NCBI GenBank assembly: GCA_003427395.1
Contig: BFEA01000014.1
Span: forward strand, 527,883-591,882
Direction: 5' to 3'
DNA length: 64,000 bases
DNA from: Chara braunii
Taxonomy: Eukaryota > Plantae > Charophyceae
Shown here: in pieces, positions 1 through 64,000 of the stretch
How positions within the stretch are numbered: the first letter of the stretch is position 1
How the letters are laid out: every line of letters starts with the position of its first letter
Made by a program: the position numbers and the translations under genes
The notes under the pieces: generated by a model
Seen by the model: the letters and a program-made list of their open reading frames with translations, nothing else
Database searches by the model: none
What the model was told of the DNA's origin: nothing

Positions 1-2840
1 GATTGTACTGGTGGACAACCTCAAATTTTTCTGCAAAACTATTATGCTATTGACGTGGCTTCTTCGGGTACCTTCAGTTTGGAAAAAAACCTATTTTTTT
101 AATATGTTGTTGTGAGACATGGATCACAGGGCTAACTATGTTTTCTAAAAAACCAGTTTTTTTTTGTCTTGTTGTGGCACGTAAACCTGAGGTCTAAATC
201 TTGTGCTCAAAACTAGTTTACGGAAAAACGTATAGCATAATTTGGCAAAATGGACTTTCGTTTCGGTCCAGTTTTCACGAAGTGTATGTTAGAAGTAAAC
301 GGGCCTGCCCTGATCACTCTCTAAGCACACACCTCACACATGCGGACCACCCAAGGGTTGTTCATGGTGTTGTATGTTGGTTCTGGGTTTCACATGGGTT
401 GCTTGGGGGTGTTGGTCTTGGGTGTTCTGTTGATCTCCCCAGTCTGGCATATCTGTGATGACCCGTCCAAACATGGACTGAAACACACAGCTGATTGCCC
501 ATAGACTGAATGCCCTGCTGAGTTTTACCCATAGACTGAATGCCCTGCTGAGTTTCCCGTTTGCTACAAAGTCTGTGTGTGCACGCTTCTGTCTGCCAAG
601 TCCGTGTGTGCACGCTTCTGTCTGAGTGCTGGTTGGCTTGAGCGTGTGTGTGGCCGTGCCTGTCTGAGTGCTGGTTGGCTTGAGTGTGTGTGTGGCCCGC
701 AAGGGCACTTGCTCGTTCATTGGGCCCTCAGGGCCGGTTCTATCCTGTGGCCGTGACATTGAGGGAGTGCAGCAAGAAAAACAATCTAGTAGCGGGTAGG
801 CCGGTACCGCATCCTGAAGGGGTAGATGTGCGGGTACTGGAGGCCGAGCAGAAGAAGACAAAAGTGGCATTTTTAGAGGCCCAGTAGTTGTAGGTTAGGT
901 CTAGGTGGATACCAGTCCAACCAGTCTGGGTCTAGGGCCTGTACGGGCAATATCAGAGTCCCTCCGAAAGGGAGGAGGTACCGGTTGCTTGGAAGGCCGA
1001 GCGGCCTGGAAGTCACCGCCCGAAGAGGCAAGCAGGCCGCTATATCTCCCAGCCGGGTGAAGAGCCCGGCCTCTTTTTCAGTGTGTGCAAGTTTGGTGAC
1101 ACACTGGTGGAGCGCTGGCTGGAGCAGCGCTATGCTGGAGCAGTGCTGCTGGGGAGGAAGGAGAAGGACAAGAGGGAAGAAGAAGGAAGGGGGAGGAGCG
1201 CCAGGGGTACTTACCTGGCTATGGTGGCAGACATCTTCATCACCTTGGTGGGTGCTTCAGCAGGGAGTCCCCAACCAGGGAGAGCCACACCAAGAAGCTT
1301 CGAGGCAAGGTTGGGCATGGCGGCCTGAGCTAGAGAATATAGCTGCTTTGGGTTGTCCTTTGGGCATCTGGGCAAGGCCTAGTAGTCCGCCATAGCCTCG
1401 GCCTATGAGAGTGAAGAGTGAGAGAGGCAGCCATGGCTATGGTGGACCTCAAGTGATACCTGTAGTAGAAGAGGAACTCGGACATTGATTCTGGATCAGC
1501 CATTCAACATTGTATTATTATTTCTTGTATGAATAAGAGAAGGGGGAGACAAGGAGCAGGAGATTCTTGGGCGATGAAGAAGAGCCTTGTCATTTGTCTA
1601 TGCTGGTGTACATCTTCTTCTTCTTCTTTCTTACTTCTTCTTCTTCCAATCCTCTCTCTCCTCTCAAGTTCATTCATTTCCTTCTGCAATTGGACGGCAT
1701 TGTACTATCTGATGGATGTGTATCTCAAAATTGGCCAGGATCATAACATATCACACGTTCGTGCCATTTCCACTAGTAGCCGTTCACATGGTAGAGTCAT
1801 ACGATTACATGTTTCAAGGTCACGGGTTCGAGCTTCACTCGGATCTTGGGGGGATCCTTGTCCAGCTTACCCCGTTCTCTCTTCGATACACACGTGACTC
1901 TGCCTATACATCTCGATACATTGATTCACACAGCACACACAGCCTTCGGGCATATACATAGCTTGCAAATTATACATGGCCTACGGGCTACATACACAAG
2001 TTTCCACACATAGTGCTGTCTGTACATCTTCATACATAGATACACAAAGCATACACAGCCTTCGGGTATACACATACATTTCGAACTACACAACTATCCG
2101 ACTGGGGGGGTCTAGTCACTGGGTGGGGTCTAGTATCTGCGGTAGGGACAGGTATGGGCCACCGGAGTTCCTACTGATATTCGGGTAGAACTGTCTAGTG
2201 GCTATATATATGGCTTAGACCCTGGGTTAAGGGTAGGGGTATAAGTCGCTCAGGCCAGTCCGAGTTCCGCCTGGCCTTGGGTAAGCTAGGGGAAGGACGG
2301 CAAGACTGCTTGAATGGGTGCTTCCCTGTCTGAAACCTAGGGCCCAGAGTCTCTTGGGGCCTGTAGTAGATTGTCTGCCAGTGGGCCTGGCGTCGGAAGT
2401 TCCCGTTCGACAAGGCTCGTCCGATTCCGCTTCCACAAGGGCTGGGCAACCTATCAGCCCTGGTGCCTATCACTGCTGTTCGGTCCAAGTTACCTGCCCA
2501 TTGGTAGGGTAATTATGGTCCTGAGTGCTGGTCACACTGAGGTAGGATAGTGGGATAGGGGGTGCGCTAGGAGTATTGATGTGAGGATGGGATGGGAGGT
2601 GGTCTCATAGTCCAGGACACCCACTGCCTACTGCTCCAGGTGATCACTGTGTACACAGTGACTGGCCTCTACAACACCATGGACTTAAAACAAAAAAAAG
2701 TTCAAAAACAGAAAACAGAGTAAACAACCTGCTCATACCAGCAAGTCCCAGACCAACAACCAAGAGGGGCTCTGTGAACAAACCAAGACCGGGGAAAATG
2801 TTTCCACCTGTGCTGACCCGCCCAAGCCCAAGGGGTCAGT

Positions 2841-3307
2841 GGGGCTCGTTCGACACTCCTTGGGGTGTCCTCGGGGCCCAAGGAAGTTTCGTTGGGGGTT
2901 TTCAAGGAAATTCCCGCCATCGTTCCACCTGTCCTCGGGGACGTCGGCCGAGGACATTTCCTTCGAACGACGTCAGACAAGAAAAAAGAAAAGAAAAAAA
3001 AATCAAATGTGTTTGAGGCCATCAGCCAATAGGGTGCCGCCACGATCCAGATTCTCGGTTGTAATGTCTCTCTACCCATGTGCCCGCTCCTCTCCGTGAC
3101 ACGCGGACTCCTTTTGCCCAAGGGACCTCGTGAGGTCCCTTGGATGAGGTCCCTTGGGGCAAAAGGAAGAAATGGCTGGGGAATCCTCGGAGCCCAAGGA
3201 ATTTCCTTCAGTGTTTTCACTTTTCTTTTTCCGACTACCTCCCCGAGGATAGGTGGAACGAACAATTCCTCGGGGACTACGTGCCCAAGGAGTGTCGAAC
3301 GAGCCCC
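2841..3307. mobile_element. PIF/Harbinger (Tourist-like) MITE
   Basis: 24-bp TIR ggggctcgttcgacactccttggg / cccaaggagtgtcgaacgagcccc; AGT on both flanks (3-bp TSD); further internal inverted segment. Confidence 0.75.
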
Positions 3308-4099
3308 AGTGCCCCACCTGGGCCCACCATTATATCAACTGCAGGAAGCAAACATTACGGCCCCCATTCGCAAACCTCAACTGCAGGAGAGCACCATGGA
3401 AGCACGGAACCTGAGACAGACCCGGCAGGAAGGATTCCCCAGTAGATGGGCAGCACGTCAGCGTGTAAAGTAGCAGAAAATTAACCCTTTCGTTGTACTC
3501 TTTCAGAGTGACTGTCGCTCACTGCCGGACAGAACAGCCTGGTTGATGGGGAAATTAACCCCTGCCCAGTGCCCATACCATCGGCGGGGTGAGGTGTGAG
3601 GTGTTTGGCCCTGAAGACGGCCGCATTCCTACGATGTCCACATGGTGCAAAGAATAGCGCTCCCCTCAGTGTTTCTGCACGAATCTTCAGCCTGTCAGTG
3701 AGATAAGGCGGACAAGGCCCTCGAGCGTCGCTCAGTAGAGCCCAGCAGCACAAGGCATTTGGCAGCAAGAACCAAATTATTGCCTTCACCGAAACTTCAA
3801 ACGTTTTTTTTTTTTTTTTTTACATGAAACTTGGCTCATTTGATTTCGCACACCAAAATATAGGCCGGGAATCCTCCATAACCAAGTTGAACCCGGAAAA
3901 GGAGTAGAAAACCAAAATGTCGGTGTCGGGGAGAAAAAGCCAAATTATAGACCGGAGCCATCGGAACCACGCCGGCCTCTACCCTTGGGGGCTCGCACCA
4001 CCCAAGAGGTAGAGGACCTGGTCCTGAACGATGATTCTGAAAAAGAAAAAAAAAAGAAACAAGTGCGGTAGTAGCACACCTTCAAACTGTAAAGGCAAA

Positions 4100-4760
4100 A
4101 AAAACACCAATGGGCAACGGAAAAATCGCCGCAGTTCGAAAAAGGCAGTCATAACATCAGACGGCGGTAACATCAGGCCCCGAGTTTGAAAAGGGCGGTT
4201 GTAGCACCCTTTTTTTTTTTTTCCGGNNNNNNNNNNNNNNNNNNNNNNNNNNNNNNNNNNNNNNNNNNNNNNNNNNNNNNNNNNNNNNNNNNNNNNNNNN
4301 NNNNNNNNNNNNNNNNNNNNNNNNNNNNNNNNNNNNNNNNNNNNNNNNNNNNNNNNNNNNNNNNNNNNNNNNNNNNNNNNNNNNNNNNNNNNNNNNNNNN
4401 NNNNNNNNNNNNNNNNNNNNNNNNNNNNNNNNNNNNNNNNNNNNNNNNNNNNNNNNNNNNNNNNNNNNNNNNNNNNNNNNNNNNNNNNNNNAAAAAAAAA
4501 AAAAAAAAGGCCCCATGGTTGGGCCATGGCCGAGATGTCTCGGCCACACCCCAAATTGGGCCATGGCCGAGATGTCTCGGCCACACACCAAATTGGCCAC
4601 GGCCGACATGTCTCAGCCACACCCCAGATTGGCCACGGCCGCGAAAGTGTGTGCTACAACCGCCCTTTTCAAACTCGGGGCCTGATGTTACCGCCTTCTG
4701 ATGTTATGACTGCCTTTTCGAACTACGGCCATTTTTTCGTTGCCCATTATTGTTTTTTTT
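4100..4760. repeat. Long inverted repeat (~110-bp arms) enclosing a gap and tandem ggccgagaNNtctcggcc palindromes
   Basis: 4100-4207 is the reverse complement of ~4651-4760; palindromic units of ~31-32 bp at 4510-4640. Confidence 0.7.
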
Positions 4761-6391
4761 GCCCTTTTGAACTTCGTTTGTGACACAAACGTACTTGCCC
4801 ACCGACCCCTTCAAAAAAAAAAAAACACCGCCTCAGGCCCGGAAACAACCTCACAACCCAAATTTAGAAAAAAAAGGAAAAGGAAGAAATGTTTCCACAC
4901 TCGCTCCGTATCTTTGCCCAGGGAAAAAAATAAAAGAAGAAAGAAGCCCACTGCGCTTCCCACACCGGGAAAAAAAAAAAAAAAGTAGCACCAGATGTCC
5001 TTCGCCATAGAAACAAAAACGTGGCTAAACTGCATTTCCCAAACCGAAAAAAAAAAAAAAAAAAAAAAAAAGTAACACTGGACGGCATTCGTCAAAGAAA
5101 CAAAAACGTCGCTAAACAACACCTCCCGGACTCTCTCTGCAAGTCTGCACCAGTCCTATGGGTCTTGCTGCACCACTCACCAAACTCTGTAGGTGTGCCA
5201 TTACGTGATGGCTCCAGTCTTATTCGTGGGTAGCACAAATTAAGGCGCCACACCATGCCTGCTGTAGGTGCGCCATTGCGTGATGGCTCCAGTCTTATTC
5301 GTGAGGAGCAGCACGTGATGGGAACAGGGCCTAGCATCCCAAAAAGAACACAGCATTCACACGCTGTACCCACTCATCGTTGCACACACCCACCAGCCGG
5401 TGCGCTAAGCACCGCCACTTCATCTAAAGGCTGAAGCAGCACCACGGGTGCAGCAGGGATATTATGTCACATTCTTGCAGATGATGACGTTCCTCCAATG
5501 GATGGCTGAGAGTGAAGAGACGCTCATCAAAGCAGCCATGTGTCGAAAGACTAGGTGATGATACAACAGGTGCCGGGTGACAAGACCATCACCGCAGCGC
5601 AAACTTTTTTTTTTTTTTTCCACTAAGCTATATTGTTCTGTCAAATTCACCTTTCAGTATCTACCCACCACTACTCCTCGTAAGCCTATACAGGGGACAC
5701 CTGCAAGTATAACTACCGCTCACAACGAAGGGGGATGAATGTTGGGCCCCACCCTAATGGACGGTGGTGACGGAGTAGGGTGGGCCAGCTGTTTGGCCGG
5801 GGGGGGGGGGGGTAACACGAAGACCGAGCATTTTGTCAATGCCCCATGCATTAATTGGGCTGCTAATGCAAAGACCGGGTAACACGAAGACCGAGCATTT
5901 TGTCAGTGCCCCATGCACTAATGGGCAGTGGTCAGGGAGTAGGGTGCTAATGCAAAGACCGGGCATTTGGCCAGTAGCTGCGCCTCCCATCTACTTCCCC
6001 TGCTCCCATCGAGTAACAGCAGTGTTTATTACTAATACCAAACACGGGGAGCAAGCCAACTATCTCAGTTGGTTGACACCAAGAGTGCCGCAGGCATTCT
6101 CTTCTTTTCTTTTTTTTTCTCCTAAGCGCGACGGCCTCAGTTTCGCACAAACATTTGAACCACAACAGTAGAGAACGTGAAGCTTCTATACACAGCTAAA
6201 TATACTGTTTGTGGTTCAAACTGATGTCCCTACTACCCCTTTCTTATGACCAAATCAGGCCCATGCTCACACTGGACGCATGTCCCTTAGTCTCTAGTAA
6301 ATGTATCTGACTAGAACTGCGCGTAGACGCGGGTGCATCTGACTGTAATTACGTCCAGAGAGAGGGCACAGTTGAAAATGTGCTAGACTAA

Positions 6392-6830
6392 GGGTCTGAT
6401 CCCACCACTACACTGCCAATGTAGTGGTGAAAAAGTACTACGAAGACGTCAGCGACCATGGCGGGGACCCACAGCGCAGAGTTATTTGGTGGTCCTCCTG
6501 GACCTGCGGCGCCTCTTTATGGGCGCCAGTTCAAGGTGGATGGTTTTGTGGCACGCGTTGCCCCAGTGGACATCCCAACCTCTACAAACGGACAAGCGAA
6601 AAATATGGAAAAAAAAAAGAAAAAGTGCTCCCTCTTTTTCGAGGCCGTGAAGCCCTCGCAGTCTACATGAAAGTCGTAGTAACTGTTCGCGCCATTCGTG
6701 GGCATGCTGCCATGACACACCCAAACGAAACACATGCAAAACATTTCGGCGGCCGCGACAACAACTGAAAGTCGTGGGATCTCAAAACTACACTGTACCT
6801 GGGCTGTAGTGTAGTGGTGGGATCATACCC
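6392..6830. mobile_element. PIF/Harbinger (Tourist-like) MITE
   Basis: TIR gggtctgatcccaccactacact / agtgtagtggtgggatcataccc; TAA TSD at 6389-6391 and 6831-6833. Confidence 0.85.
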
Positions 6831-7077
6831 TAAGTGTGAATGTGCCCACAATCACTCAAGATTTTTAAACACCATCCCCTGAGCCAGTGCCACTCATCTT
6901 CCTCAGAAGAGCATATGACCGTACTTTCTATTGGGGAGAAGAGGGCATGCCGGCACCAATTCGGAGGCAGTCTAAGGTGCACTATCAGCCAGTGGCACCG
7001 CCTTACAGTACACTCACCGTACCATCATCCACGTCACCTCAAAGAGTAAACACAAAGAAGCTCTGCGAATCCAATCC

Positions 7078-7600
7078 TAGGGCATACTCAAACTAGTACT
7101 TTCCTTAACCTCTAACCCTATCCGTACCGACCCTATCATGGATGTCCACCGAAGAACTGCCGATACGGATCACCTCAAGCCTCAAGGACTCAAAGCCAAA
7201 AAACTCTGCGAATCAATCTTAGGGCATACTCACACTAGTACTTTCCTAAACGTACCTGCCCGCAATCACGGCCCAACCTGTATGAATGTGACCACAATAA
7301 CGTCTAGAGCTGAGCAGAAAAAGTCCTAGTGTGAGTCTGCCCTTAACCTATCCCTACCGACCCTATGAATGTCGGCCGAAAAAGTGCAGCTATGAATCAA
7401 AGCAAATAAGCTCTCCGGATCCAGTCTTCAGGCATACTCTCAAACTAGTACTTTCCTAAATGTATCTGCCCGCGATTATGGCACAACCTTGATGAATGCG
7501 GGTGCGCTCAAGTCCAGAGCCAAGCAAAGAAGTCATGGTTGAATATGGCCTTACTCTTATGCCACCCACCAAAAACGTCCTGGTGTGAACATGCTCTTAC
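7078..7600. mobile_element. Cluster of ~3 related short Tourist-like MITE copies
   Basis: ggcatactca(a/c)actagtactttcc recurs at ~7080, ~7220 and ~7430, with inverted end aagtcctagtgtgagtctgccct; related copy at ~18415-18530. Confidence 0.55.
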
Positions 7601-7663
7601 TCTATGCTACGGACCCTAGCCTAGGCCGCCGGCTACGAATCAAGTCTACCCCACCCTACCCTA

Positions 7664-9877
7664 TTACCCCATTGATCTCGGACGAAAGATTACCGGCACA
7701 GGGTTTTCCGGGAACAAAACGAGTCCGTCCTGCTCAGAAAGGTCTAGGTCTTCTGGCTTAATGCCATGTGGCAACATAACATCGAATCGCTGCAGCAACC
7801 TGGACACAACAAATCGCACAGTGGTCAGTGCGAGCCGAATTCCGGGACACATTCTTCTTCCTGATCCAAACGGCAAGAACTCAAAGTTCTTTCCATCAGG
7901 ATGCATGTCGTCGGCCAGCAGTCCGTCTCGAATGAACCGCTCGGGCCGGAACTCCCATGGCTCCAACCACACCTTAGGGTCGTGCATAATAGCCCAGGCA
8001 TTGACGATGACCGAAGTGCCTACCGGCACGTCATATCCAAACACTACGGCGTCTTTCATAGCTTGATGGGGAATGAGCGTGGGAGCAATACTGTGCAGAC
8101 GCAGCGTCTCATACAGAACGGCATTGAGGTAAGGAAGATTCTCCAGATCATTCTGCGATGGAACCTCGTGCTTTCCTATGGCCTCATCTAGCTCCGCCTT
8201 CAGCAGTGCCATCTTCTCCGGATGGCGCAGCAATTCCATCAGAAGAAAAACAGTTGTAGAGGTCGTTGTGTCGGTGCCACCTGACACGAGGTCCATTAAC
8301 AGTAGGCAGGCCTCCGTCTCGCCGTACGCCACATCATCCTCCTTCATTGTAGAAGCCGCCAAGTTCTTGGGCGTGCTAGTTCCCGGAGGAGACAGGTTAT
8401 TGAAGACCACGTCCACCATTGCATCTGGATTAATGAGTCCAGCTGCTCTCAACGCTGCTTGGTGGTGATCGAGCTTTGTGCAACTGCTTCCGCTGTCGCC
8501 AGCGACATTCCGTTGGAATTTGCGCCGCTTTTCAATGAGCTCCAGGGTCAAGGCGCGGAATTTATTTGACACCCCTCGCACATACTGGAGATAACCCCTG
8601 TAGAAGAGCCTCATACTCGGGACAAAGTCCGGTACCTGTGCCATCCCCACCGCCTTCGTCGTTGCCAACACCACATCATAAAATCTTTTCGCCATTTGGT
8701 CCTCGTCAATATCATCGCCTCCCTTCGTAGTCTGAAGCGACGTTTCTTTGCTCATTCTCCTAGTTGCATCATCTTCAAGACCATCCTCAGGCTCCTGCGC
8801 TCTCGTCGGCATCCTCATCGTTGACGTTGAACAGCCGCTGGTAGCAATGGCTTTTGCCATGTGATGCTGCATGGCAGGCGACACAGGAGAGCCGAATATG
8901 ACATAGGTCAATGTGTCCAGGGCGAAGTGGAACAGGTTTTCTCGCAAGTGGACTGGCTGCAGCCCATCCATGGTGCCTGCTGATCCACTGGGACCCCGCT
9001 CATTCCCAGCAGGATGGCAGATTCGACGTTCCGCTACCTGCCTGTGGTTGTGGCTCATCTCGACGTTGGCTGTTGCACCGCCGTGCACGGCGGCGGACGG
9101 ATTCAATTCGGGCACAGACGAGGTTTTTTCTGTCGGGAGGGGGGGTGCGGCAGGTGAGAGATCATTCCCCTCCTGGACCTCCTCCTTTGCTCCCATATTT
9201 CTTCCTTCCTGCTTGTGTGCTCCTCCTTGGCCTTTCCTCAACAGCTCCTCCTCTAGGAAATTGGTGAGCTTCCGTCGGATTGCATCCACCTGCGCCATCC
9301 TCCTTGGGGAGAGCAACTGCACGGTGGCAATCTTCCTTTGCTTCCGCCACAGAGGACCGTATGGCGCGAAGCCGAGGTCTCGACCACCATATGACCATGC
9401 ATCGGCCGTTGGCGGCAGCGGTCGCGAGGCGAAAGTGGTTCCCTGAGTGAGCAGGACCTCTTTTGCTGCGGCCGGGCTCGACACCACCAGCGTAGGGGTC
9501 GCGCCCATGTGAACGGTCATCAGCTCTCCATACTGCTCTGCCATCTTGGCCAGGCCTCTATGGGGGTGCCTTTGCAGCTGAAGCAGGCTGCCTACGATTG
9601 GCCATGGAGCAGGCCCGGGGGCCAGACGCAGTTTGCATCCATAGCGGTCCTTCGCCCCAACAATGATCGACTTAGCCACTAGCCAAGAAAGCAAACTGGC
9701 AGTCAAGACACAGACCAGCACTGTGAGGATCGGCAATCCCCATGTGATCAACGGAAGATGGCGCCCAAGATCACCGACAGAGACCCATGGGAACCGAGCA
9801 ATCATGCACATCCAGACACTCTCCGCATTCAATTTGTCCCTCGTGTCCTCTGCGAAACTGCCAACATCGGCCCCCAT
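7664..9877 (-). CDS. Cytochrome P450, CYP71-clan (A-type)-like; single exon, ~737 aa from first in-frame ATG
   Basis: N-terminal TM helix; PGPAPWPIVG hinge; WRKQR C-helix; GGTDTT I-helix; ETLR K-helix; FRPERF; heme motif PFGSGRRMCPG; uninterrupted frame. Confidence 0.95.
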   Translation of the reverse strand: MGADVGSFAEDTRDKLNAESVWMCMIARFPWVSVGDLGRHLPLITWGLPILTVLVCVLTASLLSWLVAKSIIVGAKDRYGCKLRLAPGPAPWPIVGSLLQLQRHPHRGLAKMAEQYGELMTVHMGATPTLVVSSPAAAKEVLLTQGTTFASRPLPPTADAWSYGGRDLGFAPYGPLWRKQRKIATVQLLSPRRMAQVDAIRRKLTNFLEEELLRKGQGGAHKQEGRNMGAKEEVQEGNDLSPAAPPLPTEKTSSVPELNPSAAVHGGATANVEMSHNHRQVAERRICHPAGNERGPSGSAGTMDGLQPVHLRENLFHFALDTLTYVIFGSPVSPAMQHHMAKAIATSGCSTSTMRMPTRAQEPEDGLEDDATRRMSKETSLQTTKGGDDIDEDQMAKRFYDVVLATTKAVGMAQVPDFVPSMRLFYRGYLQYVRGVSNKFRALTLELIEKRRKFQRNVAGDSGSSCTKLDHHQAALRAAGLINPDAMVDVVFNNLSPPGTSTPKNLAASTMKEDDVAYGETEACLLLMDLVSGGTDTTTSTTVFLLMELLRHPEKMALLKAELDEAIGKHEVPSQNDLENLPYLNAVLYETLRLHSIAPTLIPHQAMKDAVVFGYDVPVGTSVIVNAWAIMHDPKVWLEPWEFRPERFIRDGLLADDMHPDGKNFEFLPFGSGRRMCPGIRLALTTVRFVVSRLLQRFDVMLPHGIKPEDLDLSEQDGLVLFPENPVPVIFRPRSMG

Positions 9878-9961
9878 CCTTGCCGCCTCCTTGAAATCTC
9901 CCCCTTCGCTACCTACCACCTCCTTCCCCTGGGGCAGAATCAAGATCCTCCGCTCACGTTC

Positions 9962-10240
9962 TCCTGGTCCCTGGTCCACTCTGGAATCCTCCTGGTCCCT
10001 GGTCCACTCTGGAATTCTCCTGGTCCCTGGTTCCACCTGCAATTCTCAGATCATACGGTTCCACTTGGGAATTGGCGGAGCTAAGGCNNNNNACTTGGGA
10101 ATTGGCGGAGCTAAGGCAGTCTGTCCCTGGCAAACTCTGGAATCCTCATGGTCCCTGGTCCACTCTGGAATTCTCCTGGTCCCTGGTCCCACTCTGCAAT
10201 TCTCAGATCATAAGGTTCCACTTGGGAATTGGCGTAGCTT
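9962..10240. repeat. Tandem ~28-bp repeat and duplicated block upstream of the CYP, spanning a small N gap
   Basis: tggtccctggtccactctggaat(c/t)ctcc repeated; block repeated on both sides of the N run. Confidence 0.7.
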
Positions 10241-11352
10241 AGTCAGTCACCTGTCATCCGTGACAGATTGAAACACAAACGAGCACAGTGGACCCATATG
10301 AGTAGGGAGTGAACATCAGCGTAAGTACGGTAGCAAGGACGAGAGAAGGAAAAACGAATGGACTCAGACATATGCCAGAGAGGCACACCAACAAAAAACA
10401 AGAACACGAAGGAGAGGGACAGAAAATAGCAAAAACTCGGACATATGCCAGAGAGGCACACCAACAAGCAACAAGAACACGAAGGACAGGGACAGAAAAT
10501 AGCAAAAACTCATCGCCCACACAAACGAGGAACAAGAACATGAAACAGAAGACAGAAAAAAGCACGAGTTCGGGGAAAAAGCATGAAAAGCACGTGTCAA
10601 AATAAAAAAGGGTCGAGTACTTTCATGTCATCGAATGGGCAGTTTTCCTGTTTTACAATTGCTGTTCGCAAAGAAATCCCCAGCGTGAGTACATTCATGT
10701 CATCGGATGGGCAAAAAAAACACGCGTTGGCAAAGAAAACCCCGCCAAGTTCAAAAAGACAACGGAAGTACTGACTATGTTGTGTCCAACCGGTGTCATT
10801 TTTCAGGGGTTGGCATAATGCCCACCGGATACTTTTGGACTGAAATCGCTCATTTCCAGTTGGCACGTGGTTTCTTTGCTGGCGCAAGTTTTTTTTGCCT
10901 TTAGCGTTTCAAAACATACCATCCGCTGTTATTTCACCAAAAAAATAGAAGGGGTAACTATAGAGCCACGAAAGCAGTTTCTAAATGCATTTCGAACTGC
11001 ATTTTTTTAATTCCAGTCCCGTCGGAAGTTTACCATGCGGTCGAAACTCCGCTTTGCCGAAAAGACACACAGCGGAGTTTGGAACTACAGTTGCACGCCG
11101 CATTTCCTCCCACTCGCCCCCCCCAACCCTAGAATCTCGACCGCGGCTGAGACATCTCAGCAATGGCCAATCTGGGATGTGGCCAAGACATCTCGGCCGT
11201 GGCCCGACCGGCTGTTTTTTTTTTTTTTTTTTTCAGCCGTGGTGCGGCATGTGACGTGCCAGCTTCCGGACCTGCGCCATCTTCCGATCCCCCCCCCCCC
11301 TGTCTTTGTCAAATTTTGGGTGACAGCCTCCTCTTTTTGTATTTTTCATGAA

Positions 11353-13372
11353 TGTAATATGCGGGACCCTCAGATCAGTTTTGGGAAATTTGTCTTTTGC
11401 ACACATGGGAATTACGCGCGCCTTAGCAAGCACGCTAGGAATTTCGGTCGACGGTTAGGAATTCCGGAATGAGCGGAGTCCGATGTGTCCTTTCTTGCGC
11501 ATGAATGTTCTCAACTTCGTCTTGGAAAGCTCTGGGAATTTTCGTAGGAATCTGAATTGGTATATGATTTTCTCCCACGCTCGCTCTACCGCGCGGATAT
11601 GGTACTAAGCTGTAACTGTTTTGGTGCCCTTTTTGCCTCCGAGTCGGCGTCATACATGTGAGTCTCCCCTTCCTGCTTCCCACGCTGCCTTGGACACTCT
11701 TCTTCGCGCTAACGCTCCTCTCTCTGTAACCGTTTTCCATCTCTCCTTCGACCTTGCGCACCTTTTCTCTCCTTCTTGATTTTCTGAATCTTGGTTCCGT
11801 TTCACGCTACTCTTCGCGCTCTTTTTCTTCCCGCTCTAATCCCCGTGCTGAAATAACCTGTCGATCCCCCCTCCCCCCCCCTTTCACTCCCTGTAGGCTG
11901 TAGCCAAGGAGATGCGCCGTGTAAGAAGGAAATTCCTGATACACGACGATTCTGATTGGCTACAACTGGGATCCAAAGGATCGACATGACTTTCGTCAGG
12001 CGAGTATCCCTGAGCCTTTCCCTTCCCCTCCCTATCTCAGTCCTAATCCTTCCTAGCATCTATTTTTTTTTCCGCAGCTATAAATCCCACAAGCGCTCCC
12101 GAAAATCTCTCTTGACTCGTCAGCCCGGTTCTGGGAAGCTGGGGCTAGGTGGTATGAAGGAAGGTGCAAGTCGAAAAGTCCCTACTACGAGCTGGTTGTA
12201 GTTAGCGCTCGGGGTGCTGGATCGCCCGACAGACTGTGGGATCCGAGCAAGGCCGTGGAGAGACTAAGTCGGCGGGGCGACGATCCCTATGGTGGATTGG
12301 CACGTGACGGTCGGGATCGCCAGTGCAAGTGAAACGTTAGAGTCGGAAGTGAGTGAGTGCATGGCCTGGGGCTATGGTGGAATTTTATGGCAGAAGTGCT
12401 TCCCCTTTTTGTCCCAAAATTTGTATCTTCCAGTGTGAATTCCGATCGCTCGGCTTTTAAGCCGAAACTTCCCAGGACAAGATTGCCTGACATTCTGTGA
12501 TTGCTTTCTATAAGTTTCTACTCGTTCTTCCCTCCTGGTCTGCGTCCATACTCTCCCTCTCTCGTCCGATCACGTTATATCATAAGGGATGAATAATGGT
12601 AACCTTCCTTCTCTCACTTCGGTATGAGCATGCGGTGAGTCGTGTTAGAGAGACTCAGTTTGTTATAGCATGATTGTAAGGACGATTGGCTGATCGACTG
12701 GATGATCTGGTTGCCTGGAGTGTCAAAATGATGCATGATTAAGATCTGTTTTGAGCTTACCTTTGCTGCCATGTGGACTTACGGCCCCAACCCGACCGGG
12801 CGCCAACTTCCCGTACCCCCGCCACCCCTCTTCCCGTACAACGAGGAAAGGAGTGTATCCGCGTGGGATGTACGAGAAGCCATCACCAAGATCGGAGGGT
12901 GTTACTACTTTCCTCCCGAAACTCGGTGTTGTGGATTCGTCGGTGCGGGTTTTGTTATCATTGATATGCGCTTTCCGCCCTATTCGTTGTTGTTGCCATT
13001 TAACGAACCGATCCCGTGGACGACAGTGGAGTCTCATTGGCCCAGCGATTGTCGTCGCTTCGAGCATCACCAGGCCAAGAGTTTCCACTATCATACACGT
13101 GACGAGGACAAGCACAAAGAGAAGGCTACTCGATCGAGGCCCTCCACGCCGGACTCAGTTGTGTAACGAGCGCCGACGAGACCTCATCCGAAAACGGGAT
13201 ACCATGTGCGTACCCACCCCCTTTCACGTGAAACGAAGAGCGACGGCTCGCTGGGAAGTCCAACAATACTTTTTAGATTGAATTTCCCATAGCTGCAAGT
13301 CCCGCGCACGCCTTTTTCTCCCTTAAAACCCGCGCGACGACGGACCTTCCTCTTACTACCGTCGGACCAACA
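11353..13372 (+). mobile_element. Possible solo-LTR-like insert nested in the MULE
   Basis: Starts TGTAAT, ends CCAACA; TATAAAT near 12079; non-coding; no convincing TSD. Confidence 0.3.
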
Positions 13373-13616
13373 TGGGAGATCTCAGTTCTGTCTATGTCCC
13401 CGCACTCAATTTTCCAGAAATCCCCGGCACACCCCATCTTTGCTGCCTTTCCCCGCCCCCCCGCCTTCCGCAACCCAAAACACTCCGACCGGAAAGCAGT
13501 GCAGGGCATGAGGTTGAGCGTCACAGGCACGCAACCAAAAAAAGAAAAAGAAAAAGAAAAAGAAAACAGGGAGCACAACCAAAAACAGTCCACCTGCCTG
13601 ACTGAACTGCAGTTCC

Positions 13617-13722
13617 GTCCTTTGGGACATCCGTTCAGATTGGAACGATACATAGATGATTAGCATGGCCCCTGTCCAAGGATGACACGCATTTAAATAA
13701 ATAAATAAATAAATAAAAAAAC
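13617..13722 (+). pseudogene. 3'-truncated U6 snRNA retrocopy with A-rich tail
   Basis: gtcctttgggacatccgttcagattggaacgatacatagatgattagcatggcccctgtccaaggatgacacgcat matches the 5' ~75 nt of plant U6; (TAAA)n tail; 10-bp TSD ctgcagttcc at 13607-13616 and 13723-13732. Confidence 0.9.
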
Positions 13723-15060
13723 CTGCAGTTCCAAACTGCCCAGTGCGACTTTCTGCAAAGTGGAGTTTCTTTCGACTGCATAGTACGCTCCCCACGGGAC
13801 TGGAATTAAAAACTGCAGTTTGAAATGGATTTAGATACTCAAACTATGACCGCGCCCTAGTTTTCTCAAAATAAAATCATGTGTGATTTATTGTGTCCAT
13901 CTATCAGGAGGGGCCAAGTCCCACTTAAGGCTGATCTGTCATCTACTTTAAGAACTTGAGCATTTAGGGTACTGATTGGGACTTGGTCCCAGCTCCTATG
14001 TCCTGTGTTGCAAATTTAGGGTAACTTAAGTGGGACTTGGTCCCATCTCCTAACATCTCTTATGTTGAGAATTTAGGGCATTGCCAAGTGGGTATTGGTC
14101 CCAGGTCCTGTGTCCCCTACGGTTATCGACGTATCACGCACAACCCAGTCCATTCACAAGCTCTGAGATTCAACTGGCGGAACTAGGACGACGACCAGAC
14201 TTCCATCATCATCATCCCTCTTTGCTCTCTATACCTCAGAAGCTCTTTTAGACCTGCTACCGTCGCCTGCAAAACTTTGACAAGGACCAGACTTCCATCA
14301 TGCCTCTGTGCTCTATTCCTACACATTGTATGCATTCATTATCCGGGTGCATTATGCATTATGTTCGGGGGAAGATGGGAGTAAGGGGTAACCTACCTGA
14401 TCGCGCGCCCTCATTTCGGCTGTCCCTGACTGGAAATACACATTGTATACATTCATTATCCGGGTGCATTATGCATTATGTTCAGGGGAAGATGGGAGTA
14501 GGGTAACCTACCTCATCACATTGCGGACAACCAGTATACGATAGATGGAGACCCGTCCTTCACAAAATGCTATTCCTAAAATTGACTTAGGGCGAGACCC
14601 CACTGGCAAAGAGGATTGGAAGAAGTGTCTGAATCTGGACGTGTTTCACGCAGAGGTGCAGAAAAGTAGATCAATGATCAGAAGTTGTTGATGACACTCT
14701 CTTCACTCTTCAACTTCCTAAAATTGACTTACAGTAACTAGTCTTTCCCCAAATACAATGCACAGTCATTATAGCTGAATTTGGGGTATCTTTCAGTCTA
14801 AATACAACTCTAATGACCGTACGTTGTAACTTCCTAACATTCACTTACAGTAACTAGTCTTCCCCCGAATACAACCTACGGTCATTATAGCTGTATTTAG
14901 ACGTACGGTCATTATGGCTGAATTTGGGGTATCCTTCAGTCAAAATACAGCTATAATGAACGTTGTATTCGGGGGAAGAAGGTACACAAGTTGTTTATCA
15001 CTGAGACATAGGCAGCCTCAAGTTGTTCTTGTTGAATTAGGCATTCAATTTGCCAAGCTG

Positions 15061-15249
15061 TTTTTTTTTTTTTTTTTTTTCAGAAAAGGGCGACGGCCTT
15101 GAGATATTATCATTGAGCTGAGTGGCCCCAGGCAATTCGTTAGTAGTTGGTTTTACTCATCAAGTTCAGTCATCTGGATTCGAACTCAGCACCTGGTCTG
15201 TATTTCAACAGTTCATGGGTGTGGTCCCCACTGAGCTAGGCTCGTGGGT
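15061..15249 (-). mobile_element. tRNA-derived SINE
   Basis: Minus strand has A-box tagctcagtgg, B-box gagttcgaatcc, 3' tail ...tctcaaggccgtcgccctt and poly(A). Confidence 0.85.
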
Positions 15250-15293
15250 TTCACGACACTTTATGTTTGTCGACAAATCGAAAAATTGAATGC

Positions 15294-15395
15294 ACCCAAG
15301 AGCCTAGCTCAGTGGGTCGGCTATTTCTGAATTACCTGGGGCCGGTCAGCTTAATGATGATATCTCAAGGCCGTCGCCCTTAAAAAAAAAATAAA
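15294..15395 (+). mobile_element. Internally deleted copy of the same SINE
   Basis: Same 5' end acccaagagcctagctcagtgg and same 3' tail; poly(A); 13-bp TSD aaaaattgaatgc. Confidence 0.85.
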
Positions 15396-15670
15396 AAAAA
15401 TTGAATGCTCTTCGGCAACGAGGGTGTCACTGAGGGAAAAAAAAAAAAAAAAAAAGGGTGTCACTGAGGGATCGAGACACCCTCAGGTGACCCTACCGGA
15501 CTGGAAAGCTAGCTTGGATATACACAGTGTGACAGTGGACATTTTCGAAGGCCTTTTCGCTGATCCAGAAGGGCATTTTTCAAACTCAAAAGCCCTGACT
15601 ACCGGTAGTACGCCCTTTTTCTCATAAATGAAAATGACCGAAAGTGCGCACAGCACAAACGCGCACATGC

Positions 15671-16010
15671 TTTGTAATGCCAATTGGGGGGACCAACGGG
15701 CTATCTCTAGGTGGCGGACGCCAAGCATGCCCATTAAAATGCAGTGTCTGCTGATGTTCATAGGGGGAGGGGTAATCGGGGAGGCACAGCGACTTGCCAC
15801 TCAGATGATGCTCGGTCCCTCTGCTACCGGCTGTCCCCTGGCCGGTGTCCCCCGTTGGGGTTTCCCTGAAGGCAATAAATAAAGGCCACCCCGGGCTGAA
15901 AAGGCCACCCGATGTCAGATTAGACACAATATTGAATTTACCTGGGCTGGTTAGTCCGATGATAATACCTCAAGGTCATCGCCCTTCAAAAAAAAAAAAA
16001 AAAAAAAAAA
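15671..16010 (+). mobile_element. 5'-truncated non-LTR retroelement 3' end sharing the SINE tail
   Basis: Ends ...ctcaaggtcatcgcccttc plus poly(A); 14-bp TSD aaacgcgcacatgc; no tRNA head. Confidence 0.75.
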
Positions 16011-16599
16011 ACGCGCACATGCACTGCCGGCCTTTTTTCGTTCAACTTGGTTAAAAATGTTTTGTCAGAAACAAGAATCAACACCCAGCTCGAACGGAGA
16101 GCAGCTATAATAATGGCTCCGGAGAACACCAATCAGAAGATGTCCTCTGCTCTTTGCATATTATATTAGTCCATCCATCAGAGAGTCCTTAAGAGAAAGT
16201 TAAGAGGCCTTCCCTCTTGATACAGAGGATCCCTTGCAGTAGGAGGGGGTCCGGTCCGACTCTGCTTCGTGTCAAAAACAAGAAACAACAACCAGCTCCA
16301 GCGACGAGCAGCTATGGCTCCGGAGTCTGGAGGACGGTAAGAGAAGAAGTGTTCTGCTTTTTTCATACATTAAACTTGATTAAACCATAATCAGAGAGGC
16401 GGCCATCAGAGTCTTGAGGCGTTCACAGAGAACCCCTAGCAGTAGGCGGGGGTCTGCTTTGAGCACGTAATCCGAACGTGTACTGCCAGCCTGGGATTCT
16501 CTTCTGAAGGCCTCTTCCTTATCCTTTTTTTTTTTGTTGTTGGCAAGAGAGATTCGATCCTCAGATCGGATGCTTGGAAGAAAGTACCGAGACGTACTA

Positions 16600-16704
16600 C
16601 AGTCTCCCCCCGAATACAACGCACGGTCATTATAACAGAATTTGGTGTATCTTTCAGTCTAAATTCAGATATAATGACCGTGCGTTGTATTCGGGGGAAG
16701 CCTG
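16600..16704. mobile_element. Tc1/mariner-type (TA-flanked) MITE
   Basis: Imperfect TIRs with core cccccgaatacaacgcacggtcattata; TA on both flanks; relatives at ~14740-14980, 17396-17500 and 63250-63487. Confidence 0.8.
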
Positions 16705-16879
16705 TAGGCTGGTTCTTGACGGGCTGACACACAGCCTCAACTCTGAAAACCTGTGCAAGAGGCAGTTCAGATCCCCTAGTGCTACGGGTGAATAGTTCTG
16801 TGTTGTAGGCTAAGCGGAAGATTCATTCTCATTTTGCAGAATCTGATTTGGAGAGCGGTGGAGCGAGGCCCACTTTCAA

Positions 16880-17292
16880 GCCATTGAGGCCATTCCTTCG
16901 GCTAGGCACACGCTTGGAAGCCATTCCCTCGGCTTGTCACACACTAAGGCATTCGCTCGGCTTGTCGCACTCGTGAAAGCCATTCCCTCGGCTTGTCACA
17001 CACTTGGAAGCCATTCCCTTGTCGCACTCATGAAAGCCATTCCCTCGGATTGTCACACACTTGGAAGCCATTCACTCCGCTTGCCACCCACTTGGCAGCC
17101 ATTACCTTGTCGCACTCGTGAAAGCCATTTCCTCGGATTGTCACACACTTTGAAGCCATTCCCTCGGTCGGTCCCCCACTTCCCCGTTCCAAGCCCTTCC
17201 CTCGGTCGGTCACACACTTTAAAGCCCTTCCCTCGGTCCGTCACACACTTTAAAGCCCTCCCCTCGGTCGGTCACACACTTTGAACTTTGAA
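16880..17292. repeat. Minisatellite, ~29-31-bp unit, ~13 copies
   Basis: aagccattccctcggcttgtcacacacttgg variants in tandem. Confidence 0.9.
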
Positions 17293-19155
17293 GCCAAGAA
17301 TAGCACGCCAGATTAGATGGGCACGCAGTTGCTTACGTGTAGGTAAACTTCGGTGCCTGCGGGATGGATGGCTATAAATACGTGAAGAAGTGATACCGTC
17401 TTCCCCCGCACACAACGCACCCTTATTTTGGCCGTATCTGGCCGGAAATATAGCTTGTATACATTCATTTTTAGGATGCGTTATGTGCGGGGGAAGACGG
17501 TAGTGTGCTAAGTGTGTGTATGCCCTGATTTTGGTTAAGACTTAATATCCTCATTGCGCTTGCCTGATATTGATGGACGGTTTTCCGCACAACGAAAAAG
17601 GGAAAAAGAAAAAAGAAAAAAAAGAAGTTCGATCTCACTTTGGTGGGACAGGTAGTTACCGGCTGAGGGAAGAGGCAGGGGACGAGAGGAGGACTAAAGT
17701 AGGGGATAGATCAGATAGGTTAGTACTACTTAGTAGCAATAGTCAGAACCAGGGTACTCGGTTTTAGTTCGGACCACAGTAGGTATTGAAGGGGAGGAGG
17801 GTGGAGAGTGCCAAGGGGACTGGGAACCTCGGTTCCACCGGTCGAATATGTGCCTCCAAGAGACCCGCCAAGTCTCATTCGCATGAAATTAAAGAAATCT
17901 TGATATTGATTATAGTATCAATCATAATCGAATAGGCCGGCGTCAGGCCGCAGTAGGCCTGTGAATTGGCTAGAAGTAGCTGTGGTAGGAGTTAGGAGTA
18001 TAGTTTGACATGTGAAGACATTTTGGCAAGAAGTGCTGTTTCGGAGTTAAGAATAGTAATTGACTTGTTTGAATCACGGGGAAAACTAGCATAGGATTTC
18101 AAGTACAGTCTGCAGTGGAATCAGAGGAAGATAAGCTAAACTGGCTGATGCTGCCAGGATAACAGGTCCCCGGCCTCGAGATATCTTGGTTTGCAATACA
18201 AGCGAACGTGTTCTGGGTAAAAAAAAATAAAAAAAATAAAATAAAAATCCCTCCTACCCTAACTGTTCTTGCTTTTTGGCCCCCCTTTTTTTTGATGTAT
18301 CTGGCCACAATTCCGTCCAGAGCTTTGCTCCCATTGCTCAGCTGATTGGTCATCTGATTGCTCTTTTTTTTTTTTTTTCTCTTCGTTCTTCTTTTTTTGC
18401 ATCACATCCTCTGAAGGCGTTCTCACACTATCTTTTTAGAATATATCCGACTGCAATCACGCCCGCGGCCCGCCGCTCCATGAATCTGACCGCAATCACG
18501 TCCAGAGCTCAGTCGACGAAGTCCTAGTCCGACTATATATATCTGTATCGTAAATAAATCCAAGGTGTGTCATGGCAACTTTGCATGCAAGGCCATCGGA
18601 TATTGACCGTGATTGCGGTCAGATTCATCGAGCGGCGACCAAAAGATATTTGCAATGCATCAGATCCATGATTGCGATCACATTCATCGAGCGAAACGCC
18701 AGTGTGCGTGCGACCGTGTCATGGCAACTTTGCATGCCATGCCATGAGATACTGACCGTCGATTGCCGTCGGCGGTCAAGAGATATTTGCAATGCATCAT
18801 ATTCATGATTGCGTTCAGATTCGTGGAGCGAAACGCAAGTCCGTGCAACGTACTTTGAATGCAATGCCACGAGATGTTGACCGCCGATTGCTCTGACCAA
18901 GCGGAAAGAGGAAGGGTTAATTTCAAAAATATTGCTCGTTTCGAAGTTTGGGAGCAAAAATGTCGTCCGTTCGAAGTTTCCTTTGCAAAAATAGATGTTT
19001 CGTTGCAGCTTCATCGGCCCCTGGCCTCAGGGACTCAGGGACTCTGCGTTCCGGCCTCAGGCACTCAGCGCACTTCTTTTTTTTTTTTTTTTTCCGCCGG
19101 CGTCGCCGAGGCATCTCGGCCGTGGCCACGCCGAGATGCCTCGGCCACGTTTCCT

Positions 19156-19190
<35 letters not shown>

Positions 19191-19840
19191 CACTCACACA
19201 CACTCCGGCCCCTTCTATTGCTAGGGGACGTCAGTCCGGTTGTTTATTTCCAGCAAACATGATATATGATCTTTGCACGTTTNNNNNNNNNNNNNNNNNN
19301 NNNNNNNNNNNNNNNNNNNNNNNNNNNNNNNNNNNNNNNNNNNNNNNNNNNNNNNNNNNNNNNNNNNNNNNNNNNNNNNNNNNNNNNNNNNNNNNNNNNN
19401 NNNNNNNNNNNNNNNNNNNNNNNNNNNNNNNNNNNNNNNNNNNNNNNNNNNNNNNNNNNNNNNNNNNNNNNNNNNNNNNNNNNNNNNNNNNNNNNNNNNN
19501 NNNNNNNNNNNNNNNNNNNNNNNNNNNNNNNNNNNNNNNNNNNNNNNNNNNNNNNNNNNNNNNNNNNNNNNNNNNNNNNNNNNNNNNNNNNNNNNNNNNN
19601 NNNNNNNNNNNNNNNNNNNNNNNNNNNNNNNNNNNNNNNNNNNNNNNNNNNNNNNNNNNNNNNNNNNNNNNNNNNNNNNNNNNNNNNNNNNNNNNNNNNN
19701 NNNNNNNNNNNNNNNNNNNNNNNNNNNNNNNNNNNNNNNNNNNNNNNNNNNNNNNNNNNNNNNNNNNNNNNNNNNNNNNNNNNNNNNNNNNNNNNNNNNN
19801 NNNNNNNNNNNNNNNNNNNNNNNNNNNNNNNNNNNNNNNN

Positions 19841-21030
19841 GGCAACATGCATGCATGAAACATCGACCGTCAATTGCTGACCAAACAGCACAGCGATCGT
19901 TGATTGCTGGCAAAACGGAAGAACGACCGTCGATTGAAGACCAAAACACAACAAACGGTACGTGCAACGAGTCAAGGGCCAACATGCATGCATGCATGAA
20001 ACATCGACCGTCCATTGCTGACCAAAAAGAAGAAACGACCGTTAATTGCTGGCAAAACGGAAGAACGACCGTCCATTGTTAACGGAACAGAAAAACGACC
20101 GTCAATTGCTAATTGGTAGCCAAACAGAAGAACGACCGTTAATCGCTGACCACACAGAAGAAGAACGACCGTGAATTGCTGACCAAACAGAAAGACCGGC
20201 ACGTGCAACGAGCCACCAAAGAGAACGACCGGACCGGTACGAGCAACGGCTCATGTACAGATTTCATATGGTATGAAAAATCGCTATTATTGATTTAGAA
20301 AGAACACTTCTTTTAATTATTTGCGAAGAGCTGCTGAGCTTGTCATTTGATTGAGTACATAATTCGACCAAAATGGTCAGAAATCATTTGTAAATACTAA
20401 ATACTAATCCACGAAAAACAATCAAATAACTCAGAAAAAAATGGCAAAAGACACATGTCAAAGTTATATTAGTCAGCATCCCCGCATGAAACGTCGACAG
20501 TCAACAACGGCTGACCAAACAAAAGAACGACAGGCTGAAACTGTTGCTGACCAAACAGAAAAACGATCGTCAATTGCTCACCAAAAAAAAAAAAAAAAAA
20601 AAAAGAATAACGACCGGTCATTTGTGACCAATCAGAACGACCGGTACGTGCAACAGGTCAAGGCAACGTCATGGTGCATGCATCAAACAACGACCGTGTG
20701 TTGCTGAAACAAAAAAAAAAAAAGGACCGTCAATTTGCTCACCAAAAAAAACAGAAGAACGACCGGTCATTTCTGACCAAGCAGAACGACCGGTCATTTC
20801 TGACCAAGCAGAACGACCGGAACGTGCTACGGGTCAAGGGTCAATGCAACGTCACGGTGCATGCATCAAACAACCACCGCTGACCAAACAGAACAACGAC
20901 CGTCAAATTGAATTGCTTATCAAAACGAAGAACGACCGTCAAGTGCTGACCAATCAGAACGACCGGTCGGGCAACGGCTCAAGAGAAGTTCAACATGCAT
21001 GCACGAAAGATCGACCGTCCGTTACAGAGA
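19841..21030. repeat. Degenerate satellite-like array built on gaacgaccgtcaattgctgaccaaac
   Basis: Many aacgaccg-centred units in two blocks (19841-20250 and 20480-21030). Confidence 0.75.
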
Positions 21031-21034
21031 TCGA

Positions 21035-21112
21035 GTCCTTCGGGACATCCGTTAAAATTGGAACGATACAAAGAAGGGTAAAATAGCAAATGGCCCCTGC
21101 GCAAGGGACACA
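21035..21112 (+). pseudogene. U6 snRNA-derived copy (5' part, with small insertions)
   Basis: gtccttcgggacatccgttaaaattggaacgatacaaagaag...tagcaaatggcccctgcgcaagggacac; no USE/TATA upstream. Confidence 0.9.
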
Positions 21113-21210
21113 AACAATAAATAAGGACACCCAGAAAGACCAAGATGACCAGCCAGAAACACAGACACCGAGATAATAAGGAGGAGGAAGAAGCCCTTCG
21201 TGGCATCCGC

Positions 21211-21245
<35 letters not shown>

Positions 21246-21325
21246 GGAAAAAAAACAAAGAAAAGGCAGAAAGACAGATGACCAAACAGAAACACCGAGA
21301 CCGAGAAAGTAAGAAGAAGGAAGAA

Positions 21326-21442
21326 GCCCTTTGTAACATCCATTAAAATCCGAATCTGGATGGATGCAGAGAAGATTGAGTAGCATGGCCACTGCGCGAA
21401 GGATGGATGACACACATAGTACATCATGAAATGGTCCAAACT
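21326..21442 (+). pseudogene. Degenerate near-full-length U6 copy with many micro-insertions, followed by an A/purine-rich tail
   Basis: Collinear U6 blocks: acatccattaaaat, cagagaagatt, tagcatggcc, ctgcgc, aaggatg, gatgacac, gaaatggtccaaa. Confidence 0.8.
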
Positions 21443-21863
21443 AATCAAAAAAAAATCAAAAAATAAAAAAAAAACAAAAAAAAACAGGAAGGAAGAAGGT
21501 AGAAGGAAGAGAAAGGGAAAGAAAGAAATAAAAAGGTGTGTGCGACCGGAACGTCAAGATCCCCGAAATTACCTGACTTGCGACGAGAATAACGCACCCT
21601 GATAATGAATGTATACAAGCTAGACTTCAGGTCCGGTGCAGCCAGAATGAGCGTTCGTAGTACTTGGGGGAAGGCGCGCGTAGTACCCGTAGAAATAACG
21701 CCTATGGACGCTATAGACGCACACGATATTGTGCCTCACTCCACTACACCACAGGCTATATCTATCTTGGGGGACCTTATAGCCCCGGTACATTTAAAAA
21801 GGTTGGACTCCTCCGAATGCACAAGGTCCAGAAAGGCGTCCAAGTGCGTGTAAAATGCAGAGT

Positions 21864-21866
<3 letters not shown>

Positions 21867-21951
<85 letters not shown>

Positions 21952-22289
21952 NNNNNNNNNNNNNNNNNNNNNNNNNNNNNNNNNNNNNNNNNNNNNNNNN
22001 NNNNNNNNNNNNNNNNNNNNNNNNNNNNNNNNNNNNNNNNNNNNNNNNNNNNNNNNNNNNNNNNNNNNNNNNNNNNNNNNNNNNNNNNNNNNNNNNNNNN
22101 NNNNNNNNNNNNNNNNNNNNNNNNNNNNNNNNNNNNNNNNNNNNNNNNNNNNNNNNNNNNNNNNNNNNNNNNNNNNNNNNNNNNNNNNNNNNNNNNNNNN
22201 NNNNNNNNNNNNNNNNNNNNNNNNNNNNNNNNNNNNNNNNNNNNNNNNNNNNNNNNNNNNNNNNNNNNNNNNNNNNNNNNNNNNNNNNN

Positions 22290-22330
<41 letters not shown>
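21867..22330. repeat. (CT)n and (GT)n microsatellites flanking an assembly gap
   Basis: Read directly from sequence. Confidence 0.95.
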
Positions 22331-22331
<1 letters not shown>

Positions 22332-22394
22332 TGTCTGTTGTTTGTGTGTGTGTTGTCATATTCGCTATACACTCAAACAACGCATGACTGTGCC

Positions 22395-22436
22395 GAACAG
22401 ACTGTTTAGTCGGACTTTCACCGACTCATCAGGAGG
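22395..22436 (-). pseudogene. Fragment of the hammerhead-ribozyme element (core mutated)
   Basis: Minus strand cctcctgatgagtcggtgaaagtccgactaaacagtctgt closely matches 42073-42112; GAAA changed to TAAA. Confidence 0.8.
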
Positions 22437-23559
22437 TTGTGTGTGTGTGTGTGCGTGTGTGTGTGTGTGTTCCGTGTTTTTTTTCCCGCCATCCGTAACT
22501 CCACAGAGGACAATGGCTGTGCGACACTGTTTCGTTGTGTGTGTGAGAGTGGTGGGACTCTTACAGACTCCGTGTGTGTACCTGTGTGTTTGACGGCTGA
22601 CAGTTGCAAACAGATTCAGACGGAGGGGCTGCATACGCCCACTCCATGGCATCATCGTTAAGAACTCCGACGGTCGTGAAGTTCAACCACAAAGCGCCGC
22701 ATACATACTAGGTTCACATAGGTGTGAACAACCTCGGGGGCGCGAAGAAGAAGAAGAAGGGCTTAGGCAGGCCAAGGAGGGCTGGGACGGAAGACGGGAG
22801 AAGACGGGTGGAGAGGGAGAAGAAGGCGGTCCTTGGGAGATAATAACACCAACCAACCAATGGAACACATCTCACCGTAGGAGCGCCTCGAAGCTGCTTG
22901 CAGCTGTTGCACCCACTCCTCCTCGCTTGCTTGCAGTTGCTCCTACTGCTCGGCATGTGTGACTTCGCTGCTATACGCCTACCTACCTATATGTAGGCCA
23001 CCGCCGCGCCACTCACCAAACGTGCAATACGCATTGAGAAATTTTCAATCAATCTTCTTCAGCCAGCACATGGGAAGATGCGCCGGCGGGTGCCTTCGGT
23101 GCCTTTGGTGAGTTGTTTGGTGAGTACTGCGGCGAGGCCCAGAGGCCCATAGCACCACTCTCTGGGCCTTCCCCCCCCCNCCCCCCNCTTCTCGAAACGT
23201 GGACAAGACAAAAATGTGGCGGGAGCATCTGGCCATGTTCTAGCNGGAAGTTCATTCTCATTTTGCACATTCCGACCGAGAGTCGTGTGGCGATGCCCTC
23301 TATCAGTTATCTGCCTCCACGGTTGCCGCCCCTCCTCTCACCCTTCATCTCTTTGACCTGACCAGCCCCCTCCGGCTTTAGGTAAATTCAGATCGTCAGA
23401 GTCCGATGGCTCCGATCCCTCATGGTACATGGTAAACACTACCTATAATCTCCTACTTCCCATCGTCAGAGTACAGACGAGTTCGAACTCACGTCCCATT
23501 TCAAGAATTCATAGGTCTACCAGCTGGCCTACGGTGAGGATGTACCGTAGGCCAGTTGG

Positions 23560-23847
23560 TACTCCATTTCTGTTTCTGGATTCATGCCTGTCAGGTCCCG
23601 GTAATCTTCTTCTCTCTCTGTATCGTGCTCCATAGGCCTATTTGGCACTCCGGTGAGCCTCTGGTAGACCTCTGTATCGCGCATTTCTGTTTCTGGAGAA
23701 AAAAATAAAAATAAAAAAATAATGGAGCACGATACACGGTAATGTTCTTCTCTCTCTGTATCGTGCTCCATTACTTTTTTATTTTTATTTTTTTCTCCAT
23801 TATTTTAACGGATGTCCCGAAGGAGTCTATTTGGCACTCCGGTGAGC
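23560..23847 (-). pseudogene. Scrambled U6-derived insertion with snap-back hairpin
   Basis: Minus strand ccttcgggacatccgttaaaat (U6 5' end) and repeated tggagcacgatacagagagagaaga (U6 ACAGAGA region); 43-bp inverted arms 23694-23736 / 23757-23799; 21-bp direct repeat at 23638 and 23827. Confidence 0.75.
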
Positions 23848-24291
23848 TTTGACCCAGCCTTCTTCCTGGCCACCGACCATCAGACCATGAGGTCACAGTT
23901 CAACGCGGGAAGAGACGTGGGGTCTCGCCGCCGCACTGCTCACCAAATGCACAAAGACGATAGCTATGCCTGTGTATCTGTCCATGTTCTTTGAGTGGTG
24001 CGCCGAGGCCCGACGCCTCCGCGTTCACTCACAAAGGCCTCGCTCGCCACACGCGGCAAGACCCCGCTTGCGCAAATTAGGAGATTTCGGCCGTTGATCT
24101 TTGCTATCTACGGTCAGTATCTCTTAATTCGTGCAAGTGGGATCTAGCCCACGGGCACACGAAACGAAAAAAAAAAAAAAGAGAAAGAAAAACGAGTGCA
24201 TCTGCCTGCAGTAGCCGCCCGGATACACCCGTTACACCGAGATACATCCGTTATAACACGGAGATACGTCCGTTACTATTCGTAGTGGCCG

Positions 24292-24459
24292 GCGCCGAGG
24301 TCCCACTAGCAAAGAGGATTGGATCGAACGCCTGAATCTGGACTTGGTTTTGGAATGGTGCATAATGTCGCGATTGAACTGCTTTCCTGCATCTCTGCTT
24401 AAACCACGTCCAGATTCGGGATATTTATCCAATCCTCTTTGCAAGTGGGACCTCGCCCC
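24292..24459. mobile_element. MITE, TIR gaggtcccactagcaaagaggattggat
   Basis: Inverted copy atccaatcctctttgcaagtgggacctc at the right end; truncated relatives at ~14591 and ~63546. Confidence 0.7.
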
Positions 24460-26544
24460 GGTTTTCGTTCCTTGACTCGTGTGTGGTGTGGCGCTCAATC
24501 GCAGTCCCTTTGCACTTTCGCCATCATAGCAAAGGCAGGCTGGCGTGACTGTGACTGTAACTGTGGGACTCTAAAAAAAAAAAAAAAAAAAAAAAGAACT
24601 GTGGGTCTCGCCCCACGGCACACGAAACGAAAACGAAAGGATTGCATCTGCCCACGAAAGGTGGCAAAATACACTCGTTACTATTTATAGCAAACCGATG
24701 CACGTGGCCATTTTTTCTGTAGGAAGATGCAGTGCCACTCGTTTGTTTTTGGTTTCGTGTTCTGTGCGGCGACGCCCTGTGGAAAGTTACCAGGTCCTTC
24801 GGTGGGTGGGCGTGGTTGAGAACGTATTCCTTATAGCCCATAACGGTAAAGGTAGGTAAGCAACCCGATATTACTCATAGAATGAGAAAGCGAAAGGGAT
24901 GCAGAATCACTTCTCACACACCTCCCCTGCCTCCTCTGTCACAGCCTCCCCTTCATCCTTTTCCCGCGGTGACCAGCACCAGCTGAACCACTCCGATTCG
25001 CACCAGCTGAACCAAAGTGAGCTCGACATATGCAGCAAAGAGCAACCGATCAGAAGCAGCCCTCCACAGGGACAAGACTCAGAAGGGAGCAACAAATCTG
25101 ACAACCACCGGAGGTGCTGTCATTCGAGAGTAAAGCGACTCAACATTATGCCAGTAACTCCACACCTGGTTGCACGTAATGTCGACGGGACAGATTCAAC
25201 AGGCACACAATCCTCGACCTGCACCAACAACCAACGACTTACAGTTGGGAATCGGTACCAGGACATCACCATTCGGGACCTCATGTCCAAACCGCAGATC
25301 TACTACATCTAAGGACAACAAGATAATCGGACATTACAGTTTTCTAAATCAACGGCGGACAAATTTCAATTCAGCATCTACGGTCGCATCGGAGGTTTGA
25401 CATGACACTCACCCTGGCTGGAGTACGGGCTCGCTGGCCTGTCCTCTCCCACTGCTTTGACCTGTGACTGTATAAGTCACAGGCGTCTGCCCAGCCACGA
25501 TAGCTTGCGTGCTTTCTCGAGCCACGCCTTCCAGGCCCCGACCACCTGCAGCATTCATCGCAAATGCGAACCTGCTCGCACGCCACACAAGGGTCAGGTC
25601 TCTCAGAGGTCGAGTCCTTTTTGCCTCGCCTTGATTTGGTGAAGCGGTCCTGCCCACCCTCGATTTTTCCCACGGTGTGCGGTCTGCGGCCCACTTCTAC
25701 AACTCGCTTCTGTGCGATCTGGCATCATCTACGGACTTTCATTTTCCTATTTTATCTGGAGGAGACCTACTCAAGGGCTGTTATTAAACCACTGGTACTT
25801 GGCCCAGCGATCGGCCGCGGAAAAAAATAGAGTAGAAACATTTCTAGTCGGATGAATTTGGGCGCTCCTATAGTGGCCGGTACGTTTTCTAAATTTGTGG
25901 CGCGCTAACGGCCATGACTCGAGGAAGTACTGGTGGTTTAAGTACATCAAAAATTCTGGGTTCTTGCTCTTGACGCATCAGATTCTGTGACCATATAACA
26001 GGGCAGCTACAATCAAGTCCAGAATTTTGTTACTTAGAGGTAATGAACAATAGGAATACCCCTTCCCAGACTGTACTGAGAGCAAGAGGGAAAACTAGAA
26101 CAGACACCTCAGGATCCTGCTTTTCATGCCCGCACTCACTCTTGCTACACAAGTACCACACACGCTGGGCTACAGTCTCCTTCTAGATCTCGAGTGTATC
26201 CCACGGGTCCTTAGGCCACCGACACTTTAATTGCAAGCAACTTAGGCTACAGCAACAAATCTTCCCGCCAAAAAGTCATTCTAGGAAGGGAGCCCTAGAG
26301 TTTGCAGTCCAAGCTCCAAGGATCACAAAGCTCATGTACATGAGGTCTGAGAGGGTATAGGGTTTAAGGGGTTACAGGGGGGTTGCTGGAAAGGGCGGGG
26401 TTAATAGACAAAGGGTGTTCTCAGAGGGGACGGGTGTCACTAGCAGCTCCAAGGGACAACAAGGACCCGGGACTAAGAAGAGAAAAGCCCACCGCCCTAC
26501 GAAAACAACAAGCAGTAATCCATGAGTTATGGATTGTATCAATG

Positions 26545-26716
26545 CAACGCTGGACACGGTTTCCATCAGGTGCCACTCCCCACCAATAGATGGAGCAGCC
26601 CCCAAGAGAGACCCTCAATCCCGGCGGTTCTCTAACCACTACCCGGAGAGAGGGCTTTCGCAAGAGTTATTCTTGTATTAAAAGAAGAAGAAGAAGAAGA
26701 AGAAGAAGAAGAAGAA
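26545..26716 (+). mobile_element. Non-LTR retroelement 3' end or SINE with stem-loop core and (GAA)n tail
   Basis: Core gctggac..ggtttcca.caggtg...ctccccaccaatagatggagc shared with ~32810 (+), ~39615 (-), ~45277 (+) and ~50380 (-), each near an A-rich tail. Confidence 0.7.
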
Positions 26717-26899
26717 ACTGGAGGAGGGCAAAGAAATAGACAAGTCCTAAGAATTCCCGAGCGCCAACCGATAGGCCGTAAAGAATTGTCATTAAAGCTC
26801 CGCCGAAAAACATCAGGATAGCCGTGAAAAACATGGCGCAGCGAACCAATGCTGCCTTTCGACCGTCCGCCCAAGGGTCTCTACAATCGCAAGGAAAGG

Positions 26900-27212
26900 G
26901 ACTGGACGAACAGTTGACACAGTTAAGGTACATCTTAAATGACTATCGAGAACTCCTTCCGGACGAATAGTTGACACAGATTAAGTACGTCTAGAATGAC
27001 TATCGAGAACTCATTTTCACCACTACTGGCGTAGCAGCTAATGGAAAGAGCAGAAAAAGAGCAGAGAAAGAGGTCTCTACAGTCACAAGGAAAGAGACTG
27101 GATGAATAGTTGACACATCTTAAGTACATCTAGAAAGACTATCGAGAACTCCTTTCGGACAAATAGTTGACACAGCTTACGTACATCTAGAATGACTATC
27201 GAGAACTCCTTC
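26900..27212. repeat. Tandem repeat, ~55-57-bp unit, ~4 copies
   Basis: gactatcgagaactcct...aatagttgacacag...gtacatctagaa repeated. Confidence 0.8.
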
Positions 27213-27607
27213 CCAGTGTCCCACCGTCACACCACTGTCGTAATGCTGTTACGATGATGGAAAGAGCAGAAAAAAAACAGAAAAAGATACCAAATACTAG
27301 ACCAGAAAAAGTAGATAGACCGGAAAGAGACCGGATACGTGACGGACAAGCCCAGGCCGTACCAAAAATAACAGTCACGACTAAACCAAGCTCAGACCGG
27401 GGGGGACCAGAAAACAGACCACCACTTCTTCGACAGCCATCTGTCTTTCACTAATGTGTCCAGCCAATGTTACCCTTTCAAACATCGGAATTTTTTTTTT
27501 TTTTTAATATATAAGAAGAAGAAAAAAAGCAAAACAAAAAAAAACAAGGTTAGACACAATCTGTCAGGCCCACTGTTCAGGACCCCCACACAACATACAG
27601 ACTAACC

Positions 27608-29130
27608 ATTTTTTTTTTTTTTTTTTTTTTAATGCGTAACTTCTCGTTAAAAAAACAGGTAAAATGAGGTCGGGGACCTCACAATTCAACCCGGAGTCAT
27701 CCTGGGAGCATTACCCAGTTTCGGTTACGAGCGCTTGCTCGAGAACCCTTGTACCAGTCTAAGGAGCCTGAGGAAACTCAAGGAACAATATTGACCAAAC
27801 TTAGGCCTCTTTCCTGCTACCTCGCTCCTGAAAAAAGGAAAATAAACGAAGTTTCAAGCTTACAAAACCACACAATCCAAAAGATAACCCTAATTAAAAC
27901 GAAAAAAATGACTTCAAGCCTAGAAAGCCTCACAACCAAGGAACTATCCTACCCACAACCACCCTACTACCTACTCATCTACCATTCCGTCTAAAACAAC
28001 AGGTGGTCCCCTCTGGGATTCATAAGCCTCACATGGTACTCCCGCCTCAACCTATGTTACCGCGCGTTCATTGAACGCGGGTTTTCCGTTCAGAAATTGA
28101 ACGGAATGAACGCGCGTTCAGTGAACGCGACCGAACGCGGAGTTCAATTCCGCACAGAAAAAAAAANNNNNNNNNNNNNNNNNNNNNNNNNNNNNNNNNN
28201 NNNNNNNNNNNNNNNNNNNNNNNNNNNNNNNNNNNNAAAAAAAAAAGGTTCTCTAAATATTCCGAAAAACAAATATGTTATGAAGAACAATAAAATAAAC
28301 AACTTTTCCCGGAGAATCACATCCAAATTCGCTATCAAATTCGAAATAAAAATAGAGAACAGAAAATAGAAAAAAGCAAAAAAAAAATTGAAATTAGTGG
28401 GCGAACATGATTTGACACCGCCATCTTTGGCGATTTTTCATTTTTTTGTCCGTTGGCAAAATTGACTCCAAAATTTACAGACATGTAGCCCACATTATAT
28501 AGAACTCAAAAAAAAAAATCAGAAAAAAAACAATATTTTTAGGCATCAAAAATAGTTTTTGAAAAAAAAAAATAAAAAAAAAATTGAACGCCGTTCAATT
28601 TTTTAACGCAAACGCGCAATCCGCGTTCAAACGCACATTTGAACGTGAACGCGCGTTCACCACGTTCAAACGGTTACATAGGCCTCTACACTCAGCCAAC
28701 CGCCATCCTCCTGCGGATTTAAAAGAACCGAGTGACCAAGGTTCATAAAATTATAAACCATTTGTCCCAGACTAACTTTCCTGCTTCCAATTTTACCAGC
28801 TTACCTTCTCTGCCCCAGGTATCTCCGCACAATTTTGACTCGCAGCCCTGGCTTTTTCTCATCCAGTCAACCTGAATAGTCCTTCTCAAGGATGTTTTAA
28901 ACATGCATCTGATCTCCTTGTTGTCGAATATTTGTAGGTTCCTTTCTTTCCAAATGACATCGCACCCAATCGCACGAACGACTTGGCAATGAACAATGTA
29001 GCCCCAACCTTCCTTTGGGTTCAGTGAGTTTGGGATTCCACCCAAAAGGACTCAATCATGGTTCCAGTCTAGGCAATTGTCAGTAAGGTTGGTCCGAAAA
29101 TTTTGCCACCAGTCCCAAATTCGTTTCGAG
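27608..29130 (-). mobile_element. L1-clade LINE 3' fragment interrupted by a hAT MITE
   Basis: ORF 28743-29045 contains an IWKERN..IF motif typical of the L1 ORF2 C-terminus; poly(T) on + at 27609-27630. Confidence 0.5.
28052..28681. mobile_element. hAT-type MITE with gaacgcg subterminal repeats
   Basis: TIR ctatgttaccg / cggttacatag; 8-bp TSD gcctcaac/gcctctac (7/8); relative at ~63612-63707. Confidence 0.75.
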
Positions 29131-32100
29131 GTTGGACAATACAAGAATTAGAATCTCAATTATTCTCTCGCACGGAGTATCGATGGCATGGTATGAGAAT
29201 TCGAGGAAGAATTGGGAAACATCACACAAAGGGGTCCATGGATGCAAGGTTTTTTGCTATGGCAAGAGCCCGTACTGGAAGAACGATCATTGAGGCTTTG
29301 GCCCATCCTCATAATCTGAATGGTCTTCTTGTCACCTCTACCGCTGAGTGCACTAAAATTACGAGGGATTTTTTTAAGGATCTTTTTCTTTATGAGAATA
29401 GTGATATTCCTTTGATTCAGCGTAGCATCGAGATAGACGAATTCTGCACTCCTTTGACTACTATGACTAGAGGTCTATCTGACGTCCAGAAGGAACAATT
29501 AGACTTGCCAGTAACTAAAGATGAAGTATGGACTGCTCTAATGCTTATGGAGGAAGAAAAGACTCATGGCATTGATGGTTTACCAAAAGAATATTGGGAG
29601 TCCATATGGGACTTCATCTCCCAAGATCTCATGAATTTCTATCAAGAAGTATGGATGTCGGGCCGGATGGGGGAATTTGTGGGTCAAGGTGTTTTGACAT
29701 TGTTATATAAGAAAGGAGACAAGTATAATATTAGGAACTATCGTCCCATTACTCTGTTAACAGTAGTATACAAGTTGATATCTAAGGTTCTTACTAATAG
29801 GCTGAGCAAGTATATTGCAGATATAGTTCACTCTTCCCAAACTGGGTTCATTCAAGGAAGGAATATCCAGGACAATATCCTGCTTGTTAATAAACTTATC
29901 AAGCTCTCTCGTCAGTCCAAGCATAATGCTGCCTTTATTTTCATTGACTTTGAAAAAACCTATAATCACATTGATTATTTTTTTCTAGATAAATGCTTAG
30001 AAAAAATCAATTTTTGTCCACTCTTTAGAAGATGGATTAGAATCTTGCATAGAAATACTACCACAAGGGTTATGATTCATGGTAATGTGGCACCTCCCCC
30101 CCCATTGTTATTCAAAGATCAGTGAGACAAGGTGACCATATTGCTCCGCTCCTCTTTGTGATCATCATGGAAGCTTTAGCAGTTAATTTAAGACATCACA
30201 AAGACATTAGTCGTATCCAGATTTCTTATATACTAGAGGAAGCTATCCCAGTATGCTCTCTCTTTGCACACGATCTCTCTCTAATGGTTGGGGCTTCACA
30301 AGCAAATTTAGATGCAATTAAGAGAATTATGGACACATTCTGCAGGCTTTTTGATATGAGGGTAAACTGGGGTAACAAAACTTTGGGCTGGTGGATTCAT
30401 TATTAAGGTGTGAGGCCCCCTGAGCATCCCAGATTAAATGGATGCAGACGGACGTACCAATTAGAGTACTAGGGGTTTCTCTTTTGACTACAGACAAAAC
30501 ATTAACCAATAATGAAGGAATTTTGCAATATGCCCATTCGAAATTAGAATTGTGGAAAGATAAACATATCTCCTTATTTGGGAGGTCTCTTGTAATTAAC
30601 AATGTGGTCTTGGTCTCCATTTGGTATAAAACTGCGTTATGGGCCCTAGATAAATTGACTCTCAAAATTTTTCAGCGTCAACTGGCAGTTTTTTTGTGGC
30701 GTGGGATCCATGAGCAGAAAAATGTCATCAGCAGAGCAGCATGGTTATCAATAATTCAACCTAAGTTTATGGATGGTCTTGGGATCATTGATCCTCAACC
30801 CAAGTTATAACACTTTCTCTTCAATGGATTAAACGTCTATTACTTAACCCCCTCACTCCTTGGAGCCCACTCGCCTGTGAGCAGATTAAGAGGTTAACAC
30901 CTCATACTCCAGCTGAGACAGACCCGCTTATGTCATTAGGAAATGGATCCTGGTCTCTTCGAAGGGGCAGTCCTGTGGATCTACATTGCCTGGATCTTTC
31001 AAATAGACAAGCAGCCAGGAGTGACCTCTTTAGAGATCTCTTTTGGAGCACATTGTTGAAAAATTGGAGGAAACTGCCTCTGTCAGATAAAATATCACCG
31101 GCGAGATGGGAAGAGGTTTGTCAACAACCCTTATTTAATAATACATTTATAAGAGATTCTCGAGGATGTGTTCTCCACTGTATGGAGACCCCTTGGCTTG
31201 GTTGGATTCAGAGAGGAATTATACGTATTAAGGATATTTAGAATCAAGAAACTCGAGATTGGTTCTCATCCTTAGACCTTCAGGAATGACTGCGCTATAG
31301 TCATCATCAGAGGATCGTTTTGGATAATATCATTGATTTAATTCCTTTGGACTGAGTTAGAATCTTAAGGAAAGAGCCTAAGTTTCTCCCTGGTGACTAG
31401 GTGGCAATTCACAGTCTTAAGGGGATAGTGGGGTATATAATTGAGACCCGTAATCCAGAGGATATTCTAATTTATATTCTTGATTTGCAAGAGGATGAAT
31501 TTCTTGTTCCCAAAACTCATAATGATACTAGGTGGTGTACGGCTGACCAGTTTTTCCGGGTTAGAGTATTAAAAGTCAATCATAAATGTCTCTCCTTTAA
31601 ACCAGAAATACCAATATATCATCTACCCTTTGACCCACTGAATTGGACCTGGTCTTGCCCACGTAAACAATGACGATCCTACTCTAGATCCTTACATACT
31701 TTATCTGTGAAGTCCACTTATAGAATGCTTCGCCCTAGGGTTAATCTTAGAGACCGCATTGAAGATCGTTGGATGAAGAATCTGAAGATCAACAAGGAAG
31801 AACTAAGAGGGGTTAAGTGGTTCCAAACGTGTAAAGGTAAGCCTGCTAAGGTAATTTCCTTGCAATGGCAAATAACTCACCGTTGTCTCCCTACTAATTA
31901 CTGGATTATTGACAGAACCTCATTAGAACATAAAGGTATCGCTCATCCATCATGATGGTGTAAGTTCTGTAGATCAGTTTTCTCATCCAAACTCTTTTCT
32001 AAAATAATTGAGCATATTTTCTCCAATGCCCAGGATCGGTCTAGCTTTGGCATTGGTGGGATAGGATTTGGAGTCAGTTGGGAACCACCCTCCCCTAGCC

Positions 32101-32330
32101 GTGGGAATGGAAAGCTCTTCTCCTAGAATTCTGGCATCTGGATCAAGTGGATGACTTCACTGATAATTTGTTCATAATTGGTAAAAGAGCAATCATTTGG
32201 GCAATATGGGTTAGAAGGTGTACCTATGAAATGGAAGGTGCCCGACTGGATGACCCAGAGTTCACTGATTCTATCAAACAACATATTCAAACAAATATTA
32301 CTATTAATGAAAAAAATTAAAAAAAAAAAT
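29130..32330 (+). mobile_element. 5'-truncated, frameshifted L1-clade LINE (RT and C-terminal Zn-finger region)
   Basis: GIDGLPKEYW, NYRPITLL, QTGFIQGRNI, DFEKTYN, RQGD..APLLF, LFAHDL (decayed FADD), CLPTN; A-rich end ~32310-32330. Confidence 0.92.
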
Positions 32331-32959
32331 CCATCATCTTTCATTACAGAATGAGATTTGGCAACACATCAAACAATTTAATAGAAGCTGGCTTGGGGGA
32401 GACCAGGGAGGGAGGTTGGGGCGGGTGTTGTGGGAAGGTGCACATGAGAAATTCAAAAGGACCTTTTTAAAGGAATCATAGATTAGTCTTCAATTATTGG
32501 AGTTCTGTTGATCCCACTATTCCACTAAGACCATTATCTGACTTCCCTGATCCCTTTCCCCTACCAGGGGCTTGTCTGGTTCCCTCTTCGTGGTATGGGT
32601 AAAGCTCGTAGGTACGTCCCATTTTGTCTATACTGTTAAAGTTTTTTTTTTTGGTTTTGTGCTTGATAGTCACGAGTTCTGGCGCCCAGGGTGGGTGAAG
32701 AGGCACAAAGTTACTATTCTCAGTTTTCTCATTTGTTCCATTCTCAAATCTCATGGGGGACGCTGCACCCGTTTGCAGCAAATGGCTCAATTGTTTTATT
32801 TGTATCGAAAGGGACGCTGGACCCACTTTCTAGCAGGTGTAGCTTTCCACGAATAGACCGAAGCCCCCCGTAAGACAGGTAGGAGTGTATGCTCATATCA
32901 TCCTTTCTATCTATCGAGAAGGGGGGTTTCTAAAATAAAAAAAATAAATAAAAAAAAAT

Positions 32960-35900
32960 CATACCACAAGTGAGTGGTAGATTCATATGCCCAGCTGTAT
33001 CTTTAGCAGGCCATTTCCACTTTCAATCCACGTTGCACCAGATTTACTGCCGACGGAGTGGCTAATAATGAAAGCAACCACACATTGACTACCAGTCTTG
33101 GGATCTTGTACCATCTAGTCATGGTTACATTACGAGGAGTACGGGGGGGGCTCTGGATCTTGTACCCCAAGGTTACCGAATACGATGAGACGGGTAACTT
33201 GAAGTCTACACCCTCTAGGCCTTCCCCTTTCCAGCCCCACAATTTGGGGTCTAAGCGGAGGCTAGAGATCGGATGACCCAATGCAAAAACAATGGCAAGT
33301 CCAGTTTCCTTCCTCTTCACAAGATTCCCACACCCAAACTTGGTTCAGGCCAGCCGTAAGAGGGGGGTGAGTATCACCCTCTTGTTGTATCAACTGACCA
33401 GGTTGGTCCTTTTGTATACCAGTCCAGTGTTCAAACGATCTGAACCTCTTGTTAGTGCAAATAATGTGTTCCAATTTCCAGAAGGAGTTTGTATCTGTCG
33501 GGTCCTGGCTAATATACCAAGTCCCCGGTGGATCCACACCTTCCAGACTTAGGAGAAAATTTCATTTTTCAGGTATTGCATTGATGAGGTCCTCCCTGCG
33601 TTCTTCAACGTACAAAATAGCCCCCAATTGAGTTCTGATCTCCGATGGCGAAAGCCATCTGTTCTCAAGGTCATTCGAAATGTCAGCTATCCTCAGTACT
33701 CCTTTCTCTATCCAACTGCATTCAAAGCTAGTGCTTGCTGAGTCTGCTGCAAACCAACTGTTATATGTCTTCCTGATAAACGGATTTTCAAGCAGAGGCT
33801 GTAGCAGGATTTCAGATTCTATTGCAGGTTGTAGCCACGAGTTTGGTTGTAATTTCCTCCAGGCACGTACAATCGCTTTCCAAACATTTGAACCAAGTAT
33901 CCGGTTCTGAATCTCAGATATGAAGGAAGTAACAAGCATGTCCACACATTCGAAGGTCTCACCAAGTTTCATTTTGATGCTACGATGGCTTCATCCATGG
34001 ATATCCTATTGGCTTCCTTAGGAGAGCAAATCGTTTGAGTAATCCATCGAACCAGCATAGCGAGGCTCTTGCAGTAGGGATCAATCATTCCCATGCCCCC
34101 TTCTTCTTTAGCAAAGCAGAGCAAATCCCAAGTTACCTTTGACATAAACCCTTCATTGTCTCCAGCAAAGGGTTTCCAAATGAACAAGGCCGCTCTTCTG
34201 CGAATTAATGCACATAGGGGTTTACCTAAAGGCCTTACTGCTGCAACGAACCACAATAAGGCAAATAGGGGTCCCGTTGATGATCATCACACGGCCCATC
34301 AGAGAAAGATGCGGAGCTTTACCCCAAATGGAGGCCCTCTGTAAGATTTTTTGCACTATAATACCTTCTTGGTCAACTGTACAGGTAAGAAGGGATACTT
34401 GCACCCCTAAGAATCTCTCAAAGTCTTTTGCGAGTATGTGTTTCATTCCCCAGTTAACTACCGGTGATAGAGAGTCTGGGAGAAAAAACACAGACTTCGA
34501 CCAAATAACAGACGCGTCAGAAAGCATCGAGTACTCATCAATGCAGTATTTTAAGGCTGTCATGGAGGACACCGAGTTCTCAGAGATGGCAAACAAGTCG
34601 TCTGCTAGTGCTTTTACTTGGCAATGAGACGCTCCCATGATAAGACCTTTAAATTTATCTGTGTATTTCCTCTAATGTTGCACAATAAATTTTCTATTTG
34701 AAGTACAAATAGGAGAGGCGCCAGGGGACAGCCCTGTCTTAGCGACCTGGATAGGGCAAATGATTCAGAGAGGTGGCCATTCACCATTACAGATGTTGTA
34801 GAAAGGGAATATAGGGTTACAACCCAATTGCACAGATTTTCCCCAAATCCAACGTGTCTTAGCATAGTGAGCACATATGTCTAATTTACACAATCATAAG
34901 TTTTTTCCAAATCGAGCATCAAGATCGAAATATTGGCATTAGTACTCCCCACTATCTCTAAAGCTTCAACTGTCGTGACAACGTTGTCAAAGATCGAGCG
35001 ACCCTGTACAAAGGTCGCTTGGTCTTCATCAACAAGAGCAGGTAAGTATCTTCCCAGATGTCGAGCCAAAACTTTAGTTAGCAGTTTATACGAAACGTTA
35101 AGTATAGAAATAGGCCGTCAGTTTCTGATCTCTAAGCGGTCTCTTTTCTTGTATAATAACGATATTATTTTGTTTCGCATACCTTTCGATAGTTCCCTCC
35201 CACTAGAACCCGGTTATATATGTCCACCAGTTCCTTTTTAATTGAGTCCCAAATCACTAGATAAACCTCCATCGGGAGACCATCGTCTCTCGGTGCTTTA
35301 TCGTGTGTCATTGAGCGGAGTGCTTCTCCTGCCTCCTCTACAATTATCGGTCGATCCATGTCTAGCTTTCTGTAATTAGGTATTCTAGCCTTAAATAGTG
35401 TCCAGTAATTAGAGTCTTCAAACAGGTGTATTGTAATGTCCTCGTCAAACCTACTTGTCACGAGGATATCCTGGTAGTATAAAGCCGCGTAGGAGTACAG
35501 TTGGGATTGGTCTTGGGCCGGGAGGTTATCATGATCAAACGGATGCATTAACTCACTCATGGGTTGAGTCAAGCGTTTGGGCAGCAACTTTTGAAAAGAT
35601 TTGCGGGTCATATGGTCGTAGACCTCTATGCCTTTGACTTTCAAACGTTCTGCCTAGGCGTCTGACTGTTCCTATTGGAAAAAGTTTCAATCCGCCATCA
35701 ACTGTTTCCTTTTGTTACTCCAAACCAGGTTAGATATGTGATGCAGACTCATACGAAGTTCGGCATACTCCACTTTCTTCCTCGAACTATCTTCTCGGTT
35801 TCTGCTTTTGGCTGCAAGGATTCTTGAAAAAATATTAAGGTGTTTCGAAAACATTCATGAGTCAGTTTCCTACCATGCCGTTTTGGATTCAAAGGTATCA

Positions 35901-38900
35901 ATCATATTCTTCTAATCTGACCAGAAACAATGCATCCAATCAGTGACCCCCTGGATCTTTTAAGATCTGCGTATTTACTATGAAATACCCTCGGCCTCGA
36001 TCGGTCCTTTGAGCAGTAAATGAGGCGACTAAGGGTTTATGATCCGAGATGGGGCTCGACATTTCACCTATGTCCACTGTAGCAAACCAAGCTTCAGGAA
36101 AAAAGAGAAAGAAATCCAATCTTCTTCTAATGTTACCTTTTCCTTTGCGGACATTGGAGACCCATGTGTAACCTGGTTCAGCACGGTGAAGTAAGTTATA
36201 TGATTCAATCAGGTCTAGTTCATACATCATCTCAGTAAGTTTGATAATGTCTCGACCCCCTCTGACAGCCTCCTGTCTGTCTAGAGAGGTATTCCGGTCA
36301 CCAGTTAAAATCAGATTATCGCTTTCAAGGGTGTATAATGGAATATCATTGAAAAAGGTTTCCTGCTTTGAGCAGCTTGTGGGAGCATAAGCAGAAAAAC
36401 TTACCCATTCCTGTTGGTGAATACAAATTTTAATCTTGACTCATCTTCCCCACAAATCCACGCAAAAGTCCGCAATCTCAACATCTAAACATCTGTGAAT
36501 CAGAATGGAGACCCCTCCTTTAGAACCTCTAGCCGGAAACCAAATTTAAGGTTCATCTCACCATTCCCCAACTCCATAACTTTTTCTTCGGAAAGTTTCG
36601 TTTCCTGAATGCAGGGAATATCTATCTTATGTTCGTGTATCCTAGGCGCCCTTTCTTGTTCCTGCGATTCGAATCCCCTAGCCCAGGAATATTCCACGTA
36701 GCAACCCTAAGCCCGCCCATTCGGCAAGGTAGTCCCAAGTGTTTGGATCTGGGAAGAGCTCCCGCCTGTGTTGTCCGATCGCCACAGCTCCGTCAGAGCT
36801 TGTTTCACAAAGGGGGCATCCAACTTCTTCTCTTTGCCCAACTTGGAGTTGAGCTCGTGCAGAAATTATGCTGTCAAGTTTGGGGTTACCCTGATCCTAC
36901 GGAGGTCAGCACGTTTGCCTTCCAAGAACCAGGAGAAGGGAGTAAGCCGAAGACCTTCCTTCTCCAATTGGTCCAGTTGGCCAAGGAGAAAGCGTGCATC
37001 AAAGAGTGGGGCAAAAAATTTGGCACGATTGCCAAAGACATCAATAATGAAGTGTGGCAATAGAGATCTCCTCAATAATGTGCAAAAGAAGCTAAGCCTT
37101 GTTTTGGAAAAGGGAGCGAGCAAGGGTTTCATCAGCACGGGGCATAGGCGATTTTTGGCAGGCCATGCTGAGGACGGTCGAGATACCATCCGGACCATTC
37201 CACGTAATTACCCACAACTCTCACAGCAGTGCATACTACATACTATTGGAATCAATTTGGTTTTGATGCAGCTCTATCCTTTAGACAAAGACTCCATACG
37301 ACCATGTCCTGTTTTCCGCTTACCTGCTTCCCTGGATGGGGTTTGATTATTGGAGAGGAACGAACCTTCCGTAGAACTTTCGGAGGCCTTCGCACGAAGG
37401 TCATCAACCTGGACATCCACCCCACTACCTCCGCTGAGTCGACGTTGCTTGCTGGGGGATTCTCCCCTAACACGGCCTTGAAATTGTGCAGTACCACATG
37501 TGGTCTCCATCCGCTGCTACAAATTCCCCCTCCTGACATAGAGGGGATGCCTGCTTGGCCATATCCCCATGGGACAAATGCATGCATATTGGCAAAGGAT
37601 GGGCTAACGCCCAATGATGGATCCAGCGGAGGCATGCCCTATTGCTGCTGAAGAAAGGGATGCAGAGGTACATTATGGAAGTACGATACCCAGACCATAT
37701 TGACCGCCGGATAGGCAAGTCCCGGGGATGGAAGGAGTGTCCCAGCTGCCCCTGCTGGTTGACCTGGAGAGAAAATTGGGTTCGCCCGCACCGTAGCATC
37801 CCCTGAAGCACTTGATGCTGCAGCTTTGTTGGCACCTTGGACTCCAGTTTGTTGCGCGGACACTCCTGGTGCTCTAAGCACCCTTTGATAGGCCTGGCGA
37901 GATCCACCCGCCCTCGAATTTGTCGACGCTTCCTCGGGCTTGATTCCTTCGTTTCGGTCTTCAGCACGTGTCTTCCGAGTGGAAAACGGTTCGACACCTT
38001 CTGCACCACTCCGTTTCTGCGTTCGTCATTCTTCCCTCCAACTCATCACCTTGGTGGGTTTTAACCCATATCTTATCTTTCATATTGTCCTCGCAGCTTG
38101 CATCAATGTCTAATCGGATGTCAACGAGCTTCGGGTCGTCTTCATCAGCTTCCGGTTGATGTCTCTTCAAGATCTTGCCAATTGCTCGCTCCACATGCAT
38201 ATTTAGAAAAACCATCTCCCCAGGGGAACTCCCACTGCCACTACCCAAAAAACATTATCGTCAATGGTCCTTCGCCAATCTGTAACCTCCGCTCTTGTCA
38301 TCCTCGACTTAAATTATGTGCGGTATGTGGTATCCGCCAAATCTACGAAGTCAGACTTCTTTGCTAGCATCCAATCGATAATCTCCTAAGTCCTTGGAAT
38401 GTACGATACTACATTCAGACTCTCAACCTTAATCCTACCCCTCTTAAATTCTGCTCCAAACAAGTCCTCCCTTATCCAACCATCTTCGTACGCCCTAATA
38501 ACATCTTCCTTAACCCCTTTTGGAAGAAAGCGAGCCCCGTCTGTAAATATGATAGTCACTGTCCTTCGCTTTAACCATTTGACTTTCATTTCATCCATCC
38601 TATTATTAAGGACAAACTTCACCTCTCTTTCGGGGACCTCCATCGTTCCTCCATCGATGTCTATTGGGATGATTCCCTCTTTGTAACATCCCCTTACCTT
38701 TCCCATCACTCGTTCTTCCTCCAATCTGTAGTCGGTAGGGACCTGAGCTCTGGCATCGCCTGTCCCCTGTGGCGGGGCAGGCGGTTCCGCTTCCATCTTG
38801 AGGCTAAAACTCACTAATCCTCACTTCTCTGGGCTACTTACTTCGCCCTACTCGTTCCACTCCACTCTCTTGTTGACAAAATTTTACTCTCTGCGGCGGG

Positions 38901-39150
38901 TGGGCGACGACAACAAGTCTGACCACTGACACCATCAACTATGGACAAGCCATAGGTCTTCATCAAGACGAGAGACAATGAGATGTCACCTACGACAGTA
39001 GTTCCTCGGTGGAACCGACATCGCTGGTCAGGCCTGTCGAATCGGCAAGCAACGTTAGGGCCGAGTGCTAACGCACTAGAGCTAGCGTTGAAACGTCGTC
39101 CCCAGTTTTTTCCATTTTGCACATCAGACTAACCATCTCATGGATAGGGT
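32960..39150 (-). mobile_element. Near-full-length decayed L1-clade LINE: ORF1, APE endonuclease, RT
   Basis: ORF1 zinc knuckle CRRCRTVFHSEDTC; ORF2 starts at 36720 MAGLRVATWN with CIQETKL and SDHKPL (APE); DLEKTYD, RQGCPLAPLLF and LADD (RT); many stops and frameshifts. Confidence 0.92.
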
Positions 39151-40308
39151 ATAAAACAAAAAGCGATTTGAAAAAGCAAGACAGACAAAAAAAATAAAAA
39201 AGATAGGCGCAAGCCTACAGCTCACCCAACCTACAACCAGTCCATCTCAAAAGCAAAGATAAAGACAAGCCTACTACTAGCCCTTCCCAAAAAACTTGTG
39301 AATTATCCCCTCAAGACCCATGTTCTTACTCCTAGGGAATAAGGTCTGGCTCTAGTACTCTCGACTCACGACTTTTCGTGAGTCCAGCCTGGCGAAGGTG
39401 GGCGTGGGACCGTGGGTGGACTTGTCGGGTGGTTATAGGGCCTGGCTCCACAACTCTCGATTCACGACCTTTTGTTACTACGGCCTGCCTCCACCTACTC
39501 ACGAAAAAGAACCTTTTTTTTTTCCTTTTTTTTTCCAAATACATTGTCAGTGGGGATGGTGGGGGCGCTGATAAGAGCAGACGCCCCTCCAATTCCGCAT
39601 CATGGTGGCTCCGTTCCACTGGTGGGGAGATGCACCCGCTCGAAATTGGGTCAATCGTCCCTGAACATTCACTGCAGGAAGAGGCCTGACACAAAGGCTT
39701 AAAAAAAAAATAAAAGAAGGAAGTCATGGCTATAGTAGTTTAAATTATAGGACCTGGTTGTAATTAAGGAGCATCATTGATTGCTCAGCCACACAGCCCT
39801 TCTCGAGTCTTGCACCCTAAACGGTTCCTACAGGTCCCTGCCACATGGCAGAATTGCAATCAGCAACCACCCTTCCTTCGAGGGCAAACTCCCCTGGCCC
39901 CCTCTTGATAAAAAGGGTGACCGCCTTCAGATATCACCATTGAGCTGAGCGACCCCAGGCGATTCATATTGGACTGGCTCCCCTTACTCACAAAAAAGAC
40001 CGACCCCATCACAGGGCTCATCGTAAAGACTCTCTAAATTCAAGCAGAGAGCTGCCAGACTTTTCTCTCAATTTGAACTCTCGAGGGTTCGAGAGTCCCC
40101 AGCCTGCAAACTCTTGAATTTGAAGCATGCTCGGCTGTGCTCCTCGAACCGCCTCGAAATTGGAGTGTTCACCTCGAGTCTGAGTACACAAACAAGGTTG
40201 GGGTGCCGGATAGTGATGTCCTTTAGTAATGTGGAAGTTAGAGTGTGTCGGGTTATAGAATAAGTGGAGCAAGGTTGCGAATTTTGATAGTGTGGAGGGT
40301 CTGAGAGC

Positions 40309-40830
40309 AAGTGGACCATGAAAAAGAAGAAGGTGAAGGGTTTAAGGTCGGACATCGATTACATCGACAATGACAAGCTAAGCAGGAAGGAGGTCGTTTA
40401 CAATGTTCCCATTGATGCCCCAACGTGGAAAGGGAAAAAAAAGAAAGAATTGGGCGACTAGTTTGTCCAGGTCACGGAACCCGACATGCATTGCTGGAAA
40501 ATGATGGAGTCCCTGATCGACAATTAAAAATGTCGAATCCTGAAGAAGTTCATCAATTGCGAGGTCAATTGGGTTCAATCGGGCACGAGTTCGTTGTCCA
40601 AGCAAGAGAAGCTGGGAATACAAGAAACGGTGCAATTGGTCAAGTGCGATCGTGTGCTGGTGCACTTGTGCAACTTTTATCAGTTCAAGCACAATTAGAA
40701 ACTCGATTTGAAGTGGAATCATCATTACCCTTTCACAAGAACAGGGCTTCGATCTTCAAAGAGTACGAGAGGCTTGGATTGGACGCTCAGTTGTGGGACA
40801 GGAGCAAGAAACACATTGCGATTCAAGACT
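40309..40830 (+). pseudogene. Relic of a divergent paralog of the large ParB/MTase-like protein at 53.5-58.6 kb
   Basis: Manual translation (CWKMMESLIDN*KCRILKKF...LVKCDRVLVHLCNFYQFKHN*KLDLKW...IFKEYERLGLDAQLWDRSKK) aligns by eye with YFKNFGDLTCREREVALLL...IMRKERYMVRMFNYVVFRAEGRADDEW...LEDRYGPNGLCAAEWEKERD. Confidence 0.6.
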
Positions 40831-40927
40831 GCTTAAGGACTGTCCGTCGTACACGGGCTGCGAGGTCGACAGGACTGTAGAGGACATTGAAAAGCTCGCG
40901 AATCAAAAGAAGTTGTCCCCTACCTGA

Positions 40928-41435
<508 letters not shown>

Positions 41436-42053
41436 GATAGATCAACTGCTCAATTTGCAGAAATTTTACACAGTGAAAGTCTTTTTCTTGAAACTTTAAC
41501 TCAAGTACCCCTAGTCATATTGCAAACTTACTAGGCCCCGAAATAATTTTTGGCGGGGGCCGAACACCGTCGGGTTCGGACCCCGTACGGGACCCCGAAC
41601 GCCCGTACGTACGGAGGTCTGCCCGGGGACCTCCGTACGTACGGGCTGGTGACCCTGGTCACAAATATATATACTGGGCTACCAGTCGGGCCCCCCGGGT
41701 CCCGGGTGGCCAGCCCGTGCAAGGACCAAAGAGGGTCCCAGTAAAAAAAAAAAAAACAAAAAAAAAAAATTCAAAATATCCGGAAAAAAACTATGTTATG
41801 CAGAAAATTAAACTGAACAACTTTTGGCTCAGGGTCACATCGCAATTCTTCACCAAATTTAAAATAAAAAATAAATTTTAAAATAATTAATTTTATTTTT
41901 ATTTTATTTTATGTTTTTGGCCCGGCCGGGCAAGTGACCCCGGGCCACTCTGGTAGCCTATTTTATGTTCCATCTGGTGTGGGTGAGTGATAGTCTACTT
42001 TGATTTTGGTTAAGGTGGATTATCACTTACAGTGTAATCAGTGAGGGGATTCT

Positions 42054-42112
42054 ACAGACTGTTAGGGTTCAGCCTCCTGATGAGTCGGTGAAACTCCGAC
42101 GAAACAGTTTGT
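42054..42112 (+). ncRNA. Type III hammerhead ribozyme motif (slightly decayed)
   Basis: Stem III acagactgt/acagtttgt; triplet GUU at 42061-63; short stem I; CUGAUGA 42077-83; stem II gtcgg/ccgac; GAAA 42101-04. Confidence 0.85.
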
Positions 42113-42174
42113 CACAGCCCCTCGTTTGTTGTCCTCTTCTCCCTCTCTGCCTACGGTTTACCGGGCAGTTCTAT

Positions 42175-42222
<48 letters not shown>

Positions 42223-42339
42223 TACGAAAAAAAATTATGTTCGCCCGAACATGTTCGCGAGCTGTTCGCGCAAACGGGCGAACACGTTCGTGCGAACATG
42301 AAGGAGCGCGAACACGTTCCCCGTGCTACACAGGTATAC

Positions 42340-45210
42340 CCCTAATTATAGAAGGTGATTTTAACGCCACCCCCGAGAAGAGACTCGATAGGTGGAACCC
42401 CAGGAGTCCCTTGTTTTTGCCGCGAGTGAAGACGAGAAAACGATAGTTGAACTTTGTGAGACCCTCTCATTCTTCAATACCTTCCGCCGACTGCACCTTC
42501 AAGCCAGGTCTTTCACATGCATAAGGGACAGTGACCCGGCGCGGTTATCCAAATCTCGAATCGATCTGATTTTTCTTTCAAATGACCAAGAAAGCGCCTT
42601 GCGCTGGTCACTAATCCTCCCACGTAGCTCGTATCCAGGGCTAGACCACAAGACTTGCGGGATCATACTGACAATGAGGAAACGACCTGATCAAGGGCCC
42701 AGAATCTACAAGTTTAACACTTCTCTACTCAACGACATATCCTTCCAACAAATAATTCGGCATGAATGACTCTTTTGGCGTCAACAAAAACATATTTTCG
42801 ACTCACACTCCGCATGGTTTAATAATGGTCTGATTTTTCTGGCCAGGAAGTGCAAGGAATTCTCTAAAAGCTAAGGCGGCGATACGACAACAACATGAAA
42901 TGTCCATACACAAAGAATTGATAGCCCTGGAATGTCAGGCAGAGTCACAGCATCTCACCTCCTCCATACAAAGAATACAAAGAATTAAAGACCAACTCCT
43001 ACAATACGCACTACACAGATGGCAAGGAATTAGAATACGAGGGAAAATGGTCAGATTCACCTAGGAGGTCACGATCGATACCCACTTTTTCTCAATCGCC
43101 ACAGCACAAGCACGACGGACTGTTATTGAAGCACTGTTTGACCTAAATGATGAGAATATCATAGCCACCCACACCGCCCACAACACACTTATCACGAGAA
43201 AATTCTTTAAACAGTTATATACCTCTCAAATCTCACCCTCACAAGAGAAAGGGAGAGAAAAAGCATTAGAAGAATTCCTGGTGCCAATGGACGGACACCT
43301 TTCCCCACACCAGCGAGATAAACTAAAGGAACCAATGACCAAGGACGAAGTGTGGTCTGCACTCCTCCAAATGAAAGAGGAAAAAACCTCAGGCATTGAT
43401 GGATTTCCTAAGGAATTCTGGGAAGTAATGTGGACTGACTTAAGTGGGGATTTATGGGACTATTACCAAGAGGTATGGGAAGCTGGGGAAATGGGAGAAA
43501 CAGTAGGAAAGGGCATACTGACACTACTATACAAAAAATGGGACAAAATGAATATAAAAAATTATAGACCCATCACGCTCTTTACAGTGGTTTACAAAAT
43601 GCTTTCGAAAGCGCTAACAAATCGCATGGCGGCTGTCTTGGAAGATATCATACATCCGGCCCAAACAGGGTTCATAGCCAGCAGGAACATACAGGAAAAT
43701 ATCCTGTTGGTTAACGACGTGGTCCAATTGGCACAAAGAAATCGGTCAAATGCAGCGATTATATTTATTGACTTTGAGAAGGCCTATGATCACGTCAATT
43801 GGAACTTTTTAGACAAATGTTTAGAAAAAATGAACTTTGGTCCCGTTTTCCGGCGTTGGGTGAGAATTCTCCACGAAAATGCTACCACCTGCATGCAAGT
43901 CAATGGTTCGGTGGCACCCCCATTTGAACTTCAGCGGTCAGTGAGACGAAGGGATCCCATTGCCCCCTATCTCTTCTTGGTCATAATGGAGGCATTGTCG
44001 GTCAACCTGAGACACAATAAAGAACTTACATGGATCAAGATTACTGATATCCTAGAGGAGGCAATTCCTATCTGTTATCTTTTTGCAGACGACCTCATTA
44101 TAATGGTGGAAGCAACGGACTCCAACATGAAAGAAATCTATAATCTTATGAGCCGTTTCTGCAAAATGTCGAACATGACCGTCAACCTGGGACAAAAGAC
44201 CATAGTATGGTGGTTACACCACCAAGGGGGAAGGCCACCCGAAAGCCCGCGAGTCACCTGACTCCCCCCTGAAGAGCCTCTTAGGATTTTTGGGGCCCTA
44301 GTTACGGCTAAGGGTGAACCAGTGACCAATGATAAGTGGCTGACACGACCGACACAGGCCAAACTTCAAACTTGGAACAACAAACACACCTCCATTTTTG
44401 GGCGGGCTCTGATAATTAAGGATGTAGTACTCGCTACACTCTGGTATAAGGCCATTCTATGGTCCATGAGCAATGGAGGGTTCAAAACATTGAAGCAGCA
44501 GTTGGCGGTCTTTCTGTGGAGAGGGGATAGTAACAGCCCGCACGCCATCAGCCGAGTAGCATGGGAATCGGTGATTCAGCCTAAGGTCATAGGAGGGTTG
44601 GGGATTGTGGACCCGGCCACACAGTTCCAGGCCCTCACGGTTCGCTGGCTCCAACACATTATCTTCTCATCAACCTCTTCATGGGTCCCCGTAGCCCTAG
44701 CGCAAATTGCAGCCCTGGCCCCATAAGTTCCGCCTCAAATCGACCCCCTGGTATGGCTCGAAGACAGATATTGGAAGCTACCTAGGAAATATCGGAATGG
44801 GGATCCCACAGATAAACAATGGTTGCACCTCCTGCGTACATGGAGGAAGTTCCCCCGCCCCGACCGACAGACACCAGACAGATGAGAGGAGATCTTCAGA
44901 CAACCCTTGTTCGAAAATCGACTTATTACAGACTCACTGGGCTACGTGAGGTGTAGTTCGGATTCCCCATGGAAGGGTTGGGTGAAACACGGGGTCCGGA
45001 GGGTAGGGGACCTTTGGGACACGGAGGCAAGGCGGTGGAAAAACACAGATTGTGAAAGAATGCAAACATGGCTGCGGTACTTTCACTTCACAGAACCAGC
45101 CCTGGAAGAACTCATCGAAAGCTTCCCCCTTCATTGGTACATCACCCTCCGAAAAGGCCCTTGCCTAAAAGAAGGGGACTGGGTAGGACTGCCCAAACAT
45201 GATAAGCAAG
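42340..45210 (+). mobile_element. Decayed L1-clade LINE (APE C-terminal part and RT), 3' end cut by a SINE-like element
   Basis: IIEGDFN, SRIDLIFL and LDHK (APE); GIDGFPKEFW, NYRPITL, DFEKAYD and LFADDL (RT). Confidence 0.92.
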
Positions 45211-46362
45211 TGGGGCACGTCCAGCACTGTGATGTCAGACTCAATGGTGAAAAAGAGAAAGATGTATCTAAGGGAAGCTGGACCCGGTTTCCAGCAGGTG
45301 AGGCTCCCCACCAATAGATGGAGCGGCCCACCAGACAAAGCCTCAATCCCGGTGGTTCTCTTACCACCACTGGGATAGAGGTTTTGCACAGCCTCTAAAA
45401 AAAAAAAAAAAAAAAAACCGAGTGGGCGAGGACTGTGGGTGACTGCCATCCGTCTAGTATCCCACCTCTACAACAACCTGGGCTTTATATAAATAAATAA
45501 AAATTGCAAGGGGCTAGGTGTACCCGTAGGCTGCAGCCCCGGAGATGGAGGGTCTCAAAGTGGAAGGTCCCCAGGCTTTGGGCCTCCCTCCACTACTCAC
45601 CAAATGGGCAACATGAGAATGAGCATTGAATCTTCCGCTAGAAAACAGAAAGATTCACCGCCATATTTTTTGTCTTTTCCGCATTTGGTGAGTATTGGAG
45701 CGAGGCCCTTTGCCTATAAGCTAAGCTGGATAACGCTTCCAGATTTCTTCCCGGTGTAACGTTTTTTTTTTTTTTTTTTTTTTTTGCCGAGCCTGACTTT
45801 CACAGCGCACCTAGTTTTGCCGAGCCGGGGCAGTTTCAGCCAAGACTGTTTTCGGGGGGGGGGGGGGGCACACCGCACAAAAAAAAAAAAAGCCAAAAAC
45901 ATTTCAGCCAAGAAGGAACAAGCGGGAAAAAAAAAGGGGCGAGGTCCCATTAGCAGTCGGATAGGAGTGTGGCCAATCCAGTGTGACAGCAGCCCAAGGC
46001 GGCCAGATTAAATAAATAGGAATTTCTGGGCTGGGGAAATGGGGGGAAGAAAAAGAAAAAGAAAAAAAAAAGAAACATCCCAAATGCCTCGATAACCACC
46101 AGATACATTCTATGAGGTGATAGTGTGATCGTGCCCTCAGTGAGGGCGTGTAGGCTCCCTTACACTGTGATTGAGGACGGATACAAATGCTACAGCATTG
46201 AGACAGTTATGTGCCACCCATGAAATACGTCCTGGCTGGCTGGCACGGCACTAAAACGACATGGGAACAAAATCAAAACAAAACTGTTATACCGCGTCAA
46301 ACGCGGGGACGCAGCCATTCGGGTACCATGCTTTATGTTCTAGACAGTAAGCTTGGCAAAGG

Positions 46363-46614
46363 TTTTATGAAGTGGGGGATGGGCAGCCTTCTGGATGGTA
46401 GTGTCCAAAGCCAACGCTCTCCCACACACCACACGCAACCGACTCACACGCGCGCTCACACCCGTGTTGGCTGAAGACCTTACTGATACGGACTGGGAGG
46501 ATCCAGCTCACTATCTCAGTAGAATGGCACCAAGAGTTCCAAAGGAGGCCATGGGGATTAAACCCACAACCTCCTGAATGCCACTTGCATGCCTAACCAA
46601 TTGAGCTAGGACGC
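46363..46614 (-). mobile_element. Second tRNA-derived SINE family
   Basis: Minus strand gcgtcctagctcaattggttagg (A-box) ... gtgggtttaatcccc (B-box-like), followed by a non-tRNA body. Confidence 0.6.
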
Positions 46615-47691
46615 TGGATGGACCCCAGATTCTTTTTTGAAAAGCTATACTCTTCTCTCAATTTCACCTCACACTACCTACCTACCACTACTCCTAATTG
46701 TAGGCATACGGGGAACCCCATAGCAGCCAGAACCGTGTTCACGAGAGAACATGCGGGGGCTGCTCCCGACCTGCAGGTGGGCGATACCGGCTAGGGGACA
46801 GCCGGTAGCATCAGGNNNNNNNNNNNNNNNNNNNNNNNNNNNNNNNNNNNNNNNNNNNNNNNNNNNNNNNNNNNNNNNNNNNNNNNNNNNNNNNNNNNNN
46901 NNNNNNNNNNNNNNNNNNNNNNNNNNNNNNNNNNNNNNNNNNNNNNNNNNNNNNNNNNNNNNNNNNNNNNNNNNNNNNNNNNNNNNNNNNNNNNNNNNNN
47001 NNNNNNNNNNNNNNNGTGCATCTACCTTTGCTCGACTGGAAGATTCATGCTCATGTTGCACATTTGGTCAGTACTGGAGCAACCCCCTCTATCTCAACAG
47101 CTCTCGGGGCAAAGGTAAGTGCGTTTTTCCTTCTTTTTTTCCCGAAAGTCTATACATTTTGTTTTTCTTTTTTTTTTTTTCTTTTTTTTTTTGTATTCTT
47201 CTCTCAATCTTCGTTTGCATATATTCTATCTCATCCTCTTGCTACTCTATGTATAGTACGGGGGAACACCAACCAAACCTGGAACTCTCCCCAGCCCACG
47301 GGGTAGGTTTGCACCACAGCAGTGGTGCGAGAGCAAGGCTTGTATCAGCCCCTCATCACGATGATGCAGGGTGATCAGGCATTGCCGACGGGGGAAACCG
47401 GCGACGCTAGTGCCGAGCAGCTTTGGCCAGTCACTTGCACCTCCCCCTACCCCCCTCCAACCCCACATTAGCGGTGTCTAATGACGAATATCATTGCTGC
47501 ATAGCAGCCAACAATATTTGGCCAAGGTCCTGCCAATGCTGGCTTGGAGAGCCAATGGGTTATCTCTAGCTGGTAAGCCCTGCCAACGAGGCAGGGCAGT
47601 CCGTTCTATTTCATTACTTGGGTGTAGTAAACAGCAGAATGCTTCCATACTGTATTTCTTGGAAGATGCAGTAGAAGAGAAGAAAAAACAA

Positions 47692-48402
47692 GGGGTAACT
47701 TCGGCGCAGTCACGAAACAGTTTGTAATTGCATTTGAAACAGTTACTGCGTTTTAGCAGTTTAGTCAGGGCCCGAGTTTCAATTGCAGTTGAAACTCGGG
47801 CTGCCTTTAGGTAGCAGTTCACTCAGGGCCCTCATCTATCCACGAACAGCAGATAAAGAAAAAAAAAAAAAAAAACATCCCTTATGCTGTGATTGCGGTC
47901 CGATACAGGATGCTACAGTACTTGTCTGGAACTGAATGAAGCAAGGCAGTAGCTGCTGCCTCGCATGGAATCCGCCCTGCCTGGCTGGCAGGGCGCGACA
48001 AGGAACTCACAACAAGAAACAAAAAAGGAAAATGACCTGTTTCATGTTCCTCACTTCCTGGCCAGATTCATTCCTCAAAGCACTGGTGACGTGAGGGCCT
48101 TCCCGACGTAGGTGGATTTGAAGTTCCTCGTTTCTTTACTTTTTTATTTCTTCCTTTTCTTTTTTCTTTTTTTGGCCTCCATCCCTGCCCCGAGCCCCCC
48201 ACTTCTTCGGAGTAGGCTACTCTTGAGACTTCACGTTTGCCTGTGAAGGGTAGTGCCTGCAAATCTCAGCTGTGGCCGAGACATCTCGGCCGTGGCCAGT
48301 CTGGGGTGTGACCGAGACATCTCGGCCATGGCCAGTCTGGGGTGTGGCCGAGACATCTCGGTCGTGGCCCAACTATGGGGAAGGTTTTTTTTTTTTTTTT
48401 TN

Positions 48403-48458
<56 letters not shown>

Positions 48459-49274
48459 TCACTCACTCACTCAGAATCAATCAATCAATCGATCAATCAA
48501 TCACTCAATCAATCAATCAAAACCCTTTTTTTGAGTTTTTTGTTTATTTATTTTTAAATTTCGCATCTTTGTTTTTTTTAAAACACCTTATTTCCCTTCA
48601 AAAAAAAACAAATCCAATTCTAAAATAACTACAGGGTACTCAGTGACCATATATCTCATGATAAAAAATGTCAAAAAAAAAATCCAGCTTTTCTTTATAT
48701 ATATTTTTCTAATTATGTTTAAATCGATTTTTGTTTCTGATTTTTTAAAAATCCTGAACAACGTCGGATTCCAAAACAAAAAATATAGGGGTGTAGGGTT
48801 TTCGAAGCCCTACACCCCCATTCTTGTTTTTGTTTTTTTTGAGTATTTTTAGGGGGGGGGGGAAATATTTAAAAAAACAGGCCGCGGACCGGGCCTTGTT
48901 GGCCGCGGCCGCGGCCAGGATTTTCGGCCGCAGCGACCGAAATGCCCGCAGCCACGACTGCGGGTGTCACATAGGGCCCAACCAATCTCGGGTGTGGCCA
49001 ATCTGGGGCTTGGTGGGTTGTGGCCCAACCAATCTCGGGTGTGGCCAATCTGGGGCGTGGTGCGGTGCGTGACCGGAAAAAAAAAAAAAAAAAAAAAAAA
49101 AGGAGAAAGAAACGGCCATGTGCCTGACTGAACTGCTAGAAAAAGCCAGCCCGAGTTTCAAACTGCTAAAATGCAATTTCAAATGCAATTGAAACTTGGA
49201 CCCTGACTAAACTACTAAAACGCAGTTTCAAATGCAATAACAAACTGTAACCCTGACTGCGCCGTAGGTTTCTC
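47692..49274. mobile_element. Non-autonomous MULE-like element, same family as 10951-13867
   Basis: Termini ggggtaacttcggcgcagtca / tgactgcgccgtaggtttctc; ~140-bp inverted arms; perfect 9-bp TSD aaaaaacaa. Confidence 0.88.
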
Positions 49275-51199
49275 AAAAAACAAAAGGGGAATCGACCCAG
49301 TCTGGGACCCAAATCGCCCGCCCACACCCATATCGCCCGCCACTAGTTTGCAACGGGAAAAAACTCTACCCCTCAAAAGGGAAACAATGGACGGCGCCCT
49401 ATACTAAATTGCAATGACCTTGACAAGCTAACCTGCCCTATGACCGGTCTTAGGGACGACTGCGACCGGACCCTATTTTCTGCTGTCGGAGACCCCAAAC
49501 GAACCCGTCCTAGCGAAGTTGTATTGCACGACCTTACCGAAAATAGAAAGAAATGAAACGACGAAAATGAAACCCATACAAGCGCAGCCTCGTGGCTGCG
49601 AACAAAAAAGCAAACCTGTTCCCCACATAGTGGCCAGATACATTCGTCAAAGGCCTTTGCAACTTAGACCCCCCCGTGAGGGCCTTCCCCAACATCCCTG
49701 GATTTGAAATTTTCGTTTTTTTTCTTATTTTTTCTTCTCTTTTTTTTCTTTTTTATTTTGTCGGCCTCCAACCTTGCCCCAAGCCCCGTGTTTTAAGGAG
49801 TAGGCTACTAGATGGACTTTGCATTTGCCTGTGAAGGTAGTGGTGGTTTAAAGGCTCCTTGGTCTAATGTAGAGAATCCCTGGGGCTCGGACCGACTAGA
49901 ACCGATTTACGCCTGTGCTCTTTGGTTTTCGACCACGTGTGGCCGTCCATGACAAACTTCAATCGTTGATCGTTTTCCCAACTTTTTCGTAACGACTGCT
50001 AGTGTCGATTGTCTTCCTTTTCGTGGAGGTAGCTGTCCATCAGCCAGTTGAAAATTTTTAAATTTATTTGTAGACCATTTAGTTGACCACTTTACGTTTG
50101 CAGGAAGCTTCAGTTCTATGGTTTTTCTAGGGGGGGGTGTTTTTGAAGTTTCGCGCCGTGATTTTTTTATGTGCAGAAATAGAGAATATTGAGATTTTCG
50201 TGTGCACTAACAGTTAAACGCGTCGTGGCAGACGGTGTCATTGTAGGCCAGTTGGTTTCCTTGCCTTTTCTCCGGCGCTAAGGCTTGAGAATGAGGGATA
50301 CACAGGCTGTATTGTCATGATGTCGATGTCAGACTTATTTTTTATTTTTATTTTTTTGTCCTTTTTTTTTTTAGCTTCATCTATTGGTGGGGAGCTGCAC
50401 CTGCTTGAAACCGGGTCCAACGTCCCTTGAGTACATGAATGATATGAATGATTTGAATGATATGAATGATATGAATGATATGAATGATATGAATAACCAC
50501 AAAGTTGGGCAGAGATGTGCCTCTTCACTCCATTGGGGTGCAAAATCAAACCAACATCAGCCTAGCACTATTCTCTTCTTATCAACCAAACAGCGATTTC
50601 GTCAAAACGGATATTTTATATTTTTTTAACGAAATTGAAATTGTTATTTTCATGCTGATTTTGGTGATTTTTTACATTTTGAGCACACCATTTTGGGTAG
50701 GTGCCGCGCATTTGTTTATAGTTTGTGCTCATATTAACCACAAGTTTTACATTGCTTTCTCACACATTTTGGGGGGTGTTACAATTTCATTCGCATTATG
50801 TGATGCTAGATGGGTCTTTATGATGGGTTTTATTGTACTCTTCTATCATATCAATGAACATTTACTATGTTTCGTAAAATAATATCAGTTGTTTTTCGTT
50901 TTTTATTGACAAATGCATTAAGACAAGATAAATATATTGAATATCATACTGAAAAATACATATGGCATGTCCAGTCAATGACAAAAAAAATTCATGGACA
51001 TCTAAAAAAGTTCGAGACATTTTGTTCCATCCTAGAATTACGAACAAAGTTATGTGAAAAATTTTTGAAATCCATATAAAAAAAAAATTTGGCTTCTTTA
51101 GACAAATACAAAGAAACATTGATGCGGAGTTTGGCTCATGTGACATATGATACATGTGCGCTGAAATATATGTACATAGAGAGACTTCATGTCTCTCTC

Positions 51200-51246
<47 letters not shown>

Positions 51247-51252
51247 ATCTAT

Positions 51253-51284
<32 letters not shown>

Positions 51285-51530
51285 TTATCTATCTATCTAT
51301 CTTTCTCTCAATCTTTGACTAGGATAATGTCTATGAAAGTTGTTGCCCTATACTTCATACACTCCTCTACACTACGAATATGTGCAGTCGTACATGATTG
51401 TACAAAAGGTGGAAATTCGCTTCGACATCATTTTCAAAAAACTAAAATCCGGCACATGACCGCACGTAAAACAATATGAGCACTCGTACAAGCGCATGAT
51501 CTACTCTATTGCCATCTCCGTTTACATGTG

Positions 51531-52221
51531 CTAAGGCACAAAATGTCTAGAAGTGCTACAGCAGCGCAAGTGAACCAGGTCGTTGCTCAGACCGTTGGCT
51601 CGGCGGAGTACACTCTTCGTAATGTTGAAGTTGGTGGTTAACTTGATTTTTTTTAATTTGCGGTTGACCCCCGTTATTTCTTCATTCTCTACGATGACTG
51701 TGGAGATAGAAGCAGTGATTGCAGTCCTTCGAGCAACGAATTCCAACATTGCATCCCGTGTGTGAATACAATATTGTTTAACGTGCTGCTTGTACGCTCG
51801 CACCATCGAGTCTCCTGCATCACTCTGCGGGATCTTTCGTCTCCATGTCTTCGTTGCACATATTGTAAGCCCTTCGTGATATTGCACAGCAACACATGCA
51901 ATGGTAGCGCTGCATTTCTCTGTCACCGGGGCAGTCACAAGGCCGTAACCGTAGAAGACCTCCTTGTATCTTGCGTTCCCGTCGTTCTTGTAATTATTAT
52001 TATTCTGACAGTCACACACCCCCACGAGGTTATAAATCTTTCTTCTTGCGCTTCGAGGATACAAGTGCAGTGACGGTTCGTAATATGCAAAATCCTACGT
52101 GACAAGTCCGATGGCGTTACGTTGTCTCCTCAGCCGGTCTGATATCAGTTCCCTCCATTTGATTGGTGTTCCCCACCAATCTTGTCTTAACTGCCTCTGC
52201 ATCCATTTCAGGTCCATACTG
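51531..52221 (-). CDS. Small, probably spliced gene of unknown function inside the TIR element (weak GNAT-like hints)
   Basis: 177-aa ORF 51531-52064 plus a putative upstream exon 52121-52221 (polypyrimidine-CAG acceptor, GTAACG donor) with compatible phase. Confidence 0.4.
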
Positions 52222-52321
52222 CATGAGAAAAAAAAAAAAAAAAACGGGAGAAAACAAAAACATAGGCATCTCTAACACAAACGAAGTACGGAACTGTGAC
52301 TGTGAGTTCACGAGTCATTGT

Positions 52322-53345
52322 GGAACGCCCGACCCCCGCTCAACGACAGCAGGGCATCCGTGGGTCCGACGTTTTCAGAACGCCCGACCCCCACCCTCTT
52401 AGCACCGCGGGGGTCCGGCGTTCTGAAAACGCCCTACCTCCGCCCTCTTAGCACCGCAGGGGTCCTGCGTCCCGAGAACGCCCGACCCCCGACCTTCGTT
52501 TTTCGATAGGGGGACAGGGGGTTCCCAAAATGCCGGACCCCCCTTTCAGATGCGAGGGCCTCGTGTTGCGCGTTCCATGAACGCCCGACCCCCTTTCGGA
52601 AACAACGGTCGGGGGTCGGGCGTTCTGGGAACGCCGGACCCCTTCCGGAAACGACGGTCGGGGGTCGGGCGTTCTAGGAACGCCGGACCCCCCTTCCCGA
52701 GACGTCGGGGGTCGGGAGTTATGAGAACGCCGGATCCCCTTTCGGAAACGAGGGTCGGGGTGTCCGTCATTGGAGGGAACGCCGGAAGCCTTTTGGGAAA
52801 TGACGGTCGGGGGTCGGGCGTTCTCGGAACGCCGGACCCCGTTTCGGATACCTCGGGGGTTGGGCGTTCTGGGAACGCCGGGCCCCCTTTCAGACACATG
52901 AGAAGGCTGCCAGGCGTCTAGGGAACATCGGGCCCCTTTTCTGAAACGACAGACGGGGGTCGGGCGTCTAGGGAGCGCCGGACCCCCTTTCGGATACGTC
53001 TGGGGTCGGGCGTTTTGGGAACGTCGGACCCCCTTTCGGATACGTCTGGGGTCGGGCGTTCTGGGAACGCCGGACCCACTTTCGAATACGTCGGGGGTCG
53101 GGCGTTCTGGGAACGCCGGACCCCCTTTCAGAAACGAGGGTTGGGGTGTCTGTCGTCTAGGGAACGCCGGACACCTTTTGTGAAACGACGGTCGGGGGTC
53201 AGGCGTTCTGGGTACACCGGACCTCCTTCCAGAAACGACGGTGGGGAGACGAGGGTCTGGGAATCGGCCGTTTTCGATATGCCGGACCCCCTCGGTGCAC
53301 GGAGGGTGGGAGTTCGGGCGTTTCAGAACATCCGACCCCCGCGGT
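52322..53345. repeat. Array of ~20 palindromic units (ggggtcgggcgttc-NNN-gaacgccggacccc), period ~46-50 bp
   Basis: Read directly; each unit is an imperfect 14-bp-stem inverted repeat. Confidence 0.92.
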
Positions 53346-53499
53346 TGTGGAGATGGGGGCCTGCCATTTGGAGAAGGGCGGATACGCGATTTTTGACGAC
53401 GCGAGGGGGGGCCGTCGGCTCCTCGCGCGAATTGCTTTTGTTTGTTCCTCATGTTTTCTTTGCTTCAAGTTGTGCGTTTCCTTTGTTTGTGCCCTCTAG

Positions 53500-56400
53500 G
53501 TCAACCTGCTGCTTCGACCTCTCGGGCATACGGCAGGTCAAAGATCTACAACAACAAACCATTGGCTCTGGACTGGGATGGTGGTCTGCATAAGCTTGGA
53601 TGTGGGGCCGTTGTCTTTTTGAGCGACGACAATGGTGCGACATGGTACTGTTGTGGGGGTGTTGAGAAATCTGAGAGCGCCAAGAACACCTACGACGGGA
53701 GGCCGTTCAGGACCTTCTTTCTTACGTCAGTTTTCGACAAGGACGGGAAAAATTGGGTCAAGGAAGACAAGAAGGTCGGCCTTGACTTGCGGCTCTTTCA
53801 AGGCTATGGCGTCAAGGCTTTCTCCATGAAAGCGTTTGACGCGCGCGGGGACGGCGCCGAGCTTCGCATGCTCACTACGGAACAATTCCTCAGTAGAACG
53901 AATGGCTACCGCATCACTGGCTGCCTTCCTGTCGTCGACAGTTCCTTGGAGCTCACCAAGCCGTTGGTGAAATTCAGCAGCCCGGCGGACCAACTTCCAG
54001 GTGTTGTTAAGGAGTACAGGGAAGCCTTCTTGAGGCTGCCTCTGGACCAGCAAGCTGACTGCGCTTTTGTGCCCTTTGTCACGAGCTCGAGGAGATCGCG
54101 ATATACGCCATCCGCACCGGTTGGGAAGAGGAAACAGTTGGCTGCTTGTCTAGCTCCGCCTTTGCCAGGCGCGTCGCCCTCGCCCTTGCCCACGGTGAGG
54201 GGAGGTCACGATCTCGCTCAATGTTCCAGTGAGGCTACGGAGTACGATGACAGACTTTTGTACGGACGCAATGTTGCGCGCGACAGTGTCCAGGAAGGTG
54301 CGACTGCCCTGATTGAGCAAAACAAGGATGAAGAAGATGGGGGAAGTTGCGGTTCACGTGAAGACGGCGGTGATTACGAGTACATGGACGTTGGGGATGA
54401 GAACATGCAGGACCAGAACATGCTTGGCGATGACGACGTCGGTATCACGTCGGAGCATGGCCCTTGCGATATCCCCGCCGGTTCTGTGGGGCCGGCTGTT
54501 GGCCGGCACTTGTCGTCCCCTGCGATATGCCATTCGCAAGGCGAGAGTCAGGGTGGGCATGACTCGCAGGAGCACGGAGGATCGAAGTCGAGGAAAACGA
54601 CAAGAGAAACTTTTCCTTCTGCTTCCGCTCACAAGAGACAATCGAGGACTGACGCAGTAAATGAGGCTCGTGGAGCTCTGATAGCATCCCAGGAGGCGAG
54701 ACCTCCACGGAAGAGCAGCCAGGGGGGAAGATCTGGCGGTCGTGGCAGCGGCCGTGGTGGGGCAAGAAAAGGTAAGCAGATAGTGAGGGCAGAAGAACTG
54801 CGGGACTCGGGAGATGAGGGCGAGGGAGTGGGCCCTCGCATGCCCGACGATGGTGATGAACCGCTTCAGCACGCTGCACCCATCGACACGACGCGTTGTT
54901 TCTTCCTCGAGTATGACGAGCGGGGTTTTGCTAAGCAAAAAGTCCTCCCTGTTCTTGTGGACATCATGAAAATCAAACGCATTCCCCGCGGGAATATTCT
55001 TTTCAACCATCGCTCTTTGTCTGCGAATATTGTGCGAGGCATCGAGAATGCCATCGAGAGTTCCATCACCACGGAACCGGGGGCGTGGGATAGGCCTGAG
55101 CTCGTGCTTGCGCCGGTTGACCGCAACGAAATCGTCGGCGGGAAGGGAAGGCGGATAACACCGACCGAATTCTTCGAAAGAGACTCCTCGGAGTTCGATT
55201 GGTATACTGTCTGCGGTCAGCATACGGTCGAGGCGATGAAGACATTCGTAAAAAAAGGTTCTCCGGCAGTCGATGTCTATGGCCTTCGCGCGTACTCTAA
55301 GGTGCGGGTCGTCTATTTTGGAGATGACCAAACGCAAGGGCATTTCAATGTCTCCGCCTTCAACAACACGCGCGAAAATAGGGCCATGATGTTGTCGTTC
55401 GAGGATGCTCTCCGTGATATGAGGCAATGGTGGATCGATAACCACCGAAGCGAGGCCCTGAAAGGCAAGGTCAGCGATAAGGATGCAGTCGCCGTTGCGC
55501 ACCAAAAGAAGTGGCAAAATTTCTTAAGGGCCTCCATGGGGAAGGCATGCGACAAGGCGTTCGTAAAGCAAGCGCTCGAGAATGAGTACAGTAAGGATTG
55601 GAGCAATAAACTCCGTGGCTACATGAACCTCGCCACATTCACCGAGGTTGTATGGCCACTGGTCGAGAAGTTCTTCGACATGTTCAACGAGGGGAAGCTG
55701 CCAGTTGGCGATGGTAAAATACCGCTTGACATGCCGGGTAGGATGGAGGGGCGCCAGCCAGGCCCGTACACCGACGAGACGAAGGGGCAAAGGACATTAT
55801 ACCATTGCATTTACGCGAGAGATGGTCCCAAAGGCTCCATCGTGTCGTGGAAGGATCTCTGTCCTTCCTACTTCAAAAATTTTGGGGATTTGACGTGCCG
55901 CGAGAGGGAAGTTGCACTGCTCCTACTCATGAAAGGGAAGGTGGTCGCGACGAACGTCAAGGTCATGCCTCCGAGAGTGAATACGGAGTGCCTCCTTGAC
56001 ATCATGCGCAAGGAACGCTACATGGTCCGTATGTTCAACTACGTTGTTTTCCGCGCCGAGGGAAGGGCGGACGATGAATGGAATGATGCCTTCTTCATGT
56101 CATACAAGGACCTTGAAGACAGGTATGGGCCGAACGGTCTATGTGCAGCTGAATGGGAGAAGGAACGGGACAAGCTGCATGTCAGCAAAGTGAAGACGGT
56201 CCCTCGACGACTTGGAGGGGTGGAGGAGGCAAGGCAAGGATCAGGCTTGGGCCCTACAGCGGCAATGTATAAGGAGGCTCCGTTCCACTTTAAGGTGTTT
56301 GTATACACCTCAATCGATAAGCTCGATCTGCTTCGAGCGAAGGTCAAACGGGTCGCCTCCAGCGCACGTCATATCGTGTGGGATAAACTTAAAAAACAAA

Positions 56401-58562
56401 CAACATTGTTGCCGGTGTGCATGTCATTGAAGGAAGTGCTGGCTGCGCCGGACGACATCGTCACTGCGGCGCAAAAAGTGACTTGCAGGGCCGTCATCCT
56501 TGACATCTCCCCCGCTAACTTCTGCGCGACATGGACCTCTTAAGAGTTCGACGCTCTGCACTCTATGATGACTAAGTGTTGTGGCGTTAATTGGGTTCTT
56601 TTTGTCTTCGCACCGCAGAAGGTGCAAAGTGATGTTCTGCGTTGCTTATTCCGGTGGGAGGACAACGAACTCATCCTCGGGACCTGGAAACGGGATGACA
56701 GGCCATCGAATGACATCACGAGGTATGGCAATATCGCTACGGCGGGTCGAGACATGATGGTCATTGTCTTGCACGCGGAGGGAGGGGATCTCAGAAAGGT
56801 CACGGTCGCACCCCACCTTGTTAATGACCTCACAAACGTGAATGTCGTGGAGGAGAAGTTCGGGAAGTGTCTGGGGAAACACGGTGGCATAGATGGCGAT
56901 GAAAGTGTGGTGTATTCCATCTGGGAGCGAGAGCTTGGCAAGTTGCGTTCCTTGTGCGGGTCATTCGTCGGGGAGGCGGAAGGTGTGCTTTTATTGGGTA
57001 GGGCGCACGCGGGTCTTGTGTGGGAATTCTTACTGGCAGGGAATAATGTCATTGCCTGTGACGAGTCGGCAAAGGACATTGCATACTTGACAAAGTTCAT
57101 CGATATACTTGTCAAGGACGACAGATTCAAGTGCCACGTCGAGAAACCGCGTTGCAAACATCGCCCGAACTGGGACATGTTCCACAAGTTGGGGCCTAAG
57201 AGACTGAAGATGTGGGAGTACCTGTTCCGCGATATGCCACAAGGACAGCTTGACGGAAAATATATGTACAGGAAAGCAAAGGCAACAGAGACCCTCAAAC
57301 ATTATCACGGTGCTCTCACTGGCGTCTTTGAGACTTTTGTTGCTCGATGCGAGATCCTCAAGTTCGATCGTCGCAAAGACAAATTGACATCCAAGGACTA
57401 CGCGGAGCTCGCGAAATCGGGCGATGGCTTTAACCCCGTCGACAGTGAGGAAGATTCTTCAGACTCCGACCTCGAACTGGGCGAGGACACATGTGGTGGA
57501 ATGGTGCAAGCCCACGATGACGGAACTGTCCATTCGCACGGAGGGTCCATCCCGGTGGCCGCCCCAAGCGTCGCCTCAATGGTGGCCCCGTCAGAGACTG
57601 CTGCATTGCAAGACGTTGGAAGATGCGGTGGCAATGAAGAAGACGACATTGAGATACCAGGCGAGGCGTCGACACTCGCACCAGGCGATGCAATTCCTCC
57701 AGGCTACTGTGCTGACCCAGACACGATATATTTCCTGGAGGGCAAACACACCCACACAGGCGAGGATCAGTGGGGCCATGACATCATATGGCATGAGGGC
57801 GTTTTACAGCCGTGCATCCAAGATGGGGAGTGGAAGATGGCGGTGAAATACACAAGCGGTTGAAAGACTTTTCGCCGGATGTCAAAGGACATCTGGTTGA
57901 AAACGACGGAACTCGCGATCCTGCATCGCGTGCGCGTCGAGAATCCAGGGCAGAGCGAGGCCGCCATCAAAGCCAAGGCCGAAGAATTGTTTCATGTCTT
58001 GCGCGACAATCGGCAACTGGAGTACAGCAACAAATTTTATGCCCTGCCCTCGAGTCCCTCATGCGGGTTAATCAACTGGAAGGTTGATCAAACCGCCAGA
58101 ACCTTGGAGGGGAGCTGCTCTCATGATTTCATGCCTTCGGCTGAGCCGGCCTCTGTGGCCGCGCAAGCAGGGCACAGGGGAGATGACGGGGCTACTGTTG
58201 TCGGGCCTCAAGAGGTTGACATCACGTATAAGCCGCAAATATCGAAAAAATTCATCTCGGTCGCCGCGACACAATCGTCCTCACCCATCGATGTGTCAAC
58301 GATGTTGCCGCCAGATGCAGGTGCCACGTACGGGAGTTTATTGATAACAAATGCTGCAATGCAAGGCAGATCCGAGATCGAGTCAGAGTCTTATGTTGGG
58401 CCGAGCGTGGCAGAGAGTCCATCTTTATGCACTGGCAAAGGTGATGCACAATCACCGCTGACACCACAGGGAGGGGCCGGTGGGGATGGCGGGAAGGGAG
58501 GGGATGTGGAGGGAATGCACCGTTCTCGCAACCTCGACACCTTAACCGCTGATATTGATTAA
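53500..58562 (+). pseudogene. ~1,690-codon gene with ParB-like domain, helical region and degenerate amino-methyltransferase-like domain; two premature stops
   Basis: ORFs 53442-56543, 56565-57863 and 57879-58562 share one frame, with single stops TAA at 56541 and TGA at 57861; ELVLAPV...WYTVCGQHTVEAM; AVILDISP...ERELGKLRSLCGSFVGEAEGVLLL...GNNVIACDE; splice acceptor ending 53499. Confidence 0.7.
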
Positions 58563-58856
58563 AAGGGTGAGGGTGGGTGAGGCGGGAGGGGTGCAATTGG
58601 AGGGGGAGAATCCAGTGATATGATTACAACTTCACCTCTGCCTTGTTGAACGAAATTGTGTAATTGACTTGGTTCGTTGTTTTGTTTAAAACAGAATTCG
58701 TATTAGTCTCCGTAGGCACCACTTCTACGTCGTTTTTCCATTTATGTATNTTTTTTTTTTCANCTCAAATTTTTAATAGACCTGAGATGTTTAGATTGAC
58801 TGNCCGTNTCGACGTGCAGTAACAAATCGTGGTGGGAGCGTATGTGTGGTATTGTA

Positions 58857-58931
<75 letters not shown>

Positions 58932-59050
58932 GACATGGACGTGTGTGTGCGGACGTACTATATAAGGGTGGTCGATCGATGCGAGGAATGAAAGGACGAA
59001 AGATGTGAATGACGTTCATACAAGTAAAATATTAGAGAAATAATGAAAAC

Positions 59051-59992
59051 ATGCCTTGCATGCCTCAGCTCTCACAAAGCGTTTGGCCATGCACTCACAA
59101 TACTTGCCTCGTCCGCCCGCGTGAATGTCCTCTTCCTCATCGTCTGTGGTGTGCAGTACAAATGACAACAACGGATACAAGATTGTGCAAAAGAGGATGG
59201 ACAATGCATCTCGCAACTTCGTCTTTATCGGAGAGGGAGATGGCAGCACTAGCGCATATCATTCGCGAATACGGGAATAGGTATCCCGTTGCCAACACAC
59301 AAGATGCGCACAATAACGAAGTGTTGCAACTCACTCGCAACGATTTCCTTTTACTCGTCGTCGAACAACAGTGGTTAAACGACAACATGATCAACTTTTA
59401 TCTCAACCTCGTAGCATTAGACAACTGTTGTAGAATACAGCACGTAGAATGCGACGCAGATAATGAGATAGTCATTAGAGAAGGAAACGGTCGCATTCCC
59501 AAAGTATCAGTGCTGAGCTCGTTTTTTTTTGTCAAACTTTTCGATAATGACATGAGATATAGAGGCCGAGAAGTAGAACGCTGGTACCAGAATGTAATTA
59601 TAAGTGACATGGATTTTATTATTGCTCCTTTCCATATCGCACACCAGGACCACTGGACCTTGGTCGTGGCTGATTTGAAGAAGAGGAAATTCGAATTCTA
59701 CGACCCTCTCGACCCCGACAAGGAGTTCGCGTTAAAAGTGACCGGCGGGTTTGCAAAGTTTTTATTCGAAAGATCAAAATCGCAAGGCAAAGAGGTGGAC
59801 ACGAGACCATTCAATCACATATGGAATGTAGAGGGCATTCCAAAGCAACATGACACGAACGAATGTGGGGTCTTTGTACTCACGTACGCGTCACTTTTGG
59901 CACGGGGCCAACTTCCGCCTTTCTGTTTCACCGCAGATGACATACCCGCGATACATCGTCGGATGGCATTGGACACAGTGACTCGTGAGTAG
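59051..59992 (+). CDS. Ulp1/SENP-family (peptidase C48) SUMO/ubiquitin-like protease
   Basis: WLNDNMINFYL, SSFFFVKL, HWTLVV (His), FYDPL (Asp), PKQHDTNECGVFV (Gln/Cys); catalytic residues intact; TATATAA near 58959; exact start uncertain. Confidence 0.93.
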   Translation: MPCMPQLSQSVWPCTHNTCLVRPRECPLPHRLWCAVQMTTTDTRLCKRGWTMHLATSSLSEREMAALAHIIREYGNRYPVANTQDAHNNEVLQLTRNDFLLLVVEQQWLNDNMINFYLNLVALDNCCRIQHVECDADNEIVIREGNGRIPKVSVLSSFFFVKLFDNDMRYRGREVERWYQNVIISDMDFIIAPFHIAHQDHWTLVVADLKKRKFEFYDPLDPDKEFALKVTGGFAKFLFERSKSQGKEVDTRPFNHIWNVEGIPKQHDTNECGVFVLTYASLLARGQLPPFCFTADDIPAIHRRMALDTVTRE

Positions 59993-60128
59993 TGTGTACG
60001 TGATATTATATAGTATAATTGCGAAGGGGTCGTACGTGGTTGGCATGAGATGGCGCTTGACAAAAAACAATGTATATAAGGTGCTAATTATTCCTCGATG
60101 CACTGTGTCACTTGCCCCTTGCATGGTA

Positions 60129-60238
60129 CCTTACACCTTACACCTTACCCCATACACCTTACACCTTACCCCTTACACCTTACCCCTTACACCTTACCCC
60201 TTACACCTTACCCCTTATACCTTACCCCTTACCCCTCA
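60129..60238. repeat. Telomere-like heptamer tract (CCTTACA/CCTTACC)n
   Basis: ~15 heptamer units, ending ~45 bp inside the right TIR. Confidence 0.9.
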
Positions 60239-60350
60239 CACCAAAACACCCATTTGTAATGGTTTTTGCACTTCAATCATCTAAAAAATGACAATTTCAA
60301 TTTCGTTCAAAAAATATAAAATGTCCGTTTTGACGAAATCGCCGTTACCA

Positions 60351-63012
60351 ATCTTTATTAAGAGAACATATAGGAATATAATTGTTTCCACTCATTCAAC
60401 TAGACACACTTTTTTCAAGTCATTCAACTAGTCATTTCTGTAATGCAATGTATGAGGTTCTTTGACCTCTCCTACAACATCCCCATTAGGTAATATTCTT
60501 TCTGCCCATTTACGGATCTGTTTGGGTGAAGCTAGTCCAATTTGAAGAAACTGAGATTCATTCATACCCAAACCAAGCCCTTGCAACCATACTCGGCGTC
60601 GAGGGAGGAAAGGGGTCTGGAAAATCCGATAGTGGTCGTAAAGGAATTGTTGGGTCGACCATAGTGTAGTCATTAAAAGCAAGACTATAATCCCGACTTT
60701 GTTCCTCCTCTTCACCTGTCCTTGCCCGGGTTGCCCCTTCCCATTTAACCTTCCTCATCTTTCTCCCATGGGTTCCTCCTAGCCAGCATTGGTTGAATCG
60801 TTGAATGTGTTGAAGGATTTATTTTCGCAAGGATATAAATTGTATTTTTTCCTTACACTGCTCTCATTTTATAATGATGTCAGTTTGTATTTGTTGTTTA
60901 ACTGTGTCATCGAATTCCGGTACATTTAACCGAACTCCCTTCATTTCATACGTACATTTTTTTAACTATATGGCCCATAATACCGCTCTCCTACCCATGC
61001 TGTACAATTTTTGTGAGAATTCATCAATAGAATCAGGGGACCATGTTTCAAGAAGAAGGGTTTCCCATTCCCATGACGACTGGATTTCTGCTTCCATATT
61101 ACATCAAATATTGTCCCACCACCTCCAGAGCCAAATAGCCCCAGGACATTGCAGGAATACCTGATCGATTGTCTCAAGAATTAACTTAGATGAAAACACA
61201 AACCTACAAAATTTACACGAGAAAATTGTTTTTCCCCTTTGTTCCAATGTCGACCTGTCTATAAGCCAATCATTTGTAGGTAGGCACATATGCTCTATTT
61301 GCCATTGTAGTAAAGCCACTTTTGCAGCTTTAATTTTGGTCTTACTAAACCATTTTACCTTTCTTAATGATTCTTTATTAACATTAAGATGCTTCATTCA
61401 TCTTTCCTCTTCCTTGTCTTGTACAATAATCTTAGGGCGAAGCATCCTATAAGTGGATTTCATGGATAACGTGTGAAGAGCACAATAATACATTTTTCAT
61501 TTCCTTCTTGTATTAGACCACTTCCAATTAGCAGGATCAAGGGTCGGATGACTCATGGGTGTATTAGATTTAAAGGCTATCCATTTATCTTTGTGTCTCA
61601 ATACTCTAATCCTGAATACCTGATCTTTTGTCACCCTCCTTATACTATTTTGGTCCTTAATTATAATCATGTGAGTATTATCCATTTCATAGGTAGTGAG
61701 GGGGGTCTCCCCATTCTTCAAAACTACAACAATACTACATAAGATATTTGAATGATCTTTCATAGCAACCCAATCACTTCTAATAACTGAGGTCTCTTTT
61801 TTAGAATCTTTACTTAATCCAAAGACATCCAAGTCAATCAAATTTCTAAAACTTTCTCACAATAATGACAATAACTAAGGTGGGTTTGTAACTGTGAATG
61901 AGTAATCTATTCTTTTTTTTCACTGTTCTAGATGTCCTTTATCCTAACAATATCAATTTTAACCCACCCTTTCATGGGGGAATTTGCACAATGAATGACA
62001 CATCCTTTAGAATCTTTGAGAATGCAATTATCAAAGAGTAGTTGTTGACATACCTTTTCCCATCTCTCAGGAGGGTTTCGGTCTATTAATGGCAATCTCC
62101 TCCATGTTTTGATGAGGTTGGGCCAAAACGAATCATTACGTAAATTCATTATTGTCGTCCTCCTATCTGATACACATTGATCCAACGGTTCGTTCACTAC
62201 TCCTCTTTGAGGGCGCCAAGACCTATTTTATAGCCACATCATAAAGCCTATGTTGTCATATGTCATCGGGGCAAAACGTCTGATCTGCTCTCATGCCAAC
62301 ACACTCCAAGGGGTCTGGGGATTAAAGAGTAGGTGTTTAATCCATTGAATTGATAAGGCCATAGTTTGTGAAAAATGATCAATGATGTTCAACCCTCCTC
62401 TAACCTTAGGTTGTATCACTGATTGTCACGCTACCCTGCTAATTACCTTATCGAGCTCGTGATTTCCTCTCCATAAAAAGGTTGATAGTTGACGTTGCAA
62501 GGTCTTTACCACTTTCTTATCTAGCGTCGATAATGCTGATTTATAGCGGATCCAGGCTAAAACCACGTTTTAATCACCAGAATACAACTAAAGAGAGAAG
62601 TTTGCTTACACTTTCAAAGTTTCAGCTTAGCATATGCCTGTTTGGCTATACATTCATTGTTAGTTGATGGTTTTCATGCCCGTGAAATGGAGATACCCAA
62701 TACCCTAATGGGAGTATCCAAGGAAAGTCATTTCACTTGGGGAAGTTTCGGGGGGGCTTACTCCTTGATGATGAATCTACCATCCCATCGTCTTATTACC
62801 CCAGTTCACCCTCATATCAGACAGTCTACAAAATTTATCCATCAGACTGCTTATTGCTTCTAAACTCATTTCAGATGCTTCTACCATCAGGGACAGATCA
62901 TCAACAAAGAGAGAGCAAATAGAAATGGCTTCCTTTGGAATAGATGACACTTGAATTCTTTTAATATCCTTATGTTGTCTGAGGTCAGCTGCTAAGGCCT
63001 CCATGATTATAA
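60351..63012 (-). mobile_element. 5'-truncated decayed L1-clade LINE, same family as the 29-32 kb and 42-45 kb copies
   Basis: IIMEALA, CSLFVDDL, MRVNWGNKT, CLPTN...CKFC...ETIDQVFLQC; AATAAA on the minus strand near 60354-60359. Confidence 0.9.
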
Positions 63013-64000
63013 CAAAAAGAAAGGGGGTGTTTTCAAAAAAGAAAAGAACGCCACACACCGTTTACACGATGCTCGTCGGTCCGGGGCCCTGGCCTCAAAA
63101 AATCTTTGATGGAAATGAAAATCTGAATTTTGAGCGGGGGGCAAGGGGGGGGGGGAAGGGGGGGGGGGGGGGGGCTGAAACAAAAAGGGCGATTGCTCTC
63201 CACCTCCTTCGAAGAGTCTGTTGTAAAAAGTATCTTGACCCAACCGGCTTACAGTCTTCACTCGAATAAAACGCACCGTCATTATAGTCGTATTTTTCCA
63301 GCTTTCAGTCTACATAAAGACATAATGACCGGGCGTTCGATTCGGGTGAGGCCCTAGTTCAATTCGAGCAAGTTTTTACCGTCTTCACCCGAATAAAATA
63401 CGCCCGGTTACTATGGTCATATGTCGACAGAAAGTTAGACAAAATACGACTATAATGACCGGGCGTTCTATTCGGGGTGAAGACGGTTACACAATTGCAC
63501 ACAGCTAGACTGTTGAAATACAGACTCGAGTTGAATCTCCACTGGGGCGAGGTCCCACTAGCAAACAGGATTGGATTGAACGCCTGAATCTGGACGCGTT
63601 TGTGGAAAGGTGTTGTGTTACCACGCATTCATTGAACGTGCGTTTCGCGTTCCAAAAATGAACGCGGTGAACGCGCGTTCACTGAACGCGCCTGAACGTG
63701 TTTTACGNNNNNNNNNNNNNNNNNNNNNNNNNNNNNNNNNNNNNNNNNNNNNNNNNNNNNNNNNNNNNNNNNNNNNNNNNNNNNNNNNNNNAGTGTGTGT
63801 GAATTTGTGTGTTTGTGTGTGTGTGAACGTGTGTGTGTGTGTGTGAAAGTTCCTTCTTTTTTTTTCGGGGGGGTGGGGGAATCTCCCCCGCTCAGACGGC
63901 CCATACAGGCTATCTGAAGGGTCCTCGCAGCCTTGTCGCACAGACCCCCCCACCCACCAACGTCAAGGCAGGCAGTGAATATGGAGTGGAGCACGAGCTG

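Follow-up and report, generated by a model that had tools for sequence, protein, structure and literature searches.

What kind of transposon carries a ParB-like domain, a methyltransferase fold and a SUMO-type protease in Chara braunii, and what might such a cargo do? The question is raised by an element lying within the 64,000-nucleotide stretch of DNA analysed here (the window). Its terminal inverted repeats (TIRs) start with AAC on the left (50589..50650, plus strand) and end with GTT on the right (60285..60346, minus strand). As originally predicted, they are 62 bp long, match at 58 of 62 positions and are bordered on both sides by ACCA (50585..50588 and 60347..60350); shifted boundaries give no better duplication. 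The same left end is found in the sister copies L004, L007 and L041, and TIRs in the Chara family measure 55-62 bp.

Four other paired ends are flanked by CCTT/CCTT, CAAA/CAAA, CTAC/GTAC and AAAT/GAAC. Among the five pairs, three 4-bp target-site duplications (TSDs) are perfect, for which the chance is about 6e-7, while one matches at 3/4 and one at 2/4, in keeping with the proposed cut-and-paste family with 4-bp TSDs. No empty target site was found among the loci examined. An AAC-type TIR terminates all loci having both the large cargo gene and a sequenced 3' end (11/11), and cargo and AAC ends stay together down to 23-25% protein identity. In metagenomes, the TIR pattern gave 29 single, unpaired matches without cargo, taken as chance, and the human-gut metagenome contig L030 was excluded. 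Near the ends lie a (TCTA)n microsatellite in the left arm (51192..51314) and a CCTTAC-type 7-bp subterminal repeat (60128..60242). The latter had been described as a telomere-like tract; it contains zero CCCTAAA units and is common to all close copies.

The window copy contains no transposase detectable by tblastn, as the original prediction stated. Its sister copies L003, L004, L007, L008 and L041 do carry the family transposase (DUF7869; profile matches at E 5e-33, 7e-24 and 9e-59), with the motifs CxxC, DGMDQ, DNCGGQNKNRFI and GHTHTD. Compared by eye, motif by motif, these correspond to DNCGGQNRNRFI and GHT in Sola1-1_AP and to DGANQ and QVDN in Sola1-1_Ec32. Judged by these motifs, the family transposase is of the Sola1-type DDD class. 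It would cut at the AAC ends and insert with a 4-bp stagger, by analogy with established DDE chemistry. None of the transposase genes found was both full-length and open, and no relatives turned up in viral and prokaryotic collections.

Kinship with Chapaev or Transib (CMC-type), suggested earlier because AAC ends resemble CAC ends, is scarcely credible: Chapaev also has a 4-bp TSD, but the transposase motifs are those of Sola1, AAC ends are on record for a Sola1, the ends are AAC rather than CAC, and the domains required for Chapaev, Transib or CACTA are absent (no match to DUF1280, Transposase_21 or RAG1). Passages on Sola1 in PMC10741241, PMC3845634 and PMC3985635 describe the same DDD core motifs, 4-bp TSDs, MITEs and deletion derivatives, and some elements that, like the Chara family, exceed 15 kb. 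The Chara family differs in its heavy cargo and in its TSDs (ACCA, CCTT, CAAA, CTAC), which depart from the AWWT preference given there, after Bao et al. 2009, as typical of insect Sola1. Since Sola1-1_Ec32 likewise departs from AWWT, this preference does not define the clade.

Why, then, does the window copy lack a transposase? Longer copies with a transposase had been suggested as something to look for, and L041 is one. It matches the window copy at 92-97% identity on each side of a single junction (52324..52326), precisely where it carries an extra 8.4 kb. This stretch, of which 1.7 kb is N, holds a second small gene (ORF-B), the Sola1 transposase and further arrays. The window copy is thus a Ds-like internal deletion, and an earlier reading, with a break at 52222 and an old separate lineage, was dropped after this comparison. 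At the junction there are 3-5 nt of microhomology with a palindrome half-site, and the 8.4 kb would have been lost through microhomology-mediated repair at a hairpin-prone palindrome, in a Ds-like aborted gap repair. Ac/Ds-type deletion derivatives and Sola2-Fanzor elements without a transposase (PMC3627910) likewise retain their ends and cargo after loss of the transposase, with short junction microhomology; there is no essential difference, and the case is an ordinary one.

A mis-join made by the assembler in a repeat array is a very improbable source of the deletion. The junction does adjoin an array, and arrays are frequently gaps in this assembly. However, there are no N letters at the junction, the sequence to its left is unique, and 3-5 nt of shared sequence is well under assembler word sizes.

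Taken together, the window copy is very probably a decaying remnant, shortened by an internal deletion, of a giant Sola1-type DDD transposon, a judgement that concerns the identity of the element alone and is separate from the function of its cargo. The parent would measure about 18-20 kb. Its full layout comprises the left TIR, ORF-A, ORF-B and the transposase (all three genes on the minus strand), long palindrome arrays, the ParB-like/pseudo-methyltransferase gene, Ulp1 and the right TIR. The window copy is non-autonomous, as had been proposed, its transposase having gone with the deletion, and it would move only with a transposase provided in trans. The label 'transposase-less' is true of this deletion copy alone, not of the family. 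A helper role finds no support, both the large gene and the small gene carrying stops.

The large cargo gene occupies a frame of 1,706 codons on the plus strand (53442..58562). The original prediction of a ParB/methyltransferase-like gene of about 1,690 codons was right about the domains, both of which are indicated by fold comparison, and wrong about an open frame: one stop, at 56541, interrupts the methyltransferase domain, and another lies at 57861. From an acceptor-like site ending at 53499, the true start probably lies in an upstream exon. Searches of Pfam, PHROGs and PDB sequences with separate pieces of the protein returned nothing. By structure comparison and motif counts, a probable ParB/Srx-like domain spans 54891..55394 (plus strand), with Z scores of 6.5 to PadC, 6.4 to KorB, 5.9 to SerK and 5.6 to a plasmid ParB. 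Scores to five members of the fold (5.1-6.5, all over one region) are weak but consistent, and come from a domain not folded alone. Its motifs are N-x-R, GQH and N-x-R/E, with GQH in place of GERR and its CTP-binding arginines; no ParA partner was seen.

Downstream lies the permuted Rossmann fold of a beta-class N4C/N6A DNA methyltransferase (56343..57146, plus strand; Z 18.2 to CcrM and 17.1 to PvuII; Foldseek E 6e-7 to RsrI). The catalytic PPY is missing, with no [DNS]PP[YFW] in any of 52/52 aligned homologues, and the SAM-binding FxGxG is absent. The domain nevertheless has a dN/dS of 0.17 between subfamilies, indicating purifying selection. A conserved C-terminal domain (57714..58061, plus strand), broken in the window copy by the stop at 57861, was found in 115 homologues and has a dN/dS of 0.16; the low-complexity tail reaches 0.47, against 0.16-0.21 for the C-terminal domain, pseudo-methyltransferase and Ulp1. 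Selection on the cargo despite its lost catalytic motifs speaks for DNA binding, rather than methyl writing, as the selected property.

It is highly doubtful that the domain is a working enzyme of a non-canonical kind, placing 4mC or 6mA marks on the element that encodes it. The fold is complete, the motif-IV Asp is kept in 96%, about 95% have the acidic residue that follows strand 2 and 90% have one Gly of motif I, and activity has been proposed for Ectocarpus Sola1-1_Ec32 (PMC12477816). Against this, PPY/F/W is lacking from all 52 aligned rows, FxGxG is absent, and the known mechanism needs an aromatic residue and prolines (PMC4738411). The nearest Atlas and BFVD neighbours of the large protein are phage ParB_N + N6_N4_Mtase fusion proteins, and the fusions of phage ParB-terminase loci (PMC4738411) share its domain order and folds. 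These fusions are 400-500 aa long and keep their catalytic motifs, whereas the Chara protein has a 310-aa helical insert between the domains and has lost the motifs. Its ancestry would be a phage ParB-methyltransferase.

The other cargo includes a Ulp1 (C48) SUMO-type protease (59051..59992, plus strand), which is intact as predicted: no stop interrupts the frame, it matches PF02902 at E 2e-22, the catalytic residues H 59651, D 59702, Q 59846 and C 59864 are in place, and dN/dS is 0.21. A (TC)n microsatellite (58859..58927) separates it from the large gene. Gene models of distant subfamilies fuse the two and, with an acceptor-like site ending at 59156, Ulp1 may belong to the large gene as one of its exons. 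Poly(A) reads are very few (21 and 95, all copies counted), and no splice reads were found in mapping to an N-free stretch outside the large-gene/Ulp1 and deletion junctions. On the minus strand, the orphan gene ORF-A (51531..52217, about 228 codons, dN/dS 0.34) is preceded by a splice-acceptor-like tract and carries one premature stop, at 52097. It is paralogous to ORF-B (27% identity, E 7e-21), which the window copy has lost. Pfam, PHROGs, PDB sequence, homologue and fold searches found no family, homologue or fold for ORF-A, whose model (pLDDT 44) renders fold matches meaningless. For ORF-B, Pfam, PHROGs and PDB sequence searches were empty and Atlas matches stayed below 0.8.

Could the window copy belong to an amplified non-autonomous subfamily whose cargo was selected after the transposase was lost? 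Changes private to it since the split from L041 are rich in synonymous sites in the 5' half (17/37 against 28% expected, p 0.015), but this history may be older than the deletion, and the 3' changes look neutral (14/44, p 0.34). The copy has three premature stops, and no second copy with the same junction was found among the fetched loci, four of which show that part of the left arm. Such a subfamily is decidedly unlikely.

Between the divergent genes lies the palindrome array (52322..53345). The predicted count of about 20 palindromes holds: 20 units with the core GGCGTTC-N3-GAACGCC recur at about 48-bp spacing (period 46-50 bp), the first being a chimeric half-unit created by the deletion. 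The array folds strongly (z = -6.7) and is rich in CpG, with an observed/expected ratio of 1.11 where the flanks have about 0.7. Three subfamilies have three different cores; no tie was established between the palindrome type of L008 and its own large gene.

We tentatively propose, at somewhat less than even confidence, that the large protein acts without catalysis, binding the palindromes of its own subfamily and bringing the SUMO protease to them. The divergent promoters between arrays would then stay open against host silencing, as with VANC/KIU proteins in VANDAL elements. Transposon-borne anti-silencing has a precedent in VANC (PMC5735166, PMC13317346). VANDAL/VANC and Kaonashi (KIU) MULEs of Arabidopsis, described in the same papers, likewise have an element-borne accessory protein, a Ulp1 domain and family-specific short motifs in tandem non-coding arrays that vary among related families. 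They differ in being non-TIR members of the MULE superfamily with 9-bp TSDs, in motifs that are not spaced palindromes and in a protein unrelated to the Chara large protein (Pfam searches of the Chara family gave no match to a MULE transposase or VANC); anti-silencing is demonstrated for VANC and putative for the Chara family.

Alternatively, the palindromes may be cis sites for transposition and the cargo a transposition cofactor, with the sites loading transposase or a ParB-like clamp pairing ends 20 kb apart or choosing targets. Bacterial ParB-type clamps work on spaced palindromes. Two MITEs of 280-330 bp with the same ends each keep one full palindrome unit, resembling different subfamily cores, a retention that a transposition role fits equally well. 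However, the number of MITEs is very small, some (L008 16772-17067) have no unit, the arrays lie kilobases from the element ends and are flanked by divergent genes, and the ParB-like domain lacks the GERR arginines that characterise CTP-clamp ParB. Overall, this alternative is rather unlikely. More speculative is an extension of the anti-silencing proposal, in which charophyte Sola1 elements made a phage ParB-methyltransferase into a catalytically dead, sequence-specific palindrome reader carrying or recruiting a SUMO protease. Sequence-specific anti-silencing would then have arisen independently a second time, and protein and palindrome would change in step from one subfamily to the next.

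The family was thought to be poorly described. In fact, a very similar giant Sola1 has been published: Sola1-1_Ec32 of Ectocarpus is 21.5 kb long, with AAC...GTT ends, a 4-bp TSD and a divergent gene for a ParB-like and N4C/N6A-methyltransferase protein on the strand opposite the transposase (PMC12477816). The Chara family shares its giant size, AAC ends, 4-bp TSD, ParB-methyltransferase gene and transposase motifs (CxxC, DG-x-x-Q / Q-x-DN). New in Chara are the pseudo-enzyme, without PPY throughout, Ulp1, the orphan genes ORF-A/B and the subfamily-specific arrays, together with extra N- and C-terminal domains; TIRs are 55-62 bp against 282 bp, and accessory proteins were compared by published description.

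The window copy alone is an ordinary dead deletion derivative, and the family carries more weight. Through it, the published class of giant algal Sola1 elements with ParB-methyltransferase cargo of putative function now reaches the lineage sister to land plants. Here, the long-kept, disabled methyltransferase-shaped protein, SUMO protease and family-specific palindromes may help the family to evade host silencing. With several subfamilies that differ in their palindromes, a single genome allows protein-motif specificity to be tested directly by swaps, which also addresses a question dating from Kaonashi: why many transposon superfamilies carry Ulp1.

The element at window positions 50589-60346 belongs to a real family of TIR elements in Chara braunii, since paired ends, TSDs and cargo recur consistently across loci, rather than ends occurring singly with neither. 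Its TIRs (50589-50650 and 60285-60346) match at 58 of 62 bases and ACCA on either flank forms a 4-bp duplication, which bears out both parts of the original prediction for the ends. Twelve loci were fetched. Wherever the large gene is present and the 3' end has been sequenced (11 loci, window included), Ulp1 and then an AAC-type TIR close the element. Flanking DNA differs at each of these, and the arrangement spans subfamilies at 73%, 37%, 25% and 23% protein identity. Five paired ends carry ACCA/ACCA, CCTT/CCTT, CAAA/CAAA, CTAC/GTAC and AAAT/GAAC, giving three perfect 4-bp duplications (chance ~6e-7); three of the five are MITEs of 280-330 bp that share the ends of the large element.

A word search for large-protein homologues returned 87 C. 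braunii proteins out of 87, the window locus among them, and a profile search gave 205 clusters at 50% identity; of ten distant clusters checked, nine were from C. braunii and one from a JGI metagenome. A 7.7-kb contig from an environmental sample (L009, JGI 3300064063), probably from another stonewort, has an open 1,419-aa homologue (25%), an open Ulp1 frame and an AAC-type right TIR, and is a good source of intact natural protein. Elsewhere, L040:3500-18011 holds two members in tandem: a 73% subfamily copy stops at 7556, directly inside the large gene (5' part) of a copy from the 37% subfamily, and so probably inserted into it. A 6.3-kb insertion splits the large gene at L002:14000-20339. 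Several MITE types with AAC ends occur at L001:16075-16355, L008:16772-17067 and 20210-20538, and L004:34472; two of them are fold-backs that bear a palindrome unit ~95 bp from the end.

The fullest order seen, in a 20.5-kb copy (L004, gaps included), is left TIR, ORF-A, ORF-B, transposase, arrays, large gene, Ulp1 and right TIR, where ORF-A and ORF-B are paralogues (27% identity). The transposase matches DUF7869, and its motifs (CxxC, DGMDQ, DNCGGQNKNRFI, GHTHTD) agree by eye with the cores of Sola1-1_AP (PMC3985635) and Sola1-1_Ec32. A beta-rich segment in its C-terminus (L003:1182-1700, L008:10900-11380), without a Pfam match, resembles a Tudor/BAH-type barrel by eye. In a sister family (L008:11380-15147) the end layout is reversed: transposase, its own palindrome array, an unrelated orphan ORF (12681-13499) that matches neither Pfam nor PHROG, then TIR.

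The window copy is an ordinary deletion derivative. L041 (BFEA01000145.1) is of its parent type: window 50589-52326 aligns with L041 13110-11395 (94% identity) and 52324-55281 with 2967-79 (92%; coding parts 95-97%), and the 8,428 L041 bases between these two blocks, including 1,719 N, are absent from the window copy. The junction fuses sequence upstream of ORF-A to a palindrome right half-site with 3-5 bases shared, which is the signature of a Ds-like deletion; the element has just four single N letters, none close to it. Two stops in the large-gene frame (53442-58562; at 56541 and 57861) and a single one at 52097 in the small minus-strand gene indicate that this copy is decaying. Ulp1, as predicted, is intact, with an open frame and catalytic residues retained. 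Among window-private changes, 17/37 in the 5' half are synonymous, a mild excess (p 0.015) that may be older than the deletion or stem from CpG decay; in the 3' half the figure is 14/44, a neutral level (p 0.34). DDE cut-and-paste transposition with a 4-bp stagger is well established, and deletion derivatives can be mobilised in trans. An assembly artefact lies beside a gap at L041:3200-3240 in the public assembly, where two back-to-back Tn5 mosaic ends make up an embedded Nextera mate-pair junction adapter.

Other features of the window include a cytochrome P450 frame (7664-10042, minus strand; PF00067, E 7e-87), a U6 snRNA copy (13612-13716, plus; Rfam 74 bits), reverse transcriptase fragments (29103-30125 and 43281-44261, plus), related segments in inverted orientation (30152-30423 and 62748-63019) and a 579-bp MITE-like sequence (4140-4718) with 75-bp inverted ends and a 300-bp AT-rich palindromic centre. 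In the left flank (50374-50436), a short dispersed repeat followed by (ATGAATGAT)n, present in most fetched Chara loci, is likely a retroelement 3' end.

Several distant-subfamily gene models fuse Ulp1 to the large protein, and an acceptor-like site lies upstream of the window Ulp1 core; no splice read appeared among the reads over the large gene in two poly(A) runs. These runs gave 21 and 95 reads there, mostly in one direction and mostly 90-99% alike, so transcription of other copies is very low at best.

The predicted array is built from a 7-3-7 palindrome that recurs every ~48 bp, 20 units in all, and its folding is much stronger than that of shuffled sequence (z -6.7). Cores differ between subfamilies (GGCGTTC-N3-GAACGCC in that of the window, GCGTTTG-A-CAAACGC in that of L008, GGCGGAT-AT-ATCCGCC in the 23% subfamily, L039); all bear CpG and lie in non-coding DNA, and two MITEs each retain one full unit. 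Arrays lack CpG depletion (1.11 vs ~0.7 in flanks), but the element's genes lack it too, so this is no sign of protection. VANC and KIU proteins keep the promoters of VANDAL elements open (PMC5735166, PMC13317346). By analogy, we tentatively suggest that the large protein would bind the cognate palindromes of its own subfamily and, with Ulp1, hold divergent promoters open. A somewhat less likely reading is that the palindromes are cis sites, and the cargo a cofactor, for transposition.

The 857-residue core of the large protein was modelled with AlphaFold from 96 sequences (pLDDT 84). In the model, residues 488-755 resemble beta-class amino-methyltransferases (Z 18.2 CcrM, 17.1 PvuII, 15.9 rotifer N4CMT; Foldseek E 6e-7). 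Residues 4-171 weakly match five ParB/Srx-fold proteins (Z 5.1-6.5), and the closest predicted structures are phage ParB_N + N6_N4_Mtase fusions. An active non-canonical enzyme is improbable: the motif-IV Asp persists in 96% of aligned rows, but PPY occurs in 0/52 and FxGxG is missing, so the domain is most likely a pseudo-enzyme. It is still constrained, with between-subfamily dN/dS of 0.17 (C-terminal domain 0.16, Ulp1 0.21), compared with 0.47 in the low-complexity tail; among close copies, the N-terminal domain has 0.21, ParB 0.28 and ORF-A 0.34.

The architecture is already published through the description of Sola1-1_Ec32 of Ectocarpus (PMC12477816). No publication dealing with the Chara family came up in a literature search. 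New in Chara are the family-wide catalytic-motif loss, Ulp1, ORF-A/B and the subfamily-specific palindromes, and the family poses a clear, testable question.
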